From: a virus
IMG/VR virus record: IMGVR_UViG_3300037511_000322
Length of the DNA stretch: 59,526 nt
Strand: one strand, 5' to 3'
The notes beneath the pieces are model-generated. The model searched no databases. It had not been told where the DNA came from and worked only from the letters and a program-made list of their open reading frames with translations. Position numbers and translations under genes: made by a program. Positions within the stretch are counted from its first letter, which is position 1. Every line of letters starts with the position of its first letter. Below, piece after piece: positions 1 through 59,526 of the stretch.

Positions 1-127
1 CCGCCCTTCTCTGTAGAGGGCTGGTAATGACAACACAACGAGAATCCGCGATCTCTCGAGGCATCATCACCGAGCTTCGTCAACGGGGAGTCTTCGCCTT
101 CAAGATCCATGGTAGTGCCCTGATGAT
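1..127. repeat. Exact 127-bp terminal overlap, copy 1 (identical to 59400..59526)
   Basis: Read directly: bases 1-127 are identical to 59400-59526, and the match runs to the last base of the window. This is typical of a circular contig closed by a k-mer overlap, or of terminal redundancy. Confidence 0.95.
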
Positions 128-371
128 GGTGGGACTACCCGACATCATCGCATGTGTGGACGGTCGCTTCGTGGCCTTCGAGACCAAGACCCCCGAGAAA
201 CGTCGGAATGTCAGCAAGGCCCAGCAGCGCATTCACGAGCTGATCAGGCGAGCCGGCGGCGTCTGCAGGGTAGTCTGCGGTTCGCAGGAAGCGCTGAGCA
301 TCATCGCTGAACTGAGACTCAATACGCCCGAATCCCAGCAACGCACAGAGCCGCAGGAGGTCACAGACTAA
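27..371 (+). CDS. VRR-NUC domain nuclease (PD-(D/E)xK fold)
   Basis: 114 aa. GLPDIIACVDGRFVAFETK gives the PD...E.K signature of VRR-NUC proteins. An agaggg RBS lies upstream. Confidence 0.85.
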   Translation: MTTQRESAISRGIITELRQRGVFAFKIHGSALMMVGLPDIIACVDGRFVAFETKTPEKRRNVSKAQQRIHELIRRAGGVCRVVCGSQEALSIIAELRLNTPESQQRTEPQEVTD

Positions 372-1000
372 TGGCCATCGTCGAGGATTACTTCTATGAC
401 ACCGAGTTCTGGGAACGTGGTCCACACCAGCCGATCGATTTCATCTCCATCGGTATCCGGCGTCGAACTGCTGCATGGAGCTACTACGCGGTGTGCAACG
501 AGTTCGACTTCATGGCTGTGTGGAACGACCCGGGCCCCAACGGGGATTTCTGGATGAGAGAGAATGTCCTCAGGCAGCTCCCCTTGACCATGGACGACAA
601 CCAGGTGATCGGGTTGAACCACAGCCATCCATCGGTCAAATCCCGCATCGAGATTCGTCATGAGCTGGAGATGTTCTTCGAGCTCAACCGAAAGATGACC
701 CGGCGACTGTGGGCCTGGTATGCCGACTATGATCACGTCGTGCTCAGTCAGATCTTCGGGACCATGTCTCAGCTGCCGTCGGGCATGCCTATGTTCACCC
801 ACGATCTGAAGCAGGTCGTCGACCTGGCCGGTAACCCCCCGATGCCCAAGCAAGAGGGGGGCGAGCATCACGCTCTCGACGACGCCACCCATCTCATGGG
901 CATGTTCGAGTATTGTCTGCAGATGGGTATCCTGCAACCGCCGGGGCCCCAGAATCGTCATATGCGGGCCCGCCCGATCGGAGACAACCCCCAGGCCTGA
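371..1000 (+). CDS. DEDDh-type 3'-5' exonuclease (DnaQ/RNase T-like)
   Basis: 209 aa. YFYDTEF (Exo I D-x-E) lies near the N-terminus and HHALDDATH (Exo III H-x4-D) near the C-terminus. TAATG overlap with the upstream gene. Confidence 0.8.
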   Translation: MAIVEDYFYDTEFWERGPHQPIDFISIGIRRRTAAWSYYAVCNEFDFMAVWNDPGPNGDFWMRENVLRQLPLTMDDNQVIGLNHSHPSVKSRIEIRHELEMFFELNRKMTRRLWAWYADYDHVVLSQIFGTMSQLPSGMPMFTHDLKQVVDLAGNPPMPKQEGGEHHALDDATHLMGMFEYCLQMGILQPPGPQNRHMRARPIGDNPQA

Positions 1001-1009
1001 CACGACTGA

Positions 1010-1028
1010 GCCCCGCTTAGTGCGGGGC
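1010..1028. terminator. Stem-loop between convergent genes
   Basis: GCCCCGC-ttagt-GCGGGGC sits between the stop of 371..1000 (+) and the stop of 1039..1308 (-). Confidence 0.6.
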
Positions 1029-1038
1029 CCGGTTGTGT

Positions 1039-1308
1039 TCAGCTGGCTTCGATGTCGTGGATGTCGTTGGCTACCCCGACCGCGTACTCTGTGCCGACCT
1101 TGAGGATCTCCTCGGCGAGGTCGTCGACGGTGAAGTTGCCGGGGTCGGGCATCTCGTTCACCAGCTCCATCAGTAGTCCCTCGGTGTGGGGGTCGTTGAA
1201 CTTGGCACCGTCGCAGAAGTCGACGATGATCTCCCCGAGGTCCCACTGGTCTTCACCGAGGTAATCGAAGAGTCGGTGCAGGATGCCGGCGATGCGAGTA
1301 GTAGACAT
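1039..1308 (-). CDS. hypothetical protein (acidic, 89 aa)
   Basis: ORF with high GC3. It is the last gene of the leftward block. Confidence 0.6.
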   Translation of the reverse strand: MSTTRIAGILHRLFDYLGEDQWDLGEIIVDFCDGAKFNDPHTEGLLMELVNEMPDPGNFTVDDLAEEILKVGTEYAVGVANDIHDIEAS

Positions 1309-1312
1309 GTTC

Positions 1313-1531
1313 TCAGTCCTTCAGAGAGATGTGGAGCACGGTCGCCAGGGTCTTGATCTCGAACTCGTCTTCGGCGAATCCCTCGTACCGTCGCAGCCAC
1401 CAGCTCCACTTCTCAGAGTCGGTGTCTTCGTGGATGAAGGCTTCGCCGTAGTCCCGAAGGTCCCAGGCGGCGTCGCTGAGGAGGTCGGTCTCGAGGCCGA
1501 TCGGCTTGGGGTGGTTCGGTGAGTGAGGCAT
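1313..1531 (-). CDS. hypothetical protein (72 aa), apparently leaderless
   Basis: The ATG lies 6 nt downstream of a TAGCAT -10 element (promoter 1538..1566). Confidence 0.6.
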   Translation of the reverse strand: MPHSPNHPKPIGLETDLLSDAAWDLRDYGEAFIHEDTDSEKWSWWLRRYEGFAEDEFEIKTLATVLHISLKD

Positions 1532-1537
1532 GCTTCA

Positions 1538-1566
1538 ATGCTAGGGGCTACGGGGCAAAGGGTCAA
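1538..1566 (-). promoter_or_regulatory. sigma70-type promoter, leaderless configuration
   Basis: Minus strand reads cgccTTGACC-N17-TAGCAT-tgaagc-ATG. Confidence 0.6.
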
Positions 1567-1778
1567 GGCGAATGAAGGGCAATCATTCAGTTCATCCCTA
1601 ATCGATGCGGCGATGCACGATCGCCCGATTATGTCAGCTCGCATGCCCAATCGACGTGACGCTTCCCTAAGATAATCCTCGAAGCGATTGCGCGCAATGC
1701 GATGATGCGCGATGCAGGGGCGCGACACACAGGGGAAGGGCCCGCCCTCCGTAGAAGGCAGGCCCTTGGGGGTTCAGG

Positions 1779-2159
1779 TTAGGCCATCAGGATGATGCCG
1801 TCAGCCTTGGTCTCCTCGGCCACGTGAACCTCCTGGAGTCCGGAGTGCCTGGTGCGGAGCTGGTCCAGCACCTGATCCACGTCGACCCCCTCGGGGCACC
1901 TGACCGGCCCACCATCCTGAAACTCCTTCGCCAGGTCGTCGATCTCGGCATCCGTCAAGATCCGGGGCGGCTCGATGATCCAATGAGCCGGGATCATGGT
2001 GAGGAGGCGGTTCTTCAGCTCCTCGGCTTCCTCGGGGGTCCATCCCCATCGTTTGCCCCGACCCGGGCGCTGCGCCGGCTCATAGACCTGATGGAGAAGC
2101 TCGGTCAGCCGGCTTTGGCTGATCTTCAGCTCCCGAGCCAACTCGGTTGCGGTTACCAT
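1779..2159 (-). CDS. helix-turn-helix DNA-binding protein
   Basis: I place the start at the internal ATG (MVTATELARELKISQSRLTELL...) because GAGGAGG lies about 5 nt upstream. The N-terminal HTH resembles MerR/excisionase-type motifs. Confidence 0.65.
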   Translation of the reverse strand: MVTATELARELKISQSRLTELLHQVYEPAQRPGRGKRWGWTPEEAEELKNRLLTMIPAHWIIEPPRILTDAEIDDLAKEFQDGGPVRCPEGVDVDQVLDQLRTRHSGLQEVHVAEETKADGIILMA

Positions 2160-2201
2160 AAAACCTCCTCGAATCGACCCCCGGCGGGGGGCGATGCATC
2201 G

Positions 2202-2231
2202 ATCATTGCATCTCCCTGCCCGCCGAGTCAA
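2202..2231 (-). promoter_or_regulatory. sigma70-type promoter for 1779..2159
   Basis: Minus strand reads ggccTTGACT-N18-AATGAT, followed by a leader containing GAGGAGG. Confidence 0.5.
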
Positions 2232-2240
2232 GGCCGAGCT

Positions 2241-2276
2241 TACTTGGGGCAGTACGTATTCTCACTGCCCCAAGTA
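2241..2276 (-). terminator. 13-bp perfect stem-loop directly after the stop of 2277..2744
   Basis: TACTTGGGGCAGT-N10-ACTGCCCCAAGTA. There is no clear U-tract. Confidence 0.45.
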
Positions 2277-2744
2277 CTAAAACTCATAGGCCTGGTCGAT
2301 CACAGCTTTGGCCACGTCCAGGGCATGGTTGCCCAGGTCGTATTCTACCCTGAAGTTGTAGTCGGGCAGATCGTCCACACCCGCCCCGGCGAGAGTCTGG
2401 GTGAAGTCATCGATCAGCTTCATCCAGGCCCCGAAGGTGTGGGTATGCTTGTCGGCGGTTTCCTTGACCAGAGTTCGGATCTTCTCGGGGTCGTTACCGA
2501 CTCGTTTGCCGAAGTAGCGGATGCGTTCCGCGACCACCTTCTCGGCGCGATGCTTCCACATGCCCTTGTCGCGGGCAATGTTAGAGCGCCAAGCAGCTCG
2601 GTAGCCACAGCCAGGCTCCTTGCAAGAACCATGGGAGGCGAGAATCTCCCGGCCGTTGTCCATTCTCGGGGAGAGATAGTTTCGAGACTCATGGAATCGT
2701 GGGTCAGTCCCCGGCAGGTCATGCGGCCTCGGCAACACCTTCAA
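2277..2744 (-). CDS. hypothetical protein (155 aa)
   Basis: TTG start (2744) or GTG start (2738), preceded by GAGGAGG. No family recognised. Confidence 0.6.
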   Translation of the reverse strand: MKVLPRPHDLPGTDPRFHESRNYLSPRMDNGREILASHGSCKEPGCGYRAAWRSNIARDKGMWKHRAEKVVAERIRYFGKRVGNDPEKIRTLVKETADKHTHTFGAWMKLIDDFTQTLAGAGVDDLPDYNFRVEYDLGNHALDVAKAVIDQAYEF

Positions 2745-2781
2745 GGTTCCTCCTCGGTCAAGGGGGTGGCTATTGAGATTA

Positions 2782-2810
2782 CCCTACCAAGGCATTGATG
2801 GGTAGTCAAG
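2782..2810 (-). promoter_or_regulatory. sigma70-type promoter for 2277..2744
   Basis: Minus strand reads ggccTTGACT-N17-TAGGGT. Confidence 0.5.
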
Positions 2811-2881
2811 GCCTTGCCGGCAAGCGTAACTTGACACACCAAGGACGGGCCCCGAAGAGCCCGCCCCCGGTAGGTGTGGAA

Positions 2882-3574
2882 TCACGTACCCTCGATGTCG
2901 CAGTCTTCCTCCAGCTCAAGCTCGAAGTCCGGATCATCCGGGTCTACTCGAGGTTCGAAGAACTCGGCAAGGGCCTGTTGCTTCAGCTCCTCGTCGATCT
3001 CCTCTTGGGGTCGGTTGTCGATCCACTGAGGCTCGGGGCCGGACAGGCCGGGAATGGTGGAGAGATCGGGGTACTCGATCGGCTTGATCTCTCGGGCCTT
3101 ACGGAGATGCTCCGGTTCCTCGACGAGGCGACCCTGCTGGTTCGGCACCAGGCCGTGGCGCTTGACTCGTGCTCCTATCCCCGCAGTCCGCTCGGAGAAG
3201 TTGTCATTGTCGAGGGCGTTGCCGTGCAGCCCATCCTTGAGCAGCGATTCGGGCGCACGGCGTCGGGGTCGGGGCGGGGTGTCAGTCCCCGGCGACTTCG
3301 TGCGCTGACCGGGGATCAGCCCAGCGGCGGTGGCCAGCTTCTTCTCAGCACTGGGCTGTCGATTGCGACGAACCTTCGTGGAGTTCCAGGCATCGAACGC
3401 GGTCTTGATCTTCAGGATCTCGGACTCCGGGAAGTCGTATCGACCCCCCTGCCCGACCGGCTTGTAACCCGACTGCGGGTCCCTGAAAAACTTCCTGAGT
3501 TGCTTCGCATCGGTTCCGATGCGCGTAGCGACCTGTTTTGCAGAATACGTCTTCTCCTCGACGCCATCCGCCAT
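2882..3574 (-). CDS. hypothetical protein, member 1 of an LRKF..G.GGRY paralog family, with an acidic tail
   Basis: I chose the start at MADGVEEK, 9 nt after GGAGG. It carries QLRKFFRDPQSGYKPVGQGGRYDF, shared with 12881..13342 and 46339..46977. Confidence 0.65.
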   Translation of the reverse strand: MADGVEEKTYSAKQVATRIGTDAKQLRKFFRDPQSGYKPVGQGGRYDFPESEILKIKTAFDAWNSTKVRRNRQPSAEKKLATAAGLIPGQRTKSPGTDTPPRPRRRAPESLLKDGLHGNALDNDNFSERTAGIGARVKRHGLVPNQQGRLVEEPEHLRKAREIKPIEYPDLSTIPGLSGPEPQWIDNRPQEEIDEELKQQALAEFFEPRVDPDDPDFELELEEDCDIEGT

Positions 3575-3627
3575 CGCGGTCACCCTCCTCGGTCAGTAGG
3601 TGGTGTGCCCTATCGGGGCATGGGGCC

Positions 3628-3656
3628 ATACTTGCATGATGCCGGCATCAAGTCAA
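3628..3656 (-). promoter_or_regulatory. possible promoter for 2882..3574
   Basis: Minus strand reads tgccTTGACT-N17-AAGTAT. The -10 element is weak. Confidence 0.35.
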
Positions 3657-3751
3657 GGCATACAGCAGGGGAGTTTACACACACCCCGTCCCCGCATCTG
3701 GGTGGATGCGAAGACGGAGAATGCGAGATTCCTGTGATGATGGTGTGATGA

Positions 3752-4039
3752 TCAGAACAGCCGGTAGAGCTCGTTCCAGGGCCCCATTTGAGACTCTGCG
3801 ATGCACCGAAGATGCATGCGTCGAGTCTCCCCCATGCCAGAGTGTGCCACGATGTGCGTGAAGAGCCACCAAACGGCATTGTTCTGGATCGGGTTGCAGA
3901 GACTTCGGGGGCCGTTGCAGGAGGGGTTGGGGCAAAGGTCGTAAGTGTACCCATCCAGCTCCTGCGTCACGAATTGCAGGAAGAGGGTCTCGCACTCGCC
4001 GCACTGATACATCGGCGACATTTCGAGGTTGCGTGGCAT
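3752..4039 (-). CDS. Cys-rich hypothetical protein (95 aa)
   Basis: CGEC...CPNPSC suggests a zinc ribbon. The leader carries gaccgaggac. Confidence 0.55.
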   Translation of the reverse strand: MPRNLEMSPMYQCGECETLFLQFVTQELDGYTYDLCPNPSCNGPRSLCNPIQNNAVWWLFTHIVAHSGMGETRRMHLRCIAESQMGPWNELYRLF

Positions 4040-4081
4040 CTAACTCAGTCCTCGGTCGGGGCGGTGATGGGGGGTGCCCCC

Positions 4082-4110
4082 ACCTTACCTCGTTAGCCGG
4101 GCTGAGTCAA
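4082..4110 (-). promoter_or_regulatory. sigma70-type promoter for 3752..4039
   Basis: Minus strand reads tgccTTGACT-N17-TAAGGT. Confidence 0.55.
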
Positions 4111-4152
4111 GGCATCGGCCAAAATGACATTCTGTCAAAGTTCAGGCCATGG

Positions 4153-4347
4153 CTAATCCTTATAGAACAGGACCCACACCAAGAACATGATGAAGCCCAG
4201 GAAGGTCATGCCGGCGAGCTGACTGATCGACCACAATACGGACATGACCGTCATGACGAAGACAGCGCCGAGGAAGCCCAGGATGATGGCAAGGCCCCAT
4301 GCTATCACCCGGCAGCTTGCGTAAACCAGGGAGGCAAAGAGATTCAT
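4153..4347 (-). CDS. small membrane protein (64 aa, 2 predicted TM helices)
   Basis: Almost entirely hydrophobic: LVYASCRVIAWGLAIILGFLGAVFVMTVM...FLGFIMFLVWVLF. Confidence 0.6.
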   Translation of the reverse strand: MNLFASLVYASCRVIAWGLAIILGFLGAVFVMTVMSVLWSISQLAGMTFLGFIMFLVWVLFYKD

Positions 4348-4364
4348 TACAGCTCCAAGGGAAA

Positions 4365-4382
4365 GCCCCGCCGAAGCGGGGC
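4365..4382 (-). terminator. GCCCCGC-cgaa-GCGGGGC hairpin (copy 1 of 3)
   Basis: An identical 18-nt hairpin also occurs at 45082..45099 and 45950..45967. This copy is downstream of 4399..4920. Confidence 0.55.
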
Positions 4383-4398
4383 AAGGTGCAGGTAGACT

Positions 4399-4920
4399 CT
4401 AGCAGTAGTTACGTCGGTCGGTACCCGGGAGGGGGGACTGGGCGTTGAGTCGACCCATGGTGCAGTCCGGGCAGAGGTCGGCGTCACCCTCGATCGTGTT
4501 CCCGCAGCTGTCGTTCCAGCCCGGGCAACCACCCTCGTCGTTGCTGAACTCGTAGACCGTGGTGATGCGCGGGTGAGGACCTGGGGTCATCGGGTTGTAG
4601 CCCGGCATCATCTCCTCACGGTCAGCCTGGTCCTTCGCCTGGTCGATCATCAGTCGGATGCAGTCGTCGCAGACCGGGTCCTCCTCGATGTGGAGGGCCT
4701 TGACCACCGGCTTCTCCCCGCACTTCGTGCAGGGCACGTAGACTTCGCCGACCGGAGAGTGGAACGGGCAGTAGTGCTTGCCCCGGTAGGTCACTGTCGC
4801 CTCATTGGAGCCCCCGTTGTGGATCGGGGTGATGCCGCATCGGCCGCACTTGGTGCCGGCGGGCGGGAACCGCAGGTGGTCCAGGAGGTGTCGCGGGGTC
4901 AGCTGAATCGGGAGTTGCAT
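4399..4920 (-). CDS. Cys-rich zinc-finger protein
   Basis: Multiple CxxC pairs (CGRC, CTKC, CDDC, CPDC). The ATG at 4920 is 9 nt from GAAAGGA. An alternative ATG is at 4926. Confidence 0.65.
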   Translation of the reverse strand: MQLPIQLTPRHLLDHLRFPPAGTKCGRCGITPIHNGGSNEATVTYRGKHYCPFHSPVGEVYVPCTKCGEKPVVKALHIEEDPVCDDCIRLMIDQAKDQADREEMMPGYNPMTPGPHPRITTVYEFSNDEGGCPGWNDSCGNTIEGDADLCPDCTMGRLNAQSPLPGTDRRNYC

Positions 4921-4960
4921 GATCATCAGTCCTTTCTCGTTGTCGTGCGATTACGATGTA

Positions 4961-4989
4961 ATCTTACCATCTGCGTGGCATAGGGTCAA
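4961..4989 (-). promoter_or_regulatory. sigma70-type promoter for 4399..4920
   Basis: Minus strand reads gaccTTGACC-N17-TAAGAT. Confidence 0.6.
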
Positions 4990-4995
4990 GGTCCG

Positions 4996-5607
4996 TCAGA
5001 TGCCCTTGCCGAGCGTGGCGCACCAGGCTTCGAAACTGATCGGGGCGTAGTACCCGTCGGTGTCACCGATACCGTCAGAGATATACCGACGGTAGGCCTT
5101 TCGCTGGGTCTCCAGCCTCTTCAGATCGTCGAGCATCCAAGTCTTGCGGTTGCCCTCCCGATCGACCAGAGTCACTTCGACACCCGAGCTGGGATAGATT
5201 ACCCTATCGACCCAGTAGTAATCCTGGTCGATGAAGTCGAGTACCTGACCGTTGTCAATCTCGTCCAGGTCAAGGCATCGTTCAGCGTCGTCCCGGGCTG
5301 AGTGGAGGGTGGAGATAGCGACCTCGTACCACCGCTTGGAGTACTCGGCAAATCCCTCCTCGACCGAAGTGTCATCAGCATTCTGATTGGCAGAAGCAAC
5401 ATGAGCCTCGCAGAACTTCGACGACTCGGTCTCCCATTCCTTCCGAGCAGTTTCCTGCTCCTGGTAGGGTCGGATATAAGTGTCGTGGTAGGCCTGGTTG
5501 TCAGCCTCGAACTTAGCCAGGTCAGCTGCTCGGGCAGCCTGGTTCTTACGGCATCGGGCTCGGGCAGCCTTGGTCTTGGGGTGAATGCAATCGCGGTGTG
5601 AAGTCAT
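4996..5607 (-). CDS. hypothetical protein, C-x-HP..T..AR..CR N-terminal motif family, apparently leaderless
   Basis: The promoter geometry sets the start at MTSHRDCIHPKTKAARARCRK. ANQNADDTSVEEGF is shared with 14025..14342. Confidence 0.65.
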   Translation of the reverse strand: MTSHRDCIHPKTKAARARCRKNQAARAADLAKFEADNQAYHDTYIRPYQEQETARKEWETESSKFCEAHVASANQNADDTSVEEGFAEYSKRWYEVAISTLHSARDDAERCLDLDEIDNGQVLDFIDQDYYWVDRVIYPSSGVEVTLVDREGNRKTWMLDDLKRLETQRKAYRRYISDGIGDTDGYYAPISFEAWCATLGKGI

Positions 5608-5613
5608 GCCATT

Positions 5614-5642
5614 AGTATACCATCCCCACACCACGATGGCAA
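5614..5642 (-). promoter_or_regulatory. sigma70-type promoter, leaderless configuration
   Basis: Minus strand reads agccTTGCCA-N17-TATACT-aatggc-ATG. Confidence 0.6.
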
Positions 5643-5715
5643 GGCTACACTAAGGCCCGGGAGATGAGGGCCGGCGATGAACCCCACCTCCCGGGCGGCC
5701 TGTGTGGGGGAGGGG

Positions 5716-6240
5716 TCAGTCCTTCAGCGGATCCGGGTGGAGGTTGGGCTTGGTCCAGTCAACCGTACCCGTCGGCGCAGTATCCGGCTGGGGGTAGACC
5801 GGCGGCCTCTGAGGGTAGGCGAATCGATGGCTGTAGAAGTAACCCTGCGCGGCCGGCTGGGCCAGCCAGGTCTTGTACTCCTCGGCGCGCGCCGGGTCCT
5901 TGAGCCACTTCGCGGCCTCGGGCACCAGGTCCACGGCGTCCATGCCCTCACCGGTGTGGGCCAGGGAGAGCATGATGGCATCACCCACGATGGGGTGTTC
6001 GGTGGGGTAGCCGCAGAGGAAGTGGGCCCTCGGGTTCCAGGGCAGTCCTCGGGAGAGGCCGTCGTCGTCGATCATCATGCTCATGTTCATCGTAGAGCTG
6101 GCGTTTACGAAGGACAGCCAGGTGATGTTGGCGACCTCCAGCCACTCTCGGATCGACTTCTCCTCGAGTTCGCCGATCTGGATCTCCTCATCGCTCGGTA
6201 CCAGGATGGCCTTGATCCTGCGATCGCGATAGTCCGTCAT
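5716..6240 (-). CDS. hypothetical protein, DUF3846-like by eye
   Basis: The pattern RIKAILVPSDEEIQIGEL...MMIDDDGLSRGLPWNPRA...IVGDAIML resembles DUF3846 proteins. I recalled the family from memory and did not search for it. Confidence 0.5.
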   Translation of the reverse strand: MTDYRDRRIKAILVPSDEEIQIGELEEKSIREWLEVANITWLSFVNASSTMNMSMMIDDDGLSRGLPWNPRAHFLCGYPTEHPIVGDAIMLSLAHTGEGMDAVDLVPEAAKWLKDPARAEEYKTWLAQPAAQGYFYSHRFAYPQRPPVYPQPDTAPTGTVDWTKPNLHPDPLKD

Positions 6241-6279
6241 GCTGTGTCAGTCCTCTCGGCTGGTGGGGTGTTGCTCGGC

Positions 6280-6309
6280 AATACTGCCATGCGATGTGCC
6301 GGATGTCAA
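6280..6309 (-). promoter_or_regulatory. possible promoter for 5716..6240
   Basis: Minus strand reads cgccTTGACA-N17/18-cAGTATt. The -35 element overlaps the stop of 6306..6542. Confidence 0.45.
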
Positions 6310-6542
6310 GGCGAGGGGCTCTCGTCGTCCTCGCCGGTGCAGTCCGTGAGGGCGGAGGAGTCGGTCAAGGGCTCCCCGCAGGCTCGGCAGGCCACCTGCT
6401 CGCCAACGGCGCAGGAAGGTACGTCGAATACCGTATATGCCCCGGTGAGCTGGTCCGCGATGACGACCACCTCGGCCAAGGACCACCTTACCCAGTCGTG
6501 GCTCAGGGTTGCGCTCTGGGGGTTGGTCGCAGCGGTCGTCAT
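6306..6542 (-). CDS. hypothetical protein (78 aa)
   Basis: ORF in the leftward block, with a CAVGEQVACRAC motif. Confidence 0.5.
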   Translation of the reverse strand: MTTAATNPQSATLSHDWVRWSLAEVVVIADQLTGAYTVFDVPSCAVGEQVACRACGEPLTDSSALTDCTGEDDESPSP

Positions 6543-6553
6543 GTGTGGGATCC

Positions 6554-7219
6554 CTATCGTCGGGCATTGCGCTTCTTGGGCTTGATGAGGTAGCCGACAG
6601 GGTCATACCCCGGCGGACGAGCACTGCTGAGAGTACTGCGGATGAAGCTCTCGCGCGCTCCGCAGATCGTGCAGCGACGATCGCCCGGGTCTGCGAGCCC
6701 CTGTAGACCGGCGGATCGGAGGGCGCGGTGGGACTTGAACCAACGGAAGACAGTGGGACGACGGCAATACGTGCACCAGTCGTGAGCATCTTCCGTGGGG
6801 TCGAGGGAGGGTTTCCAGTCGACCTTGACTGTCTTTTGGATTGGGCGACCATCTGTGCCAAGGACTCGCTTGCCGTCTTTGAGGTGGTAAACCGGCTTAC
6901 CACCACGAGTGACCTTCGCGATGCGGAAGGGAGGGCCGAAGGGGATGCTGCGGGACTGAATCGCCCCGTCGTGAAGGGTGCCGGCCCGAAGGTTATGCCG
7001 GATGATGCGGAATCCTTCCGCATAAGTTGCTACCTCCTTCTTAGCCCAGGGCCCGCCGGCCTGCCGCTGAACATGAACTCGCCAGGGCAACTGTCCCGGC
7101 AGAGGCTTCAGCATCTTGGGCGGGGTCTGGAAAAACGCCTTGAATCTGGCGTCCTCCAGCAATTCGACAAGGGTAATCAACCCGGGCTCCTCGGTCATGG
7201 TTGAATACTGCCTCATCAT
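6554..7219 (-). CDS. hypothetical protein with a C-terminal zinc ribbon
   Basis: CTYC...CTIC. The start is ambiguous: 7219, or 7198 (MTEEPG). Confidence 0.6.
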   Translation of the reverse strand: MMRQYSTMTEEPGLITLVELLEDARFKAFFQTPPKMLKPLPGQLPWRVHVQRQAGGPWAKKEVATYAEGFRIIRHNLRAGTLHDGAIQSRSIPFGPPFRIAKVTRGGKPVYHLKDGKRVLGTDGRPIQKTVKVDWKPSLDPTEDAHDWCTYCRRPTVFRWFKSHRALRSAGLQGLADPGDRRCTICGARESFIRSTLSSARPPGYDPVGYLIKPKKRNARR

Positions 7220-7287
7220 TCAATCAGCGAGGGGCTAACCAGTCAAGGGCCACGTCATTGCCACCGGAATATCGATTCTCCAGAAGT

Positions 7288-7317
7288 TTGAGTTTGAGAT
7301 TGACGTCGATATAGGGT
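7288..7317 (+). promoter_or_regulatory. possible promoter for the rightward block (7359...)
   Basis: TTGAGT-N18-TAGGGT. The spacer contains ATTGACGTC. Confidence 0.4.
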
Positions 7318-7358
7318 CAACTCGCACACTCAATTTTCTGCCACGAGAAAGGACTAGG

Positions 7359-7628
7359 ATGCCACTCGAATCACCCCAAGAGATGCCCAAGGACATGGAT
7401 GAGCTGGATACCATGGTCGCCCGGGCATACAGTCAGGGTATCGACACCGGCAGAAAAGCCGGACGTAGTGATGCTATCGACGCCATCAAGAGGTTCTGGC
7501 GATCGGAATTCAACCTGACCAAGGGCCGTCGTCGTCGAGCTGACCCCGAAGACCCCAAGACTTCAGCAATCCTGGACATCTGGGAGCGGTTCAACAAGAA
7601 GCTGGAGGATGGTACACTGTGGCAGTAG
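7359..7628 (+). CDS. hypothetical protein (89 aa)
   Basis: GAGAAAGGA RBS. First gene after the divergent intergenic region. Confidence 0.6.
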   Translation: MPLESPQEMPKDMDELDTMVARAYSQGIDTGRKAGRSDAIDAIKRFWRSEFNLTKGRRRRADPEDPKTSAILDIWERFNKKLEDGTLWQ

Positions 7629-9700
7629 CACCGAAGCCGGCAGTCGATCTCAACAAAGCCCTGCGCATTATCTCGCGTGCGTGGGGTAAGCAGTCGGGGT
7701 ATTGCTTCTTCCCACACATCGATAGGGAAAAGCAGATCGAGACGGGGGAGCGCCGCGCTGGCTTCCATGAAAACCGAGCCTTCAAGTGGCCTCAGGAAAA
7801 GGCTGCCATCCTGGAACATATGGCCGAACACATCGGTCATGACCTGTACTGGTGTCCCAGTCTCTTCGAGACCCCAGACCGCCAAGCCGAAACTGCCATG
7901 GATGAGCATGCGCTCTGGGCAGATATGGATGAGGCTGACCCACGGATCCTCGAGGGCAACCAAGAGTTCAGGCCCACGGTAGCTTGGGAGTCCTCGCCCG
8001 GTCGATACCAGGCGCTTTGGCTCGGTAATCCCGAGATCGGAGACTTCCAGGGTGCGAGCTGGCCCGGCAATGAGAACCAGCGACTGACTTACTACCTCGG
8101 TGCTGACAAGTCTGGGTGGGATACTACTCAGCTGCTGCGTATTCCGGGCTGGCCAAACTGGAAGCCTGAATACCGGCGCAACGGTAAGCCTCGCATGGGC
8201 AAGCTCCTCTGGGAACGCGGCCCGATGTACGAGATGAGTGACTTCCAAGGCCTTCCCGAGGTCAAGGGCGCACTCACGATGGATAAGCTCGGCGAGGTCA
8301 TTGAGTCTGAGATCAATGCCATCGACCGAGCTAAGGTCATGACGCGGATAAAGCTGAAGCTCAATCAGCGTGCCCGCGATATGCTCTCTGCTCGACAGAT
8401 CAGCGGCGACCGCAGTGAGCAGCTGTGGTATCTCATCCGATGCCTGGCCGATGCTGGCTGCACGGTTCAGGAGATCGTGGCCGTCGTACGACCCTCGGTG
8501 TGGAACAAGTTCGAGGGACGGGCCGATGAGCTCAAGCGCCTCATCACCGAAGCGACGAAGGCTATCGATCAGCGCGATCCGGAAGTTACGGAAGCGATTG
8601 AGGAAGAACAGGCACCAAAGCCTCGCCCCCAACGACTCGCCGCCTTCCTCAAAGACGTCAAGCCGCCCAAGTGGCTGATCGATGGCATCGCCACGGAAGG
8701 CTCGGTTGGCTTCATCGCTGGCGCCCCCAAGTCCTTCAAGTCCTGGTGTGCCCTCGACATGGCGCTGAGTGTCGCCACTGGCAGCCTCTTTCTCGATTAC
8801 TTCCGAGTCATGAAGCCTGGCAGGGTCCTCTACATCCAGGAAGAGGACTCTGCGGTTACAGTCAAGAGCCGCACCAAGAAGATCTGGAAGGGCAAGAGCA
8901 CGGACAAGATGGTGCTGGATTCCGGCGTTGTCTACTGGGTACCCGGCTCCGATGAGGAGTTTGACCCCAACATCGATATCTACCTCATGGAAGGCTTCAC
9001 AGCCTCTGAGGGACACTGGCAGGAATGGCTCGACCAAACGCTGACCGAAGCTACTGCCGAGGACGCCCCCTATGTTCTTGTCATCGTCGACACTCTCATG
9101 AACGTAGCGGGTGATGTCGAAGAGAACAAGAGCCAGCAGATGACCACGAAGATCTTCAAGCCCATGAAGGTTCTCATGCGGAAGCACAACTGCGCTATGC
9201 GCTTCGTGCACCACATGGGCAAGGGCGGAGATGACAAGCGCGGTGGTCAGCGCATGCTGGGCGGTACGGCGAACCACGCATGGGCCGAGGACAGCCTCTA
9301 CATCAGCAGGGTAGAGAGCACCAAGGGCTTCACGGGTCAGATCAAGATGGAGTTCGAGTCCAAGTCCGCCCCCGGTGCTTACTACACCATCTCCGGCCTC
9401 GACAACCATGCCTGGACCCCCTACTTCGAACCCACCAAGCCCAAGGACGATCCCACACCAACGACGCCCGGGCGCAAGGTTCGCGACAAGCCCATGATGA
9501 GGGGTGACAAACACCCCATCGTGGAAATGCTCGAGCAGGGCGGCAGCTGGACTACCAAGGATATCGCCGAGCAGCTCAACCGCAACTACGCCAGTACCTA
9601 CAAAACGCTGCAAAGGCTCGAGGAGAAGGGTACCATCGCCCGCGCCGGCAAGGCCTGGCGAGCTACTGCCGAGGAGTCCGCGCCCGCGACGCGCGCATAA
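7619..9700 (+). CDS. AEP-type primase-polymerase fused to a RepA/AAA_25-type helicase, with a C-terminal winged helix
   Basis: 693 aa. N-terminal domain: ALWADMDEAD (D-x-D) and LLRIPGWPNWK (RxPG.N.K). Central domain: GAPKSFKSW (Walker A-like) and YVLVIVDTL (Walker B). Confidence 0.85.
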   Translation: MAVAPKPAVDLNKALRIISRAWGKQSGYCFFPHIDREKQIETGERRAGFHENRAFKWPQEKAAILEHMAEHIGHDLYWCPSLFETPDRQAETAMDEHALWADMDEADPRILEGNQEFRPTVAWESSPGRYQALWLGNPEIGDFQGASWPGNENQRLTYYLGADKSGWDTTQLLRIPGWPNWKPEYRRNGKPRMGKLLWERGPMYEMSDFQGLPEVKGALTMDKLGEVIESEINAIDRAKVMTRIKLKLNQRARDMLSARQISGDRSEQLWYLIRCLADAGCTVQEIVAVVRPSVWNKFEGRADELKRLITEATKAIDQRDPEVTEAIEEEQAPKPRPQRLAAFLKDVKPPKWLIDGIATEGSVGFIAGAPKSFKSWCALDMALSVATGSLFLDYFRVMKPGRVLYIQEEDSAVTVKSRTKKIWKGKSTDKMVLDSGVVYWVPGSDEEFDPNIDIYLMEGFTASEGHWQEWLDQTLTEATAEDAPYVLVIVDTLMNVAGDVEENKSQQMTTKIFKPMKVLMRKHNCAMRFVHHMGKGGDDKRGGQRMLGGTANHAWAEDSLYISRVESTKGFTGQIKMEFESKSAPGAYYTISGLDNHAWTPYFEPTKPKDDPTPTTPGRKVRDKPMMRGDKHPIVEMLEQGGSWTTKDIAEQLNRNYASTYKTLQRLEEKGTIARAGKAWRATAEESAPATRA

Positions 9701-9724
9701 GGAAAGTCATTCCGATGTCGCACA

Positions 9725-9754
9725 TTGACGTATCTCTACCAGGCTGTCAATATT
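9725..9754 (+). promoter_or_regulatory. possible promoter
   Basis: caTTGACG-N18-AATATT. The inverted half-site ACGTCAATG lies at 9765..9773. Confidence 0.45.
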
Positions 9755-9886
9755 TTACTGTCAAACGTCAATGTCTACATCGGTATCCTCTCGCATGCGC
9801 GTAAAATCACCCGCGTAAGCGAAAGAATTGAGCAGTAAGATACTTGTATCTTGCTTGCTGCCAAATCATCGAAGGAAAGGGCCCTC

Positions 9887-10177
9887 ATGGACGATAACGA
9901 CCCGATCGAAGCCCGCAACGAACGCCTCCTCAAACTCCGCACCGATGATCCAGTCGCCTGGGCCATCTGCCAGGGCAAGAGGGGCGGCCGCTCCATCTCC
10001 GAGTTCCTCAAGCGCGACAGGGACTGGGTGGATACCGAGCTCGACCGCTTGATCGCAGCTAAGGAGGTCAAGCGGGTAACCTACCGCAAGAGCTACAGCT
10101 ACCGTCCACACAGCCAGGAGATGAAGCGGTTGAGCCGCCGAGCCTACTCGCTGAGGAAAGAGGAGGAGGGCAACTAA
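9887..10177 (+). CDS. hypothetical protein (96 aa)
   Basis: Start at MDDNDP, after gaaggaaagg. Confidence 0.55.
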   Translation: MDDNDPIEARNERLLKLRTDDPVAWAICQGKRGGRSISEFLKRDRDWVDTELDRLIAAKEVKRVTYRKSYSYRPHSQEMKRLSRRAYSLRKEEEGN

Positions 10178-10264
10178 CCCTCCTGCGGTGACATCCATTG
10201 ACGTCGGGCGCCCTCGCTGGCGCTCGGCCCGCCGACAACAGTGTCTACCTTAGGGGGTAGAAAC

Positions 10265-10603
10265 ATGGACTGGTACGTAGCCGAAGGGGTATCCAACGAG
10301 GATGCCGCCTACCTCACACAACTGGACGAACTGAGGTCCGAACGACCCGTACTCTGGGCCCTCCTCCTCGGCCTCAAGACATCTGAATCCATCGCCAAGC
10401 ACATCTGCTGGCCTCACCACTGGGTCCTGGGCACCCTCCGCCAGTACAAAGAACAGGGCTTGGTGTGGGATCACGAGGGCCGCGCCTCGGTCATCTGGGA
10501 ATGGGAATCCTATTCCGACGATCTCTCCGAACTTCGACACTGGGTCATGCATCAAAAGCAACCCGGAGGCATCTTCCGCCAGATCAACAGGAATGATGAA
10601 TAG
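10265..10603 (+). CDS. hypothetical protein (112 aa)
   Basis: Start at MDWYVAEG, after a ggggg RBS. Confidence 0.55.
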   Translation: MDWYVAEGVSNEDAAYLTQLDELRSERPVLWALLLGLKTSESIAKHICWPHHWVLGTLRQYKEQGLVWDHEGRASVIWEWESYSDDLSELRHWVMHQKQPGGIFRQINRNDE

Positions 10604-10647
10604 CTGAGTACATTGCTGCCCCCGGCTGGCCGCGATAGGGTATTGCC

Positions 10648-10869
10648 ATGAACCGATACATCATCTTCGGCGCTGGTGGTGCCCTCGCAGCAGGTTTTCT
10701 GGCCTGGAACATCTGGCTGGGGGTAGTCATCGGACTGGTAGCTGCCATACTGACGACCCCAACAGGGTCCACCAAGCGGGTCATCATCGAGGACGTCACC
10801 ACGGGCGAGATCAAGATCCAGCCCAACGACAAGGCCACCCAGCGCTACATTGCTGGCCGAGGGGAATAA
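10648..10869 (+). CDS. small membrane protein (73 aa)
   Basis: Two hydrophobic segments: IIFGAGGALAAGFLAW and LGVVIGLVAAIL. Confidence 0.6.
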   Translation: MNRYIIFGAGGALAAGFLAWNIWLGVVIGLVAAILTTPTGSTKRVIIEDVTTGEIKIQPNDKATQRYIAGRGE

Positions 10870-10873
10870 CAAA

Positions 10874-11341
10874 GTGACGGACGCCCTAGACGACAAGGTA
10901 CGGTCCCGGCTCGCCGAGATTCGGGCTGCGGCTGGCGTGCCGCATGCTCAGGTCTCGCTGGATGTGCTCTACTTCCTTCCCGAGAAGTTCCTCAACGCCT
11001 ACCAGAATCTCTTCAGCAAGGCCCTGCGGGCTGACAGTGGAGAGGATCAGCGAGCCAGGTCTCAGCGGGAGGCCGGCGAGGTCGGCAAGGCAACCGGAGG
11101 CAGGACTGGCGGAAGTGCTCGGCGATACAAGAGGGCTTTCGTGGTGCTGGACGAACGGGCCCTGGATATCAAGACGCTGGTCGATAAGCGTCTCAGGTCG
11201 ATGGCTCGGGAAGTCGAGGCTATGATGGAGGGTGGGGTGCTGGGCAAGACCGAGTCTGCGCGCTGCCCTTCGTGTGGAGCCTTCGTTCAGGATCGCTGGA
11301 ACTACTGCCCTATGGAAGGCGCTCGCCTGTCGATCGATTAG
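10874..11341 (+). CDS. hypothetical protein with a C-terminal zinc ribbon
   Basis: GTG start 8 nt after GAGGGGA. CPSC...YCP at the C-terminus. Confidence 0.55.
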   Translation: MTDALDDKVRSRLAEIRAAAGVPHAQVSLDVLYFLPEKFLNAYQNLFSKALRADSGEDQRARSQREAGEVGKATGGRTGGSARRYKRAFVVLDERALDIKTLVDKRLRSMAREVEAMMEGGVLGKTESARCPSCGAFVQDRWNYCPMEGARLSID

Positions 11342-11441
11342 GGATAGGGTAGGGAATGAGGGCATCAGCTCGATATCGCGATTATCGTGAAGGCTGGTGC
11401 TCTTTTTCCTGTCGAGCTTAGGGGAATGGTAGGAGAAGAGC

Positions 11442-11642
11442 TTGATGCATGACGATCGATCGCGACTCGATTGGTATAACTGCAAGGAATGTGATGGCTT
11501 CTATACATGGTTCAGGGTGGAGATCATAGAAGGACTTGAGATGTATGGATGGCTGCATAAGCAGATGTATCCGGGCTGTAGCAGAATGAAGGAATTGAAC
11601 TGGAGTGACACTAGGGGTGAGGCCGGTGATGACAAGGTGTAA
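11442..11642 (+). CDS. hypothetical small protein in a low-GC region
   Basis: AGGAGAAG RBS. Its GC3 is clearly lower than in neighbouring genes. Confidence 0.4.
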   Translation: MMHDDRSRLDWYNCKECDGFYTWFRVEIIEGLEMYGWLHKQMYPGCSRMKELNWSDTRGEAGDDKV

Positions 11643-11762
11643 ATGACCGGGAAGGTGGGGACTGATGTCGGGGTGAGGCTGCCGGGATGGGCCGGGTACA
11701 AGGTGACGGTGGACCAGGTAAAGGACGTTGCAGTCTACTTCGGGTCCGGGTATCTTTTCTAG
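11643..11762 (+). CDS. possible 39-aa ORF (not in the ORF track)
   Basis: ATG directly follows the TAA of 11442..11642. Translation: MTGKVGTDVGVRLPGWAGYKVTVDQVKDVAVYFGSGYLF. Confidence 0.3.
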   Translation: MTGKVGTDVGVRLPGWAGYKVTVDQVKDVAVYFGSGYLF

Positions 11763-11871
11763 AACGTGGTTAATGGGGATGACTGCGGGGTGAATTGGGG
11801 ACTTCCACAGACTGCTGCGGAGCTGGAACACTGTTCAATCCACGGTTAAGACTCCGACTGGGGGGTAAAGT

Positions 11872-11924
11872 AACACTCCGGAGAGGACTCGGCCGCGTCG
11901 ACGGGGAACACTCCAGAGAGGACT
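11872..11924 (+). repeat. Two 18-nt direct repeats, AACACTCC(G/A)GAGAGGACT, 35 bp apart
   Basis: Copies at 11872..11889 and 11907..11924 differ at one base. Nearby repeats: TCCAGGATAA at 11943 and 12011, CTGGGAAAT at 11956 and 11978, and the palindrome CCAGGAtaatTCCTGG at 11944..11959. Confidence 0.8.
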
Positions 11925-12111
11925 ACAGGAGATTGGGATGAGTCCAGGATAATTCCTGGGAAATCTCCCAGAAAAGTCTGGGAAATTGCTGAGTTTGATC
12001 CCACGAAAACTCCAGGATAACTCCGTACATTCTCCTGCTCATCTCTAGTTCCTTCCTACAGGATTGAAGTAGGACAATGGCAGACTTAGCTGTCTTTTCC
12101 AGTAGATTCTA

Positions 12112-12187
12112 TGACGTCAATGTGACGTCAATGTGCTGACATAGCATGAGATTGACGTGAAGGTTGACACCTAAATTGACGTCAATG
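12112..12187. promoter_or_regulatory. Cluster of TGACGTCAATG sites (candidate operator array)
   Basis: TGACGTCAATG occurs in tandem at 12112..12122 and 12123..12133, and again at 12177..12187. TTGACG is at 12152 and TTGACA at 12164. The core TTGACGTCAA is a perfect palindrome. Confidence 0.6.
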
Positions 12188-12237
12188 TGATCTAACGCTG
12201 CTCGGCAAATTGCTCGTAAGGCACGTGATTTCCTTGT

Positions 12238-12597
12238 TTATTCCCGTCTCGTCCATTGCTTATTGCCCGGCCGAGGTTCAAACGTATCTGGTGCGCGCAG
12301 GTCGCATGTTCGGACGTGTGCGTGTATTGCCACGTAGCTGCTGGGCTTCTTTGGCTGGGAGACGGCGACCTCGTATCCGCTGAAACCGCCCGATACGTGG
12401 TGAAAACGGACATTGTACGCGTCCCACGCATAGGGGAGGAAGGGGCGGTTACAGTCAATCTTACCATTCCCGTCATACGGTCCAAACGGCACGGATCGGC
12501 CAATTGGCACGGAACAGACAGTCCACCCAAATCGGACATAGTTCCTGTGTCGCATATGACGTCCGTATCGCCGTGGGGGGCTCGGTGCATCGTGCAT
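12238..12597 (-). CDS. possible hypothetical protein, a lone reverse-strand ORF
   Basis: 119 aa. In a 60-nt sample its frame had the highest GC3 of the three overlapping ORFs. No family recognised. Confidence 0.35.
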   Translation of the reverse strand: MHDAPSPPRRYGRHMRHRNYVRFGWTVCSVPIGRSVPFGPYDGNGKIDCNRPFLPYAWDAYNVRFHHVSGGFSGYEVAVSQPKKPSSYVAIHAHVRTCDLRAPDTFEPRPGNKQWTRRE

Positions 12598-12793
12598 CGA
12601 CCCTCTAGGGGGGTCAGAGGGCTCCCTGAGGGGGTATGACGGGGCGATGCGAAGCTAGCTATCCGCCGTGCTGATCATGCCTCAGACCCCCCCTGGGGGG
12701 CGTCGACACTCCCCTATGCGCGCAGGGGCGCGCCCCTCCTGAGGGGGGCAAGGGGGTGGCATATTCGTCTTTGCCGTTGATCATGGTTTTGAC

Positions 12794-12822
12794 TTGACAG
12801 GGGGGCGCGGGGATGCGATGAT
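12794..12822 (+). promoter_or_regulatory. sigma70-type promoter for 12881..13342
   Basis: TTGACA-N17-GATGAT, followed by a leader carrying GAAGGACTGATCATCATG. Confidence 0.5.
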
Positions 12823-12880
12823 TATCTTGCAACGAACGAAGGGGGCACCGCCCCCCACGACACGCGAAGGACTGATCATC

Positions 12881-13342
12881 ATGGCAGGGACCGTTTACGA
12901 CACGACCACCCTCGCGGCTGCGATCATGGGCGACGACGCGATCGAGACCAACCGCAAGGGCGCGACCCGCACGCTGCGCAAGTTCCTGCGCACCGACTTC
13001 GCCGCCCGCGAGCTGCAGACGCCGGGCAAGGGGGGGCGCTACGCCATCGAGATGACGAAGCCCCAGCTCCGCGCGATGACGAAGCGCTTCGCGGAATGGG
13101 AGATCAAGCAGGAGGAAGAGCGCAAGGCACGCGCCGAAGCCCTTTCCGCCGCGAACGCGCCCAAGCCCGCCGAGACGCCCGAAGAGCCCATCGCCGACAC
13201 CACGCCCGAAACGGACATCGAGGACACCGAGCCCGAAGGGCCCACCGACGAGGAAATCGCCGCAATGCTCTCTGACGGGGACGAAAACTTCGATGAGGGA
13301 CACAGCGCCCAGGGCTACGAATTCGACACCAACAAGGACTGA
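12881..13342 (+). CDS. hypothetical protein, member 2 of the LRKF..G.GGRY paralog family, with an acidic tail
   Basis: Start at MAGTVYD, 9 nt after GAAGGA. It carries TLRKFLRTDFAARELQTPGKGGRYAI. Confidence 0.65.
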   Translation: MAGTVYDTTTLAAAIMGDDAIETNRKGATRTLRKFLRTDFAARELQTPGKGGRYAIEMTKPQLRAMTKRFAEWEIKQEEERKARAEALSAANAPKPAETPEEPIADTTPETDIEDTEPEGPTDEEIAAMLSDGDENFDEGHSAQGYEFDTNKD

Positions 13343-13542
13343 CCGCCCATAACACCCGCTGCCCCCCGAAAGGGGGGTTAGTGGTGTAAATCGGACATTT
13401 GCCGCGTATCACGATATCTCGGCCGACGGCGTATACGGCGTTTTGAGGGCCCTATCCTCGACGCCTCAATGCTAGCATTCCACGTCGACCGATCATGCCC
13501 CACACGGGCATACAGGGCTTTGTAACAATGCGCGCCCCCGCC

Positions 13543-13571
13543 TTGACACTGCATGGTGTGGGGGGTATGAT
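13543..13571 (+). promoter_or_regulatory. consensus promoter, leaderless configuration
   Basis: cgccTTGACA-N17-TATGAT-tggggc-ATG(13578). Confidence 0.7.
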
Positions 13572-13577
13572 TGGGGC

Positions 13578-13874
13578 ATGAACAAAAACGATGCACGCGA
13601 CGCCCTCACCACCCTCCGCCTCGCGCACACCTCCATCGGGGGCACCGCGACGACGATCAGCGACTTCCTCGAAGACCCCGCCGCCTTCTCCTCCCCGACC
13701 GTGATCGACGCGATGACGAAGCTGATCAACTCCCTCGACGAACCCGACAACTGCGACATCACCGCCATTCTCGAACTGATCACCCCCTTCGAGCCCGATC
13801 TTGCCGAAGAGATCGCGAATCGCGAAGAGCTCTGCCCCTCCTGCTTCTCCGATATCGAGATCTGCGACTGCTGA
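13578..13874 (+). CDS. hypothetical acidic protein (98 aa), leaderless
   Basis: The ATG lies 6 nt after TATGAT. CPSC..C.C at the C-terminus. Confidence 0.6.
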   Translation: MNKNDARDALTTLRLAHTSIGGTATTISDFLEDPAAFSSPTVIDAMTKLINSLDEPDNCDITAILELITPFEPDLAEEIANREELCPSCFSDIEICDC

Positions 13875-13989
13875 CCCGAGGGGGGCGCTGATGCGCCCTC
13901 TAAGGGCGTTGCGCGGGATGTCGTATGCTAGCATACGCTGGTGTGGGATACCGCCCTCGCACGGCGTTAAAATCGCTTGCTCCGTCGCC

Positions 13990-14018
13990 TTGACATGGCA
14001 TCCCGCCTCCCCTAAGAT
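13990..14018 (+). promoter_or_regulatory. consensus promoter, leaderless configuration
   Basis: cgccTTGACA-N17-TAAGAT-aaaggc-ATG(14025). Confidence 0.7.
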
Positions 14019-14024
14019 AAAGGC

Positions 14025-14342
14025 ATGACAAACCACCGCAACTGCCTCCACCCCGCGACCTCCTCCGGCCGCGCGAAGTGCCGCAGGGAACGGGCCCAGG
14101 AGGCTGCCTACCGCGCTGAGGCCGAGGCCGAGCTCGCTCCCCTCCTCGCCCTGAAGGCTGCGCGGGACGCCTGGTACAGCCTCTCCAACTCCCTTCCCGA
14201 GGCCATTGCGACCTCTGCCTCGGCGAACGCCGACGACACCTCGCTCGAGGAGGGGTTCGAGGTCGACTCCCTCGCCTGGTTCGAATGCGCGATGATGACG
14301 GCCCAGCGCATCCTTGACACGACCCCCGCCGACGAGGTATGA
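14025..14342 (+). CDS. hypothetical protein, C-x-HP..CR motif family (paralog of 4996..5607), leaderless
   Basis: MTNHRNCLHPATSSGRAKCRRE, and SANADDTSLEEGF shared with 4996..5607. Confidence 0.6.
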   Translation: MTNHRNCLHPATSSGRAKCRRERAQEAAYRAEAEAELAPLLALKAARDAWYSLSNSLPEAIATSASANADDTSLEEGFEVDSLAWFECAMMTAQRILDTTPADEV

Positions 14343-14343
14343 T
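14314..14343 (+). promoter_or_regulatory. consensus promoter, leaderless configuration
   Basis: atccTTGACA-N18-TATGAT-cctagc-ATG(14350). It lies inside the 3' end of 14025..14342. Confidence 0.65.
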
Positions 14344-14349
14344 CCTAGC

Positions 14350-14583
14350 ATGACGAAGACGATGAATCACACGAACTGCGCGCACCCCGCGACTAAGGCC
14401 GCGCGCCGCACCTGCCGCGAACTGCGCCGCTCCGCTGCCTACTCCGATTCTGCCGCGCGCGATGAGATCCGCGCCGCATATGAGGCCGGAGTTGACGCCG
14501 CGATCATCCTGGGAATGATCTACGCCATCGGCCTTGACATCGACGACGATGCCGACCTTGAGGAGATCATCGCTTCGCTCTAA
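14350..14583 (+). CDS. hypothetical protein, C-x-HP..T..AR..CR motif family, leaderless
   Basis: The promoter sets the start at MTKTMNHTNCAHPATKAARRTCRE. The ORF-track start at 14314 would include the promoter itself. Confidence 0.6.
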   Translation: MTKTMNHTNCAHPATKAARRTCRELRRSAAYSDSAARDEIRAAYEAGVDAAIILGMIYAIGLDIDDDADLEEIIASL

Positions 14584-14602
14584 TTCCCCGGGGGGCGATG
14601 CC

Positions 14603-14631
14603 TTGACACCGCCCCCCTAACGGGGTATGAT
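14603..14631 (+). promoter_or_regulatory. consensus promoter for 14670..14951
   Basis: tgccTTGACA-N17-TATGAT, followed by a leader of about 32 nt carrying GAAGGGACTGATCATCATG. Confidence 0.65.
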
Positions 14632-14669
14632 TACAAGGTAATCGCGACTCGACGAAGGGACTGATCATC

Positions 14670-14951
14670 ATGACCCGCACACACATCATCGCCGCCGACG
14701 GAACCCGCTTCGTGCAGGTGGGGCAGGGGGCGCGCATGACCCGCCGCATCCTCGCCGCCGCCTTCCTGATCATCACCGCGCTCTTCCTCTCCGCCGCCGT
14801 GATCGGCTTGCATCGCGCCGAGATCGCGCCGGCGACCCCCTCCCACACCGACATGACGACCCTGCGCAACGCCGAACGCGCGCACGGCAAGGGGAATTGC
14901 GCCCTCGAATGGAACGAAACCCAGAACGCCTTCGAAGTAATCTGCAGCTGA
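14670..14951 (+). CDS. single-pass membrane protein (93 aa)
   Basis: TM segment ILAAAFLIITALFLSAAVIGL. Confidence 0.6.
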   Translation: MTRTHIIAADGTRFVQVGQGARMTRRILAAAFLIITALFLSAAVIGLHRAEIAPATPSHTDMTTLRNAERAHGKGNCALEWNETQNAFEVICS

Positions 14952-15002
14952 CACCCCCTCTCTGCCCCTCGCCCTGCGCGGGGGGCATCGCCGTGTATAC
15001 AT

Positions 15003-15212
15003 ATGCATCCCTATGCGCCGGGGGCATATATGCGGGGGTATGATGCATGCATCCCTTCCCATATCATATCGGTTGATTCTATCCTTATCCCCCTTATCCT
15101 ATGCATATGATGCGGGGCGCGATGATTGCGCATAATATCCCCCTCGATATGGTATGGGTATGATCCCCCATTGCATCCCCCTTATCCCATGCATGATGGT
15201 ATGGATGCATCC
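15003..15212. repeat. Motif-dense non-coding stretch: ATGCAT x6, CCTTATCC x3, TATGAT x3
   Basis: ATGCAT at 15003, 15043, 15047, 15101, 15189 and 15205. CCTTATCC at 15083, 15092 and 15180. TATGAT at 15039, 15106 and 15159. No convincing ORF here. Confidence 0.8.
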
Positions 15213-15459
15213 TCCCATCTATCTTGTTCCGGATGATTCCTCCGATCGGTCCGATCTGGGTCGTCCTTCCCCAATGGGATTGATGGGAGTCATGTCCGAT
15301 TTGGATGGATCCCACCAGGTATGAACCCCCCGGGATGATTATCCCCTATGTCCGTTTCCTCCCGTCCGGACCATGGTGCCCGATCGCTTCTGCCCCTCCC
15401 CAAAAACCCTCTTCCACGTCATGCCCCGTTAATTACGAGCAGCCAGATTTTTACCCACC

Positions 15460-15488
15460 TTGCGCTGCCTCGCCAGAGCAGATAGCAT
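15460..15488 (+). promoter_or_regulatory. sigma70-type promoter, leaderless configuration
   Basis: TTGCGC-N17-TAGCAT-gctcgc-ATG(15495). Confidence 0.55.
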
Positions 15489-15494
15489 GCTCGC

Positions 15495-15818
15495 ATGGCA
15501 GAAAAGGAATCCGAGCAAGTGACCTACAAGGCCTTACTCGACCTGGCGATGGCCGGTAAGATCCAGGTACGGAGCCCCATTCCGACCACCACCCGGTACT
15601 TCGCCGTGACGGTGAGGTTGCCCCGAAACCCCGACCACAACCCGATGAACAAGAAGGCTGGAGCCTGCCCGGTCAACGGTCAGCCCTGCGACGACGTTAC
15701 GGGCCAGCATCACACCTTTCTGTGCACCGGGGACGACCTGAGCACCACCGAATCGATCCGAAAGACCTACGAGGGCCTCTACCACGTGACTCGCGTCGAG
15801 AAGTTGGTGACACCATGA
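15495..15818 (+). CDS. hypothetical protein (107 aa)
   Basis: The ATG lies 6 nt after TAGCAT. It opens a run of translationally coupled genes. Confidence 0.6.
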   Translation: MAEKESEQVTYKALLDLAMAGKIQVRSPIPTTTRYFAVTVRLPRNPDHNPMNKKAGACPVNGQPCDDVTGQHHTFLCTGDDLSTTESIRKTYEGLYHVTRVEKLVTP

Positions 15819-15943
15819 CTCTGCCTACCCAGTGGGATGAACCCCACGCTCCCGAGGACATCCACGACGAGCTCACTGCCGAGCTTGAGCTGGACTATCA
15901 GCTGATGGAGATCCACGATGACGAGGAGTACAGCCGTGGCTGA
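15815..15943 (+). CDS. small acidic protein (42 aa)
   Basis: ATGA overlap with the upstream stop. Begins MTLPTQWDEPHAPEDIHDEL. Confidence 0.45.
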   Translation: MTLPTQWDEPHAPEDIHDELTAELELDYQLMEIHDDEEYSRG

Positions 15944-16319
15944 GGAAGTCTTCGACCATCGCATCCACCCCGCGCCGCAGTTCAGTTCGCCGGGGTCGCC
16001 TCAGGATGACGTGACCACACTGCCCCTTCGGGTCACTCGGGCTATCGAACTGAACCAGCCCGTCGACCCCTACAAGCTCATCCTCCACAATGGTCGGGCC
16101 ACTCGTATCGTGGATCTGCCCACGGCGGATCTGCGGGCCCTGTCGGGCCTGGGCCACCAGCCGTCCGACATCCGCCAGCGTGACATCATTCCCTGGCCGT
16201 TGCAGGAGGGTAAGTGGCTCTGGAAGCCGTGGGAATGCAGGGTCTCGGACGGCTTCCGCGGCGTCTGGGTCGACGACCAGCACCTGGCCTGCCCTGGGTG
16301 TGGAATGGACTTTACGTGA
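15936..16319 (+). CDS. hypothetical protein (127 aa)
   Basis: GTG start 7 nt after GAGGAG. CPGC at the C-terminus. Confidence 0.55.
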   Translation: MAEEVFDHRIHPAPQFSSPGSPQDDVTTLPLRVTRAIELNQPVDPYKLILHNGRATRIVDLPTADLRALSGLGHQPSDIRQRDIIPWPLQEGKWLWKPWECRVSDGFRGVWVDDQHLACPGCGMDFT

Positions 16320-16468
16320 TCCAGGACACAGAAGAGGACTGGGCTTCTAGTTGGCTGGCTCAGACGTACAGCGGAGCTCCTGACGAGTGCGGACCATGTT
16401 TCCGCGCCGGCAACATCGTCAAACTAGATAGGCAGGGCGACTGCCCCCAGTGCGGAAAGAAGATCTGA
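16316..16468 (+). CDS. small zinc-ribbon protein (50 aa)
   Basis: GTGA overlap with the upstream gene. CGPC...CPQC. Confidence 0.45.
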   Translation: MIQDTEEDWASSWLAQTYSGAPDECGPCFRAGNIVKLDRQGDCPQCGKKI

Positions 16469-16584
16469 TGATCCAGATGCCATGGTGGGCTGTCATACTG
16501 CTGATCCTGGGCTGTGCCGCCCTCGGTGCGGCTGTTGCCCTGATCATCTTCGCCTGGCGATTCGGGAAGGGGATGAACTGGTGA
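16468..16584 (+). CDS. 38-aa single-TM peptide (not in the ORF track)
   Basis: TGATG overlap with the upstream gene. Translation: MIQMPWWAVILLILGCAALGAAVALIIFAWRFGKGMNW. Confidence 0.4.
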   Translation: MIQMPWWAVILLILGCAALGAAVALIIFAWRFGKGMNW

Positions 16585-16931
16585 ATGAGCCGAGAAGGTA
16601 CGAGGTAGATCACAAGGTATCTGGGGTGAGAGATCGAGCTGTCCTCGAACGTCAGATGGCCCTGTACTTCGACGCCTATGCCCGGGAAATCAGGCATCAA
16701 CTGCCGCAGACCTTGGTTGCCGGCGACTACGCCCTGCGAGACGTCGACTACACCATGACGTGGTGGCGACGCTTCGCCGGCGAGCCTGTTCTCGTGAACA
16801 AGCTGAGGGGACGAGACAACGCCATCCTTGAGCTGAACGACCTCATCCGCCCGGAGACGCTCGAGAGGATGGGCCGTATCACCGACAGGCCTCGGCTGCT
16901 CTGGCCCTACCTAGGATGGCTGATCGGATGA
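16581..16931 (+). CDS. hypothetical protein (116 aa)
   Basis: GTGA overlap with the upstream peptide. Start at VNEPRRYEV. Confidence 0.55.
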   Translation: MNEPRRYEVDHKVSGVRDRAVLERQMALYFDAYAREIRHQLPQTLVAGDYALRDVDYTMTWWRRFAGEPVLVNKLRGRDNAILELNDLIRPETLERMGRITDRPRLLWPYLGWLIG

Positions 16932-18202
16932 AGCTCCCCATCTGTCAGGCTCTGATCCAGATCAAGCGTAATCCCACGATGTGGCTTTCTCCCATGGCCG
17001 CTCGTGATTGGGTCTCGCGCGTGATCGCCGATCGGTCGGACGATATGACGCTCGAGGAAGCCTTCCAGCTGCACGACGAGACCTTCGGCCCCAAGGTGAA
17101 GGCATCATCGCTCGCCTGCCCCGCCGGCGATCCCTGCCCGGCGACAGGATGCCCCGCCTGTTGCCCCGACTATGACCCCTGCGGGAAGCCGGAATGTGTA
17201 GGATGTCGCAATAGAAAAAGAGCGGAAAACGTGGATCGCACGATCATCAGTGATGTTCATGAGCGAGCGTTCTGGGGCATCCACAGATTCCGGGAGTCCC
17301 CCGACATTCTCGGCTGTACCCTGTGCGGCTGGGGCTACCAGGACCCCATTCATCGGAAGGAGAAGACTATGCACGTACCCGAGGAAACTGACCTGCCCAA
17401 TCTGGCTGAGGCCGAGAAGATCGTCGGTGTAGAGCCCGAGTGGGGGCTCGAGGAGTGCGGCTGGGTAGTACAACATGCGACCCCCGAGACGCCGGACGAG
17501 TACTGCGGCGAGGAGGTACCCCCGGGCCAAGAATACTGCGGCAAGCACCAGCGTATGGCCGCCAAGATGATCAGGCATGAGGGCGGTGTGGGTGACCCCA
17601 AGCCGGAACCTCAGCTCGCCTGTAAGTACCACTGCTTCGAGGATCAGGTGAACTATCCGGAGTGCCCGGTGCACGGCATCTCAGCTGAGGCCGGTGTGGA
17701 GACACCCCTCGCCGACTCGGCACTGAAGTCTGGTCTTCCCATCAGCCGGGACCACGAGCCCTTGCCGCACTCGGTCACGGTGGTCATCGAGAAGATCCGC
17801 GAGGCCTACGCGGCAGGCAACGGGCCGGAGAACATCCTAGCCTTCCCGATCGGCCTCCTCAACGAGCTCTGCAACCTCGCCACCCAGTACCCGCACCCGG
17901 ACGGCGACGGCATGGTACTCGGTCCCGAGATCTTCGCCGGTCCCAACGAGGAGGTCATCTCGTGGAAGGGGCAGAACTACTACAAACGAGTTCCCACCGA
18001 CAAGGACCGGGAGCTTATCGCCAAGAACGCCAAGGCGACGATCGAGCGCCGGGACAAAGAGCGGGCCGAGAGGCTGCTGCGTGAGACGGCGATGCACCAC
18101 GCTGTCGAGCTCCACAAGGCCGGCCTCAGTGCGGGGAACATCCCCACCAGGAGCATCACTCAGTCCGCGGACGACATCCTGGAATGGCTGAACAAGAGCT
18201 GA
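16928..18202 (+). CDS. large Cys-rich hypothetical protein (424 aa)
   Basis: ATGA overlap with the upstream gene. Dense Cys clusters such as CPAGDPCPATGCPACCPDYDPCGKPECVGC. Confidence 0.65.
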   Translation: MKLPICQALIQIKRNPTMWLSPMAARDWVSRVIADRSDDMTLEEAFQLHDETFGPKVKASSLACPAGDPCPATGCPACCPDYDPCGKPECVGCRNRKRAENVDRTIISDVHERAFWGIHRFRESPDILGCTLCGWGYQDPIHRKEKTMHVPEETDLPNLAEAEKIVGVEPEWGLEECGWVVQHATPETPDEYCGEEVPPGQEYCGKHQRMAAKMIRHEGGVGDPKPEPQLACKYHCFEDQVNYPECPVHGISAEAGVETPLADSALKSGLPISRDHEPLPHSVTVVIEKIREAYAAGNGPENILAFPIGLLNELCNLATQYPHPDGDGMVLGPEIFAGPNEEVISWKGQNYYKRVPTDKDRELIAKNAKATIERRDKERAERLLRETAMHHAVELHKAGLSAGNIPTRSITQSADDILEWLNKS

Positions 18203-18268
18203 CCTGAGGACAGTAGGCCGGGGGCGAGAAGGTATGAGCACTTCTTGCCCCCGTCTTGCTGTGTGACC

Positions 18269-18297
18269 TTGACGAGTTCAAACTTAACCCCTAGGGT
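18269..18297 (+). promoter_or_regulatory. sigma70-type promoter, near-leaderless
   Basis: gaccTTGACG-N17-TAGGGT-N7-ATG(18305). Confidence 0.55.
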
Positions 18298-18304
18298 TTG
18301 TGTC

Positions 18305-18667
18305 ATGATCGAACCCGAGCTCTGCCAGAGGATCGAGGAAACCAACCCGACCGACAGGGTTCGGGGAACTATCGTCAATGTCACGTCGTCTCTGTTTGTG
18401 GTCAAGTACGATAATGGAGATTATGCTGCGTATGATACGGCGGACAATGCCGGGGCATTCCACGATGCCAGTGATAAGCCGGTGCCCCGTCATGCGGCGG
18501 ATTTGATCCACCGACTCCGTAAGAAGCATGGTACTACGCCCCCCGAGGACGTGGGGGTACTCCGTATCGAGGATAACAATGGCATCCCACACCCACGAAG
18601 CCAGCATATGCGTGATGCTCCGGGGACTTTGACTGAGATCGACGAGCCCCCTAGCATTGAGGCATGA
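18305..18667 (+). CDS. hypothetical protein (120 aa)
   Basis: The promoter geometry places the start at MIEPELCQRIEE. Confidence 0.55.
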   Translation: MIEPELCQRIEETNPTDRVRGTIVNVTSSLFVVKYDNGDYAAYDTADNAGAFHDASDKPVPRHAADLIHRLRKKHGTTPPEDVGVLRIEDNNGIPHPRSQHMRDAPGTLTEIDEPPSIEA

Positions 18668-18921
18668 CGATGACCGGAAAGCCCAAGGGCGGCTACAAGC
18701 CTAGCCGAGTGACCATGGCCCAGGCTCAGTCTCGCATAGGTGATATCGTGGGACTGGTTGCGGTCGGCGATCATGACGAGGCGGAACTGGAGAGTGGGCA
18801 GTTGATACTGGACATTCTCTACTCCCTCGCCAACGCGCCGACCATGGCCGACAAACGGGAGATGAAGAAGCTGGCTGACGCCGGCCTCAAGGCCTACGCT
18901 GCTGCGAGGAAGCATACGTGA
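18664..18921 (+). CDS. hypothetical protein (85 aa)
   Basis: ATGA overlap with the upstream gene. Confidence 0.55.
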   Translation: MTMTGKPKGGYKPSRVTMAQAQSRIGDIVGLVAVGDHDEAELESGQLILDILYSLANAPTMADKREMKKLADAGLKAYAAARKHT

Positions 18922-19397
18922 GTACAGCCTGGGGGATCGGGGATGACCACCCCGATGGGCCCGACCCTATCCGTGACCTGGTGTGGGGTACGGCCTTGTG
19001 GAACATGAAGCTGGTTGACGAGGTACCGGAGACCATCTTATTCGAACGCCCGGATGAGATAACTCTGGCAACCGGCCAAGATCAAAAGCTGGATGCAGTG
19101 GTAAGGCGGAACACACTGCCCGAAACTGCGAGTAGACCATCACCATCGTATGCCCCGGATGCTTTCGGGTCTACCCCTGCATCTGTTTCGTCGCAATCCC
19201 ACGACCGAGGACTGAAAATGATCCCCTTCACCCTGATCTACCAGTCGGAGGGGGGACCGAGTCGAGTATCCGTAAGACACTACGTCATCCCCCAAGTGGG
19301 GGAGAAAGTGATTCCTCCGGACTTCGACAAGCCCCTGACGGTGCTATCGGTGGAGCATGACCTCAACGACAGCAAGATCTACGTCGTTCTGAGCTAG
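18918..19397 (+). CDS. hypothetical protein (159 aa)
   Basis: GTGA overlap with the upstream gene. Confidence 0.55.
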   Translation: MSTAWGIGDDHPDGPDPIRDLVWGTALWNMKLVDEVPETILFERPDEITLATGQDQKLDAVVRRNTLPETASRPSPSYAPDAFGSTPASVSSQSHDRGLKMIPFTLIYQSEGGPSRVSVRHYVIPQVGEKVIPPDFDKPLTVLSVEHDLNDSKIYVVLS

Positions 19398-19424
19398 AGC
19401 GTCCGCAGCCAGCGGTGAGCTCAT

Positions 19425-19451
19425 GGCCCTCCCTGCCCCACGGGGAGGGCC
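19425..19451 (+). terminator. intrinsic terminator
   Basis: GGCCCTCCC-N9-GGGAGGGCC followed by ttcc. Confidence 0.6.
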
Positions 19452-19490
19452 TTCCAATGTGTTACGGGACCATATACTTGCCCGCAAGCC

Positions 19491-19519
19491 TTGCGACTAG
19501 GTCCGGGGTATGGTAAATT
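19491..19519 (+). promoter_or_regulatory. possible promoter
   Basis: TTGCGA-N17-TAAATT. Confidence 0.4.
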
Positions 19520-19548
19520 GCTAGCCTATATACGAAAGGAGGGATACC

Positions 19549-19800
19549 ATGAGACACATACCCGGTTCGGGGATATCGATGTTGTGCTCCTTTCTGGTCG
19601 GTGCGTGGTTCACTGGCCTGGGAGTCATGCATTTCCAGAGCGGTCATGAGCCGCCACCTCCGGGAGTAATAACTCCGTCGCTCACCCCGACATATGAGAT
19701 GACCCCGCCTGATGTGGAGGGGGACGATGGGTCGCTGGGTGGGCCCGTGTACGATCAGAATCATCAGCAGACCCCTACCTACATCTACAAGACTTCATAG
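19549..19800 (+). CDS. membrane-anchored Pro-rich protein (83 aa)
   Basis: Strong GAAAGGAGGG RBS. N-terminal TM segment MLCSFLVGAWFTGLGV. Confidence 0.55.
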   Translation: MRHIPGSGISMLCSFLVGAWFTGLGVMHFQSGHEPPPPGVITPSLTPTYEMTPPDVEGDDGSLGGPVYDQNHQQTPTYIYKTS

Positions 19801-19807
19801 GAGAGTC

Positions 19808-20341
19808 GTGATCCCCAGACGACAGCCTGGTGACTTCTTCCTTGCCCCGATATCGGGCAGAGTGGGGGCTGGCATCCGTTTCGGTCAGTTCCTGAATGGC
19901 GAGGGTTTCATCGAGTACCAGCACGCCGGCATCTTGCTGAACAGTGGCTGGACTATCGAAGCCATGCCCGGAGGTGCTATCCTCGGCAAGATCAGCAACT
20001 ATCCCTACGAGAGCCTCAGGTGGAGTACCGGCTTGGTGGAGCTTACCCCGGCGCAGCGAGTAGCCATCGTTCGTGCTGGATGGCATGCAAGGGGTATCCC
20101 TTACTCCTTCTTGGACTACCTAGCACTCGCCGGCCATCGATTCCACATGCCCCTGCCCCGGCTTCGTCAGTACATCGCTGACTCGGGTCACATGATCTGT
20201 AGTCAGCTGGTGGATCATTTGTATGCTCGGGGCGGTAAGCATCTGTTCGATGACGGCCGATGGCCCGGCTACGTTACCCCCGCCTCGTTGAACATGCTCC
20301 TAAACGACATCGAGAACTACAACCTCTCACAGGGGAGGTGA
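19808..20341 (+). CDS. permuted papain-like (NlpC/P60 superfamily, YiiX-like) peptidase or amidase
   Basis: GTG start after AGGAGAG. The pattern GDFF...YQHAGILL...IEAMPGG...MICSQLVDHLY resembles the YiiX/C92 family, judged by eye. Confidence 0.5.
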   Translation: MIPRRQPGDFFLAPISGRVGAGIRFGQFLNGEGFIEYQHAGILLNSGWTIEAMPGGAILGKISNYPYESLRWSTGLVELTPAQRVAIVRAGWHARGIPYSFLDYLALAGHRFHMPLPRLRQYIADSGHMICSQLVDHLYARGGKHLFDDGRWPGYVTPASLNMLLNDIENYNLSQGR

Positions 20342-20342
20342 A

Positions 20343-20687
20343 GTGAGTTCGGCTCCAGAATGGGTTACCGGCTCCGAAGTGGTTCACCTCGACCCACGAC
20401 GGGGCCGGAGTGGTCTAACTCCCTGCTGCGGTTTACGACGCGAGGAAATACCGTATAAGGATAGGATCACGGTTCATCGAGATGAGGTTACTTGCGAACT
20501 TGCCCGAGAGCCAATGATCGTGAACCCGATCGTCGATCGTCATGCCGCATTAAGTAGGAGAGCCGGGGAAGCACTCTCGAGGCTCCTACAATTGCGGGCA
20601 CAGCTCAATGGGGCATCACCCGATCAAATCGATGCCGAATTCCGTAATCAGCTCCTAAAGCTGATCGATTGGGGGGATACTAGGTGA
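20343..20687 (+). CDS. hypothetical protein (114 aa)
   Basis: GTG start after a ggggagg RBS. Confidence 0.5.
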   Translation: MSSAPEWVTGSEVVHLDPRRGRSGLTPCCGLRREEIPYKDRITVHRDEVTCELAREPMIVNPIVDRHAALSRRAGEALSRLLQLRAQLNGASPDQIDAEFRNQLLKLIDWGDTR

Positions 20688-21124
20688 CCAAGTCGGGCTT
20701 GACTTCCCAAGCGGCCAGAAAGCCCACACCAAAGGAGCTCCAGGCACTTGATATCCTAGCTAGGGGTATCAGGTTCAGGGAGATCGAGGAGCCGCTGGGG
20801 CTTTGTGACAGAGCTATCAGTGGACGACTGAAGCGAATCCGGCGTATATCTGGGGGTAAATCCAAGGCTGCCGCCCTAGTTTACTGGGGACTGACTGAGA
20901 TGCATATTTACTACCCCAAGCAGAACCGACCCCGGCCCAGTCAAGCTAAGATCGACGTAGTGGCTTTGCTGGCCCAGGACTGGACTCACCGTCGTATCGC
21001 TCAGGAGCTGCACCTGACGGTTCATGGGGTAGCTGACCGAATCAGAGAAGCAAGGGCCGAGGTTGATGCTCGGACGGAGGCTCAGCTAGTGGCTATCTAC
21101 TGGACAGAGGATTGGATCGCATGA
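20684..21124 (+). CDS. tandem LuxR/GerE-type HTH regulator
   Basis: Two GerE-like units: ELQALDILARGIRFREIEEPLGLCDRAISGRLKRI, and VVALLAQDWTHRRIAQELHLTVHGVADRIREA. Confidence 0.6.
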   Translation: MTKSGLTSQAARKPTPKELQALDILARGIRFREIEEPLGLCDRAISGRLKRIRRISGGKSKAAALVYWGLTEMHIYYPKQNRPRPSQAKIDVVALLAQDWTHRRIAQELHLTVHGVADRIREARAEVDARTEAQLVAIYWTEDWIA

Positions 21125-21498
21125 CCAGGACCTTCAAACTCATCCGAGATGTAGACGAAACTGGTATTTCGGGTACTGGCGAAATTGCCCACGGTGCCAG
21201 CTTCGATGACGGGACAGCCGTACTACACTGGAGAGGAAATCCCTTCACGACCACGACCATCCACTCTGGCGGGGTGGAATCGATCCTACACATCCACGGC
21301 CATGGCGGCAAGACTCGCCTTGTGTGGGATGACGACCAGCCGCCTCCTCATTTCGGGGAAGATGACGTAGCTCTGCTTCACGACCTGCTTGGAATGCCCG
21401 ACGACGAGCTGCTCAGCATCCACCAGCGAGCTCGTCAGTTGCTCAGCAAAGTTCGCGGGGCGATGAAGTACATCCCGACTCAAAAGACAGTCCCGTAA
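21121..21498 (+). CDS. hypothetical protein (125 aa)
   Basis: ATGA overlap with the upstream gene. Carries a DVDETGISGTGEIAHG...IHGHGG motif. Confidence 0.55.
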   Translation: MTRTFKLIRDVDETGISGTGEIAHGASFDDGTAVLHWRGNPFTTTTIHSGGVESILHIHGHGGKTRLVWDDDQPPPHFGEDDVALLHDLLGMPDDELLSIHQRARQLLSKVRGAMKYIPTQKTVP

Positions 21499-21524
21499 GG
21501 GTCGCACCATCCGGCCGTAGCTCC

Positions 21525-21553
21525 TTGACTTCGCGCCCGTAAGATGCGATACT
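21525..21553 (+). promoter_or_regulatory. possible promoter ahead of the structural module
   Basis: ctccTTGACT-N17-GATACT. About 130 nt of GC-rich leader precede 21684. Confidence 0.4.
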
Positions 21554-21683
21554 TCACATGATCCCGCCGGAGCGGGTCCCATTGCTTACAACTCCTCGGG
21601 CTCTGCCACCCGCCGGCTCGGCCGCACAGGGGGAGCAATTGGGACCTGCCCGGCCGGAGTAGTCGTATCAGAGGAGGTAGACC

Positions 21684-22367
21684 ATGGCAGCAACAGCTCG
21701 AATGGTCGACTTCAGCGAGGCCGAAGAGATCCCCGAAGAGGACGACAGGCCAAGGAACTCTAAGGGCCAGCTCCTGACAGCCAAGCAAGTCAGGTCGAGG
21801 GTTCGCCGAGTCATCAAGAAGGGTAAGAAGGTCTCTGACGAGGACTTCGAAGCCTGGTCTGGCAAACCCATCGAGGAGTGGGATCTCGAAGAGCTCGCAC
21901 GAGGTCGTCCGAGAGACAAGAGGGGCCATTTCTCGGGTAAGCCCCCGTCTTACATGCCTCGGGCGGTACATGAACGTATCGCCGAACGCTTCAAGATGCT
22001 CATCCGAGACTCCATGAACTTCAACGCCACTCAGGCGCTGGGGGTCGTGAACAACCTGATCAACAACAACGAGCTCGATGACAAGGGCAAGCCAGTGGTG
22101 CCGGCTTCGGTCAAGCTGGATGCTTCCAAGTGGCTCATTGAGCACGTCATTGGCAAGCCGGTTCAGCCCCAGACCACCGACATCTCGGTGAAGCTCCAGG
22201 GTATTCTGGGCGCGGTCATGGTGAACCCCGTTCTCGACGACTCTCACCCCGACATGGCGGCTCTGCCGCGAGGGTACTTCCCCGGCCACATCGGTACTCG
22301 AGGCGAGGCAGTAGATGCTGAGGCCTGGTACGACGACGAGGATGAAGAGGCCGAATCAGATGGATGA
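21684..22367 (+). CDS. possible terminase small subunit
   Basis: First gene of the late operon. SVKLDASKWLIEHVIGKP resembles the conserved helix ending in GKP in small terminases, recalled from memory. Acidic tail. Confidence 0.45.
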   Translation: MAATARMVDFSEAEEIPEEDDRPRNSKGQLLTAKQVRSRVRRVIKKGKKVSDEDFEAWSGKPIEEWDLEELARGRPRDKRGHFSGKPPSYMPRAVHERIAERFKMLIRDSMNFNATQALGVVNNLINNNELDDKGKPVVPASVKLDASKWLIEHVIGKPVQPQTTDISVKLQGILGAVMVNPVLDDSHPDMAALPRGYFPGHIGTRGEAVDAEAWYDDEDEEAESDG

Positions 22368-22674
22368 CCCCGGTATCCGACTTGAGCTATGCGAGATCTG
22401 CTCAGTCGACAGGCCTACTCATCGGAATCGAGAGAGCCGAGGTGAACTCAATCATAGGTTCTCTGAAGAAGGCGAGCTAGTACAGCTCGAACGCCCCACC
22501 CCTAGGCAACAGCAACCCTCTCGCATTCAGACGATGGTCGGGGCTATCGACTTCGAGCTTCGCCGAGTTCTCCTTGAGAAGGGCATCATCAACAATGAGG
22601 ACTTCGCCGCTCTTTACCACCTTGGAGCTAGCGCTCCCGGAGATCGAGAGGCTGGGGAAGCTCCGAGCCCCTAA
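22360..22674 (+). CDS. hypothetical protein (104 aa)
   Basis: ATG overlaps the end of 21684..22367. Lower GC3 than its neighbours. Confidence 0.4.
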   Translation: MDDPGIRLELCEICSVDRPTHRNRESRGELNHRFSEEGELVQLERPTPRQQQPSRIQTMVGAIDFELRRVLLEKGIINNEDFAALYHLGASAPGDREAGEAPSP

Positions 22675-22972
22675 CGAGGCTTGCGGCATCTTGCTGGATA
22701 TCCCCCGTCCCAAGTACGACGGAACGGCAAGTGCCGTTATCGAGTTGCCAAACCGCTCACTCGATGGCCCGGGCACATATCGAATCGAGCCTCGAGACAT
22801 CCAGTTGGCTCTGGAGAATCTTGAGGAAGTCGATGATGTAGCGGTTTGGCATACTCACCCCTCTGGATTCGTGGGCCCTTCTCGAGGCGACATGGAAAAT
22901 CGGGGTGATCCCGACATCTACATGGTCGTAGTAGCACTCACTGACGCTGGGCCCATCGCTACTTGGTTCTGA
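22595..22972 (+). CDS. stand-alone JAB/MPN (JAMM) metallopeptidase
   Basis: NEACG (catalytic Glu) plus WHTHPSGFVGPSRGD, which is an exact H-x-H-x7-S-x2-D motif. The start is uncertain (22574, 22595 or 22622). Confidence 0.7.
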   Translation: MRTSPLFTTLELALPEIERLGKLRAPNEACGILLDIPRPKYDGTASAVIELPNRSLDGPGTYRIEPRDIQLALENLEEVDDVAVWHTHPSGFVGPSRGDMENRGDPDIYMVVVALTDAGPIATWF

Positions 22973-22984
22973 AAGGAGGTTCCG

Positions 22985-23341
22985 ATGACCGAGATCTACG
23001 GTTCAAACTACAATCGCCTGACTCCCCGACAGCTCAATGGCTCAGAGTATGGCGGGGTCGGAGAAACTCGGAATACCGTTCAGCCCAAGGGCAGCCCTGA
23101 TGACCTCACACCGGGTGAGGTTCTTCGGCTCGGCTACCTGACCGGTGATACCTCAGATGTTCGCCAGGAAACTGTGCTGAGCCTGGAAGATCACCGTCAG
23201 ATGTTGGGCCTCAAGCCTGCCGGCGATTCCAGGCCGGTATGGCTAGCCAATGCTTCGGCGAGGGTCACCGAGGCTGAGATCCAGGGTGCTCAGTACCCTG
23301 ACGACATGCTGGATGACCCCTACATTCCCGGGGGTTACTGA
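22985..23341 (+). CDS. hypothetical protein (118 aa)
   Basis: AGGAGG RBS. It lies immediately upstream of the large terminase. Confidence 0.55.
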   Translation: MTEIYGSNYNRLTPRQLNGSEYGGVGETRNTVQPKGSPDDLTPGEVLRLGYLTGDTSDVRQETVLSLEDHRQMLGLKPAGDSRPVWLANASARVTEAEIQGAQYPDDMLDDPYIPGGY

Positions 23342-24741
23342 TGCAGCAGCGACCCTCCGGCCTCGTGATCCCTCAGGGTAAGGTCTTCAAGAAGGACCTT
23401 TACTTCCACGAGACCGGGTATCGGCCGCACCGAGGTCAGCGCATCGTTCACTATAGCACCAACGCTCGCCATCGAGTGCTGGTAAACGGACGCCGATGGG
23501 GCAAGACACTCTGCGGGGCCAAGGAAGCCGAGTGCATGGCTTTCATCAAGAATGGCTTCGGTCAACCTCAGATCGGTTGGATCATCGGCCCGGAGTACAC
23601 TGACTGTGAGAAGGAGTTTCGGGTCGTCTACGACTCCCTCCGAGCCTTGGGTGTGGACAAGCTGAGCATGCGCTTCGTCAACAACCCTGACTCCGGCAAC
23701 ATGCACATCAAGACTAAGTGGGGTTTCGACCTCCAGTGCCGATCTGCCCGGCACCCCGAAAGTCTTGTCGGAGAGGGTCTCGACTTCGTTCTCATCGTCG
23801 AAGGCGGCCGACACCGGAGGAAGATGTGGGGTGACTATGTTCGCCCGGCCCTCTCCGACAAGCGAGGTTGGAGCTTTACCTCCGGTGTTCCCGAGGGTGC
23901 TACCGAAACCTCGCTGCTGTACTCGCTGTATCAGCGGGGCCAGGATCCCACGAAGAAGTCGTGGTGGTCCATGCAGATGCCTTCCTGGACCAACGACGTA
24001 ATCTTCCCGGGTGGTCGTAATGACCCCGAGATCGTCGAGGCTCGGGACGACCTTACTGAAGATGAGTTTCGACGCCAGTATGGCGCTGAGTTCGTCGACA
24101 ACATCGGCCGAGTCATGAAAGAGTGGGATGATGACGATCACGTCCACGATCTCACCTACAACCGCAAGTGGCCTCTGTACGCTGCGGTCGACTTCGGCTA
24201 CACGAATGACTGGGTCTGGCTCTGGATCCAAACTGACGAATGGCAGAATGTCTACGTTATCGGGGAGCATCGTTTCCAGCTGCGTGATACCCATGACATT
24301 GCTACCGAGGAGTTCAAGAATCACCCCCTCACTCGGAAGCTCAGTGCTATCTATGTAGACCCTGCCGCTCCTGATGACGCTGCCATCCTGCGTCGGGTAT
24401 TGGACCGCCCGACTATGGCGAATACCGGCGGAGAGCTGAAGACCAGGCTGGCGCTGATCCGGAACTCTTTGAAGTTGCGACCCGCCCATCTACCAGACGG
24501 TCACCCAGAGAAGCGAGCTCAGCTCTGGATTGATCGATCATGTACTCAGCTCATCTTCGAGATGAGGGAGGGCTATCGATGGCCCGAACGTCGATCTGAG
24601 GAGCGCAACGACAGTGAGCTGCCGATGGACCATGACAACCACGGCCCTGAGGCGCTGGGTCGGTTCTACAAGGGCCACATGGAAAAGCGAACCGAGGCTC
24701 GCCGAGCCCGGCAATCCCAAGTAAAGGTGAGGAGGCGTTAA
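23341..24741 (+). CDS. terL: terminase large subunit
   Basis: 466 aa. Walker A-like VLVNGRRWGKT. C-terminal nuclease-like region AAVDFGYTNDW...DHDNHGPEA. It sits directly before the portal gene. Confidence 0.85.
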   Translation: MQQRPSGLVIPQGKVFKKDLYFHETGYRPHRGQRIVHYSTNARHRVLVNGRRWGKTLCGAKEAECMAFIKNGFGQPQIGWIIGPEYTDCEKEFRVVYDSLRALGVDKLSMRFVNNPDSGNMHIKTKWGFDLQCRSARHPESLVGEGLDFVLIVEGGRHRRKMWGDYVRPALSDKRGWSFTSGVPEGATETSLLYSLYQRGQDPTKKSWWSMQMPSWTNDVIFPGGRNDPEIVEARDDLTEDEFRRQYGAEFVDNIGRVMKEWDDDDHVHDLTYNRKWPLYAAVDFGYTNDWVWLWIQTDEWQNVYVIGEHRFQLRDTHDIATEEFKNHPLTRKLSAIYVDPAAPDDAAILRRVLDRPTMANTGGELKTRLALIRNSLKLRPAHLPDGHPEKRAQLWIDRSCTQLIFEMREGYRWPERRSEERNDSELPMDHDNHGPEALGRFYKGHMEKRTEARRARQSQVKVRRR

Positions 24742-24742
24742 C

Positions 24743-26488
24743 GTGGCGACCCCGATTCAGAACAACCTGGGGCCGTACCAGAACGTCCTCATGCTCGGCG
24801 GTATGGATGGCTTCCACTGGTTGCCTCAGAAGGACCGAGAGCGAGCCCAAGCTTACCAGAAGTACGATCAGGTATACTGGAACGATTACAACCAGTACCC
24901 GATCCGATATCTGGTTGGTGAGTTCCCCGTCTATATCCCGAACCCTCGGACCCTGGTCGACACGACCGCGCATTACTACCTCAAGGGTCTGACCGTCTCG
25001 GTGAAAGAGCCTGAGAAGAACAAGGCCACCGCTGAGGCGCTGAAGCAGTTCCTTCGACGTGAGATGTTCCTGTCTCGATTCCACACCGCGAAGCATACCG
25101 GGGTGACCCGGGGTGACTACTGCTTCCACCTGACTGCTGACCCGGACAAGGCTGAGGGTCGAAAGCTCTCGCTGAACGCGGTACACCCCGGCAAGGTCAT
25201 CCTCGATGAGGATCCAGACAACTGCGATCGAATCATCAGAGTCCACTTGGTTGAGCGAGTGCCCCATCCTCAGAAGGAGGGGGAGTGGGCAGTCAGGGAA
25301 CTCGTCTACTGGTATGATGACGGCGACAGTGATGCCGAAGACACCGGTGATATTCCCTACCCCGATCAAGCGGTCAGGGAAGAGCCTGAGGATCGCGAGA
25401 ATGGCCCTAAGCGGGTCGTCATGCGCGAGGAGCGACTCTGGTCGACCAATAAGCCGTGGTGGGATAAGGAAGATCGGGAGCTCATCCAGACCACCTTGCC
25501 GGCGGAGGCTCTCCCAGAGCCGATCGATACCATCCCAGTCTACTGGTTCACGAACCTTGGCTGGGACAACGGCCCCTATGGGTATTCCGAGTTCCGGGGC
25601 TTCGAGCGCACCTTCCAGAGCATCAGCCAGGTCACTACCGACCAGGGTACCTCGCTCAGCCTCGAAGGTCTGGGTGTCTACGCGACCGACGGCGGTAAGC
25701 CGGTCGACAGCAAAGGCACCGAGCAGGAATGGGAGATCGGCCCCGGCAAGGTGATGGAAGTCCCCAACGGGTCTTACTTCCGTCGAGTCGAGGGTGTGGG
25801 ATCGGTCAAGCCGAACATCGACCACATCGACTACCTGGAAGCTAAGATTCGTGAGGCGGGAGGCCTCTCGGATGTTGCTCTGGGCCGAGTCGATGTGCAG
25901 ACGGCTAGCTCCGGTATTGCCCTGGCCATCAAGTTCATGCCTACGCTTGCCAAGCTCGATGAGCGCGACAAGACTGGTATCGATCGCCTCACCCAGTTGT
26001 TCTTCGACTGGCTCAAGTGGTACGAGGCTTACGAGGGTACTAAGCTCGAGGGAGAGATTGAGGTCACCATTGGTGATAAGCTCCCCACCGACCGCACCGG
26101 CCGGATCAACGAGCTGAACAACATGATCGATCGAGGCGTCATCTCGAAGCAGTACTATCGCGCCGAGATGCAGAAGCTTGGCTTCGAGTTTCCAGACGAC
26201 ATCGAAGACCAGATTGACCAGGAGAAGCAGAAAGAAGCCGAACAGAAGGCTTTGGCTGCACCTCCAGGTCTGCAAGAGAATGCGGTCGATGCTTCTTCCG
26301 GGCAGAAGCCCCCGCCGCCTGGTAACCAGCCAGGTCAAGTGGCTGAGAAGAAGACGGTGATCAACCGCAGCAACAACAAGGCCCGGCCCAACGAATCTGG
26401 TGGGACCGAGGCCAATCAGAAGGTCGGTAGCCAGGCGAGGGGCGGGAGGCCCACCGTCAGTAAGCGCGTACCAACCGCAGCGAAGTAA
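24743..26488 (+). CDS. portal protein
   Basis: 581 aa, directly after terL and before the scaffold. Called from size, position and a low-complexity C-terminal tail. Confidence 0.75.
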   Translation: MATPIQNNLGPYQNVLMLGGMDGFHWLPQKDRERAQAYQKYDQVYWNDYNQYPIRYLVGEFPVYIPNPRTLVDTTAHYYLKGLTVSVKEPEKNKATAEALKQFLRREMFLSRFHTAKHTGVTRGDYCFHLTADPDKAEGRKLSLNAVHPGKVILDEDPDNCDRIIRVHLVERVPHPQKEGEWAVRELVYWYDDGDSDAEDTGDIPYPDQAVREEPEDRENGPKRVVMREERLWSTNKPWWDKEDRELIQTTLPAEALPEPIDTIPVYWFTNLGWDNGPYGYSEFRGFERTFQSISQVTTDQGTSLSLEGLGVYATDGGKPVDSKGTEQEWEIGPGKVMEVPNGSYFRRVEGVGSVKPNIDHIDYLEAKIREAGGLSDVALGRVDVQTASSGIALAIKFMPTLAKLDERDKTGIDRLTQLFFDWLKWYEAYEGTKLEGEIEVTIGDKLPTDRTGRINELNNMIDRGVISKQYYRAEMQKLGFEFPDDIEDQIDQEKQKEAEQKALAAPPGLQENAVDASSGQKPPPPGNQPGQVAEKKTVINRSNNKARPNESGGTEANQKVGSQARGGRPTVSKRVPTAAK

Positions 26489-26525
26489 GCCGGGGCGGGA
26501 TGCCCCCTAACATAAGGAGCGCGGG

Positions 26526-27233
26526 ATGCGGCTCACTCGGAAGAACTGGTGGACTTACCTGACCCAGCCGATCGTCGGCTTCGACGAGGGCCAGGGCGCG
26601 GGATCGGGTGAATCGGGGCAGGGCTCAAGCGAAGGCGCGAATGGCGCTGGGGAAGGCTCTGAGGCAGGCCAGGGATCGGCAGGTACCGGCACTGAGGGTG
26701 CGGGGGCCAGCGAAGACGTCTCGGGCCTCAAGAGCGCGCTGCAGAAGGAGCGCGAGGAGAAGAAGGCTCTCGAGAAGGAGCTCAAGACCTTCCGCAAGAG
26801 CAAGGAAGACCGAGAGCTCGCCGAGAAGACCGAGGTGGATCAGGCAACCACCAAGGCCCGGAAGGCCGAGGAGAAGGCTGCCAAGCTCGCCGAGGGGTTC
26901 CGCAAGAACGCGGTGAACCAGGCTATCCTCAAGGCGGCTGGCGCCGCGAAGTTCCGTGACCCATCCGATGCTCTGAGGCCGGAAGTCCTTGCTGCCGTTG
27001 GTGTGGAGCAGGATGAGGACGACCCCACGGAGATCACCATCGACGAGAAGTCTGTGACCGAGGCGATCAAGAAGCTCGCCCGATCCAAGCCTCACTACCT
27101 GGCTACCGAGGACAAGCAGCGCCAGACGCCCAAGTCGGGCTCCCAGTTCGGGGGCTCGGGCAACCAGTCCAACCTGACGGCCGACGAGCAGGCACTCGCC
27201 AAGAAGTACCCCGCGCTCGGACGACGTTTCTGA
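26526..27233 (+). CDS. scaffolding protein
   Basis: Gly/Ser/Glu-rich N-terminus followed by a charged coiled coil (KSALQKEREEKKALEKELKTFRK). It lies between the portal and capsid genes. Confidence 0.65.
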   Translation: MRLTRKNWWTYLTQPIVGFDEGQGAGSGESGQGSSEGANGAGEGSEAGQGSAGTGTEGAGASEDVSGLKSALQKEREEKKALEKELKTFRKSKEDRELAEKTEVDQATTKARKAEEKAAKLAEGFRKNAVNQAILKAAGAAKFRDPSDALRPEVLAAVGVEQDEDDPTEITIDEKSVTEAIKKLARSKPHYLATEDKQRQTPKSGSQFGGSGNQSNLTADEQALAKKYPALGRRF

Positions 27234-27255
27234 CACAGAAGGGGAGCTAGTCACC

Positions 27256-27705
27256 ATGGCTGCTCGCTACGACAAGTACGAACCGATCGCCGGCGGTTTC
27301 CGTGCACCTCTCGCCGCCGACCTGACCTTCGACTCCGCTGGCCACTTCGGCCCGAAGGCGGTGTCGCTCAATGCGAGCGGCCAGGTGGTCGTCGGTACCG
27401 CCGGCCAGTCCGGTGGAGTCGGCATCCTGATCAAGAACGTGCCGCTCTACCCCGGCCTGGGTAACGTCCCGGGTGCCATCAATGCCGGAGTGCCGGTGGG
27501 TGGCAAGGCCGGCAACATCGTCGATGTGATGACCAACGGCGAGATCGTCAGCATCACCGGGCTCGCCGCGGGTACTACCTACTACGCACAGGCCGACGGC
27601 TCTCTCACGGCCACCGCTCCCGCGGCCGGCGTGAACGGATACAAGGTCGGTCACACGGTCGAGGCCGACCGCCTCGTGGTCCGCTTCGAGCGGGTCCAGG
27701 GCTGA
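27256..27705 (+). CDS. head decoration / DUF2190-like protein
   Basis: 149 aa, Gly/Ala/Val-rich, immediately upstream of the major capsid gene in a lambda D/E-like arrangement. Confidence 0.5.
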   Translation: MAARYDKYEPIAGGFRAPLAADLTFDSAGHFGPKAVSLNASGQVVVGTAGQSGGVGILIKNVPLYPGLGNVPGAINAGVPVGGKAGNIVDVMTNGEIVSITGLAAGTTYYAQADGSLTATAPAAGVNGYKVGHTVEADRLVVRFERVQG

Positions 27706-27748
27706 CCCCCGTTCCCACTGACCTTCGAGGAGTAAGGACCTCCACACG

Positions 27749-28930
27749 ATGAACAGCCTTCTCAAGCTCTCTGCCCGGCAGCGACTGCTGCTGGCGAACA
27801 GCATCCACGGCTTCGACGGGCCAGGCAACCAGGGCGGCTACAATGAGCGTGCCGACGTCCTGGTCTCGGCCGCAGACGGCTCCGATCTCAACGAGATCTG
27901 GACCGAGATCCAGCAGACCCTGGCGGTCTGGAACCGGGACCGTGAGTCCCTGGTTTCCAAGCTGATCTACCGGGTTACCGACCCGATCGAGCACGTGGGC
28001 GTGCCCGGATCTACCGACTTCGAGGAAGCCTCGGAGTACGGTCAGCCTCGCGGGCAGTCCGGGTACAGCTACTACAACCGTGGCTACGACTTCAAGTTCT
28101 ACGATCTGGCCATGCGGTTCACCTGGATGTTCCTCGCCGAGGCCGGCCAGGATCAGATCCGCAACCTGACCAACCAGGCGCTGGAAGCCGACGAGCGCCT
28201 GCGGTTCAACAAGGTCATGAAGACGGTCTTCAACCCGACGAACCTCCAGGGCATCGCTGACAAGAACATTCCGACCACAGTCGTCAAGTTCTACAACGGC
28301 GACGGCGAAGTTCCGCCGGTCTTCAAGACCAACACCTTCACTGGGTCGCACACGCACTACAGCACCACCCAGACGCTCGCTGCCTCGGCGACGCTGACCT
28401 CCGGAGTCATCGACGCGGTCGAGGACGACTTCTACTCCCACGGCTACACCCCTCAGCAGTCCGGTACGAAGCTGGTGCTGATGGTGAGCCGGCAGGAGGG
28501 CAAGATCATCCGCGGCTTCAAGGTCGCCACCGGTGCGAAGTACGACTTCATCCCCAGCTCGAACTACGGCGGCGGTATCTTCCTGCCCCAGAACGGCGGG
28601 GTCATCGCTCGGCCGGGTGGGGAGATCGAGGAAGAGATCGGTACCTATGGTCCTTTCCACATCGTGGAGGATCTGTACATCCCCTCTGGCTACCTCGCCT
28701 TCTTCGCCTCGGGTGGCGACTTCAACATCAACAACCCGATCGGCTACCGCGAGCACACCAATCCGGCGTACCAGGGCCTGAAGATCATCCCCGGTTCGCG
28801 CTCCGACTACCCGCTGACCGACTCGTTCTTCCGTCGCGGCTTCGGCACCGGCGTTCGGCAGCGAGGGGCGGGCTTCCTGGTTCAGGTCACGAACTCCGCG
28901 ACCTACACCGTCCCGAGCATCTACGCCTGA
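27749..28930 (+). CDS. major capsid protein
   Basis: 393 aa, with very strong codon bias. Its position after the scaffold and decoration genes, and a stem-loop after its stop, support the call. Confidence 0.75.
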   Translation: MNSLLKLSARQRLLLANSIHGFDGPGNQGGYNERADVLVSAADGSDLNEIWTEIQQTLAVWNRDRESLVSKLIYRVTDPIEHVGVPGSTDFEEASEYGQPRGQSGYSYYNRGYDFKFYDLAMRFTWMFLAEAGQDQIRNLTNQALEADERLRFNKVMKTVFNPTNLQGIADKNIPTTVVKFYNGDGEVPPVFKTNTFTGSHTHYSTTQTLAASATLTSGVIDAVEDDFYSHGYTPQQSGTKLVLMVSRQEGKIIRGFKVATGAKYDFIPSSNYGGGIFLPQNGGVIARPGGEIEEEIGTYGPFHIVEDLYIPSGYLAFFASGGDFNINNPIGYREHTNPAYQGLKIIPGSRSDYPLTDSFFRRGFGTGVRQRGAGFLVQVTNSATYTVPSIYA

Positions 28931-28936
28931 TGAGCT

Positions 28937-28970
28937 GCTGGGGACAGGTAGTCCACGGCCTGTCCCCAGC
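28937..28970 (+). terminator. 12-bp perfect stem-loop after the capsid gene (attenuator or mRNA stabiliser)
   Basis: GCTGGGGACAGG-N10-CCTGTCCCCAGC. There is no U-tract. Confidence 0.5.
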
Positions 28971-28988
28971 TCGAACTGAGGAGCACCA

Positions 28989-29312
28989 GTGGCCAAGAAG
29001 GACCCGCTCGACCAGATCGTTGATGAACTGGTCGTCTTCAAGCACGAGGACATCAACCACCCTCAGCGATACTTCAGCAACAACCCGATGTGGAACGACG
29101 GCCGCATTCGGGAGCGCTGGATGGAGCTCTACTCCGACGAGGCCATCGCCGACGCCGAGAGGGATCCCGAGGTCGAGGAATATGAGGAACCCGACTACGA
29201 GAACTGGAAGAACGACGATCTCCGCGCCGAGCTCGCCGGCCGTGAGCTCTCGGTCGAGGGCACCAAGGTCCAGCTGATCGCCCGGCTCCGCGAGGACGAC
29301 GCGAAGGAGTAA
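28989..29312 (+). CDS. hypothetical protein with a C-terminal SAP/HeH-like motif
   Basis: GTG start. NDDLRAELAGRELSVEGTKVQLIARLRE resembles a SAP / Rho-N helix-extended-helix. Confidence 0.5.
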   Translation: MAKKDPLDQIVDELVVFKHEDINHPQRYFSNNPMWNDGRIRERWMELYSDEAIADAERDPEVEEYEEPDYENWKNDDLRAELAGRELSVEGTKVQLIARLREDDAKE

Positions 29313-29315
29313 GCC

Positions 29316-29648
29316 ATGGCTACCCCGCCCACTGTGATGGACTTGCTTCGGCTGTACATCGACGATGTCATGCCAACTGACGGCAGCAATCCGATGTTCA
29401 CCGATGCCGAGCTCCAGCAAGCTCTGGACAATGCACAACAGGACCCGGAGAGGGCGGCGGTCGAGGGCTGGCGATGGAAGGCCGCGAAGTACTCGGCACT
29501 CGTCGATGTGACCGAGGGCAACGCCTCTCGAGCCATGTCGGATCTCCAGGACCATGCCCTCGCCATGGTTACTCACTTCTCGAGGTCGAGCTCCGGCCCC
29601 ACCGAGGGTCGGACTCGGATCGGTACCATCCGTAGGAGGAGCTTCTAA
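29316..29648 (+). CDS. head-tail adaptor (connector) protein
   Basis: Called from position and size (110 aa) after the capsid gene. Confidence 0.5.
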   Translation: MATPPTVMDLLRLYIDDVMPTDGSNPMFTDAELQQALDNAQQDPERAAVEGWRWKAAKYSALVDVTEGNASRAMSDLQDHALAMVTHFSRSSSGPTEGRTRIGTIRRRSF

Positions 29649-29649
29649 C

Positions 29650-30051
29650 ATGGACGCCAAGATGGCCCCGTATTTGCGGAAGGTCATGACGGCGTTCATC
29701 GAAGCTGACGGTCGCTCCATCACATTGAGGCGGCCGACCTTCACGAAGACACCTACCGGGGGCTACGTCAAGGGTAACTACCAGACGTTGTCCCCGCAGG
29801 TGTTCCGCTTGGTCATGTACCGGCGGCGCCTCACCGATCTCACCACACCAAAGGCTGACGGCGAAGTGCCGACACTTCCGTATGTGTTGGTGGGAGCATT
29901 TGATAGCGATGTTGAGCGAATGGATGAGTTCGTGCTTGACGGGGTCTATTATCGTATCCAGGGGCTGGAGCCCCATACGACAACCCCATTCACGGACCGG
30001 AAGGTAGCTCAGCTGATCGCCCTGGACCAGGAGGGTGTGACATGGGCTTGA
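29650..30051 (+). CDS. head closure / head-tail joining protein
   Basis: Start at MDAKMAPYL, directly after the upstream stop. Called from position. Confidence 0.5.
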   Translation: MDAKMAPYLRKVMTAFIEADGRSITLRRPTFTKTPTGGYVKGNYQTLSPQVFRLVMYRRRLTDLTTPKADGEVPTLPYVLVGAFDSDVERMDEFVLDGVYYRIQGLEPHTTTPFTDRKVAQLIALDQEGVTWA

Positions 30052-30398
30052 GCGGCATTTTCATGCGAAACAGCTTGAATGCGGGTATTGCCGCCGCCGC
30101 AATGTCCTTCCCCCACCACCTGGAAGAAGAGGTACTCGATACCGCGGTCGAGGCTCTCGAGTATGCTAAAGAGAATGCTCCCTGGGAAGATCGTACGGGA
30201 GATGCTCGAGACGGCCTCGACGTAGACGTCAGGTGGGAGAGCCATGAGATTGTGTGGGAAATGTTCCATACAGTTGACTACGGCATCTACCTGGAAACCC
30301 GATGGAACGGCAAGTTCGCCATCATCATGCCCACCCTCGAGATGTTCTCTCCGGAGATCGGTCGAGGGCTAAGCGAGAGTGGTGGCAGCTATGGCTGA
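30042..30398 (+). CDS. HK97 gp10-like neck / tail-completion protein
   Basis: APWEDRTGDARDGL resembles the W.DRTG motif of the gp10 family. Confidence 0.6.
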   Translation: MGLSGIFMRNSLNAGIAAAAMSFPHHLEEEVLDTAVEALEYAKENAPWEDRTGDARDGLDVDVRWESHEIVWEMFHTVDYGIYLETRWNGKFAIIMPTLEMFSPEIGRGLSESGGSYG

Positions 30399-30795
30399 CA
30401 TCCGAGCTTGGGTACATACTCGGCTAACCACCTATGCTCCGCTGGTAGCAGTCGTGGGTGACCGAGTCATGCAGCAGGGGGCAGTTCTCTCTGCTCAGAC
30501 CATCAAGCCCTATCTTGTGCATCACTTCGGCAACAATACTGACGAGGGGATGTATGACGAGGATGATCGTCGTCCGAATCGTCAGTTCCTTCAGGTCTAC
30601 GTCCACTCGGCCCAGGGTGACTTCGGCCCGGTGGATGACCTCATCCCGCTGGTGAAGGATGCACTCACCAGCCTCGAAGGCAGGCCCGACAACTTGATCC
30701 ATGTGCAGTACCTTGAGACGAGCCAGGATCTTCAGGACGACCTGCTTCAGACGTACTTCCGATACATCCGCTTCCAGCTCATACTCGCGAGGTAA
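30391..30795 (+). CDS. tail terminator / completion protein
   Basis: Start at MADIRAW. Called from position before the major tail gene. Confidence 0.5.
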   Translation: MADIRAWVHTRLTTYAPLVAVVGDRVMQQGAVLSAQTIKPYLVHHFGNNTDEGMYDEDDRRPNRQFLQVYVHSAQGDFGPVDDLIPLVKDALTSLEGRPDNLIHVQYLETSQDLQDDLLQTYFRYIRFQLILAR

Positions 30796-30797
30796 AC

Positions 30798-31130
30798 ATG
30801 GCCAAGCTCAAGTACATCGGAACCTCCCACTTCCGAGAACTGCTCGCAGAGGATCTCGCCAAGGTAGGTGTGGAGATCGAGGGGGCTCTGGTCTTCGCTC
30901 GTGGCGAGGCCACCGAGGTAGCTGACGACATCGCTGAGGGTATCCACAAGCTGCTGGGCGACGAGTTCCAGAAGGTCCGCAAGGACACCAAGGAGGCTGT
31001 TCGTGATCTCACGGTCGACGAGCCGGCTCCACCCCAGGTTCAGGATGTGCCGCCTGCTACCGACTGGGTCAGCCGAGTGCAGCAGCCGGTCGACGCCGAT
31101 ACGGCCAATCAGCCCGAAGCGACGATCTGA
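30798..31130 (+). CDS. hypothetical protein (110 aa)
   Basis: ORF in the structural operon. Confidence 0.5.
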   Translation: MAKLKYIGTSHFRELLAEDLAKVGVEIEGALVFARGEATEVADDIAEGIHKLLGDEFQKVRKDTKEAVRDLTVDEPAPPQVQDVPPATDWVSRVQQPVDADTANQPEATI

Positions 31131-31253
31131 TCAGGCGCGCAATCGCTTCTTAGAGAGGCGCAGGGAAGTTCCTGCATAATCGAGCACCCACTTAGGGCGT
31201 CACTCGATGCGCCATCATGCCTTCGCCCTTACGGACTCACCTGGAGCTTCACC

Positions 31254-31463
31254 ATGATTGAGCTTCGATGCGGTGGGACCATGCACGGCAAGCTGAACAT
31301 CCACGAGGGCAAGCTCGAAGTCAAGTGCGGTCGTCGAGGGTGCGGGGCTGGTCGGGGAATAGTGGTCCTCCACACCTTCGACATCACTACTGGAGAACTG
31401 GTCGGCACGAAACAGTTCGCCGATCCTGCCAAGAAAGAGGAACTGAGTTATGGCACTCGGTAA
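31254..31463 (+). CDS. small Com-like zinc-finger protein (69 aa)
   Basis: MIELRCGGTMHGKLNIHEGKLEVKCGRRGCG loosely resembles the Mu Com layout (RC....leIKC.rC). Confidence 0.4.
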   Translation: MIELRCGGTMHGKLNIHEGKLEVKCGRRGCGAGRGIVVLHTFDITTGELVGTKQFADPAKKEELSYGTR

Positions 31464-31989
31464 CACCTTGCCCTTCGGGCTGAGGGACGTCAAGCTCTGG
31501 GCTCTGGACAACACCGGTGCCCGTACCGGAACTGGAGTCGATCTGCCGGTCAGCCGTACCTTCTCGTTCAAGGAGACTACCTCCTCGGAACAGCTGGTTG
31601 GCGACGATGTGGTCCAGGGGTCCCACGAGTACAACCCCATCGTGGAGTGGGAGCTGGAGGCGGGTGGTTACTCCCTCGAAGCCTATGCCATTCTCGCCGG
31701 CGGCACCGTCACCTCATCGGGTACGACTCCGTCGCAGATCAAGACCTATTCCAAGAAGACCACGGATGCTCGTCCCTACTTCGAGGTCGAGGGCCAGGCC
31801 ATCTCCGACAGCGGCGGCGATATGCACGCCGTGGTCTACCGGTGCAAGTGCGACGGCGACCTGGATGGCAAGTTCGAGAACGGCAACTTCGCCATGACCA
31901 AGGCCAGCGGCAAGGGATATGGCCGCCTCGACAACGGCAAGCTGTACGACTTCGTCCAGAACGAGACCGCAACCGCGATCACTGCCTGA
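31450..31989 (+). CDS. major tail protein
   Basis: 179 aa, upstream of the chaperone pair and tape measure. A strong terminator follows. Confidence 0.65.
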   Translation: MALGNTLPFGLRDVKLWALDNTGARTGTGVDLPVSRTFSFKETTSSEQLVGDDVVQGSHEYNPIVEWELEAGGYSLEAYAILAGGTVTSSGTTPSQIKTYSKKTTDARPYFEVEGQAISDSGGDMHAVVYRCKCDGDLDGKFENGNFAMTKASGKGYGRLDNGKLYDFVQNETATAITA

Positions 31990-32006
31990 TCCACACAGCC
32001 ACGGTC

Positions 32007-32030
32007 AAAAATTGGGTCGACCCAATTTTT
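32007..32030. terminator. perfect 24-nt palindrome, candidate bidirectional intrinsic terminator
   Basis: AAAAATTGGGTC|GACCCAATTTTT, 18 nt after the major tail gene stop. Confidence 0.7.
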
Positions 32031-32083
32031 CATGATCAGAAGGCTAAAAAGTTGGGTGCCATAGGGCAGCCACCCCCAGAAAA

Positions 32084-32124
32084 TTGACGTTGACATTGAC
32101 AGCCCATCAGCTCACTGATAGGGC
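32084..32124 (+). promoter_or_regulatory. three overlapping TTGAC(G/A) boxes plus a possible -10
   Basis: TTGACGTTGACATTGACA (32084..32101), then N17, then TAGGGC (32119..32124). Confidence 0.35.
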
Positions 32125-32215
32125 ATGTCAAAATGTCATACGTAACAATTTCCCTCTGCGGGTAGGCATGCCCGGAGGCCCTGACCACTAAGTACTAACT
32201 CTCAACTCAAAAGGA

Positions 32216-32737
32216 ATGACGGCCATGACCGCGTCCAAGTCCAAAAAGCCGAAGCAGGCTACCTCAGTCGCTGCCTGGAAGAAGAGCTCGGTGCCGGCTC
32301 TCATCGAGATGCCTTCCGGGAACTGCATGCGTATCAAGAAGGTCGGGCTCCAGGCCCTGATCAAGACCGGCATCATGCCGAACTCGCTTCTGGGTATCGC
32401 CGAGGGGGCTGTGAAGAAGGGGAAGAAGGAGGAGGTTACCGAGGCCGAAATGCTCAGCCTCCTCCAGGACCCGAAGAAGGTCGACGACATCGGCAAGTTC
32501 ATGGATGAAGTAGTCATCCTCTGCGCTTTCGAGCCGAAGGTCCACCGCCTGCCCGAGGCTGGTGTGGAGAAGGACGACGAGCTCCTCTACATCGACGAGG
32601 TGGAGGATGAGGACAAGATGTTCATCTTCCAGGTGGTCACCGGGGGTACCACCGACGTAGAAGCCTTTCGTCAGCAAACCGGCACAGCTATGGCTGCTGT
32701 ACGTGGACGCCAAGACGTGGAGCTGCCGGCCGAGTGA
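32216..32737 (+). CDS. tail assembly chaperone (G-like)
   Basis: 173 aa, directly upstream of the tape measure, with an overlapping downstream ORF in the +1 frame. Confidence 0.7.
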   Translation: MTAMTASKSKKPKQATSVAAWKKSSVPALIEMPSGNCMRIKKVGLQALIKTGIMPNSLLGIAEGAVKKGKKEEVTEAEMLSLLQDPKKVDDIGKFMDEVVILCAFEPKVHRLPEAGVEKDDELLYIDEVEDEDKMFIFQVVTGGTTDVEAFRQQTGTAMAAVRGRQDVELPAE

Positions 32738-32957
32738 GCTCCTCAACCTCGAGGATGACTATGTGGCCTATTGCTTGGATCAGGCGGTAGGCCACTTCGG
32801 TAGAGCGCTAGAAGCGGAGTTGGAGAAGGCGGGCTCCGACGCCAAGAACGACGATGAAGCTGAGTGGAAACGACGGAAAGTTCTGGACAGCTTCCTTGGC
32901 GAAGAAGATAAGCCCCAACGCGGCGTGTATGCTGACCCCGCTGCGATGTTCAACTAG
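32661..32957 (+). other. T-like frameshift extension of the tail assembly chaperone (+1/-2 frame)
   Basis: The frame is open from 32661 to 32957 and ends 11 nt before the tape measure start. The frame offset 32703-32216 = 487 = 3n+1. Confidence 0.5.
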
Positions 32958-32968
32958 GAGGCTCAAAC

Positions 32969-35806
32969 ATGGCTGGCTCGCTCGGTACCATATCGGGGCA
33001 AGTTCGCCTCGATGCGGCCCAAGCGCTTGCTGCCTTTGCCGCTCTTCGCACAGCTAGCGCTGCATCTGCCGGGGCTATGGCCACGGCCGGTACTCGGATG
33101 TCTGCCTTTGGCAAGGTTGCCTTGGGCGCGGGTATCGCTATGGTTGCAGCCTTCGGTGTGGCTATCAACGCCGCTGCCGACTTTGAGAAGAAGATGGACT
33201 ACTTCGGTGCCGTGAATAACGCCACGGCCCAGGAGATGGAAGCAGTCCGTCAGAAGGCTCTTGAGCTGGGTCAGACTTCGGCATTCTCAGCAGGTCAGAT
33301 CGCTGACGCCTTTGTTGAGATGGGTAAGGCCGGTGTATCGGTTACTCAGATTACCGGTGGTCTTGCAGAAGCTGTGGTTAACATGGCTCAGGCTGCGGAC
33401 ATCGATCTCACCCAGGCAACCAACATCGTCACCTCTCAGCTCCAGGCTTACTCACTGAGTGCCCAGGATGCAGCTCACGTAACCGACGTTCTTGCCGGTG
33501 CAGCTAACGCCTCTATCGTAGATGTCTCCGACCTGGGCGTGTCGCTGAAGTACGTCGGCGGCGTGGCGCATGCGCTCGGCATCTCATTTGACTCTACCAT
33601 CGACGCTCTGTCACTCCTTGGTAAGGCTGGTATCAAGGGATCGACCGCTGGTACATCTCTTCGACAGATCATGGTCTCCCTCGCCGGTGGTACTCAGAAA
33701 GCCACGGACAAGCTTATAGAACTCGGCATCATCACCAAGGACGGGACTAACCTGTTCTTCGATGCCCACGGTAAGGCTAAGTCACTTGCCGAGATCTTTC
33801 AGATCCTCCAGGACCATACTGCCGGGCTGTCTCAGAAGGAACAGCTCATGGCATTCCGGACGATCTTCAACAACCGAGCTCTCGCCGCAGCTGAGATTCT
33901 GACCAAAGCCGGCGCCAAGGGTTTCGCCGAGATGAACGGCGAGATCAGTAAGACTACGGCTGCCGATGTGGCTGCCAAGCGAATGGACAACCTGTCAGGT
34001 GACGTTAAGAAGCTTCATGCTGCTATCGAAACCCTGATGATCAAGGCGGGTACTCCGTTCCAGAACTTCCTGCGGGGCATAGTTCAGGGCTTGACCCACA
34101 TGATCCAGATGTTTGCTCGACTGCCGGCTGGAGTCCAGACCGGTATCTTGGCATTCATCGGGATAGCGGGTGTTGCTCTGATCTTCATGGGGGCTTTTGC
34201 CCTGGTGGGTGGAACCATTCTGAGGTTCCTGTCGGTCTTCAGATTGACCATCGGGGCTTTCCGGCTGATGGCGGCTACCCTTCGCATCGTTACCGCAGCT
34301 ACCTGGGCTCAGACCACTGCTGCTCTGGCTAACCCCTACGTGCTGATCGCCATGGCGGTCATTGCCCTGATCGTCGGCCTCGTACTGCTCTACAAGCGAT
34401 CCGAGAAGTTCCGCGAGATCATGGATGCGATCGGCCGGGGCATCAAGGTTGGTTTCCTCGCTACGGTCGAGTGGTTCAAGGGCCTGCCCAAGTGGTTCTC
34501 TGGGGTCTGGAAAGACATCACCAACATCTTCAAGCTTGGTGTGGGGTGGGTCAAAAAGAACTGGGATCTGCTACTTACTATCTTCCTCTTCCCCGTAGGC
34601 ATTATCGTCACACTGATCCGTCGATTCGGTGACGATGTCATTGGCTTCTTCAAGGCCATACCGGGGGCAGTGGTTGGCTTTGTAACTGATGCTGCCAAAG
34701 CAGTACTCTCGTTCGTGAAGAACCTTCCCTACTACGTTGGTTACGCCTTCGGTTTCGTACTTGGTACCATAGTCAAATTCGCAATCGGGGCGTACAACTT
34801 GCTGTCCAGCTGGGCAGTAAGTTCATACAATGCAGTAGTCAACTTCTTCCAACAGCTCCCAGGTAGGCTGGCCACTTTCTTTACCCAGCTCTACAATGGC
34901 TTCATCACCTTCACGGTGAACTTCATCAATGCCTTGGTTAGCTGGGTTACCAATGCTTATAACTCTACGGTAACCTGGTTCCAGAAGCTGCCCGGGCGAG
35001 TAGCAGCTTTCCTGGTCGACATGAAGAATCGATCAGTGGCAGCTTGGAATAACTTCCTGTCAGCCAGTCAGACCTGGTTGGTCAACACTTACAACGCAGT
35101 GGTGACCTGGTTCCAGAAACTGCCCGGCAGGGTTGCTGGCTTCGTCATCGATATGAAGAACCGAGCGGTATCCGGCCTCATCTCGATGTACAATGGTGCC
35201 AAATCCTGGGGCTCTAGTATCTATCACGCCGTAGCTGACTGGGTGAGCAAGCTGCCCGGGGCGGTGTGGGGTGCCATCAACAATGCTATCTCTGCCTTCA
35301 AGAGTATGGTTAGCTCGGCTTTCGGGGCTGCTAAAGACTTCGCTCGGGGCCTCTGGGATGGCTTCAAGGATGGTCTTGGCATCAACTCGCCCTCTCTCAT
35401 CGAGAAGCAGATGGTACAGATCACTGCGGTTACTCATGCAGAGACCTCGAAGTTGGTGGGACAGGTCAGGATGATGCAAGGCTTGGCCTCTAACATCGAC
35501 AATATCAACCCGGCTCAGTCCACATCCAGGCTGAATACTACGACGCTGACTCAGCTTACTCGTTCAATGTCTAAGCAAGCTGCTATCCTGAACGCGGCTG
35601 CTACGTCAATGCCCGAGTTGAGTCGAGGGATAACTGCTCGCCCTGCACTCGCTTATGCGGGCGCATCAAGCACGTCGGGGACGGCTCAGGGATTGTCCCC
35701 AGTAACTAAGAACATCAATGTGACGGTCAACAATCCGGTTGCTGAACGCGCATCCGATTCGACCGCACGGAAGCTCAGGCAACTATCCGACATGGGGGCG
35801 CTGTGA
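32969..35806 (+). CDS. tape measure protein
   Basis: 945 aa. Ala/Gly-rich N-terminus, central TM-like segments, and about four tandem repeats of roughly 37 aa (Y-N-x-V-V-x-W-F-Q-K-L-P-G-R-V-A) near 34820..35290. Confidence 0.9.
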   Translation: MAGSLGTISGQVRLDAAQALAAFAALRTASAASAGAMATAGTRMSAFGKVALGAGIAMVAAFGVAINAAADFEKKMDYFGAVNNATAQEMEAVRQKALELGQTSAFSAGQIADAFVEMGKAGVSVTQITGGLAEAVVNMAQAADIDLTQATNIVTSQLQAYSLSAQDAAHVTDVLAGAANASIVDVSDLGVSLKYVGGVAHALGISFDSTIDALSLLGKAGIKGSTAGTSLRQIMVSLAGGTQKATDKLIELGIITKDGTNLFFDAHGKAKSLAEIFQILQDHTAGLSQKEQLMAFRTIFNNRALAAAEILTKAGAKGFAEMNGEISKTTAADVAAKRMDNLSGDVKKLHAAIETLMIKAGTPFQNFLRGIVQGLTHMIQMFARLPAGVQTGILAFIGIAGVALIFMGAFALVGGTILRFLSVFRLTIGAFRLMAATLRIVTAATWAQTTAALANPYVLIAMAVIALIVGLVLLYKRSEKFREIMDAIGRGIKVGFLATVEWFKGLPKWFSGVWKDITNIFKLGVGWVKKNWDLLLTIFLFPVGIIVTLIRRFGDDVIGFFKAIPGAVVGFVTDAAKAVLSFVKNLPYYVGYAFGFVLGTIVKFAIGAYNLLSSWAVSSYNAVVNFFQQLPGRLATFFTQLYNGFITFTVNFINALVSWVTNAYNSTVTWFQKLPGRVAAFLVDMKNRSVAAWNNFLSASQTWLVNTYNAVVTWFQKLPGRVAGFVIDMKNRAVSGLISMYNGAKSWGSSIYHAVADWVSKLPGAVWGAINNAISAFKSMVSSAFGAAKDFARGLWDGFKDGLGINSPSLIEKQMVQITAVTHAETSKLVGQVRMMQGLASNIDNINPAQSTSRLNTTTLTQLTRSMSKQAAILNAAATSMPELSRGITARPALAYAGASSTSGTAQGLSPVTKNINVTVNNPVAERASDSTARKLRQLSDMGAL

Positions 35807-36669
35807 CAGCCACGACTTCCGAGACCCTCAGTGTCAATGGGGTGAATCTGAACACCCTGGCCAAGAATATAACCTCGCTGACTGGGCGTCTTCGGGCGCC
35901 CGCTCTTCGTACTGACAACGTAACTGTACCAGGTCGCCACGGTAGCCTTCGTACTGTGAACAAAAGGTACGAGGAAGGACAGATCGTACTGCCCATGTGG
36001 GTTAGGGGCAATGACGATGATGAGGCTTCAGTAGGCCGGGAAACCTTTTTCACCAACGTCGACACTCTGACCCAACTCTTCCGCCCGGGAGCTGGTCTGC
36101 TGACTGTGCTCCACACACTACCAGACGGTAGTCAGCGTCGGGCCCTGGCAGAGTGTACCGAGGCAATCAACCTGACCATGGTATCGGGAGGGGAGTGGCC
36201 CTACGCTACCTTCTCTGTAGCTCTCAGGGTACCTTCTGTGTTCTGGGAGGATGTTACCGCTACTTCGGTTGACCTGGCATACAACTTCAGCGGCAATGTA
36301 ACTCAGCTTGCCGGCACGACTGCTCCCATCGAGGATGCCATCTACACCATCTCGGGCCCCTGCACCTCATGCACTGTTGAGGCTCGATACGACGGTGGAG
36401 CCATGGATGATCCTCAGTATTTCACTTACAGTGGTACGATAGGTACTGGCCAGACTCTCGTGGTCAACTCCGGTACTTGGAAGCTTACCGGTACCGGGGG
36501 ACTTGTGGTGGATTACACCAAGATGTTCCATACTGGGAGTGCTAGGTTTTTGGAAATTCCGCCTGGCCCGATCGGGGGTTACCCTCAACTCAAGGTCACG
36601 ATGGCTGGAGCAGTAGCCGGTACATCCAAGGTGAACGTTTCCGCTCGACGTAAGTTCTTGGTGGGTTGA
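35803..36669 (+). CDS. distal tail protein (Dit-like)
   Basis: 288 aa, directly after the tape measure, with a GTGA overlap. Confidence 0.65.
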   Translation: MTATTSETLSVNGVNLNTLAKNITSLTGRLRAPALRTDNVTVPGRHGSLRTVNKRYEEGQIVLPMWVRGNDDDEASVGRETFFTNVDTLTQLFRPGAGLLTVLHTLPDGSQRRALAECTEAINLTMVSGGEWPYATFSVALRVPSVFWEDVTATSVDLAYNFSGNVTQLAGTTAPIEDAIYTISGPCTSCTVEARYDGGAMDDPQYFTYSGTIGTGQTLVVNSGTWKLTGTGGLVVDYTKMFHTGSARFLEIPPGPIGGYPQLKVTMAGAVAGTSKVNVSARRKFLVG

Positions 36670-36670
36670 T

Positions 36671-39600
36671 ATGCCTACTGCGCCGATCTTCATGCTGCGT
36701 ACAGTTGCTACCGATGGTAGTCTCGAGCAATTCTTGCCGGACTTTGCGACGCTGGACATGTCGCCTGTCTACTGCGATGCCGGCACTATCCAGTTTAGCT
36801 ACCCTGAGAATGGGGTAAACTTCAGCTTGCTCCAGGAAGACATCGAGATCGCGGTCACCATGAATGGTGTCGAGATCCTTGAGCTTCGTTCCCTGATTGA
36901 GTCCATCGAGGGTGACGATGCCACAGATGCTGAGGGTGGAGCTCTCTGGAAGTTCACAGCTCGCACAGCTGTGGGCAAGCTGGACGATGCCGTGGTCTAC
37001 CCGACCAACTGGTCTTCAGCGGTCAGTGGAGTACTGACTAAGCCCAAGCAGGTCAGTTACTCTGCTAAGAACATGGGGTACATCCTCAATGACCTCTTCA
37101 CCAAGGCCAAGGCTCGTGGAGCTCTCGCTGCCTATACCTGGGACTTCAATGCCTCAGTTGACTCCGAAGGTAACTCCTGGACCTACCAGGTTGACCTGAC
37201 CATCGACATCGGCAAGAGCTACCTCGACCTCATGAAGGAGCTCGCCGAGAACGGCTGGGTAGAGTTCAAGGTCGAGGGCCGCCTGATCCGGGTGTGGGAT
37301 TCGAACAAGATGGGAGTCGACCGATCTGTCGGCCCCAACCCAGTTCATTTTCGGAAGGGCAGGGATGTCCGGGAATCACCCCGAAAGGTCAACACCAAGG
37401 GGCTGAAGACCTATACCCTGGTGAGTGGGGGTGACAACACGGTCTTCCAGGAGATTCATGACCCCTCATCGGTTACCTATGGCCGTCGAGAGTCATACTA
37501 CTCGGCAGGCTCTACTAAGTATCGTTCCATTTGGGGTATTACCTCAACCCTGGCACTGGCGGGAAGCTCGTACCTCAACGGGGTTAGCGATCCCCAGATG
37601 GAGGTTACTCATGGCCTTCACTTTGAGACCGAGGATCAGCCTCGCCCCTACACCAACTTCAACATCGGTGACTGGGCCCTGACGGACGTAGGCGAGGGGG
37701 TAGAGCGCTTCAGGATTCTCCAGTGGGTAATCTCAGTGGCTCAGGACCGAAGTGTCCAGGGTGCCATTGTCATGAACTGGTTGTTCAACAGTCAGCTTAG
37801 CCAGATAAACTCGGCGGTCAATAAGCTGGAGAACGGAACGGTCAACGCGGGTAGTGCTCCAAGAAACGACGGCATTCCGCCCGCTCAGGTGACCGGGGTA
37901 ATTCCAAGCTCTGCTAGCTACTTCGTCAACAACATTCCACGATCGATCCTCACGGTACAGTGGGATGCAGTAACTGAGAATGACGACGGTAGTGAGATCT
38001 TTGACCTGGACTACTACCAGGTTAGCTGGAAGTACACAAGTGACTCTGACTGGCGAGCTACCATCCGAGTCGAGGTCGAAGATGGACAGACTGCCGTCCA
38101 GATCACGAACCTTGATCCGGGTGCTTCGGTACAGGTACGGGTCAGAGCGGCTGACTTCTGGAACAATGCCGGTTCATGGTCTACTACCGTACCCCACACG
38201 CTTGCCGGCGACACCATCGCTCCCGCAAAGCCGGCTGCGCCCAGCGTCACTAGCAATGTAGGCACTCTCCGGGTAGTCTGGTCGGGCCTCGACTCGACCG
38301 GTTCGGCGATGCCGGCTGACCTCGCAGGTGTGGAAGTTCATGTCTCTACCTCGGACTTCACGCCTTCTTCGGGGACTAAGAAAGATGTTCTGCCCCCAGG
38401 AGTACTGTCCACTACTATCACTCAGGGCCTGACCTACGGTACTGAGTACTGGGTCAAGCTGATCGCTTTTGACACCACCGGTAATCGTAGTCCCGCCTCG
38501 GATACTACTTCGACTAGCCACGTCGTGCTGAAGCAGGTAGTCTCGACTGAGATAGGTACCGGCCAGGTAGGTCTCGCACAGACAACCTTTAGTGACGTCG
38601 GTAACCTGATCGACGATGGTACTTTCGAGAACTCGGATGTCAGGTCAGCTCGAACCACGCTGATTAGTACCCAGCACCTGACCTTCGACAATGCCACATC
38701 ATCCAATGGCAACTGGTCTCTGCGCAGTGATGCCTGGGCGGGCTCGTCAAATGAATCGATACTGCTTCAGGGAAGCCTTCCGGTCAAGCCTGGGGAGCGA
38801 GTGTTTGGCGCTGCCGACTATCGCCAAACGAGTGATGTGCCTAGCGGGTCCTTGCTGACCCTGGCTATTAAGTGGGTTAACAAGTCGGGTCAGTACATAG
38901 ACAACACGGGTGCGGTCAGTAACGTCTTCTATACTCTGACCGACAGCGGCTTTGCAGCTAAGGACAACATCTGGCATAGCCGAGTCACGAACGTCTCTCA
39001 AACAGCCCCGACGAATGTGGTTAACGCTGAGATATGGTTGATCACCCAGAACCGTACCGCCGGTACTATCTGGATCGATGCACTGGAGGTCAGGCGTCAG
39101 GTCGACACCCTGCTGATTCAGCAGGCAGCTATCACCAATGCTCTCATCGCCGATTTGGCGGTCAACAACGCTAAGATCGCTGACGTTAGTGCTGGTAAGC
39201 TGACGGTGGGTACTCTGACCGCAGACATCACCTTGTCAGCTAGGATCAAGACGGCAAACACCGGTGCTAGAGCAGAGCTAAACTCCGGGGGCTTCGGTCT
39301 TTGGAATGCCGCTGGTACTCAAACTGTGGCTTTCGCAGGTGCGGATGGCTCAGTTAGCATCATCGGTCAGTTGAAGTCTGGTACTTCCGGCAAGCGGATC
39401 GAGATCAACCCCACTAGTGCATATCTGCCGGAGATCAGGTTCTACCCTTCGACGGGTACCGAATACGCCGGCATGAATGCTTACGAGGTTAGTGGAGAAG
39501 TAGGCACTGGTGTATTCAGCAGTAACTATGACTCTAGTGGGACTCAGGTACAGTCACGAGTTCTGATGACTAACGGGGGAGCCTACCTTCAAGTAATCCG

Positions 39601-40063
39601 TGCTAGTGACCAGTCGACCTGGGGAGGCTATGTTTGGGCTGCTAAAGACGGTCTCCTCGCCGGCTATAGTACTGGAGCAACTGGTACTGGCGGCTTTGCC
39701 ACCATGAATGACTCAGATCTTCGCATCGGGTGGAAAGAAAGTGATCTGTCAGTCGGCCAGTTCTTCAATATGTCATCGAACAAGACTTACCACATCGGAA
39801 AGTGGGAGAATTATTCCGTAGCCGACCCCAGCCAGGGGTTGTACACGGGCAGCGTCTTGGTGGGTGCTTCGGTGGCTATAATACTTACCTACGGAGCAAC
39901 CATGATGAGTGCTCCCGCTCCGGTGGTAACCTGCGTGGCTAGCAACTTCGGCAGTGCAACTCCCACAGTATGGGGAATCCAATCCCAGACTACCACTAAC
40001 TTTACAGTAGCCTGGAACAATACTCAGGGCATGCGGGTCAACTTCTGGTGCTTTAGGATCTAG
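36671..40063 (+). CDS. tail-associated (Tal-like) minor tail protein with FN3 repeats
   Basis: 1130 aa after Dit. Two FN3-like segments (...LTVQWDAVTENDD...VRVRAADFWNNAGSWS and ...LRVVWSGLD...IAFDTTGNRSPAS). Confidence 0.7.
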   Translation: MPTAPIFMLRTVATDGSLEQFLPDFATLDMSPVYCDAGTIQFSYPENGVNFSLLQEDIEIAVTMNGVEILELRSLIESIEGDDATDAEGGALWKFTARTAVGKLDDAVVYPTNWSSAVSGVLTKPKQVSYSAKNMGYILNDLFTKAKARGALAAYTWDFNASVDSEGNSWTYQVDLTIDIGKSYLDLMKELAENGWVEFKVEGRLIRVWDSNKMGVDRSVGPNPVHFRKGRDVRESPRKVNTKGLKTYTLVSGGDNTVFQEIHDPSSVTYGRRESYYSAGSTKYRSIWGITSTLALAGSSYLNGVSDPQMEVTHGLHFETEDQPRPYTNFNIGDWALTDVGEGVERFRILQWVISVAQDRSVQGAIVMNWLFNSQLSQINSAVNKLENGTVNAGSAPRNDGIPPAQVTGVIPSSASYFVNNIPRSILTVQWDAVTENDDGSEIFDLDYYQVSWKYTSDSDWRATIRVEVEDGQTAVQITNLDPGASVQVRVRAADFWNNAGSWSTTVPHTLAGDTIAPAKPAAPSVTSNVGTLRVVWSGLDSTGSAMPADLAGVEVHVSTSDFTPSSGTKKDVLPPGVLSTTITQGLTYGTEYWVKLIAFDTTGNRSPASDTTSTSHVVLKQVVSTEIGTGQVGLAQTTFSDVGNLIDDGTFENSDVRSARTTLISTQHLTFDNATSSNGNWSLRSDAWAGSSNESILLQGSLPVKPGERVFGAADYRQTSDVPSGSLLTLAIKWVNKSGQYIDNTGAVSNVFYTLTDSGFAAKDNIWHSRVTNVSQTAPTNVVNAEIWLITQNRTAGTIWIDALEVRRQVDTLLIQQAAITNALIADLAVNNAKIADVSAGKLTVGTLTADITLSARIKTANTGARAELNSGGFGLWNAAGTQTVAFAGADGSVSIIGQLKSGTSGKRIEINPTSAYLPEIRFYPSTGTEYAGMNAYEVSGEVGTGVFSSNYDSSGTQVQSRVLMTNGGAYLQVIRASDQSTWGGYVWAAKDGLLAGYSTGATGTGGFATMNDSDLRIGWKESDLSVGQFFNMSSNKTYHIGKWENYSVADPSQGLYTGSVLVGASVAIILTYGATMMSAPAPVVTCVASNFGSATPTVWGIQSQTTTNFTVAWNNTQGMRVNFWCFRI

Positions 40064-40071
40064 GCGGGATA

Positions 40072-40626
40072 ATGGCTGAGAAGTGGGATGTAGAAGAAGT
40101 TCAGGAGATCCAGGTCGGTGAAACACCTTGCTGGCAAGTAGCTATGATACGGCCCGATGGCAACAGAGTCCTACACCTGATGCCCCGGGCGGTATTTGAC
40201 GTACGCGCTGCGGAGTATGGTGTGGATCCAACCGATACGGATACTCTGCTTACCCTCGTGCTACATGAGCCGTTTATGCCCATGGTCGATGACCCGGTTA
40301 CCGGGCCTCGTTATGAGGATGACGGGGTAATACTGAAGAATGCCTCGAGCACCAGCCAGGCCCTACAGGCCCACTTGGCTCGGGTAAACAAGGCGAATGT
40401 CAGTCTTGAGGTCAAGAACAACAAGGCTTTGGACACCATCCGACGAGGCTACACCCCTAACCAGGCGCGTATACAGCGAGTCAGGGAGCAGGTGGATGTA
40501 CTGAGGTGGATTCATCAATATGGATCTTTGCCTACGACCTCAGCTCCTGAGAAAGCCTCTGCTGCCGAGAAGTTGGGTAATGCCCTGGGCATCAAGGTAA
40601 ACATTCCTAAGCTATCACGGGAATGA
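40072..40626 (+). CDS. hypothetical protein (184 aa)
   Basis: ORF after Tal. Confidence 0.55.
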   Translation: MAEKWDVEEVQEIQVGETPCWQVAMIRPDGNRVLHLMPRAVFDVRAAEYGVDPTDTDTLLTLVLHEPFMPMVDDPVTGPRYEDDGVILKNASSTSQALQAHLARVNKANVSLEVKNNKALDTIRRGYTPNQARIQRVREQVDVLRWIHQYGSLPTTSAPEKASAAEKLGNALGIKVNIPKLSRE

Positions 40627-40703
40627 GCATTTGAGCAAGGGGAGTCGAAAGTTGAGCGACAGTTGATATCATACGCTGTCGGATCAAACCTTTGAGGAAT
40701 GCC

Positions 40704-40928
40704 ATGGACATCCAAGTAGACCCGAACCTGGTCAATCAGGCATATCGCCAGATACTCAGGGACGTCCAGTCTAGTCTCCAGGAGCAGCTGGTGCTGTACA
40801 CCGCAGTTGCCAACCAGCAGCAAGCTGAGATCGATCGACTGAGGGAGGAGAATGAAGAGCTCAAGCTCGCCAACAAGGACCTGATGGCCCAGTCAGGTCG
40901 GCAGGACGGGATTCCGCAGGGGTCGTGA
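40704..40928 (+). CDS. coiled-coil protein (74 aa)
   Basis: Start 5 nt after GAGGA. QQQAEIDRLREENEELKLANKDL. Confidence 0.5.
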   Translation: MDIQVDPNLVNQAYRQILRDVQSSLQEQLVLYTAVANQQQAEIDRLREENEELKLANKDLMAQSGRQDGIPQGS

Positions 40929-40967
40929 TCTGCTTAACTGAAGTAGGGCAGGGTTAAAGGGGAAACC

Positions 40968-41255
40968 ATGGATGTAACAACCCTGCCGATCGCGCCGATC
41001 GGGGCAACAGGGATTCTAGCAGTTGCCATCCTGATGCTCCTCCGGGGGACACTTATTCCGCGTTCGGTTCACGAGGATCGAATGAGGGACAAGGACACAA
41101 CCATTGATTACCTCAGGGCTGTAAACTCGGAGCTACTGTCACAGAACACGGCTCTGATGACAGTCGGGCATACGACGGAACGAGTCCTTATGAGTCTCCA
41201 GGAAGCTGCCTCCGGTAGCGAAGAGGAGGGGCATCGTGAAGTGGCCTCTCCTTAG
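40968..41255 (+). CDS. single-TM membrane protein (95 aa)
   Basis: TM segment IGATGILAVAILMLL. Lies upstream of the endolysin. Confidence 0.55.
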   Translation: MDVTTLPIAPIGATGILAVAILMLLRGTLIPRSVHEDRMRDKDTTIDYLRAVNSELLSQNTALMTVGHTTERVLMSLQEAASGSEEEGHREVASP

Positions 41256-41439
41256 GAAGCGGGTGAAACTTGAGAAGTCAGATACCAAGCTTGAAGTCCG
41301 TCAAGCTCAGCGAGAACTCAAGCACGTGCTCTCGAGGCGATCAGAAGTTAACGGCTTGGTAAATCGGCTGGAAGTTCTGAATCAGCAAAACCATTACTCC
41401 CAGCTGATAAACAAAGCCATGCAAGGAGGCAGAGAATGA
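41236..41439 (+). CDS. small basic protein (67 aa)
   Basis: GTG start 5 nt after AGAGGAGGG. Confidence 0.45.
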   Translation: MKWPLLRKRVKLEKSDTKLEVRQAQRELKHVLSRRSEVNGLVNRLEVLNQQNHYSQLINKAMQGGRE

Positions 41440-41750
41440 CCGGAGGCCAGGTAGCGAACGGCTTGGGGAGCGCCGCCGCGATGGTTACCAGTGCGGTTTT
41501 CATACTCACCTGGACTGCGGTAGGCAGATGGTGGAAGACCTGGACTGGCCGGTTCATGATCTTGAAGGCTGGAGCTATCAGCTTCACCGGCATAATCACG
41601 GTATGGCTTACTCTCGTTGACTTCGCTTCCAACTGGGACCCCTTGAGGTACATCCAGGCAGGCCTCTGGTTCACAGTCTCAGTGGCATTCATGCACCACA
41701 CTCGTCAGGTGTGGAAGATCAATCGTACAAAGGGGAAGGGTCATGAGTAA
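41436..41750 (+). CDS. multi-TM membrane protein (holin-like candidate)
   Basis: 104 aa with 3-4 hydrophobic segments. ATGA overlap with the upstream gene. Immediately upstream of the endolysin. Confidence 0.5.
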   Translation: MTGGQVANGLGSAAAMVTSAVFILTWTAVGRWWKTWTGRFMILKAGAISFTGIITVWLTLVDFASNWDPLRYIQAGLWFTVSVAFMHHTRQVWKINRTKGKGHE

Positions 41751-42639
41751 GACAGGGCCTCAGCGCTACCCGGGTGCTTCAGTATCCGAGTGGTTCCAGG
41801 ACAAGTTCGGTGGCGACAAGATGGAGGTGAACGTAATCTGCCTCCACACCACCGAGGGCACTTCGCTGCCCGACTACAACGGCGGATCGATCGCCCCGAA
41901 CCTCACGGCGGTGCCGGACTTCCGCAACAAGCGGCTCAGGTGGTACCAGCACTTCGACATCGAGACCTCTTCCCGGGCTCTCCAAAACCTCCGCGGCGGC
42001 GTCGAGACGAATACCCTGAACGTGTCCCAGGTCGAGCTCGTCGGCACCTGCGACCCGGCCACCCACAAGCGCTGGCTCCGAGCCGGGGTCGCCCACATCT
42101 ACTGGTCAGAAGCTCCGGACTGGGCTCTTCACGACCTTGCCGAGTTCCTCGCCTGGATGCACACCAACCACGGCGTCCCGCTCACCGGCCCCGCCAAGTG
42201 GCCGACCTACCCGACCTCCTACGCCAATGAGGGCGGCCAGCGGCTCACCTTCGACCAGTGGAATGACTTCAAGGGCGTGTGCGGCCACATGCACGTTCCT
42301 GAGAACACCCACGGCGACCCCGGCTCCATCAAGTTCCCTCAGATCATCAGCCTGGCAAAGATCATTGCCGGCACCTCTGAAACCCCCAAGAGGTACGAAC
42401 CGTTCCCCGGCGAGGCCTGGTTCAAGAAGAAGCCCAACTCTCGGGTTATCACTGCCATGGGCAAGCGACTGATCGAGCTGGGCTACAAGGGCTACAAGGT
42501 GGGCCCGGGCTCTCAGTGGACCGAGGCCGATCGTCAGGCCTATGCCTGGTGGCAGCGCAAGCTCGGCTACTCTGGTGCCGACGCCGATGGCTGGCCTGGT
42601 AAGGATTCCTGGGACAAGCTGAAGGTCCCCAACGTCTGA
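41743..42639 (+). CDS. endolysin: N-acetylmuramoyl-L-alanine amidase (Amidase_2/PGRP-like) with a possible C-terminal cell-wall-binding domain
   Basis: ICLHTTEG...NVSQVELVG...CGHMHVPENTHGDPG matches amidase_2. The C-terminal binding-domain call (GYSGADADGWPGKDSWDKL) rests on recalled, uncertain resemblance. Confidence 0.8.
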   Translation: MSKTGPQRYPGASVSEWFQDKFGGDKMEVNVICLHTTEGTSLPDYNGGSIAPNLTAVPDFRNKRLRWYQHFDIETSSRALQNLRGGVETNTLNVSQVELVGTCDPATHKRWLRAGVAHIYWSEAPDWALHDLAEFLAWMHTNHGVPLTGPAKWPTYPTSYANEGGQRLTFDQWNDFKGVCGHMHVPENTHGDPGSIKFPQIISLAKIIAGTSETPKRYEPFPGEAWFKKKPNSRVITAMGKRLIELGYKGYKVGPGSQWTEADRQAYAWWQRKLGYSGADADGWPGKDSWDKLKVPNV

Positions 42640-42647
42640 GGAGAACC

Positions 42648-42941
42648 ATGAGCACAGTACCCCAGCCGGCAGGTCCCGGCGAGCCCTCGAGATGGCAGAC
42701 GGTAGTCAAGACTGCCCGAGTCTTCTGGAAGGACTTCCGGGAACGGGCCTGGTCTACCTTCTGGCAGGCATTCGTAGCCAGCCTTGCCGGTGCGCATGCA
42801 ACGACCAACTGGAGCGAGCTGGGAAAGATCCTAGTAGCTGGGGTGGTCGCAGGTATCGCAGCGATGCTGTCGATGGCCAAGTCAATCGTCGTTCGAAACC
42901 GGGGCGTGAAGAACTCTGCCTCAAGCAGCAAGAGCGTCTGA
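42648..42941 (+). CDS. holin candidate (r1t/LL-H-like by eye)
   Basis: 97 aa. RAWSTFWQAFVASLAG and LVAGVVAGIAAMLSMA are hydrophobic segments. Directly after the endolysin. Confidence 0.55.
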   Translation: MSTVPQPAGPGEPSRWQTVVKTARVFWKDFRERAWSTFWQAFVASLAGAHATTNWSELGKILVAGVVAGIAAMLSMAKSIVVRNRGVKNSASSSKSV

Positions 42942-42984
42942 CGTAGGCGGGGAGGTGGGCCCCGCTTACACTTAAGGAGGGATG

Positions 42985-44853
42985 ATGCCCACACCGCAGG
43001 GCCTCAACACCACTACGATCCACATGGAATTCGTGGAGCCCAATGCGACGGGGACCCCGCTTCAGGGCAGTCTGACCTTCACCCCGAACCCGTCGCCCAT
43101 TCTCTTCCCCAACGAGAACATCATCGTCGCCGGCACCGAGACCGCCACTCTGGATGTCAACGGTGAAGCTACCATCGAGCTGATCTCAACAGATCAGGCG
43201 GGCGAAAACCCCACAGGGTGGCTGTACACGGTCACCGAAAAGATCATAGGGCAGAGGCAGCGAACCTATAACATAGCCCTGCCTTACAATGCGGGTGTTA
43301 CGGTAGAACTTGCCGACATCACTCCGACTGAGGTCGCGCCTACATACATCCCGGTAGTGGGTCCCCAGGGCGCTCCCGGCGTGATCACCTCGGTGAACGG
43401 CTACAGCACCTCCTCCGTTACTTTGGCAGCTTCTGATGTAGGAGCCATAGCTACATCAGAAAAGGGTGCGGCTAACGGGGTTGCTACCCTCGATGCTACC
43501 ACCAAAGTGCCGGTCGCTCAGGTTCCTGACCTTAGCAGTACCTACGTCGCGGTAACTAGGATCGGTGCAGCTAGCGGAGTGGCTTCGCTGGATGGTTCAA
43601 CTAAGATCCCCTCGGCTCAACTCAGCCTAGCTTCTTCAGCTCCCCCCGCGGTGGGCACGGGCGCAGTAGGTACTTCTACCCTGTTGGCTCGTCAGGACCA
43701 CACCCACAGTGGGGTGGATCTCACAACAGGTCAATCCATCGCTGGGGTCAAGAATTTTACCTCTGGGCTTCAGACTGCCCAGCTTGGTGTGGGAGTTGCT
43801 CCTGGGGGTGAGACAGCTCACATCAAATCGACTGTGGATGAGATCATACTGTTCGTTGAACAGACTGCTTCTTCTCCTACCAATTCGATAGTACTTGTTC
43901 AGACCACTGGAGCCTCCAACGTAGCCTATGGGGCTTACGTAGCGGGTGATTCTGCTAACCGAATATCAGTATCTGCGGCTGGTACGGTAAGCTGGGGTCC
44001 GGGATCCGGGGCAGCTGATGTAACCCTGTCTAGGACAGCAGTTGGGGAACTGACGGTCGGTGGTCAGATCATCAGCAATCAGGCTGCCCCGACCGCATCG
44101 GGTCACCTGACCAGGAAAGACTACGTCGACAACAACTTCACCTCGCTGACTGGTACTCAGACGATCTCTGGGGTCAAGACTTTCTCGTCTGCCCCCATCG
44201 CCCAGGCTGCCTCAGCTGGTACTGTGGTATTCAATGCCCGAGTGACCGGAGATACTGTCAGTCGACTTACCATCGGTGCTGATGGAGCACTCTCATGGGG
44301 TCCGGGCGGTTCCACTGCTACTGACTTCGTACTGAGCCGGGCCAACACCATCGGCCTGAACTTCACGGGGACCTACCAGTCCACCCGATCGGCCACCTCA
44401 GGTGTGGGATTCGCCACGCTTGTCACCGGGGATACAGTCGATCGATACCGGATCTACGCAGATGGCCTGAACGAATGGGGACCCGGAGGTTCGACCGCCC
44501 GGGACACTAACCTCTATCGTTCCGCGGCCAATACTCTGAAGACCGATGATGCCTTGGTGGTAGTGGGCAACCTGACTGCTCCTAATGTGGCAACTGCTCG
44601 AGCCACTGGCAGTGAGACCTTTGTCTTCTCGGCATCGTCCTCGGTGGATGTCAATGTCACCTTCCCGGCGGGTAGATTCTCCTCCACACCTCGGGTAGTG
44701 GCGGTGCTGACTTCACTGCCGTCTAACTCCTCGGCTTTGATCATTCGAGCCTCGTCTATCACCAGCACTGGTATGACTCTTCGGTGTAACGACGTGGCTG
44801 GTACTGCTCGGACACTGACCATCACCGCAGACTGGTTCGCCGAACAAGGCTGA
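42985..44853 (+). CDS. tail fibre-like minor tail protein with internal repeats
   Basis: AAGGAGG RBS (an alternative ATG is at 42982). Short GPQGAPG collagen-like motif. Three copies of ...G(T/A)(V/L)SWGPG(S/G)...(L/V)(S/Y)R.... Confidence 0.65.
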   Translation: MPTPQGLNTTTIHMEFVEPNATGTPLQGSLTFTPNPSPILFPNENIIVAGTETATLDVNGEATIELISTDQAGENPTGWLYTVTEKIIGQRQRTYNIALPYNAGVTVELADITPTEVAPTYIPVVGPQGAPGVITSVNGYSTSSVTLAASDVGAIATSEKGAANGVATLDATTKVPVAQVPDLSSTYVAVTRIGAASGVASLDGSTKIPSAQLSLASSAPPAVGTGAVGTSTLLARQDHTHSGVDLTTGQSIAGVKNFTSGLQTAQLGVGVAPGGETAHIKSTVDEIILFVEQTASSPTNSIVLVQTTGASNVAYGAYVAGDSANRISVSAAGTVSWGPGSGAADVTLSRTAVGELTVGGQIISNQAAPTASGHLTRKDYVDNNFTSLTGTQTISGVKTFSSAPIAQAASAGTVVFNARVTGDTVSRLTIGADGALSWGPGGSTATDFVLSRANTIGLNFTGTYQSTRSATSGVGFATLVTGDTVDRYRIYADGLNEWGPGGSTARDTNLYRSAANTLKTDDALVVVGNLTAPNVATARATGSETFVFSASSSVDVNVTFPAGRFSSTPRVVAVLTSLPSNSSALIIRASSITSTGMTLRCNDVAGTARTLTITADWFAEQG

Positions 44854-44864
44854 CCCACAGAGCT

Positions 44865-44908
44865 GATATCCCCCTTCCGGTTCCATGGCCCTGCCGGGAG
44901 GGGGTATC
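44865..44908 (+). terminator. intrinsic terminator after the fibre gene
   Basis: GATATCCCCCTTCCGG-N13-CCGGGAGGGGGTATC (one bulge, one mismatch), followed by TTTGTGTTTG. Confidence 0.7.
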
Positions 44909-45081
44909 TTTGTGTTTGCCCTCGATTGAGCGATGCGCGATGGGCGCGATGATGCACCATTGGAAGGCGCTAGGGAATTTCCTCGAGGGGCGGGCAATGG
45001 GGGCGCGATGAATGAGGCGCGCATCGAATCTTTGACGAGGGGAAGTCATACGGACAGATATGATAGCCCACACACCAAAGA

Positions 45082-45099
45082 GCCCCGCCGAAGCGGGGC
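45082..45099 (-). terminator. GCCCCGC-cgaa-GCGGGGC hairpin (copy 2 of 3)
   Basis: Downstream of 45118..45276 on the minus strand. Confidence 0.55.
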
Positions 45100-45117
45100 C
45101 AGTGGCGACCGAGTGGG

Positions 45118-45276
45118 TCAGTAGGTCAGGCTGCCGTTGCCGATGCCCTCCTGGATCTGCAGCCAGCCCTTGGGGTCGTCCTTCATCTCCCTCAGCTCGG
45201 CCATCGTGAGCGGCTTGCCGCCGTTGGCGGAGAAGAAGTTCCGGACCTCGGTCAGCGTGGCCTTCTTGGCTTCCAT
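45118..45276 (-). CDS. small protein (52 aa) ending in GSLTY
   Basis: Start at MEAKKATLTEV, 7 nt after GAGGAG. Confidence 0.55.
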   Translation of the reverse strand: MEAKKATLTEVRNFFSANGGKPLTMAELREMKDDPKGWLQIQEGIGNGSLTY

Positions 45277-45323
45277 AGTATAACTCCTCGGTCGGTGCAG
45301 CCCCGATCGGGCGGCATGGCAAT

Positions 45324-45352
45324 AAGCTATCATCCCCCCTCACGGGAGTCAA
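45324..45352 (-). promoter_or_regulatory. sigma70-type promoter for 45118..45276
   Basis: Minus strand reads tgccTTGACT-N17-TAGCTT. Confidence 0.5.
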
Positions 45353-45410
45353 GGCATTACAGGCATTTGCAACTTGACACGACGATGGCCCCATAAGGGG
45401 GCCAGGCCGG

Positions 45411-45875
45411 TTAGATGTCCCCCTCAGTTGTGATGAACTCGTCATCGAGATGACGGATCATGTCCTCGCGGTCGACGTCGTCGAGCTCGGTGTTCCCCTT
45501 CATGTGCTCGATCAGCTCCTCGGCGTTGTCGGGCTCGAGGGACAGCTTCGCGAGATCCCACCCCATTTTGTCCTCGGCGTAGCTCAGGATGCGCTTCTTA
45601 ATGATCTCCCAGGAGGGCGACCAGTTACCGCGTTCGAAACCGAGGGTCCGGGGGTCGACGATCCAGTAACCCTCGCAGCCCACCACGCAGTAATACAACT
45701 TGGTGTCCCCGATTTTCTGCTTGATGACGATGTGGGTGTCCCTAGTCGCGTCGTCCCAGTTCGCAATCTCCTGGTCGCACTCCGGGCACTTCATCAGGGC
45801 CTCGACGTACTCCCCCTTCTTGACCTTCCTCATGATGGCGTAGAGATAGGCGGCGAGCCTCGGCGTCATCATCAT
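45411..45875 (-). CDS. hypothetical protein (154 aa)
   Basis: Start at MMMTPRL, 9 nt after GAAGGG. Contains a CPEC motif. Confidence 0.6.
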   Translation of the reverse strand: MMMTPRLAAYLYAIMRKVKKGEYVEALMKCPECDQEIANWDDATRDTHIVIKQKIGDTKLYYCVVGCEGYWIVDPRTLGFERGNWSPSWEIIKKRILSYAEDKMGWDLAKLSLEPDNAEELIEHMKGNTELDDVDREDMIRHLDDEFITTEGDI

Positions 45876-45906
45876 GGTGTGGAACCCTTCGTTAGTTGGT
45901 AAGCCC

Positions 45907-45935
45907 AGTATATCAACTTGTGCCACGGGGGTCAA
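45907..45935 (-). promoter_or_regulatory. sigma70-type promoter for 45411..45875
   Basis: Minus strand reads tgccTTGACC-N17-TATACT. Confidence 0.6.
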
Positions 45936-45949
45936 GGCAACACAACTCA

Positions 45950-45967
45950 GCCCCGCCGAAGCGGGGC
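45950..45967 (-). terminator. GCCCCGC-cgaa-GCGGGGC hairpin (copy 3 of 3)
   Basis: Downstream of 45975..46082 on the minus strand. Confidence 0.55.
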
Positions 45968-45974
45968 CGAGAGC

Positions 45975-46082
45975 TTACTTCTTTGGGGGCTTGGGAGGTG
46001 CCGGCGGAATCGGGCCCTGCTTGCCGGGACCCTGACCGGGGGGCTTGCCGGGGTTCGGCGGCTGCTTGGGCTTGTTACCCAT
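45975..46082 (-). CDS. possible 35-aa Pro/Lys/Gly-rich peptide
   Basis: MGNKPKQPPNPGKPPGQGPGKQGPIPPAPPKPPKK, after a GGAAGGA RBS. Confidence 0.35.
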   Translation of the reverse strand: MGNKPKQPPNPGKPPGQGPGKQGPIPPAPPKPPKK

Positions 46083-46214
46083 CTCTAGGTATCCTTCCGG
46101 TAGTTGTCTGCCGCATAGGGCATGGGTTCGATACCGCTGGGCTAGCGGATAGCCGGGGCGTCGTCCTGCCCGCCCCACAGGGTGCCCATCGCGGTAGTAG
46201 TAATCCACGTGATG

Positions 46215-46243
46215 AGTATATCATACCTCGTGAGTGGGGGCAA
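46215..46243 (-). promoter_or_regulatory. possible promoter
   Basis: Minus strand reads TTGCCC-N17-TATACT. Confidence 0.45.
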
Positions 46244-46338
46244 TGAATAGCCAGGGCTTTACTGGTTACACACCACTAGAGCCCGAGCGCAGAACTGGGC
46301 TTTCTGCAACTCGAGCTCTAGTGGGGATATCGGCCGGC

Positions 46339-46977
46339 TCAGTCCTCGTCGTCGAGGTCCAGCTCGTCGTCGTCCTCCACGACCTCCGGCTCGGGCTTGG
46401 CGGCGCGGCGGGTGCGGGTGGTGGTCTTCCGAGCGGTACGACGGGCGGTCGGCTTCGGGGCGGGCTCCTCGGCCTCCGAGTCATCCTCCTCGGCCACCTC
46501 CTCGGCCGCCTTCTTCTTCGCCGCGTTCTTGGCCGCCTTCTGCTGCTTGAGGGCCTCCAGCTTGGCCTTCTTCTCCTCCTCGAGCTCGCCGGCCTTGAAG
46601 GCGTTCACGATGGCGACGACCTCGGGGTCGTTCGGGCCCGACCAGTCGTAGCGGCTGCGGTTGCCGGCCTTGATCTCGCGGTCGACTCGGGGGTTCTCCT
46701 CGCGGGCCATCTTGCGGATCAGCGTACGGAGGGCGCGGGGGTCGACGTCGTTCCCGGTCTCCTCCTTGATGTGCGCGCAGAGATCCCGGATGCCGAAGGT
46801 GACGTCCTGCTTGGCGGCGGAGGTCTTCGAGGGCTTCGAGTCGGCGACCTCGTCCTCCTCCATCTCCTCCAGCTCGTCTTCGTCGGTCTCCTCCAGTTCC
46901 TCGACCTCCGGCTCCTCGACGGGGGCGGGCTTCGCGGCCTTCGTGGTGCGTCGGCGGGCGGTGGTGGCGGCAGCCAT
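46339..46977 (-). CDS. hypothetical protein, member 3 of the LR..(I/F)RK..G...RY family, with strongly acidic and basic flanks
   Basis: PRALRTLIRKMAREENPRVDREIKAGNRSRYDW. The core is flanked by Glu/Asp-rich and Lys/Ala/Arg-rich low-complexity arms. Confidence 0.65.
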   Translation of the reverse strand: MAAATTARRRTTKAAKPAPVEEPEVEELEETDEDELEEMEEDEVADSKPSKTSAAKQDVTFGIRDLCAHIKEETGNDVDPRALRTLIRKMAREENPRVDREIKAGNRSRYDWSGPNDPEVVAIVNAFKAGELEEEKKAKLEALKQQKAAKNAAKKKAAEEVAEEDDSEAEEPAPKPTARRTARKTTTRTRRAAKPEPEVVEDDDELDLDDED

Positions 46978-47034
46978 GTCGTACTCCCTAACTCGGTATC
47001 ATGATCAGGTGCCCCTCGGTGAGGCGATAGGCAG

Positions 47035-47063
47035 AATATATCTTTCCCCGGCAGCATCGTCAA
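47035..47063 (-). promoter_or_regulatory. sigma70-type promoter for 46339..46977
   Basis: Minus strand reads tgccTTGACG-N17-TATATT. Confidence 0.55.
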
Positions 47064-47151
47064 GGCAGCCAGGCGGTTACGAGAATCCTTGATCCTCAAA
47101 TGCGCAGCATATAGTATTGCCCCATCACCGCCCCACTGACCGAGGAAGAGC

Positions 47152-47451
47152 ATGGTAAAAGAGTTCTGGGTTGACTACGACGACGCTGCGTTTCCCGTGA
47201 TCCGTCATCGGTCACATCCCAATTTCAGCCCCGAGTACACCGATCTCATTACTCTGACTGCTGCGAGGGCGGAAATCAAGGAAAGGTGTAGGCAGGAGCG
47301 CCAGCACTGGCTCTCGGTCATGCATCACCAGACTGACATCAGCGGGGAAAAGATCATCCAGGAAGCTAAGGATGCGGCGAAGCGCCAGCCTTCACTGAAG
47401 AATCTCCTGGACGATGAGATGGAATACTTGGAGAGGAACTCAGATGCCTAG
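47152..47451 (+). CDS. hypothetical protein (99 aa)
   Basis: gaccgaggaagagc RBS context. Confidence 0.55.
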   Translation: MVKEFWVDYDDAAFPVIRHRSHPNFSPEYTDLITLTAARAEIKERCRQERQHWLSVMHHQTDISGEKIIQEAKDAAKRQPSLKNLLDDEMEYLERNSDA

Positions 47452-47812
47452 GTATCTGCTGGTCGAGGTCGACAGCAACGACAGCGCAGACCGTATGCGT
47501 GCGCAGATCAATGCTGCCGAAGAAGCCGGGAAAGGCATGCGCGTTGTCGCCATGTTCTCAAAGACGGCGAAGCTCTGCGACTGCACGGTTCGACAGGAGA
47601 AGTCGATCAGGGGCTCCAAGCTGGGGTGGTGGCTCTGCCCAGCCTGCCACAAGCCGAAGCCCGGGTCACCACAGACTTTGTCCAATATGCTAGATGATGA
47701 GGGCTGCCCCGCAAAGTACCGCGAGATTTTCCTCTCGGTTCGTTGGGTGTGGGACGAGGCTAAGCGCAGGGTGAAGACGGTTAGGTCGGTACCGGAGAAT
47801 GACTGGCGGTAG
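47444..47812 (+). CDS. hypothetical Cys-containing protein (122 aa)
   Basis: Start at MPRYLLVEV, after GGAGAGGA. C.C...CPAC. Confidence 0.55.
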   Translation: MPRYLLVEVDSNDSADRMRAQINAAEEAGKGMRVVAMFSKTAKLCDCTVRQEKSIRGSKLGWWLCPACHKPKPGSPQTLSNMLDDEGCPAKYREIFLSVRWVWDEAKRRVKTVRSVPENDWR

Positions 47813-47841
47813 ACTCATTCTCTCCGTGAGGGCCTGGTCCA

Positions 47842-47870
47842 TTGATTGGGTCCTCTCGGCATGATAGGGT
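47842..47870 (+). promoter_or_regulatory. sigma70-type promoter, near-leaderless
   Basis: TTGATT-N17-TAGGGT-N5-ATG(47876). Confidence 0.5.
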
Positions 47871-47875
47871 CAGCT

Positions 47876-49456
47876 ATGGAAACGGAATTCTTCGTCCCCG
47901 ACGCAGTCAAACATGGCTATGGGGGGATACATCGGGTTCGACGGACCTGGTATGGACGAAGGAAGGGCATGGCAACTAAGTACAAGTGGAAGACTCGACC
48001 TTACCACCATCAGGTGAAGGCGGTCAAGAAGCTGCTGAGCACGGGCTTCGGTGGAGCACTCCTGATGGCTCCTAGGACAGGCAAGACCAAGACGCTGATC
48101 GATTACGCATCGTGTCTCTACCTTGCCGGCAAAGTCCAGCGGGTACTGATCTTCTGCCCGCTCTCAGTCATCGGGGTGTGGGAACGAGAAATCGCCGCGC
48201 ACTGCCCCTTCGACTATCGAGTCACGGTCTGGGACAAGACTGCCCGCAAGAAGGGTATCCAGCTGCCGAGGATCGGTCGAGATATCCTCGACTTCGTGAT
48301 CATCAACTACGACGCGCTCTCCACACCTGGTGCTGTCGTGCGTGAGGATGACTACGGCAACAAGATCCGTTCTCGACGCCGTGGTGGTCGCTACGACATT
48401 CTAAAAGCGTTCGAGCGGTGGCAGCCGCATCTGATCGCCCTGGACGAGTCTCACCGCATCAAGTCGCCGACCGCGGTCAAGTCTCGGATGATGCATAAGT
48501 TGGGCAAGGTCGCGGACTACAGGGTCATCATGACCGGTACCGTTGTGACGAAGAAGAAGCGCATCTTCGACATCTGGTCACAGTGGCGGTTCTTGTACCC
48601 GGACCGATTCCCCATGACCTTCTCCGAGTTCAAAGCTACCTACGGCATCTGGCGTGATATGGGTGGCTGGTCCAAATGGATCCGCAATCAGAACGAGGAT
48701 GACCTCCATGCGTTGATTCACAACGATGCCTTCGCTATCCAGCGAGAGGATTGCTTCGATCTACCGCCTCGGCGCAACCAGATCATCCCCATCGAGCTGG
48801 ACGAGTCGGCTCCGTACTACGACCAGATGGCCAAGGAGATGGTAGCCAAGATCCACACGGGTGAGCTGACGGTCGCCTCGATCTCGCTGGTTCAGACGCT
48901 ACGCCTCCGACAGATCACATCTGGCCTCGCCAAGACGGAACCTTCGCCTGAGTTTCCCGAGGGTCGCCTTGTTCGTGTGGGTGGCGAGAAATACAACGTT
49001 ATGTTCGAGCTGCTGGCTGACCTATTCGAAGCGGGCGAGAAAGTCGTGGTGGGGGCTTTGTTCAAGGGTGATCTTGCCGCGGTCGAGCAGATGTGTACTA
49101 AGATGAAGGTTGACTGCTTCGTTATCAAGGGCGGCGTCAAGCGCCGAGATCGTGACACGGCAATCGACAGGTTTCGTAGGCACGAGGGCCCCGCATGCTT
49201 CGTTGCACAGCCTGCTGCGGCTGCGGAGGGTATCGATTTGTCAACCGCGTCAATCTGCATTTGGTACAGCCTGACGCCGAGCTATGTTCAGTACCAGCAA
49301 TTTGAGGATCGCATCGCTCTGTCCAAAATCGGTACGACGTACATGTACTTGATTGCCAAGGATACCGTCGATGAACTGCTCTACGAGACCCTACAGGAAG
49401 ACGGGGACGTCGCCAGGGCTATCATGCGTGCACCGGAACGTCTGTTGCGAGAATGA
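47876..49456 (+). CDS. SNF2-family (DEAD/H-like) helicase
   Basis: LLMAPRTGKTKT (motif I), LIALDESHRIKSP (DExH), and C-terminal helicase motifs (FVAQPAAAAEGIDLS). Confidence 0.85.
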   Translation: METEFFVPDAVKHGYGGIHRVRRTWYGRRKGMATKYKWKTRPYHHQVKAVKKLLSTGFGGALLMAPRTGKTKTLIDYASCLYLAGKVQRVLIFCPLSVIGVWEREIAAHCPFDYRVTVWDKTARKKGIQLPRIGRDILDFVIINYDALSTPGAVVREDDYGNKIRSRRRGGRYDILKAFERWQPHLIALDESHRIKSPTAVKSRMMHKLGKVADYRVIMTGTVVTKKKRIFDIWSQWRFLYPDRFPMTFSEFKATYGIWRDMGGWSKWIRNQNEDDLHALIHNDAFAIQREDCFDLPPRRNQIIPIELDESAPYYDQMAKEMVAKIHTGELTVASISLVQTLRLRQITSGLAKTEPSPEFPEGRLVRVGGEKYNVMFELLADLFEAGEKVVVGALFKGDLAAVEQMCTKMKVDCFVIKGGVKRRDRDTAIDRFRRHEGPACFVAQPAAAAEGIDLSTASICIWYSLTPSYVQYQQFEDRIALSKIGTTYMYLIAKDTVDELLYETLQEDGDVARAIMRAPERLLRE

Positions 49457-49472
49457 CGCCTTGACTTGGTCA

Positions 49473-49500
49473 TTGACGGCTAGAGCTGCGGCGGTATACG
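49473..49500 (+). promoter_or_regulatory. possible promoter for the nucleotide-metabolism operon
   Basis: TTGACG-N16-TATACG. A second TTGACT is at 49461. Confidence 0.35.
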
Positions 49501-49540
49501 ATCTTACATAACCGCCCCGACCGAGGAGGAATACAACGCT

Positions 49541-50170
49541 GTGATCATCATTGAGGGTCCCGATGGGAGTGGAAAATCCACTCTCGTGAACAAGCTGGCC
49601 CAGGAGCTCAGACTCCCAGTCGCCGACAAGGTTGTTGCCTCGGATACCACCGCCATGACTGACTTGGTGAAGTGGACTGAAGACAACGTCGCACGAGGGT
49701 TCCAGCCGACCATCTTCGACCGTCACCGGCTGATCTCGGAACCTATCTACGGCCCGATCCTGAAGCCTCGACAGGATCCCAGCTTCTGCGACCTGAGTTG
49801 GCTGTCCCAGCAGCTCTGGCTGTTCTACGGCTGCAAGCCGGTGATCATCTACTGCCTGCCTGACATCCGGACGGTACGTGCGAACGTGGCCCGAGAAGAC
49901 ACAGACAACTCGGTAGTCGCCAGCCGCATCGCTGCGATCTACGCCGCCTATGTCAACCGTGCCACCCTCGACTTCACTCGAGGTGTGGGGCGACTGTACA
50001 ACTACGAAACTACTCGGTTCGACGACATTGTCGGCTGGGTCAACTTCAAGCTCGACGGAAGGATTTCCACCGATGACCGAGTCCGCCTCCCGTTCCCTCG
50101 CACCGAAGGCATTCATTCCGGGACAGACGACGGAGGACGCCGCCCGGCAGCGCGCCGGTCTCTCCGCTGA
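49541..50170 (+). CDS. thymidylate-kinase-like dNMP kinase
   Basis: GTG start. IIIEGPDGSGKST P-loop and FDRHRLISEPIYG (DR(Y/H)..S motif). The 3' end overlaps the next gene by about 100 nt. Confidence 0.7.
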   Translation: MIIIEGPDGSGKSTLVNKLAQELRLPVADKVVASDTTAMTDLVKWTEDNVARGFQPTIFDRHRLISEPIYGPILKPRQDPSFCDLSWLSQQLWLFYGCKPVIIYCLPDIRTVRANVAREDTDNSVVASRIAAIYAAYVNRATLDFTRGVGRLYNYETTRFDDIVGWVNFKLDGRISTDDRVRLPFPRTEGIHSGTDDGGRRPAARRSLR

Positions 50171-50564
50171 GAAGCAGCCGGTGGTCAATGCTCTCCAGAT
50201 GATCTTCGAGGGCCAGCGACACCTCATGGCGAAGTACCACGACCGAGAGGCGGCGAACGGTTCGCCGGTGGTGGACGAGTCTCTGGAGGGTAATCTCGAC
50301 AGCCGCCAGGTTCAGGCTCGTATCCACGAGCTGTACGGCTACCTGACCCGCGAGCTGGCCGAGGCACTCCAGGAGCTCAAGGGCAAGCCCTGGAAGCTGA
50401 ACTTCGACCCGACCGACCGGGACGCCTTCGTCAATGAGATCGGCGATGCTTTCCACTTCTTCGTGGAGCTCTGCATCACGGCCGGCATGACCGCGGAGGA
50501 TCTGCACCGGGCCTATTTCCGCATGCACCAGAAGAACAACACCCGTCTCGCCGGCACCTACTGA
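50073..50564 (+). CDS. all-alpha NTP pyrophosphohydrolase (dimeric d(C/U)TPase / MazG-like)
   Basis: Start at MTESAS, after GGAAGGA. LTRELAEALQELKGKPWK and EIGDAFHFFVEL match the EXXE / EXXD helices of this superfamily. Confidence 0.6.
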   Translation: MTESASRSLAPKAFIPGQTTEDAARQRAGLSAEKQPVVNALQMIFEGQRHLMAKYHDREAANGSPVVDESLEGNLDSRQVQARIHELYGYLTRELAEALQELKGKPWKLNFDPTDRDAFVNEIGDAFHFFVELCITAGMTAEDLHRAYFRMHQKNNTRLAGTY

Positions 50565-50590
50565 CCAGCTCTACACCCAAGGGGGAAACA

Positions 50591-50743
50591 GTGTCGCGCC
50601 GAATCAGCTCCATACGGATGCAGCAAATCCGGGAGACTGCGCACACTGTCGGAGCGATTGCCGCCGCTACCTTTCTGTCTTTCATGGCAGTGGGGGCGGC
50701 GGCCTTCGCCGTTCTGATGGTTCACCTCAACGAGAAGATCTGA
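50591..50743 (+). CDS. 50-aa single-TM peptide (not in the ORF track)
   Basis: GTG start after AAGGGGGAAACA. VGAIAAATFLSFMAVGAAAFAVLMV. TGATG coupling to the next gene. Confidence 0.4.
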   Translation: MSRRISSIRMQQIRETAHTVGAIAAATFLSFMAVGAAAFAVLMVHLNEKI

Positions 50744-51777
50744 TGAGAAGTTACCGAGCAAGTACCATGACCGCCCTCCACGAGCAGATGATCAACTCGC
50801 TGGTCTGGGCGAAGGCCTCAGAGCTCGACGTCATTTCCAATGTCGATGTCCAGATCCACAATGTAATGGGCTACGCCGAGTCCATGGATTGGGAGATGGA
50901 CCTCAAGACCTTCTGGCTGACCAAGTCGAGATGGTCCATGATGGTCCGGCAATACCTGGACCCCGAACAGCTGCAAGCGTGGATCGAGCAATGCACGACG
51001 AAGATCGGGACCAAGGGCCGCGGGATCGCTGTTCTGCGCACTAACATCGTCAAGCCGAGAGGTGGGGCCGCGACGGGCCACAGCAACAAGGAGACTCGAC
51101 GCTGGGGCTCTTGCATGCTGACGCTGAGCTACAAGGCGAAACCGAAGCCACAGATCACTCTGCACTCGCGGACGTCCTACCTGGGCTACATTGGCGCTCT
51201 CGACCTGAGCGTGGCATGGATGGCCGGCAAGTACTTGGCCCGTGAGATGGGTATCAGGGTCGAAGACATTTCATTCCTCTGGTACAACGAGGCCATCCAG
51301 TGGCACAACTTCAAGTCGATGGCTTGGTTGCTGTGCAATCCCGACGATGAGCAGCGGCGAGTCTACCGTAAACTTCTCACCGCGGGACCCAGTAGGCTCG
51401 ATCCCGAGGACATGGATCTACTCAACACAGCCCCGGCACTCAGCATGACCAGGGACTGGTTGAAGAAGGTTCGCATCGAGGATCGCGACGGCAAGACTCT
51501 CGGCGACATGACCTACAACACCTACCGACGAATTCGTCGGCGGTGGCACACCGAGGTCCTGGGGTACGAGAAGGCCAAGACCTTCGAGGGCTGGTCCTAC
51601 TACAAGCAGGGGCCTCAGAAGGGGGAACAGAAGGAGTACTTCAAGGCATATCAGCCGCTGCCCTCAGTCATGATCAGTGACTGTGATTTCTCCCCGATCA
51701 AGATGCCCCTGGGGATCAAGTACGGGGGCGACTTCGTACCCGGCGCAGATGAGGACGATGATGACGACGACGAGTGA
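50743..51777 (+). CDS. hypothetical protein, possibly a divergent thymidylate-synthase-fold enzyme
   Basis: 344 aa. GRGIAVLRTN...RRWGSCMLTLSY...ITLHSRTSYLGY can be threaded by eye onto ThyA SRRIIVSAWN...PCH.FFQFY...LYQRSCDVFLG. Poly-Asp tail. The fold assignment is unverified. Confidence 0.4.
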   Translation: MRSYRASTMTALHEQMINSLVWAKASELDVISNVDVQIHNVMGYAESMDWEMDLKTFWLTKSRWSMMVRQYLDPEQLQAWIEQCTTKIGTKGRGIAVLRTNIVKPRGGAATGHSNKETRRWGSCMLTLSYKAKPKPQITLHSRTSYLGYIGALDLSVAWMAGKYLAREMGIRVEDISFLWYNEAIQWHNFKSMAWLLCNPDDEQRRVYRKLLTAGPSRLDPEDMDLLNTAPALSMTRDWLKKVRIEDRDGKTLGDMTYNTYRRIRRRWHTEVLGYEKAKTFEGWSYYKQGPQKGEQKEYFKAYQPLPSVMISDCDFSPIKMPLGIKYGGDFVPGADEDDDDDDE

Positions 51778-52030
51778 ACCCGATGAGCCACCACTCATCG
51801 ACGTGGGCAAGATCATGAGGCTGGAAGATCTGCCAGCTATTCAGGTTCAGGAGCCAAAGCCCAGGAAGCGATTCCTGCGCGTGGTTTTTCTGAACGGCAG
51901 TGAACGCTGGTACGAGCTCGACGACGAGGGCTGGCGCTTCGATGCCATGACCCGAGAGCTGGTCATCGCCAAGGGTGTGGGACGTAAGCACATCCCTCTC
52001 GACAACGTCGAATACTACAGTCCGGAGTAG
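51758..52030 (+). CDS. hypothetical protein (~90 aa)
   Basis: Overlaps the poly-Asp end of the upstream gene. The start is ambiguous (51749, 51758 or 51761). Confidence 0.45.
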   Translation: MMTTTSEPDEPPLIDVGKIMRLEDLPAIQVQEPKPRKRFLRVVFLNGSERWYELDDEGWRFDAMTRELVIAKGVGRKHIPLDNVEYYSPE

Positions 52031-52037
52031 GAAGACA

Positions 52038-52898
52038 GTGAAGGTCTACCAGAACATGGCCTTCGCCGACATGGTCGGGCAGATGTACCAGGACTTCCTG
52101 GGCGCTGCCCGGCCCGTCGACGTTGGGCAATGGCAAGGGCGCGACATCAAGGGCGATGCCTCAAAGGTCACTTGGGAAATCAGGGAAGCCGTCCTGCAGC
52201 TCGGGATGCCCGACTCGATCGAAGGGGCGCAGCGCGACATCTCGCCGAACCTGCCCTGGGCTGAGGATCACTTCCAGGAGCGAGTCGGGCGCAAGCCGCT
52301 CAACCCCCCACCCTCCAGTGGCTGGTGGCCGTTCGCCCAGGCGGGCCACGTCGAGCACGTGAACGAGAAGGGGATGTTCTCCCACACATACCCTGAGCGC
52401 TTCTGGCCCAAGCACGCAGGTGACTGGGAAGCGAGTCTGGGTCAGCTCGGTGCACACGGCGAGTGGTGCGAAACCAAGGGGATCCGGTTCAAGTATGGCG
52501 ACCTCGACGATGTGGTCTGGCGGTTGATCAAGAACCCCATGACGAGGCAGGCTTACCTGCCGGTCTGGTTTCCTGAGGACACTGGGGCGCCCGACGGCGA
52601 ACGAGTGCCCTGCACCATCGGGTACCACTTCATGATCCGCGAGGGACGACTCCACGTCAGCTACACCATACGAGCCTGCGACTTCATGCGCCACTTCAAG
52701 GACGATGTCTACATGGCGATTCGTCTGGGGCAGTGGGTTCGGGATCAGCTCCCGCACGAGGGCAGCTTGACCATGGGTGAGCTGACCATGCACATCGGCT
52801 CGTTCCACATCTTCGCCGGCGATCGACCTATGGTTAAGCACCTCGCCCATCAGTACGTCAGCGGCAAGAACCGACGGCTCCTGGAGGCTCTCCGATGA
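52038..52898 (+). CDS. thymidylate synthase family protein (candidate pyrimidine-C5 hydroxymethylase or methylase)
   Basis: GTG start after GGAAGA. IKNPMTRQAYLPVWFPED and VPCTIGYHFMIREGRLHVSYTIRACDFMRHFKDD align with ThyA NDPDSRRIIVSAWN and [34 protein letters not shown]. The catalytic Cys context is conserved. Confidence 0.75.
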   Translation: MKVYQNMAFADMVGQMYQDFLGAARPVDVGQWQGRDIKGDASKVTWEIREAVLQLGMPDSIEGAQRDISPNLPWAEDHFQERVGRKPLNPPPSSGWWPFAQAGHVEHVNEKGMFSHTYPERFWPKHAGDWEASLGQLGAHGEWCETKGIRFKYGDLDDVVWRLIKNPMTRQAYLPVWFPEDTGAPDGERVPCTIGYHFMIREGRLHVSYTIRACDFMRHFKDDVYMAIRLGQWVRDQLPHEGSLTMGELTMHIGSFHIFAGDRPMVKHLAHQYVSGKNRRLLEALR

Positions 52899-53410
52899 CG
52901 CTTCCCCTTCAGTGGGCATGGGACCCAGGCAAGAGACCCTCGACCGACTGGGTGTTGATGCAGACTGCGTTCGCCTGGTCGACCAAGAGCACATGTCCGA
53001 GAGCCCAGGTCGGAGCCGTAGTCTCGAGAGACGGGCGCAGTTTCTCTAGCGGGTACAATGGGGCACCAAAGGGCATGAAGCACTGCGACCATGGGTGCAA
53101 CTGCAAGCCGGATCCCTTCGAGCCGATCCTGCTGAACAGCGATCACATGGAGGGCTGCAACAGTCAGAAGCCCTGCAAGAACGTGGTTCATGCCGAGGCA
53201 AACGCGCTCGCCTTCGCGGCTCGATATGGTGTGGGAACTGATGGCGCCGAGATCCACTGCACCCGTATCCCTTGCTTGAACTGTGCTGGACTGATCATCA
53301 ATGCCGGCATAGCTCGCGTGGTTTGGTACGAGGAGCACAGGGACATGGAAGGTCTCCTGCGCCTGGGCGAGGCAGGTCTGGAAGTGATAAGGTGGAGCTA
53401 TGAGGGGTAA
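52895..53410 (+). CDS. dCMP deaminase
   Basis: VHAEANA and PCLNCA zinc-binding motifs. ATGA overlap with the upstream gene. Confidence 0.85.
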   Translation: MTLPLQWAWDPGKRPSTDWVLMQTAFAWSTKSTCPRAQVGAVVSRDGRSFSSGYNGAPKGMKHCDHGCNCKPDPFEPILLNSDHMEGCNSQKPCKNVVHAEANALAFAARYGVGTDGAEIHCTRIPCLNCAGLIINAGIARVVWYEEHRDMEGLLRLGEAGLEVIRWSYEG

Positions 53411-55970
53411 TCCAAACTGCAGTGACTGCAAGCTGCATCGTAATGCAGCCGCTGTCTGTGTCATGGGTGACGGTCCGCGCGATGCTGACATCATGGTTAT
53501 CGGCAAGATGCCGAACTCGGACAAGAATCAGACCGCGCTGGAACAGCAGTTGGAGGAGGTTGGCCTCGACCCGAAGCGGGTCTACTATACTAGTGCTCTG
53601 AAGTGCGTGAACTGGGAGGATAGCGCCAGTAACGCCCATGTCAAGGCTTGCCGGCAATATCTCGAACAGGAGATCGCCGAGGTCAAGCCCACACACATCC
53701 TCGCTCTCGGTAACGAAGGCTTGAACGCCGCGGCAGGTAAGTCCGGCATCACGAAGTACCGCGGTCAGCTCTTCGAGAAGGACGGCTACACCGTCATCCC
53801 GACCATCTCCCCGATGGCGGTGAACCGTAACCCCGGCCAGCGACCTGGCTACATGGCTGATCTGCGGCTCTTCGCGAACACCTACCTGGGCAAGGCTACC
53901 GGGGTCAAGGTTCCGAAGTGGGCTTTCATCGACACTAAGACAAAGCTGAAGAAGCTCAAGACGATTCTCGAGCAGACGCATCTGATCAGCTTCGACATCG
54001 AGACCACGGTTCACAACCTCGGCGAGTTCGACCCGAACGCCAAGATCATCACGATGGCGGGTACTTGCCTAGTTACCGAGCTCGACGCTCAGACTGGTAA
54101 GGAGCGCGACAGGATCTTCGGGTTCTGCCTGCCCCTGTACCACCCTGAGTCGCCGTTCCAGACGACCTGGAAGTCGGTGCTGAAGTTCCTTAAGCCGGCT
54201 CTCGAGGGAATTCCGAAGGGGGTCGCTCAGAACGGCAAGTTCGACTGCCGATGGCTGACTCACTTCGGTGTCAACATGAACCACACCTTCGATACCATGC
54301 TGGCGATCCACCTGCTCAACGAGAACATCGCCAAGGGTCTGAAGCCGAACGCCCAGGCGAGGCTGGGAGTGCCACCTTGGGGCATCGACACCAAGGATCT
54401 GCTAAGCGAGGCCCTCGCCGAGGTCGCTGAGTACAACTTCCTCGACACATACTACACCTATCTCCTGTACAAGCAGCTGAAGCAGGAGCTGATCGAGCAG
54501 CCTAGGTTGCTGCGGATCATGACGAAGTTGTACATGCCCGCGAGCCGCGATCTGGTGCCTACGGAACGCCGAGGAGTCTGGCTGGATATCGACCGGCTGC
54601 GTGAGCGAAAGCCCAAGGTCGAGGAGAAACTCCGCAGCATCGAAGACCAGTTGAAGGAGTACCTCCCCGACCCCGACTCGGATGACTGGCCCATGGACTC
54701 CAAGGGTCGGAAGAAGCTCGAGGTCAACTTCAACGCAAGTCGCTTCGCGCGGTGGTTCCTCTTCGAATGGATGGCGCTGCCGGTCCTCGAACGAGGCAAG
54801 GAGAAGCCCGATGGTTCACCAGGCGACCCGAGCATGGCGGAGGATGTCCTCCTTCATCTACAGAAGGATCATCCACACAAGGTGATCGATCTGATGCTCG
54901 AGCGAGTGTCCTGGCAGAAGAACCTCAGCTCGTTCTTCAACGCCTACGAAGTCATGTATGACGATGAGCACAGGGTGCACACGACCTTCAAGCTCGCCGG
55001 CACGGTGACTGGTCGACTCAGCTCGGGCAAGGACACCACCGACAAGATCTCGGGCAAGGCGAATCTTCGCGGCGTCAATCTTCAGCAGGTCCCTCGAGAT
55101 CCGCTGATCCGAGGTATGTTCGGGGCACCCTACGGCTGGTCGTTCGTCGAGGCAGACTACAGCCAGATCGAGCTAAGGATCGCCGCGTTCATCGCCAATG
55201 AGCGACACATGATTGCCCTGTACCAGCAGGGCGCGGACATCCACATGACAACTGCGATGGCGGTGACGGGTCTGCCGAAGGCCAAGGTCACGAAGGAGAT
55301 TCGCAAGAAGGTGGGTAAGCCGGTTAACTTCGGTTTTCTCTACGGTATGGGCTGGCGGAAGTTCATTGAGACCGCGTTCAACAACTACGGCGCGGTATTC
55401 AATGAGCAGGAAGCTCAGGCCTACCGACGAGCTTACTTCGAGCTCTTCCCCGACCTGCCTCGATGGCACGAGCGTCAGCGCCGACTTGTCAGGCGATACG
55501 GAAGGGTGCAGAGCCCCTTGGGAAGAATCAGGCACCTGCCCGATATTCACTCGCCCGAGAAGGGGGTCCAGGCTGAAGCGGAGCGACAGGCGATCAACTC
55601 GCCCGTGCAGGGCTTTGCCAGTGACATGGCTCTTCTCAGCATGACCATCATCAACCAGAAGTTCCGAGAGGCGGGCATCGCTGGCCACTGTCTCGGCCTA
55701 GTACACGACGCCATCAACTTCGAGATCCGAGATGATGAGCTCGAGCGAGCCCTGCCCATCATCAAGGATACGATGGAAGATCCGGTACCCCTACGCAAGA
55801 AGTTCGGGACAATCCTCACTATCCCCATCGTGGCTGACCTCAAGGTGGGACGACACTGGGGCGATGCCCACGAGGTAGAGGATCCCAATGTCATCTACGA
55901 CCCCGACCTCCTCAACCACTGGTTGTCGGAGAATCACCCCTCGTACCAGCATCTGTCGAAAGTAGCCTAG
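53400..55970 (+). CDS. family A DNA polymerase with 3'-5' exonuclease and an N-terminal family-4 UDG-like domain
   Basis: 856 aa. N-terminus: CSDC...IMVIGKMPN...ALKC...KAC...TISPMAVNRNP (UDG4 scaffold). ISFDIETT (Exo I). EADYSQIELRIAAF (motif A), KPVNFGFLYGM (motif B), LVHDAINFE (motif C). Confidence 0.9.
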   Translation: MRGNPNCSDCKLHRNAAAVCVMGDGPRDADIMVIGKMPNSDKNQTALEQQLEEVGLDPKRVYYTSALKCVNWEDSASNAHVKACRQYLEQEIAEVKPTHILALGNEGLNAAAGKSGITKYRGQLFEKDGYTVIPTISPMAVNRNPGQRPGYMADLRLFANTYLGKATGVKVPKWAFIDTKTKLKKLKTILEQTHLISFDIETTVHNLGEFDPNAKIITMAGTCLVTELDAQTGKERDRIFGFCLPLYHPESPFQTTWKSVLKFLKPALEGIPKGVAQNGKFDCRWLTHFGVNMNHTFDTMLAIHLLNENIAKGLKPNAQARLGVPPWGIDTKDLLSEALAEVAEYNFLDTYYTYLLYKQLKQELIEQPRLLRIMTKLYMPASRDLVPTERRGVWLDIDRLRERKPKVEEKLRSIEDQLKEYLPDPDSDDWPMDSKGRKKLEVNFNASRFARWFLFEWMALPVLERGKEKPDGSPGDPSMAEDVLLHLQKDHPHKVIDLMLERVSWQKNLSSFFNAYEVMYDDEHRVHTTFKLAGTVTGRLSSGKDTTDKISGKANLRGVNLQQVPRDPLIRGMFGAPYGWSFVEADYSQIELRIAAFIANERHMIALYQQGADIHMTTAMAVTGLPKAKVTKEIRKKVGKPVNFGFLYGMGWRKFIETAFNNYGAVFNEQEAQAYRRAYFELFPDLPRWHERQRRLVRRYGRVQSPLGRIRHLPDIHSPEKGVQAEAERQAINSPVQGFASDMALLSMTIINQKFREAGIAGHCLGLVHDAINFEIRDDELERALPIIKDTMEDPVPLRKKFGTILTIPIVADLKVGRHWGDAHEVEDPNVIYDPDLLNHWLSENHPSYQHLSKVA

Positions 55971-55973
55971 TGA

Positions 55974-56002
55974 TTGCTTATCGGTGCGGGAGATGGTATA
56001 CT
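55974..56002 (+). promoter_or_regulatory. sigma70-type promoter for 56022..56252
   Basis: TTGCTT-N17-TATACT, followed by an AAGGAGG RBS. Confidence 0.55.
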
Positions 56003-56021
56003 TATGCCAAGGAGGTGAACC

Positions 56022-56252
56022 ATGTCCAAGCGCCATACCCGCACCGGTAACAAGCGGCTTTGCCCTCAGCACAAGAAGAAGATTCTTCGTGACCGAGTTG
56101 AGGCTGAGCTACTGCTAGAGCATATCCAACTGCGATCTCGACGTGAGATTCATGATGAGAAGCGAGCTCACCCGTGTGAGTTCGGCTTCGGCTGGCATCT
56201 CACGTCTGAGGACGCCCGTAACAACGAGCCGGGTTATCGTCATTCCGCTTAA
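56022..56252 (+). CDS. small basic protein with a C...GWHLTS motif (76 aa)
   Basis: HPCEFGFGWHLTS. I recall this motif from small phage proteins of unknown function. Confidence 0.55.
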   Translation: MSKRHTRTGNKRLCPQHKKKILRDRVEAELLLEHIQLRSRREIHDEKRAHPCEFGFGWHLTSEDARNNEPGYRHSA

Positions 56253-56254
56253 GA

Positions 56255-56284
56255 TTGACTAGTAATCTCCCCGGCCGATAGCAT
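56255..56284 (+). promoter_or_regulatory. sigma70-type promoter for 56314..57369
   Basis: TTGACT-N18-TAGCAT. Confidence 0.5.
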
Positions 56285-56313
56285 CGTCTTACGACATTGA
56301 CCGAGGAGATAAG

Positions 56314-57369
56314 GTGCCAGGCCTTTACTATGACGAGAGTGTTGGCAAATACGTTGTCACGCACTCCATGATCAAGTCCTTCCGTGGCTGTCCACGACAA
56401 ACGCTGTACAAGCAAGTGGACCGGCTCAAGCCGAGGATCATCGGGCAGCCACTGAAGCGCGGTACCTGGATGCACTACCTTCTCGAGGAGCACCACGGCG
56501 GTCGAGACTGGAAGCTCATGCACAAGAAGCTGAGTGCCCAGTTCGCCGAGCTCATGGATGAGGAGAGGGATCACTATGGTGATCTGCCAACGGAATGCTA
56601 CCGCATGATGGAAGCCTACGTCTGGCACTACGCGAATGACCCCTGGAAGGTCCACGAGGTCGAGTTCACGCTGGAAGCGGAATTCCCAGATGGCACCCTG
56701 TACCGGGGCAAGGTCGATGCTCTGATCGAGAACCAATTCGGTCTCTGGATCGCCGACCATAAGACACACGGCAACTTGCCCGATCATACCTTCAGGTTGC
56801 TCGATGCTCAGTCGGCTTTGTATCTCTGGGCAGCCAAGAAGATGGGGCTTCCCGTACAGGGCTTCATCTGGAATTACTTGCGGGCCAAGACACCCTCCAC
56901 ACCCGAGATGCTGAAGAATGGTAGCCGGCTCTCGAAGCGGCTTGGGGAGACTGACTACCTCACCTTCACTCGCGAAGTGCAGCGGCTCAAGCGAGAAGAG
57001 GGGTATCGGATTCGAGCTGAGGATGTCGAGATGCAGCGTCGACTTCGTGCTCAGCGATACGTGCCCGGCGAACCTCAGCTCTCCCCATTCTTCCGCCGCG
57101 ATGTCCTGGAGAAGGACGACGACATGCTGAAGCGAGTCGCCGGCGAGGCCTACCACACGGCGAAGCGGATGGCAAAGTATCCATTCCATCAGCGTGACGT
57201 CGTAGAGCGCAATGTCGACCCGTTCAAGTGCAGTCGATTCTGCAGCTACCGTGATCTCTGCACTATCGAACTGATGGGGGGTAACACCCGCACATTGATG
57301 AAGAACTACAAGGTCGGCGATCCCCAGGATTACTATCACGACAGGGCGGGTGAGCTCCGTGGCGCATGA
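56314..57369 (+). CDS. Cas4/RecB-like PD-(D/E)xK exonuclease with a Cys cluster
   Basis: GTG start after GAGGAGA. GKVDALIE...LWIADHKT (D...D.K). Cys at FRGCPRQ plus CSRFCSYRDLC gives the 1+3 Cys pattern of Cas4-type nucleases. Confidence 0.8.
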   Translation: MPGLYYDESVGKYVVTHSMIKSFRGCPRQTLYKQVDRLKPRIIGQPLKRGTWMHYLLEEHHGGRDWKLMHKKLSAQFAELMDEERDHYGDLPTECYRMMEAYVWHYANDPWKVHEVEFTLEAEFPDGTLYRGKVDALIENQFGLWIADHKTHGNLPDHTFRLLDAQSALYLWAAKKMGLPVQGFIWNYLRAKTPSTPEMLKNGSRLSKRLGETDYLTFTREVQRLKREEGYRIRAEDVEMQRRLRAQRYVPGEPQLSPFFRRDVLEKDDDMLKRVAGEAYHTAKRMAKYPFHQRDVVERNVDPFKCSRFCSYRDLCTIELMGGNTRTLMKNYKVGDPQDYYHDRAGELRGA

Positions 57370-57469
57370 CTTCCGAGAAGAGCTGGCTTGGGCAGCTGGC
57401 ATCTTCGATGGAGAAGGTCACATCGGTGCACTTCAGATCGCTCGCCCCGGAGAACTACGAGGTGCGTGA
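57359..57469 (+). pseudogene. remnant of a LAGLIDADG homing endonuclease (N-terminal motif only)
   Basis: The frame reads VAHDFREELAWAAGIFDGEGHIGALQIARPGELRGA*. LAWAAGIFDGEGHIG is a textbook LAGLIDADG helix, but the ORF stops about 25 aa later. Confidence 0.4.
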
Positions 57470-57599
57470 TGCCCAAGACCCCCATATGCCCGCGGTGTGA
57501 CGACGACGCATCTGACGAGCCCAAGGACCACAACCCACCCTGCAGGATCCGAGGCTGTAACTCCCAGTCTCACTCGGCCTGCGAACACTGAGAGGGAAC

Positions 57600-58409
57600 A
57601 TGGCAGAGAAGGACTACAACGCCATCGCCCGGAAGCGCATCCAGCGACCGGCCAACATCAAGCGGCTGCCCAAGCTGCACATCTACGCACGACAGAAGAA
57701 GGGCAAGACCACCTTCAGCGTCAGTGCAGGTGTGGAGAAGACGCTCGTCCTCGACCCGGAGCATGGGACTGACCTCATGCAGTCCAAGAACCCCCATGTC
57801 TGGCATATCGAGCGATGGGAGGACATGGATGAGGCTTACAACTACCTCCGTTCGGGTGACCATCCCTACGAGTGGGTCTCGGTCGACGGTCTCACCAAAC
57901 TCAGCAACATGGCGCTGAAGTACACCATGCGACTGCAGGAAGAACGATCCATCGACCGGATCCCTGGTCAGGTTCAGCAGAGGGACTACGGCCGCGCTGG
58001 CGAGGTCATGAAGACCATGCTGACCAACTTCCACAATCTCCCCCAGGGCGTCGTCTTCACCAGCCAGGAGCGGATGCAGGAGGTGGTCGACTCCGAGGAA
58101 GACGAGGATGTCGAGACCGAGGGGGCTGAGTTCGTCCCCGATCTGCCCAAGGGGGTCAGGGGCTATGTGAACTCCCTGGTCGACGTGATCGGGCGACTCT
58201 ATGTTGCCAAGATCGAGCATCCTCGGGATCCCGAGAAGATGCTCGCCCAGCGTCGACTCTGGATCGGAGAGTCACTCAAGTACGATACCGGATACCGATC
58301 GGACTTCACTCTACCCGACATGGTGAAGGCCCCCTCCATTCCGAAGCTGGTAAGTCTCATGCAGACCGGTCAGCTCCCAGTCCGGGCCGCCAAGAAGGCT
58401 GCGGCCTAA
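57600..58409 (+). CDS. RecA-like ATPase (AAA_24 / Sak4-like)
   Basis: LHIYARQKKGKTTF (Walker A) and VSVDGLTKL (Walker B-like). It is followed by a DUF669-like gene, the usual partner. Confidence 0.75.
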   Translation: MAEKDYNAIARKRIQRPANIKRLPKLHIYARQKKGKTTFSVSAGVEKTLVLDPEHGTDLMQSKNPHVWHIERWEDMDEAYNYLRSGDHPYEWVSVDGLTKLSNMALKYTMRLQEERSIDRIPGQVQQRDYGRAGEVMKTMLTNFHNLPQGVVFTSQERMQEVVDSEEDEDVETEGAEFVPDLPKGVRGYVNSLVDVIGRLYVAKIEHPRDPEKMLAQRRLWIGESLKYDTGYRSDFTLPDMVKAPSIPKLVSLMQTGQLPVRAAKKAAA

Positions 58410-58435
58410 CTGAGAATGGCGCTTGCTACGTCGGG

Positions 58436-58465
58436 TTGATCACCCCACACACCTACCGATAGCAT
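58436..58465 (+). promoter_or_regulatory. possible promoter for 58514..59197
   Basis: TTGATC-N18-TAGCAT. Confidence 0.45.
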
Positions 58466-58513
58466 GCTCAACGATACATGCCCCACCATGGGGCTGACCG
58501 AGGAAGGTAACAC

Positions 58514-59197
58514 ATGGCTACTGCTGCCGCTAAGGCCGCAACCGCAGTTCTCGACTTCTCCGGGGTCAAGGATCGCAGCGAATCCGGCATCAACAAGAAG
58601 CGGGTGCCCGCCGGTGACTACCTGGCGAAGGTGGCCCGGGTCGAGGACCGTCCGGTCAAGGACACCAAGGAACCCCAGTGGATGTACGTCATCTCGCTGG
58701 AGTCGGTGCGGGGCCGTGCCTACCCGTACTACTGCAAGCTCGAGGCGAACCAGCTCTGGAAGCTGCGCAACCTGTTCCTCGCCTGCGGTGTCGCGATCCC
58801 GAAGAAGAAGGTCCGGCTCGACCCGAACAAGATCGTCGGCAAGTCGCTCGGCGTGACCATGGAGGACGACGAGTACGAGGGCAAGCTCCAGTCGGTCATC
58901 GCCGAGGTCTTCCCCGCGTCGGAGCTGAACGAGGACAACCCGGGCAGCGACCCCGACGACGAGGACGAGGAGGACCAGGAGGACGAGGACCAGGAGCCCG
59001 AGGACTCCGACGAGGAGGAAGAGGAGGAAGAGGAGGAGGAAGAGGAGGAAGAGGAGGAACCCGAGCCGGCGCCCCGTCGACGTGCCCCGGCCAAGAAGGC
59101 GGCTGCCTCATCCAAGGCTCGCATCCCCGGCCAGCGCAAGGCCGAGCCCGAGGTGACCGACGACGAGCTGGACGAGCTCGACATCGACGATATCTGA
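58514..59197 (+). CDS. DUF669-like ssDNA-binding protein with a poly-Glu tail
   Basis: LDFSGVKD...VPAGDYLAKVARVE...LWKLRNLFLACGV...GKSLGVTMEDDEYEGK matches the DUF669 pattern as I recall it. The C-terminus has 16 consecutive Glu. Confidence 0.6.
   Translation: MATAAAKAATAVLDFSGVKDRSESGINKKRVPAGDYLAKVARVEDRPVKDTKEPQWMYVISLESVRGRAYPYYCKLEANQLWKLRNLFLACGVAIPKKKVRLDPNKIVGKSLGVTMEDDEYEGKLQSVIAEVFPASELNEDNPGSDPDDEDEEDQEDEDQEPEDSDEEEEEEEEEEEEEEEEPEPAPRRRAPAKKAAASSKARIPGQRKAEPEVTDDELDELDIDDI
59012..59059 (+). repeat. GAG/GAA trinucleotide tract encoding E16
   Basis: gag gag gaa units read directly. Lies inside 58514..59197. Confidence 0.9.
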
Positions 59198-59249
59198 TTC
59201 CCGGGCGAGCGATCGTCTTCAAAATCTCACCCCCCTCCCGAGCTCATCG

Positions 59250-59279
59250 TTGACGTCTCATAGGCCGAGATGAGATGAT
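59250..59279 (+). promoter_or_regulatory. possible promoter for the VRR-NUC operon (across the circular junction)
   Basis: TTGACG-N18-GATGAT. Confidence 0.4.
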
Positions 59280-59349
59280 TCACTTAGTTCGACCGCGGGA
59301 ATTTATCCTTGAGCTCGGGGGAGCGCACACACCGCGGTCAGCAAAACCT

Positions 59350-59405
59350 GGGCGGCCCGACTTACCTAACTCTCCTCGGTCAAAGGATAGATAGTCGGGC
59401 CGCCC
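59350..59405 (+). repeat. 13-bp perfect inverted repeat in the 5' UTR of the VRR-NUC gene
   Basis: GGGCGGCCCGACT-N30-AGTCGGGCCGCCC. The right arm spans the junction (it corresponds to window bases 1-6). Confidence 0.8.
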
Positions 59406-59526
59406 TTCTCTGTAGAGGGCTGGTAATGACAACACAACGAGAATCCGCGATCTCTCGAGGCATCATCACCGAGCTTCGTCAACGGGGAGTCTTCGCCTTC
59501 AAGATCCATGGTAGTGCCCTGATGAT
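59400..59526. repeat. Exact 127-bp terminal overlap, copy 2
   Basis: Identical to 1-127. It duplicates the RBS and first 101 nt of the VRR-NUC gene. Confidence 0.95.

Follow-up and report, generated by a model that had tools for sequence, protein, structure and literature searches.

A row of co-oriented genes for nucleotide metabolism, placed directly before the gene of a family A DNA polymerase, raises the question of which nucleotide it supplies and, hence, which base ends up in the phage DNA. The window considered here, i.e., the whole 59,526-nt stretch of IMG/VR virus record IMGVR_UViG_3300037511_000322, represents a complete phage genome with a replication and nucleotide-metabolism gene block that is conserved in relatives. 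Two members of the block are divergent proteins related to thymidylate synthase (TS), designated below as A and B. Judging from the sequences of these and the neighboring proteins, the virion DNA probably carries an altered cytosine.

The Conserved Gene Block

Eight co-oriented ORFs occupy positions 49541–55970 on the plus strand (as do all the features described below), exactly where the first-pass annotation had placed them. All eight are real, with a GC3 of 0.70–0.81, which is coding-type. In actinophages, including Muddy, the common gene order is helicase, kinase, NTP pyrophosphatase, A, B, deaminase, PolA, and nuclease; proteobacterial phages display the identical order with a shorter A-like protein (A′) in the place of A, and the kinase and pyrophosphatase keep the same order in every clade. 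With 79/79 informative IMG/VR loci and about 100 GenBank phages sharing this order, the arrangement goes far beyond what chance would produce.

The conserved block begins with an SNF2-type DNA helicase (47846..49456; Pfam SNF2-rel_dom E 3e-17, Helicase_C E 1.8e-10, phrog_62 E 5.8e-110), whose gene is also located upstream in 77/80 related loci. It is followed by a P-loop (d)NMP kinase (49541..50170), which matches phrog_761 “thymidylate kinase” (E 2.9e-15) and Pfam AAA_33 (29 bits; gathering cutoff 27) along with weak matches to Tmk, Cmk, and dNK P-loop proteins, and is present in 77/80 loci. By family, it might phosphorylate modified dCMP. The next gene (50073..50564; its start lies at either 50073 or 50199) encodes an all-alpha NTP pyrophosphohydrolase of the dimeric dUTPase/dCTPase (dUTPase_2) family, as evidenced by PF08761 (29.2 bits; cutoff 22.9) and phrog_12184 (E 1.7e-29), and is detected by tblastn in 68/80 loci. 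Its C-terminal motif is 29% identical to that of T4 gp56 dCTPase over 51 aa, and its family-level role would be the conversion of dCTP/dUTP into dCMP/dUMP.

Two small ORFs stand apart from this core. The 50-aa hydrophobic ORF (50591..50743), devoid of any family match, is doubtful as a gene because tblastn found it in a single one of the 80 related loci. The accessory ORF of ~93 aa between A and B (51749..52030) is weakly conserved, with tblastn matches limited to four close relatives among the 80 loci.

Downstream of B resides a zinc-dependent deaminase of the dCMP/dCTP family (52895..53410; PF00383 E 1.4e-20, MafB19-deam E 1.3e-11, phrog_174 E 1.3e-51), found in 76/80 loci and 34% identical to PaMx74 cd; its substrate may be dCMP or a 5-substituted dC nucleotide. 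The polymerase (PolA, 53400..55970; PF00476 E 3.5e-74), presumed to be the incorporating one, combines a 3′–5′ exonuclease (PF01612 E 1.3e-9) with an N-terminal UDG-superfamily domain (PF03167 E 6.4e-17). Further downstream are a PD-(D/E)XK (Cas4-like) exonuclease (56314..57369; PF12705 E 7.1e-19, phrog_1218 E 9.8e-83), retained in 67/80 loci, and, at the end of the block, a Sak4-like ssDNA-annealing ATPase (57600..58409; phrog_124 E 2.7e-40), which takes the equivalent position in FF47, P744, PMBT14, and Serbin.

Protein B, a Cytosine-Type Member of the Thymidylate Synthase Family

The gene call of protein B (52038..52898) is identical to P0240. Its assignment to the TS family, proposed previously by eye, is corroborated by the match to PF00303 (Thymidylat_synt; 26.8 bits vs. 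the cutoff of 24.3). The closest PDB sequence match is the N229D mutant of L. casei TS, followed by MilA and T4 dCH; the AF2 model (pLDDT 82.8) is related by Foldseek to TS, MilA, dCH, and AfhB with TM 0.56–0.63. Residues 100–150 are of low AF2 confidence, and the N-terminal cofactor-binding half is not reliably alignable.

The active-site residues of B, with the ThyA equivalents in brackets, are Cys192 (C146), Arg212 (R166), Asp215 (D169), Asp223 (N177), Thr193 (H147), Arg189 (L143), and Arg170-Gln171 (R126-R127). The Asp at the base-discriminating Asn177 position, read in the first-pass annotation from a manual alignment, reappeared when B was aligned with L. casei TS and MilA by phmmer/hmmsearch and with E. 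coli ThyA and T4 gp42 by MAFFT. It is present in 87/87 relatives, as are Cys146, Arg166, His207, and Arg126; Asp169 is kept in 83/87, and position 147 is non-His. From these residues, B is predicted to transfer a one-carbon unit onto the C5 position of dCMP, and the retained Asp169 suggests that it uses folate.

It is tempting to regard B as a dCMP hydroxymethylase of the T4 type, with 5-hydroxymethylcytosine, possibly further tailored, in the virion. Like T4 gp42, it possesses Asp at 177 and Thr at 147; T4 dCH and MilA are among its best PDB sequence and fold matches, the dCTPase-like enzyme, kinase, and deaminase are present as in T4, and the lack of a DHFR gene in the block would fit a THF-regenerating hydroxymethylase. 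However, the T4 enzyme cannot form 5hm-dCMP without Asp145, located at −3 relative to its catalytic Cys, and the D145N variant is inactive (PMC6400193), whereas B has an Arg there in 87/87 sequences. Therefore, 5-hydroxymethylcytosine is not the default prediction. Moreover, no glycosyltransferase was found among the ~30 proteins scanned, in line with the initial inspection, nor was a carbamoyl- or other transferase able to use a hydroxyl handle. The hydroxymethylase reading hence seems quite improbable.

Two other product signatures are likewise at variance with B. The 5-hydroxy-dCMP synthases are hallmarked by D169N, whereas B has Asp at 169; the TS homolog of PaMx74, grouped in a preprint with a tested 5-methyl-dCMP-forming enzyme, is a distant relation (28% identity over 99 aa only). 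Judged by its sequence, B fits none of the three.

Protein A, a Cryptic Family with the Same Fold

Protein A (344 aa; 50743..51777) belongs to phrog_13667 (E 1.2e-109), listed there without function, and has no NCBIfam match; no description of this family was found in the literature. The earlier suggestion that it threads onto ThyA is borne out by the AF2 model (pLDDT 92.3, pTM 0.89), confirming the TS fold at the level of predicted structure: every top Foldseek match in the PDB is a TS-superfamily member (AfhB 2e-7, MilA 1e-6, TS, T4 dCH), and the structure matches in BFVD are TS/dCMP hydroxymethylases. The motifs RRWGSCM and HSRTSY are present, and hhalign of A against the TS profile is collinear, with a weak probability of 38%.

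According to hhalign and topology, C124, R143, D154, and H188 of A correspond to C146, R166, N177, and H207 of ThyA. Over 125 divergent representatives, the Cys is conserved in 124, the Arg in 125, and the Asp in 121, and Tyr71 is near-invariant, so A is probably catalytic. It lacks an equivalent of the folate-orienting Asp169 and features a helical insertion (residues ~193–279) and an acidic C-terminal tail, the latter ending 59 of 80 A proteins.

Two proposals of the first-pass annotation became unlikely in view of these residues. One was the formation of dTMP by the second TS-fold protein, at odds with the Asp of A at the 177-equivalent position and its missing Asp169. The other was the replacement of thymine by an hmU-type base, considered here together with thymidine hypermodification (SPO1, M6, and ViI being examples of such thymine-replacement pathways). 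The 5hmdU pathways also begin with a TS homolog and a kinase (PMC5889632, PMC8989533), and an Ackermannviridae metagenome is the source of one BFVD structural neighbor of A. At the same time, Asp takes the place of the uracil-specifying Asn177 in 87/87 B and 121/125 A proteins, A has no Pfam match of any kind at E ≤ 0.01 (which would cover the aGPT-Pplase families, provided that Pfam contains them), and neither a second kinase resembling 5-HMUDK nor a radical-SAM or PLP enzyme came up among the proteins scanned in the window, making thymine replacement extremely improbable.

Obligate Pairing of A and B

A lies directly upstream of B in 79/79 informative IMG/VR loci, 27 of which have no more than 30 nt between the two genes. 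In GenBank, B has near-full-length matches in 96 phage records, A occurs in 85 records (all actinophages), and A′ in 18, mostly from proteobacterial phages; in 10/10 phage records inspected, A or A′ directly precedes B, and the two genes abut or overlap in GTE2, FF47, Zuko, PMBT14, and Serbin. A and B are, thus, obligately adjacent. No description of such pairing with a sequence-cryptic A family was found in the literature. More than 100 cultured phages carry the pair, the therapy phage Muddy among them.

TS enzymes occur as obligate dimers, in which the active sites are shared. Rather than being an independent enzyme, A could form a heterodimer of TS-fold proteins with B as its obligate partner, supplying or receiving active-site Arg residues, regulating B, or docking the complex on the replisome via its acidic tail. 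Their strict co-occurrence and adjacency with frequent start/stop overlap are in keeping with this possibility, as are the acidic tail itself, the retention in B of just one cross-subunit arginine out of two (Gln takes the place of R127 in 87/87), and the much faster divergence of A (~16% vs. ~40% identity for B between the actinophage and proteobacterial clades). Still, the near-invariant Cys, Arg, Asp, and Tyr71 of A are hard to square with a purely structural subunit, and no A–B fusion occurs among 508 retrieved homologs, so the heterodimer remains a tentative, somewhat doubtful proposition.

A Possible Pathway and Its Product

From the folds, residue identities, and invariant synteny and co-occurrence observed here, we infer all the substrates, the product, and the virion DNA modification. 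With slightly better than even confidence, the block 49541–55970 can be viewed as a pre-replicative pathway presenting the polymerase with a C5-modified deoxycytidine nucleotide instead of dCTP, according to the logic of T4 and Xp12. The dUTPase_2-family pyrophosphatase would convert dCTP (and dUTP) into the monophosphate; B, as a folate-type TS homolog, would bind dCMP and add a one-carbon unit at C5; the P-loop kinase would phosphorylate the modified dNMP, with the host NDP kinase completing the triphosphate to be incorporated by PolA. The deaminase might feed some of the cytosine pool into the thymine branch, converting either dCMP to dUMP or a 5-methyl-dC to a dT nucleotide. A, endowed with a putative Cys nucleophile, a phosphate/thiolate Arg, and the cytosine-type Asp, would work obligately with B, be it as a hetero-oligomeric partner or by acting on the product of B through Cys addition at C6 and a re-formed exocyclic methylene.

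Alternatively, the virion DNA may be canonical, the block serving nucleotide salvage and an alternative thymidylate route: B would methylate dCMP, the deaminase would turn the 5-methyl-dC into a dT nucleotide, and the pyrophosphatase and the kinase would be a plain dUTPase and a plain Tmk. Such a scheme would keep uracil out of DNA for a polymerase with a UDG-like domain. A deaminase linked to TS(N177D) was indeed shown to be 5mC-selective, converting 5mdCTP into dTTP (bioRxiv 10.1101/2024.12.05.627091). GenBank annotators also name these genes dUTPase and thymidylate kinase, and no reports of unusual DNA were found for Muddy and its relatives, sequenced and engineered for years; nor did the literature yield a nucleoside/base or restriction analysis of the cultured relatives. 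Nevertheless, the Brevundimonas phage Strzyga retains A′ and B without any deaminase, and Manatee Spring ctfzr933, also lacking it, keeps the pair in addition to a separate ThyX; a plain dTMP route therefore does not account for the pair. The salvage scheme also leaves no role for the obligately linked A and conflicts with the enrichment of this synteny in contigs predicted to bear modified cytosine (see below), so it is considered rather unlikely.

Returning to the modified cytosine, 5-methylcytosine is the leading candidate product, at somewhat less than an even chance; a not yet described derivative requiring A and the lack of a stable modification are each less likely, and 5-hydroxymethylcytosine is less likely still. 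The genome exhibits no restriction-site avoidance, which is weakly consistent with global protection.

Comparison with Known Systems

The first-pass annotation could not match the paired-TS arrangement to a described system. This holds for the adjacent pair with a cryptic A; at the same time, the cassette has been partly described, since the synteny of TS(N177D), dCMP deaminase, PolA, and NTP-PPase is a hallmark of metavirome contigs predicted by MetaGPA to contain modified cytosine, comprising 70% of the predicted-modified vs. 6% of the predicted-canonical deaminase-bearing contigs (bioRxiv 10.1101/2024.12.05.627091). The local synteny is the same as in the present block; the deaminase there matches both PF00383 and MafB19-deam, DNA_pol_A is accompanied by an exonuclease, and five of the seven TS homologs from such synteny made 5mdCMP in vivo (bioRxiv 10.1101/2024.12.05.627091). 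In MetaGPA, positions 177 and 147 best separated the TS homologs of modified-cytosine contigs from those of unmodified ones (PMC8670742).

The T4 logic (gp1/gp56/gp42/cd) invoked initially is matched at the family level by the kinase, the dCTPase-like NTPase, the cytosine-type TS homolog, and the deaminase, but B does not carry the hydroxymethylase signature, i.e., the acidic residue at −3 from the Cys. T4 also possesses two TS-fold enzymes, td and gp42, whereas in this phage the two TS-fold proteins, A and B, form an adjacent pair.

Genome and Gene Block

Bases 1–127 and 59400–59526 are identical, and this exact 127-bp direct terminal repeat indicates that the window is a complete phage genome of ~59.4 kb, either circularly closed or with direct terminal repeats. 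The genome is metagenome-derived, has a GC content of 59%, and encodes a virion and lysis set comprising a large terminase, a portal, a major head protein, a tape measure, tail proteins, and an endolysin; no tRNA genes were found in the window. Megablast of the region against phages returned only short PolA and A-gene matches of ~72% identity, so no close cultured relative was recognized.

The ORF listing of the window contains all eight ORFs that the first-pass annotation had placed in a co-oriented row (49541–55970), as described there. The kinase matches a PHROG “thymidylate kinase” (E 2.9e-15) and barely exceeds the cutoff of Pfam AAA_33. The all-alpha NTP pyrophosphatase (PPase) is recognized by dUTPase_2 (29.2 bits vs. 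a cutoff of 22.9) and by phrog_12184 (E 1.7e-29), and its C-terminal motif aligns with that of the T4 gp56 dCTPase. Judging from the dUTPase_2/gp56 motif and the P-loop/PHROG Tmk match, these two putative components of dNTP supply appear to belong to the families proposed for them. Domain matches clearly identify the deaminase (PF00383, E 1.4e-20, plus MafB19-deam) and the polymerase (UDG, 3′-5′ exonuclease, and PolA domains). Both small ORFs, of 50 aa and ~93 aa, do exist, but they are poorly conserved and fall outside the conserved core.

The UDG-superfamily domain (PF03167, E 6.4e-17) is situated at the PolA N-terminus (53400–53850) and reads GKMPN at the position where family-4 UDGs carry GEAPG. 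Whether an active glycosylase, a sensor of uracil or modified bases, or an inactive remnant, this domain would be relevant to a phage from which dUTP is excluded or in which modified cytosine is used.

Several other genes of the window deserve mention. A protein with an Rv2179c-like 3′-5′ exoribonuclease domain (E 6e-9) is encoded at 371–1000 (+), and a RepB-primase/AAA_25 primase-helicase with a C-terminal winged-helix (TrmB/MarR-like) domain at 7619–9700 (+). The 428-aa ORF at 16916–18202 (+) bears a strong coding signature (GC3 0.79) and is the largest protein of the genome lacking a Pfam or PHROG match; it is a candidate for an unrecognized function, post-replicative DNA tailoring included. 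At 58514–59197 (+), a match to phrog_14876 (“DNA polymerase”, E 1.3e-56) ends in a C-terminal poly-Glu/Asp tract of ~40 acidic residues, and its product resembles an SSB-like protein or an accessory factor of replication. No avoidance of 4–6 bp palindromic restriction sites was found in the whole window (observed vs. expected: CCGG, 428 vs. 407; GATC, 457 vs. 478; SalI, 47 vs. 45), which is compatible with global DNA protection and too weak to count as evidence for it.

Protein B, an Atypical Cytosine-Type Homolog of Thymidylate Synthase

The product of 52038–52898 (+), here called B, passes the gathering cutoff of the Pfam thymidylate synthase (TS) family PF00303 narrowly (26.8 vs. 24.3 bits). 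In the PDB, the best sequence match of both B and a five-member family profile is the N229D mutant of the L. casei TS, followed for the profile by the CMP hydroxymethylase MilA (2e-6) and the T4 dCMP hydroxymethylase (9.5e-5). In the AF2 model (pLDDT 82.8; residues 100–150 of low confidence), Foldseek ranked TS, MilA, T4 dCH, and AfhB nearly equally (TM 0.56–0.63, E about 1e-10). Both profile and predicted fold therefore assign B to the thymidylate synthase/dCMP hydroxymethylase superfamily.

For the residue analysis, 87 family members were aligned with E. coli ThyA, T4 gp42, and PaMx74 TS (positions below follow E. coli ThyA). The methods agree from position 126 on, and residues were assigned in that part; in the cofactor-binding N-terminal half, Glu58, Trp80, and Tyr94 are paired with different residues by MAFFT, by HMMER, and by the secondary structure of the AF2 model. 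The catalytic Cys146 as well as Arg166 and His207 are retained in 87/87 members, and position 169 is Asp in 83 and Glu in four. The base discriminator Asn177, which the first-pass annotation had read by eye as Asp, is indeed Asp throughout the family (87/87), HMMER and MAFFT concurring. Other positions depart from ThyA as well: His147 is Thr or Ser, Arg126-Arg127 is Arg-Gln (87/87), Leu143 is Arg (87/87), Leu172-Gly173 is Arg-His (81/87), and Tyr209 is Phe (79/87).

Asp177, Thr/Ser147, Arg-Gln at 126–127, and Arg143 together set B apart from a canonical dTMP-forming ThyA. In T4-type hydroxymethylases, an acidic residue (Asp or Glu) is required at the third position ahead of the catalytic Cys; in T4 this is Asp145, by which the substrate water is activated, and the D145N mutant has no activity (PMC6400193). 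B has the Asp177 of these enzymes, but an Arg (87/87) replaces the acidic residue at Cys −3, so that B lacks the signature of this type. Overall, by its aligned residues, B matches none of the three published product signatures (see also the comparison below).

Matches of B to Clostridium phages were partial, covering 39% of the protein, and were set aside. The homolog P0329 (407 aa) harbors an in-frame insertion of ~130 aa between residues 113 and 114, whose LAGLIDADG-like motif (LAAMVDGDGSI) points to a possible intein or to a homing endonuclease lodged within the protein, TS genes being well-known sites for elements of this type.

Protein A, a Cryptic Thymidylate Synthase Fold

The 344-aa protein encoded immediately upstream (50743–51777, +), designated A, escapes sequence searches. 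It has no match in Pfam or NCBIfam, its phmmer/hmmsearch matches in the PDB include no TS and are limited to unrelated proteins (E 0.12–1.2), and hhalign of A (A3) against a five-sequence B profile returned nothing. Its sole family match is phrog_13667, of unknown function (E 1.2e-109). The picture changes at the level of structure: the AF2 model, built with 150 homologs of 33–88% identity, is of high confidence (pLDDT 92.3, pTM 0.89) and yields 79 Foldseek matches in the PDB at E ≤ 1e-3, with 50/50 of the matches listed belonging to the TS superfamily. They include the dCMP hydroxylase AfhB of phage HY126 (2e-7), MilA (1e-6), many TS, and T4 dCH (2.6e-4), with target-normalized TM-scores of up to 0.55. 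In BFVD, the matches are uncharacterized phage proteins, TS/dCMP hydroxymethylases, and a PMBT14 protein from the same genomic slot (E 1.2e-7). Hence, A is predicted to possess a TS fold.

When the A profile was enriched with 50%-identity representatives, hhalign gave a collinear, if weak, alignment to the TS profile (A 11–264/ThyA 2–258, probability 38%, E 3.4e-4), pairing Cys124 with Cys146, Arg143 with Arg166, Tyr146 with Asp169, Asp154 with Asn177, and His188 with His207. The spacing is nearly that of ThyA (Cys–Arg, 19 vs. 20 residues; Arg–Asp, 11 vs. 11), and the model repeats the order of secondary structure elements in TS, with a strand after the Cys, the Arg on a hairpin strand, and the Asp in the first turn of a helix. 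The putative residue equivalences thus draw on hhalign together with the residue spacing and the modeled order of strands and helices.

Conservation was counted over 125 divergent members, including A′, the shorter A-like proteins of proteobacterial phages (see below). Arg143 is invariant (125/125), and Cys124 (124/125), Gly122 (124/125), Tyr71 (123/125), and Asp154 (121/125, Glu in the remaining four) are nearly so. The equivalent of Asp169 is Tyr in 90/125 (Tyr146 in A) and Glu in A′, so that the folate-orienting Asp169 is kept in neither A nor A′ across this alignment. Because Cys, Arg, Asp, and Tyr are invariant, A is probably catalytic. The by-eye threading of A onto the ThyA core proposed in the first-pass annotation proved correct: the modeled TS fold, the nucleophile, the Arg contacting phosphate and thiolate, and the cytosine-type Asp are all in place.

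Relative to TS, A has gained an inserted helical segment, one helix of which is rich in Arg (YRRIRRRWH). Its C-terminus, ADEDDDDDDE (51745–51774), is strongly acidic, and tails of this kind (at least six Asp/Glu in the last 15 residues) occur in 59/80 of the IMG/VR homologs of A and in some A′. In T7 and T4 proteins, such acidic tails serve to contact the replisome; this suggests, by analogy, that A may dock to the replication machinery.

Distribution and Linkage of the A–B Pair

The A family is a small one: among 1.84 billion representatives, 251 clusters (50% identity, E ≤ 1e-3) belong to it. IMG/VR holds 80 loci with an A gene, and B lies directly downstream in 79/79 of those reaching far enough, at a gap of ≤30 nt in 27/79. 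A single gene order holds throughout these loci, running from the helicase through kinase, PPase, A, B, deaminase, and PolA to the nuclease. In GenBank, A was detected in 85 phage records, every host being actinobacterial: Gordonia (68 records), Mycobacterium (9), Streptomyces (4), Microbacterium (2), Curtobacterium (1), and Mycobacteroides (1). The therapeutic phage Muddy carries the cassette as gp49 (kinase), gp48 (dUTPase-like), gp47 (A), gp46 (B), gp45 (deaminase), and gp44 (PolI).

The cassette is also found in proteobacterial phages, e.g., Yersinia P744, Serratia Serbin, Tlacuache, and Opt-155, and Pseudomonas PMBT14, Almagne, and Lebethron. In this group the A slot is occupied by A′, a protein of 256–279 aa labeled “pyrimidine hmase synthase” in two records; further carriers of the A′ cassette include Brevundimonas Strzyga and Polewnik as well as Manatee Spring contigs. 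Near-full-length matches to B are present in 96 GenBank records, A in 85, and A′ in 18, and A or A′ directly precedes B in 10/10 phage records examined. Between the actinobacterial and proteobacterial host groups, identity is about 40% for B and about 16% for A.

BLAST against 150 A-family representatives did not recover A′, one weak match excepted. The relation of A′ to A is suggested by several observations taken together: hhalign (30% probability), pairing GSCM...HSRT with GYCM...HYRAT; a weak match of phrog_13667 to A′ (E 0.006); the Foldseek match of A to the PMBT14 A′ (E 1.2e-7); and the same position in the cassette. No A–B fusion proteins were found among 508 retrieved homologs. A is taken to be functionally inseparable from B.

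The “dCMP deaminase” of PMBT14 (7614–8573), at ~320 aa, is about double the usual size, suggesting a fusion with another domain in this clade. A B homolog of 59% identity, “thymidylate synthase [Streptomyces sp. NPDC002248]”, lies on a 58,676-bp NCBI contig, and an A homolog on a contig of 59,169 bp. Each contig probably represents an entire phage genome within an actinobacterial assembly, and this hints at an actinobacterial host for the phage group.

Proposed Pathway and Product

Folds, residues, and synteny are the observations; from them we infer which substrates are used, what is made, and whether the virion DNA is modified. By analogy with known cassettes, the block is most likely a pre-replicative pathway of cytosine replacement. 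In this scheme, the PPase would convert dCTP to dCMP, B would perform one-carbon chemistry at C5 of dCMP, the kinase together with the host NDK would rebuild the triphosphate, PolA would incorporate the modified nucleotide, and the deaminase would feed the thymine branch.

The first-pass annotation had left room for dTMP formation by the second TS-fold protein. The pair does not appear to be simply a dTMP route, since Brevundimonas Strzyga retains A′ and B without the deaminase, and the Manatee Spring Myoviridae ctfzr933 (MW202455, 1839–4509) encodes ThyX just upstream of its A′–B pair and a DNA ligase in place of the deaminase found elsewhere. The latter gene arrangement represents the clearest case against the pair serving dTMP synthesis.

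A modified cytosine in the virion seems on balance probable. As to its identity, 5mC is put forward tentatively; an undescribed derivative requiring A is a possibility we regard with some doubt, and the absence of any stable modification is doubtful to the same degree. Formation of 5hmC is unlikely, and an hmU-type base, which the first-pass annotation had also considered, is highly improbable.

The role of A may be envisaged in two ways. A may be the hetero-oligomer partner of B, because TS enzymes work only as dimers, with arginines reaching across the subunit boundary, and Arg127 is missing from B. Alternatively, A may catalyze a second step, re-forming the exocyclic methylene on the product of B. 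Either as a hetero-oligomer or in consecutive steps, A and B could constitute a two-component TS-fold system making a C5 product other than 5mC, 5hmC, or 5hoC in >100 cultured phages, a reading that we regard as speculative and rather unlikely. The basic residues of B (Arg143, Arg-His at 172–173) and the folate-independent site of A would then steer a nucleophile other than water or hydride to the exocyclic methylene.

Novelty and Implications

To our knowledge, all known pathways that modify pyrimidines of phage DNA before replication start with a TS homolog acting on mononucleotides. New chemistry and tools came with each branch of these enzymes (5hmC, 5mC, 5hmU, and 5hoC, the last described in 2025–2026). 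The logic of the cassette is already known; what is undescribed in the literature searched is the obligate pairing with a cryptic TS and the atypical basic active site of B. Neither the A family nor the A–B pairing was found described there, and the motifs of A and B were not found in article supplements. For Muddy, FF47, GTE2, P744, PMBT14, and Serbin, the search retrieved neither base compositions nor restriction data, and it retrieved a base composition for none of the phages carrying A–B.

A “hypothetical” protein of at least 85 GenBank phages represents a predicted cryptic TS-fold family, and its obligate partner is an atypical TS homolog of the cytosine type. Both genes are present in well-studied, easily grown phages such as Muddy, FF47, GTE2, Zuko, Triscuit, PMBT14, and Serbin. 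If their DNA is modified, this would be relevant to phage therapy via the immune sensing of Muddy, restriction evasion, and CRISPR engineering, and would bear on actinophage host range and enzyme discovery. Should the two-component system be real, a novel base would be expected in the DNA of >100 cultured phages, therapeutic Muddy included.

Comparison with Known Systems

MilA, the CMP 5-hydroxymethylase of mildiomycin biosynthesis (PDB 5b6d, 5jnh), ranks second among the sequence matches of the B profile (E 2e-6). It is also a leading fold match for both A and B, and it has Asp177 and a Thr following the Cys. It differs in the Asp at Cys −3, the ribonucleotide substrate, its place in an antibiotic pathway, and the absence of pairing with a second TS-fold gene.

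The 5-hydroxy-dCMP synthases (RB69 gp48, DLP3 gp80, HY126 AfhB; PDB 9iqu, 9iqc) are the top Foldseek PDB matches of A and B and display a cytosine-type TS fold that has departed from canonical folate chemistry. D169N is diagnostic of these flavin-dependent enzymes (PMC13326640); it is absent from both A and B, residue 169 being Asp in B, Tyr in A, and Glu in A′, and by this signature neither protein was assigned to the group. The top rank of AfhB may just reflect its minimal TS core of about 217–238 aa.

T4 encodes the same four enzyme classes, i.e., gp56 dCTPase, gp42 dCMP hydroxymethylase, gp1 dNMP kinase, and the cd deaminase, with a C-terminal motif common to gp56 and the window PPase, Asp177 and Thr147 shared by gp42 and B, and two TS-fold proteins per genome. 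Beside these enzymes, the T4 td is a canonical thymidylate synthase. In contrast, A has the cytosine-type Asp, lacks Asp169, and is not detectable as a TS by sequence. The essential Asp145 of gp42 is replaced by Arg in B, the block genes form one tight operon adjoining a family A polymerase, and no glucosyltransferase was found among the about 30 proteins scanned.

A comparable arrangement is that of the Xp12/PaMx74-type 5mC phages and of the MetaGPA contigs that combine a TS (N177D), a 5mC-selective deaminase (mSCD), and PolA, where the NTP-PPase, an Asp177 TS, and a deaminase (PF00383 + MafB19-deam) are likewise found beside DNA_pol_A with an exonuclease. In MetaGPA, TS homologs from contigs with modified cytosine are told apart best by positions 177 and 147 (PMC8670742). 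Among deaminase-bearing metavirome contigs that MetaGPA predicts to carry modified cytosine, the deaminase lies ≤3 kb from a TS homolog in 70% of cases, vs. 6% of those predicted canonical; the deaminase-linked TS homologs are mostly N177D, and NTP-PPase, DNA_pol_A, and exonuclease domains are other common neighbors of the deaminase (bioRxiv 10.1101/2024.12.05.627091). The B–deaminase–PolA arrangement of the window matches this pattern.

Five of seven such TS homologs made 5mdCMP, and a tested deaminase converted 5mdCTP to dTTP (bioRxiv 10.1101/2024.12.05.627091). Speculatively, modified DNA in the phages carrying A–B might also help to explain the two of seven that, tested alone, gave no 5mdCMP. 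The same preprint states that Xp12 and PaMx74 replace C with 5mC and groups the PaMx74 TS homolog with a TS shown to form 5mdCMP (bioRxiv 10.1101/2024.12.05.627091). The window deaminase and the PaMx74 cd share 34% identity. B has the Asp177 of these dCMP methyltransferases; its identity to the PaMx74 TS is only 28% over 99 aa. PaMx74 possesses PPase, TS, cd, and DHFR without an A-like gene, and a comparison of PaMx74_55 with the A profile gave nothing. At position 143, the PaMx74 TS has Asn where B has Arg, and B is further set apart by the Arg-His at 172–173 (81/87).

Follow-up and report, generated by a model that had tools for sequence, protein, structure and literature searches.

The window analysed here, the whole of a 59,526-nt stretch of viral DNA (IMG/VR record IMGVR_UViG_3300037511_000322), encodes a DNA polymerase that belongs to a new actinophage lineage of the known UDG-PolA type and does not represent a new system. 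Its N-terminal domain has a uracil-DNA glycosylase (UDG)-like fold, which sequence comparison supports as family 4 rather than family 5. The Fe-S cysteines are kept but the catalytic and uracil-recognition set is lost, so that conventional glycosylase activity of the domain appears very unlikely. By analogy with the published phiLo and YerA41 structures and with the N4 polymerase models, we lean toward a non-catalytic, probably Fe-S-stabilised pseudo-enzyme within the replicase, which would handle the template strand or act as a scaffold. The gene and its domains are:

53400..55970, + strand: complete UDG-like / 3′-5′ exonuclease / family A DNA polymerase fusion gene, 856 aa
53400..53909, + strand: family-4 UDG-like domain, residues 1-170 (PF03167, E 6e-17), predicted to be catalytically dead
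53925..54491, + strand: 3′-5′ exonuclease domain with intact D199-I-E201, D282 and Y345/D349
54720..55865, + strand: polymerase domain with DYSQIELR (D586), R635/K640/F644/Y648 and H769-D770

There is no possible start codon upstream of 53400 for the ORF 53400-55970 (+); there is an 11-nt overlap between the polymerase start and the dCMP deaminase stop, and the ribosome-binding site GGTGGAG stands immediately 5′ of the polymerase start. Motif coordinates were confirmed by translating the DNA. In Pfam, residues 23-148 match UDG (PF03167, E 6e-17), residues 176-364 match DNA_pol_A_exo1 and residues 441-822 match DNA_pol_A, which is the defining UDG-PolA order (family-4 UDG-like domain, exonuclease and PolA in a single chain), and the exonuclease and polymerase motifs are intact. 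AlphaFold from the single sequence gave a pLDDT of 34 and was replaced by an AF2 model of the 856-aa protein built with a 137-sequence alignment; this model is confident and rigid (pLDDT 94.3, pTM 0.90), with the UDG-like domain predicted at pLDDT 82-98 in a beta-alpha-beta layout. The polymerase domain matches the Bst and Klenow polymerases in Foldseek (TMt 0.86). The 50 PDB matches listed for the full model were Klenow, Bst and Taq fragments only, and included neither a domain-level UDG match nor a phiLo or YerA41 entry. In whole-chain structural comparison, TM was 0.92 for the Triscuit polymerase and 0.76 for an N4-like polymerase. Both TM values, like the pTM, would be compatible with a UDG domain fixed in place between the exonuclease and the polymerase/fingers domains, as in the published UDG-PolAs.

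The original prediction, that this polymerase I carries a UDG domain of family 4 at its N terminus, is borne out by the Pfam match and by phmmer, run with residues 1-200 against PDB sequences, in which the top match was Thermus UDGA (1ui0, E 1.7e-12), followed by Thermotoga TM0511, UdgX and the Sulfolobus family-4 UDGs (E ~1e-8). When families 4 and 5 were compared, the former was significant and the family-5 UDGB 2d3y was not (E 1.7, 11.5 bits). With the TIGR00758 profile the domain scored 63.5 bits, which does not reach the curated family-4 cutoff of 125.3 bits, and the intact fused domain of phage MW202455 scored 185.3 bits. The motifs of the domain are:

53418..53429, + strand: C7-S-D-C10, predicted [4Fe-4S] ligands 1 and 2, opposite C-T-A-C of 1ui0
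53502..53516, + strand: degenerate motif A, GKMPN where family 4 has GE(A/G)PG, with Lys36 for the catalytic Glu
53517..53537, + strand: shortened loop, 7 versus 17 residues; a 10-residue deletion takes out G-x-P-F-x-G-x-x-G
53589..53606, + strand: T64-S65-A-L-K-C69, with Ser at the uracil-reading Asn site and C69 as predicted Fe-S ligand 3
53643..53651, + strand: K-A-C84, predicted Fe-S ligand 4, an invariant column
53709..53765, + strand: LGNE...SGITKYRG loops, kept in every degenerate actinophage version
53808..53834, + strand: degenerate motif B SPMAVNRNP, with Ser137 for His and R143 kept

The phmmer alignment sets C7, C10, C69 and C84 opposite the four cysteines in 1ui0, so the claim that all four Fe-S ligand cysteines are present stands; the Thermus N-terminal motif, which had been given as CRLC, is C-T-A-C in 1ui0. 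The same alignment sets GEGPG opposite GKMPN and agrees with the earlier reading of both motifs, GE(G/A)PG having become GKMPN and HPAYLLRNP having become SPMAVNRNP with loss of the His. That list of losses was incomplete, since the uracil-reading Asn is replaced by Ser65 and 10 residues of the G-x-P-F-x-G loop, ‘GRPFVGKAGQ’ in Thermus, are deleted. In family-4 structures, the Phe of this loop stacks on the uracil and the Asn reads it. All four side-chain determinants of uracil excision (the motif A Glu, the Phe-bearing loop, the Asn and the motif B His) are replaced or deleted, and the domain has neither GE(A/G)PG nor HP(S/A)xxxR with its catalytic His. The free-standing family-4 UDGs (Thermus UDGA 1ui0 and Thermotoga TM0511) and UdgX have a homologous fold, four Cys that align with those of the query, and the same ‘ITKxRG’ and ‘...RNP’ loops. 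The query differs from the free family-4 enzymes in its fusion to a replicase, in the changes Glu to Lys, Asn to Ser and His to Ser, in the deletion of the Phe loop, and in a fifth Cys (C20), which the fused family typically has and the free enzymes lack.

Homologues were gathered by exhaustive representative search, a word-indexed search with the domain alone having returned 10 fragments only. The catalytic-motif changes are fixed in 120/120 close relatives (57-91% identity): motif A follows the pattern [GS][KR]M[PA]N, with three of its five positions variable, the loop after it has 7 residues in every sequence, and motif B has SP in all 120. The Asn site varies among these relatives (Q, S, A, H or T). 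Residues K/R36, N39 and N105-E106 are invariant in the clade, and 80 of the 97 aligned sequences have R143. Across 137 homologues, C7 and C10 are nearly invariant and C69 and C84 invariant; all four Cys occur in 85 of 87 fused representatives, and in 17 of the 18 that have no motif B His.

The UDG-like domain is under purifying selection as strong as that on the exonuclease and polymerase domains. Its identity to the query among close relatives, 61%, equals that of the exonuclease domain, and in six pairwise comparisons its dN/dS was 0.03-0.14 (dS near saturation, ~1-2, in several pairs), with 0.06-0.15 for the other domains in the same comparisons. Such strong selection points to a structural or DNA-handling role. 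The domain had been predicted to be a structural or base-reading module rather than an active glycosylase; the motif losses and the dN/dS favor the non-glycosylase, structural or DNA-handling part of that claim, and the base-reading part is not supported. It is hardly credible that the domain is a functionless, decaying remnant tolerated through fusion to an essential enzyme: its dN/dS is equal to or below that of the catalytic domains, its conservation equals that of the exonuclease domain, its Cys are invariant and its predicted fold is confident, although relatives have lost one Cys (Shrew and Triscuit) or half of the domain (Muddy).

The query lineage does sit in such a decay series, which begins with intact domains and ends with phage Muddy, where half of the domain is deleted. 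In Shrew and Triscuit, the fourth Cys is replaced (His-Ala there) and motif A reads TNRKS; Troje, JacoRen57 and Muddy have lost the N-terminal half of the domain together with every Cys, and LGNEAL, SGIMKxRG, RNPSQ and AD.R persist. Because the Muddy-type remnants keep non-pocket loops after losing the N-terminal half, the retained part of the domain is not the pocket, and the series provides natural “deletion mutants” showing what the polymerase really requires of the domain.

The original prediction placed the polymerase next to a pyrimidine cluster. This adjacency is real and is conserved across phyla, and the cassette gene order is the same in Shrew, Triscuit, KimJongPhill, Troje, JacoRen57, Muddy, PMBT14, Serbin and MW202455. 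The cassette consists of:

49541..53410, + strand: conserved pyrimidine cassette upstream of the polymerase
49541-50170, + strand: P-loop (d)NMP-kinase-like gene
within 49950-50564, + strand: dUTPase_2/MazG-like gene
50743-51777, + strand: phrog_13667 gene, function not assigned
51975-52898, + strand: Asp177-type thymidylate-synthase (TS) homologue
52895-53410, + strand: dCMP deaminase

The neighbouring “thymidylate synthase” bears the Asp-177 signature, which is linked to cytosine modification. The phrog_13667 gene (50743-51777) was considered as a second TS-fold protein and rejected (hhalign against the TS-like family, probability 0.1%); its protein returned from the PDB a 14-bit chance match only (E 0.12), and its family profile had no match there. 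Nor does loss of UDG catalysis track the Asp177-type TS homologue as a strict rule, because MW202455 has a TS homologue of this type and yet an intact UDG domain.

Neither the canonical motif A acid nor the motif B His is needed for activity in UDG families 2 and 5. A domain that retains glycosylase activity through a rebuilt active site, with another specificity (e.g., for a canonical pyrimidine in an otherwise modified genome), would fit the very low dN/dS, the invariant polar K/R36, N39 and N105-E106 as a new catalytic or ligand site, and the modified cytosine suggested by the neighbouring Asp177-type TS homologue; the variability of UDG motifs has been discussed (PMC4787834). We regard this reading as distinctly unlikely, since a wall of the pocket is gone with the 10-residue deletion, close relatives differ at the Asn site and at three of five motif A positions, the sister clades of Shrew and Triscuit have a different motif A (TNRKS), the whole motif A half is absent in Muddy-type relatives, and the TIGR00758 score is half of the cutoff. 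It also counts against this reading that no BER partner (ligase, PolX or AP endonuclease) was found by tblastn with the MW202455 ligase or by Pfam scans of 27 ORFs.

The domain had further been proposed to sense or exclude uracil or a particular pyrimidine. With the Phe-bearing pocket wall deleted and the Asn site and motif A loop variable, the pocket determinants are gone or variable, and a sensor of uracil or of a modified base is therefore not supported. A non-excising, read-ahead sensor that binds U or a modified or unmodified template pyrimidine and then stalls or licenses synthesis, comparable to archaeal PolB or UdgX, would have precedents in the phiLo UDG active site, which reads the template ~5 nt ahead of the polymerase site, and in UdgX, a family-4 fold that binds without turnover; it is improbable here, every base-recognition determinant being lost or variable in the query clade. 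We think it very improbable that the Fe-S-bearing, excision-dead domain is a read-ahead module tuned to phage DNA chemistry, which would tell modified from unmodified or U-containing template, or couple the redox state of the cluster to synthesis, and so license the replication of phage DNA only. The Asp177/Thr147-type TS homologue, dCMP deaminase, NTP pyrophosphatase and dNMP kinase would then jointly make a 5-modified pyrimidine, and such a module, if real, would be a new regulatory use of the glycosylase fold in a family A replicase.

The fusion itself had been treated as unusual, but UDG-PolA fusions with active and with inactive UDG domains are already published (Czernecki 2023, PMC10201439; Missoury 2025, bioRxiv 10.1101/2025.03.26.645540). 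The N4-like PolAs (cluster #17, e.g., coliphage N4 gp39; PMC10201439) likewise have an N-terminal family-4 UDG-like domain followed by exonuclease and PolA, and a processivity or structural role has been proposed there. However, gp39 is 24% identical to the query in the polymerase core only, a profile barely detects its N-terminal domain (13.8 bits), in which all four Fe-S cysteines that the query clade keeps are missing, and the hosts are Proteobacteria for the N4-like phages and Actinobacteria for the query lineage. Membership in cluster #17 is ruled out by these sequence differences. The query polymerase is 37% identical over its full length to that of MW202455, which has an intact UDG domain; because the query is closer to MW202455 than to N4, activity was lost independently of N4.

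The SP15-like and SPO1-like UDG-PolAs (phiLo, YerA41 and SP-15; SPO1, SP-10 and Shanette/JL) have the same domain order as the query, and their genomes, as here, contain a dCMP/dCTP deaminase, a TS homologue and a dUTPase; phiLo also has the four Cys. In contrast to the query, whose catalytic set is gone, these enzymes keep E/P/H and excise template dU ~5 nt ahead of synthesis. The SP15-like enzymes, of 1100-1300 aa, carry two inserts plus a C-terminal domain (~80 aa) and co-occur with ligase and PolX, neither of which was found in the ORFs scanned here. The query, with its 856 aa and degenerate motifs, was rejected as a member of the SP15-like PolAs, which have active motifs, Inserts 1 and 2 and >1100 aa; its phiLo sequence match is confined to query residues 522-816. 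Named relatives are annotated as actinophage ‘DNA polymerase I’: those of Shrew, Triscuit/Huwbert and KimJongPhill/Zuko are orthologues with 50-54% identity and the same cassette, and those of Troje, JacoRen57 and Muddy are more distant (44-48%), again with the same cassette. The UDG-like domain is unmentioned in the product name or note of the polymerase in all of these records, and a literature search on actinophage UDG-polymerases returned nothing specific.

Alignment with phiLo, in which E53 and H178 are catalytic and K161 and R185 contact the template (bioRxiv 10.1101/2025.03.26.645540), places K36 opposite E53, S137 opposite H178, and R143 opposite R184, adjacent to R185. The K119/R121 loop corresponds to the K160/K161 loop, and in both loops the phiLo template contacts, K161 and R185, are offset by one residue from the positions aligned with R121 and R143. 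In the pseudo-enzyme that we favor, the cysteines may still hold a structural [4Fe-4S] cluster, the domain would lie beside the fingers and the exonuclease, its place in the UDG-PolA structures and models that have been published, and the retained basic loops (K119/R121 and R143) would touch the single-stranded 5′ template ahead of the active site. The domain could then guide the template, act as a fork wedge, aid processivity or offer a docking surface, and would remove no base; a processivity role has been proposed for the inactive UDG domains of N4-like PolAs (Czernecki et al., PMC10201439). Excision may, speculatively, be dispensable since the adjacent dUTPase-like enzyme and host repair would control dUTP, and replacement of cytosine by a 5-modified form might possibly have the same effect.

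A domain that is mainly a protein-docking platform, for the helicase-primase, SSB or another replisome factor, and not a DNA-contacting guide, seems to us rather unlikely, because the conserved basic residues sit in loops that touch DNA in phiLo; still, one domain could both dock a protein and contact DNA. The phage encodes a helicase-primase at 7619-9700 and an SNF2 helicase at 47846-49456. Clade-specific conserved surface motifs (LGNE and RNPGQRPGY.ADLRLF), which are unrelated to the pocket and survive in Muddy-type remnants, would fit a docking surface. Poxvirus D4 has an essential replication role that is independent of catalysis. The poxvirus UDG (D4/E4), part of a processivity factor, is cited in the Missoury preprint as a UDG fold on a viral replicase, and like the domain proposed here it is a structural or processivity component on the template side. 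The analogy is functional only, as D4/E4 is a family-1 UDG that works in trans, remains catalytically competent and has a B-family polymerase as its partner.

Current understanding of these polymerases is not overturned by the query, and its mechanism is one that we infer. The UDG-PolA polymerases gain a large, mostly uncultured actinophage lineage of at least 120 protein clusters, many of them on ~59-kb contigs, and such genes should not be named uracil-DNA glycosylases, as they are by some annotation pipelines. Glycosylase chemistry has been lost repeatedly, with the four Fe-S Cys kept in 17/18 such cluster representatives, which speaks for a replication role of the fold and its presumed cluster that is separate from uracil repair.

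The polymerase gene begins at an ATG, the furthest upstream start possible, and this ATG overlaps the stop codon of the dCMP deaminase gene before it. It encodes a UDG-PolA, with a UDG-like domain, a 3′-5′ exonuclease, and a family A polymerase in one chain:

53400-55970, + strand: UDG-PolA gene, a single long ORF of 856 aa, with 53400-53970 as its 5′ end
Residues 23-148: UDG superfamily (Pfam PF03167, E = 6e-17)
Residues 176-364: DNA_pol_A_exo1 (Pfam)
Residues 441-822: DNA_pol_A (Pfam, E = 3.5e-74)

When residues 1-200 were compared with all PDB sequences by phmmer, the best match was Thermus thermophilus UDGA (1ui0, E = 1.7e-12), followed at ~1e-8 by Thermotoga TM0511, mycobacterial UdgX, and Sulfolobus family-4 UDG; the family-5 enzyme 2d3y was not significant (E = 1.7). 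The domain is therefore family-4-like, not family-5-like, consistent with the family-4 alignment of the N-terminus in the original prediction. An AlphaFold2 model built with a 137-sequence alignment (pLDDT 94.3, pTM 0.90) shows in its N-terminal part (pLDDT 82-98) the strand-helix alternation of the UDG fold. The exonuclease motifs (D199-x-E201, D282, Y345/D349) and polymerase motifs (D586, R635, K640, F644, Y648, H769-D770) are intact. Motif C (55701-55712) reads VHDA vs. VHDE in Klenow, Bst, and T7; VHDA is also the majority consensus in the 137 aligned homologues, with D770 invariant and H769 nearly so.

Residue pairings agree between HMMER (against 1ui0) and MAFFT (two independent alignments): C7/C10 pair with the C-T-A-C cysteines of UDGA, and C69 and C84 with the cysteines of IVKC and AKIC, respectively. 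All four proposed 4Fe-4S ligands are thus present, and the first cysteine pair aligns as proposed, but the Thermus motif had been given as CRLC. The same alignments bear out the two altered motifs: GEGPG of 1ui0 becomes G35-K-M-P-N39 (motif A), and HPAYLLRNP becomes S137-P-M-A-V-N-R-N-P145 (motif B), so that the His is lost. Two further losses had been overlooked. The segment after motif A (EEEDKTGRPFVGKAGQL) shrinks from 17 residues in the reference to 7, so the G-x-P-F-x-G stretch is deleted, and the Asn of TN(I/V)VKC is Ser65. From family-4 structures, we take the deleted Phe to be the uracil-stacking residue and the lost Asn to be the reader of the uracil face. With motif A, loop, Asn, and motif B all changed, the four side-chain determinants of uracil excision are gone and the four cluster ligands kept, and the glycosylase pocket is dead, judged by its residues. 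TIGR00758, the NCBIfam family-4 UDG model, supports this loss: with its cutoff at 125.3 bits, it gives the window domain 63.5 and the intact domain of the phage MW202455 fusion 185.3. A fifth cysteine, Cys20 (53457-53459), occurs in 82 of the 97 N-termini aligned, a set made up of the query, 87 fused representatives, seven phage polymerases, and two free-standing UDGs; the free-standing family-4 UDGs of Thermus and Thermotoga have Val there.

A full-protein search listed at least 120 relatives at 57-91% identity, many on contigs of ~59-60 kb and one named as Streptomyces culture-derived; the same three Pfam domains occur in 120/120. All of them have a [GS][KR]M[PA]N-like motif A, a 7-residue loop after it, and a motif B beginning with SP. 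The former Asn site is variable (Q/S/A/H/T), and every relative with a complete N-terminus keeps the four cysteines. The UDG-like part and the exonuclease are each on average 61% identical to the query, and the palm/fingers 75%. Nei-Gojobori dN/dS, computed from the DNA of the window gene and of relatives L016, L017, and L018, is 0.03-0.14 in the UDG-like domain vs. 0.06-0.15 in the other domains, ratios that are rough because dS is ~1-2. The domain is clearly under purifying selection and not drifting, which makes it very improbable that it is junk. That it is a base-reading module that does not excise, as originally proposed, is also improbable, since the uracil-reading Asn is lost and its site is variable in relatives; we found no support for it.

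An exhaustive HMMER search of residues 1-185 against 1.84 billion cluster representatives returned 4813 matches, the best 150 of which are mostly ~800-aa proteins and so mostly UDG-PolA fusions. Among 87 full-length representatives, 55 keep all four catalytic features and 85 all four cysteines, the other two being gapped at both N-terminal Cys positions; the motif B His is absent in 18, of which 17 have all four cysteines. The domain was detected by tblastn in only 41 GenBank phage records, in genes annotated as DNA polymerase in nearly all annotated ones. The phages fall into a series:

Decay series of the UDG-like domain
Stage 1, phage MW202455: fully intact, with a DNA ligase gene a short way upstream of the polymerase
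Stage 2, SPO1-like JL: QENPY; Phe and His kept
Stage 3, Pseudomonas PMBT14 and Serratia Serbin: GD.PN; Phe and Asn lost, His kept
Stage 4, window clade and Streptomyces phage KimJongPhill: dead; four Cys kept
Stage 5, Curtobacterium Shrew and Microbacterium Triscuit: dead; His-Ala in place of the fourth Cys
Stage 6, Gordonia Troje, Mycobacterium JacoRen57, and Muddy: no N-terminal half, no Cys; LGNEAL, SGIMKxRG, RNPSQ, and AD.R motifs retained

At the N-termini of Shrew gp79 (L001) and Triscuit gp70 (L002), the polymerases of sister phages, the fourth Fe-S Cys is Ala, with His one residue before it (DHA, EHA). Since UdgX reportedly has His replacing one Cys ligand, a 3Cys-1His cluster is conceivable in these polymerases. 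The annotated DNA polymerase I starts of KimJongPhill (L003 ~7900-8055), JacoRen57 (L010 ~5040-5124), and Muddy (L011 ~4860-4926) look too far downstream.

The UDG-PolA architecture, inactive versions included, is already published. Czernecki et al. (2023; PMC10201439) found UDG catalytic residues unconserved in N4-like cluster #17 and retained in SPO1, SP-10, and SP-15, modeled the UDG domain as fixed between the exonuclease and polymerase domains, and proposed a processivity role for inactive versions. Missoury et al. (2025; bioRxiv 10.1101/2025.03.26.645540) solved the phiLo and YerA41 polymerases by cryo-EM: template dU is excised ~five nucleotides ahead of the polymerase site, E53, P55, and H178 are catalytic, K161, N177, F181, and R185 touch the template backbone, and the enzymes co-occur with ligase and PolX. 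Neither paper mentions the Fe-S cluster or any actinophage clade. The published inactive coliphage N4 gp39 lacks the Fe-S cysteines, whereas the window protein keeps four. Because N4 gp39 shares only 24% identity, in the polymerase core alone, and the intact MW202455 enzyme 37% over its full length, the window clade is, on these alignments, a new lineage that degenerated independently of the N4-like one.

In phiLo gp158, E53, P55, and H178 align with K36, P38, and S137 of the window protein; the counterpart of its K160/K161 loop is the conserved K119/R121 loop, and R184/R185 fall opposite R143/N144, so that the window's basic residues adjoin the phiLo contact residues but do not occupy the same positions. 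The strongest argument comes from comparison: what survives in every degenerate lineage, the half-deleted Muddy type included, is not the pocket but loops corresponding to phiLo DNA-contacting loops. A role on the template path is therefore the best supported: the domain would retain a predicted structural [4Fe-4S] cluster, lie along the 5′ template strand, and may act there as a guide, wedge, processivity element, or docking surface that cuts no base. We consider this reading, taken as a whole, somewhat more likely than not, and it retains the inactive structural module of the original prediction, for which the lost determinants, the TIGR00758 score, and purifying selection all speak. The original observation thus stands and is extended, and its interpretation is borne out in part. 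A pure protein-docking role is unlikely given the same loops. No ligase, PolX, or AP endonuclease was found in the subset of window ORFs screened, which fits an absence of excision; a rebuilt glycosylase is decidedly unlikely, if marginally less so than the base reader.

The gene lies beside a pyrimidine cluster, as originally noted; the last three entries below lie elsewhere in the window:

49541-58409, + strand: nine-gene cassette for replication and pyrimidine metabolism
50743-51777, + strand: protein phrog_13667 of unknown function, 344 aa, cassette position 4
51975-52898, + strand: divergent thymidylate synthase (TS) homologue next to the deaminase (Pfam, 26.7 bits)
7619-9700, + strand: likely primase-helicase, 693 aa (RepB-type primase N-terminal domain, AAA_25 DnaB/RecA-like ATPase, C-terminal winged-helix/MarR-like domain)
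27-371: Hjc-like resolvase
371-1000: Rv2179c-like exonuclease

The cassette runs helicase/recombinase, P-loop (d)NMP kinase, MazG/dUTPase_2-like pyrophosphatase, phrog_13667, TS homologue, dCMP deaminase (in most, not all, carriers), UDG-PolA (called the sixth gene; seventh in this listing), Cas4-like nuclease, and RecA-like (AAA_24) ATPase. The same order recurs in loci L001-L003, L005-L007, and L009-L011, from the actinophages Shrew, Triscuit, KimJongPhill, Troje, JacoRen57, and Muddy, Pseudomonas and Serratia phages, and an uncultured spring-water phage. Of the phages sharing the cassette, only MW202455 has its UDG domain fully intact; one small ORF separates its ligase gene (L007 4706-5587) from the polymerase gene, an adjacency matching the published co-occurrence of active UDG-PolA and ligase, and tblastn found no homologue of this ligase in the window.

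The TS homologue keeps the catalytic Cys. In nine aligned cassette orthologues (including Muddy gp46), the equivalent of E. coli N177 is Asp in all and that of H147 is Thr or Ser (Thr in the window protein). Canonical ThyA was rejected, given the low Pfam score, a normal ThyA also present in Triscuit, and the Asp/Thr signature. This signature is reported for cytosine-modifying homologues (T4 dCMP hydroxymethylase, TS N229D, MetaGPA), and in MetaGPA exactly these positions separate cytosine-modified from unmodified viral contigs (PMC8670742). It suggests that the phage may make 5-modified dCMP, the predicted product being 5-methyl- or 5-hydroxymethyl-dCMP rather than dTMP. An Asp177-type TS alone does not explain a dead UDG, because MW202455 combines the same type with an intact domain.

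At the DNA level, no stretch is better conserved with Shrew than the phrog_13667 gene. Its product combines an invariant core, GSCML...LHSRTSYLGY..LD, with a poly-Asp/Glu tail and has no Pfam or NCBIfam match; the PDB gave nothing beyond a chance match to JetB (14 bits, E = 0.12). The product is homologous to that of the same-position gene in PMBT14, Serbin, and MW202455 (hhalign 87%, E = 3.7e-6), one record labels such a homologue "pyrimidine hmase synthase," and comparison with the TS-like family found no similarity. The 7619-9700 product probably works with the polymerase as its primase-helicase. In relative L016, as in Shrew, Triscuit, and KimJongPhill, the gene order runs on from the AAA_24 gene and the counterpart of the 58514-59197 ORF into the resolvase and exonuclease genes; the window is thus apparently a complete genome of ~59.5 kb in circular permutation (58514-59526 joining 1-1000), and many relatives are likewise contigs of 59-60 kb.

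What is modestly new for UDG-PolA is that the Fe-S ligands are kept, recurrently, after catalytic death, and that a natural decay series reaches as far as Muddy.
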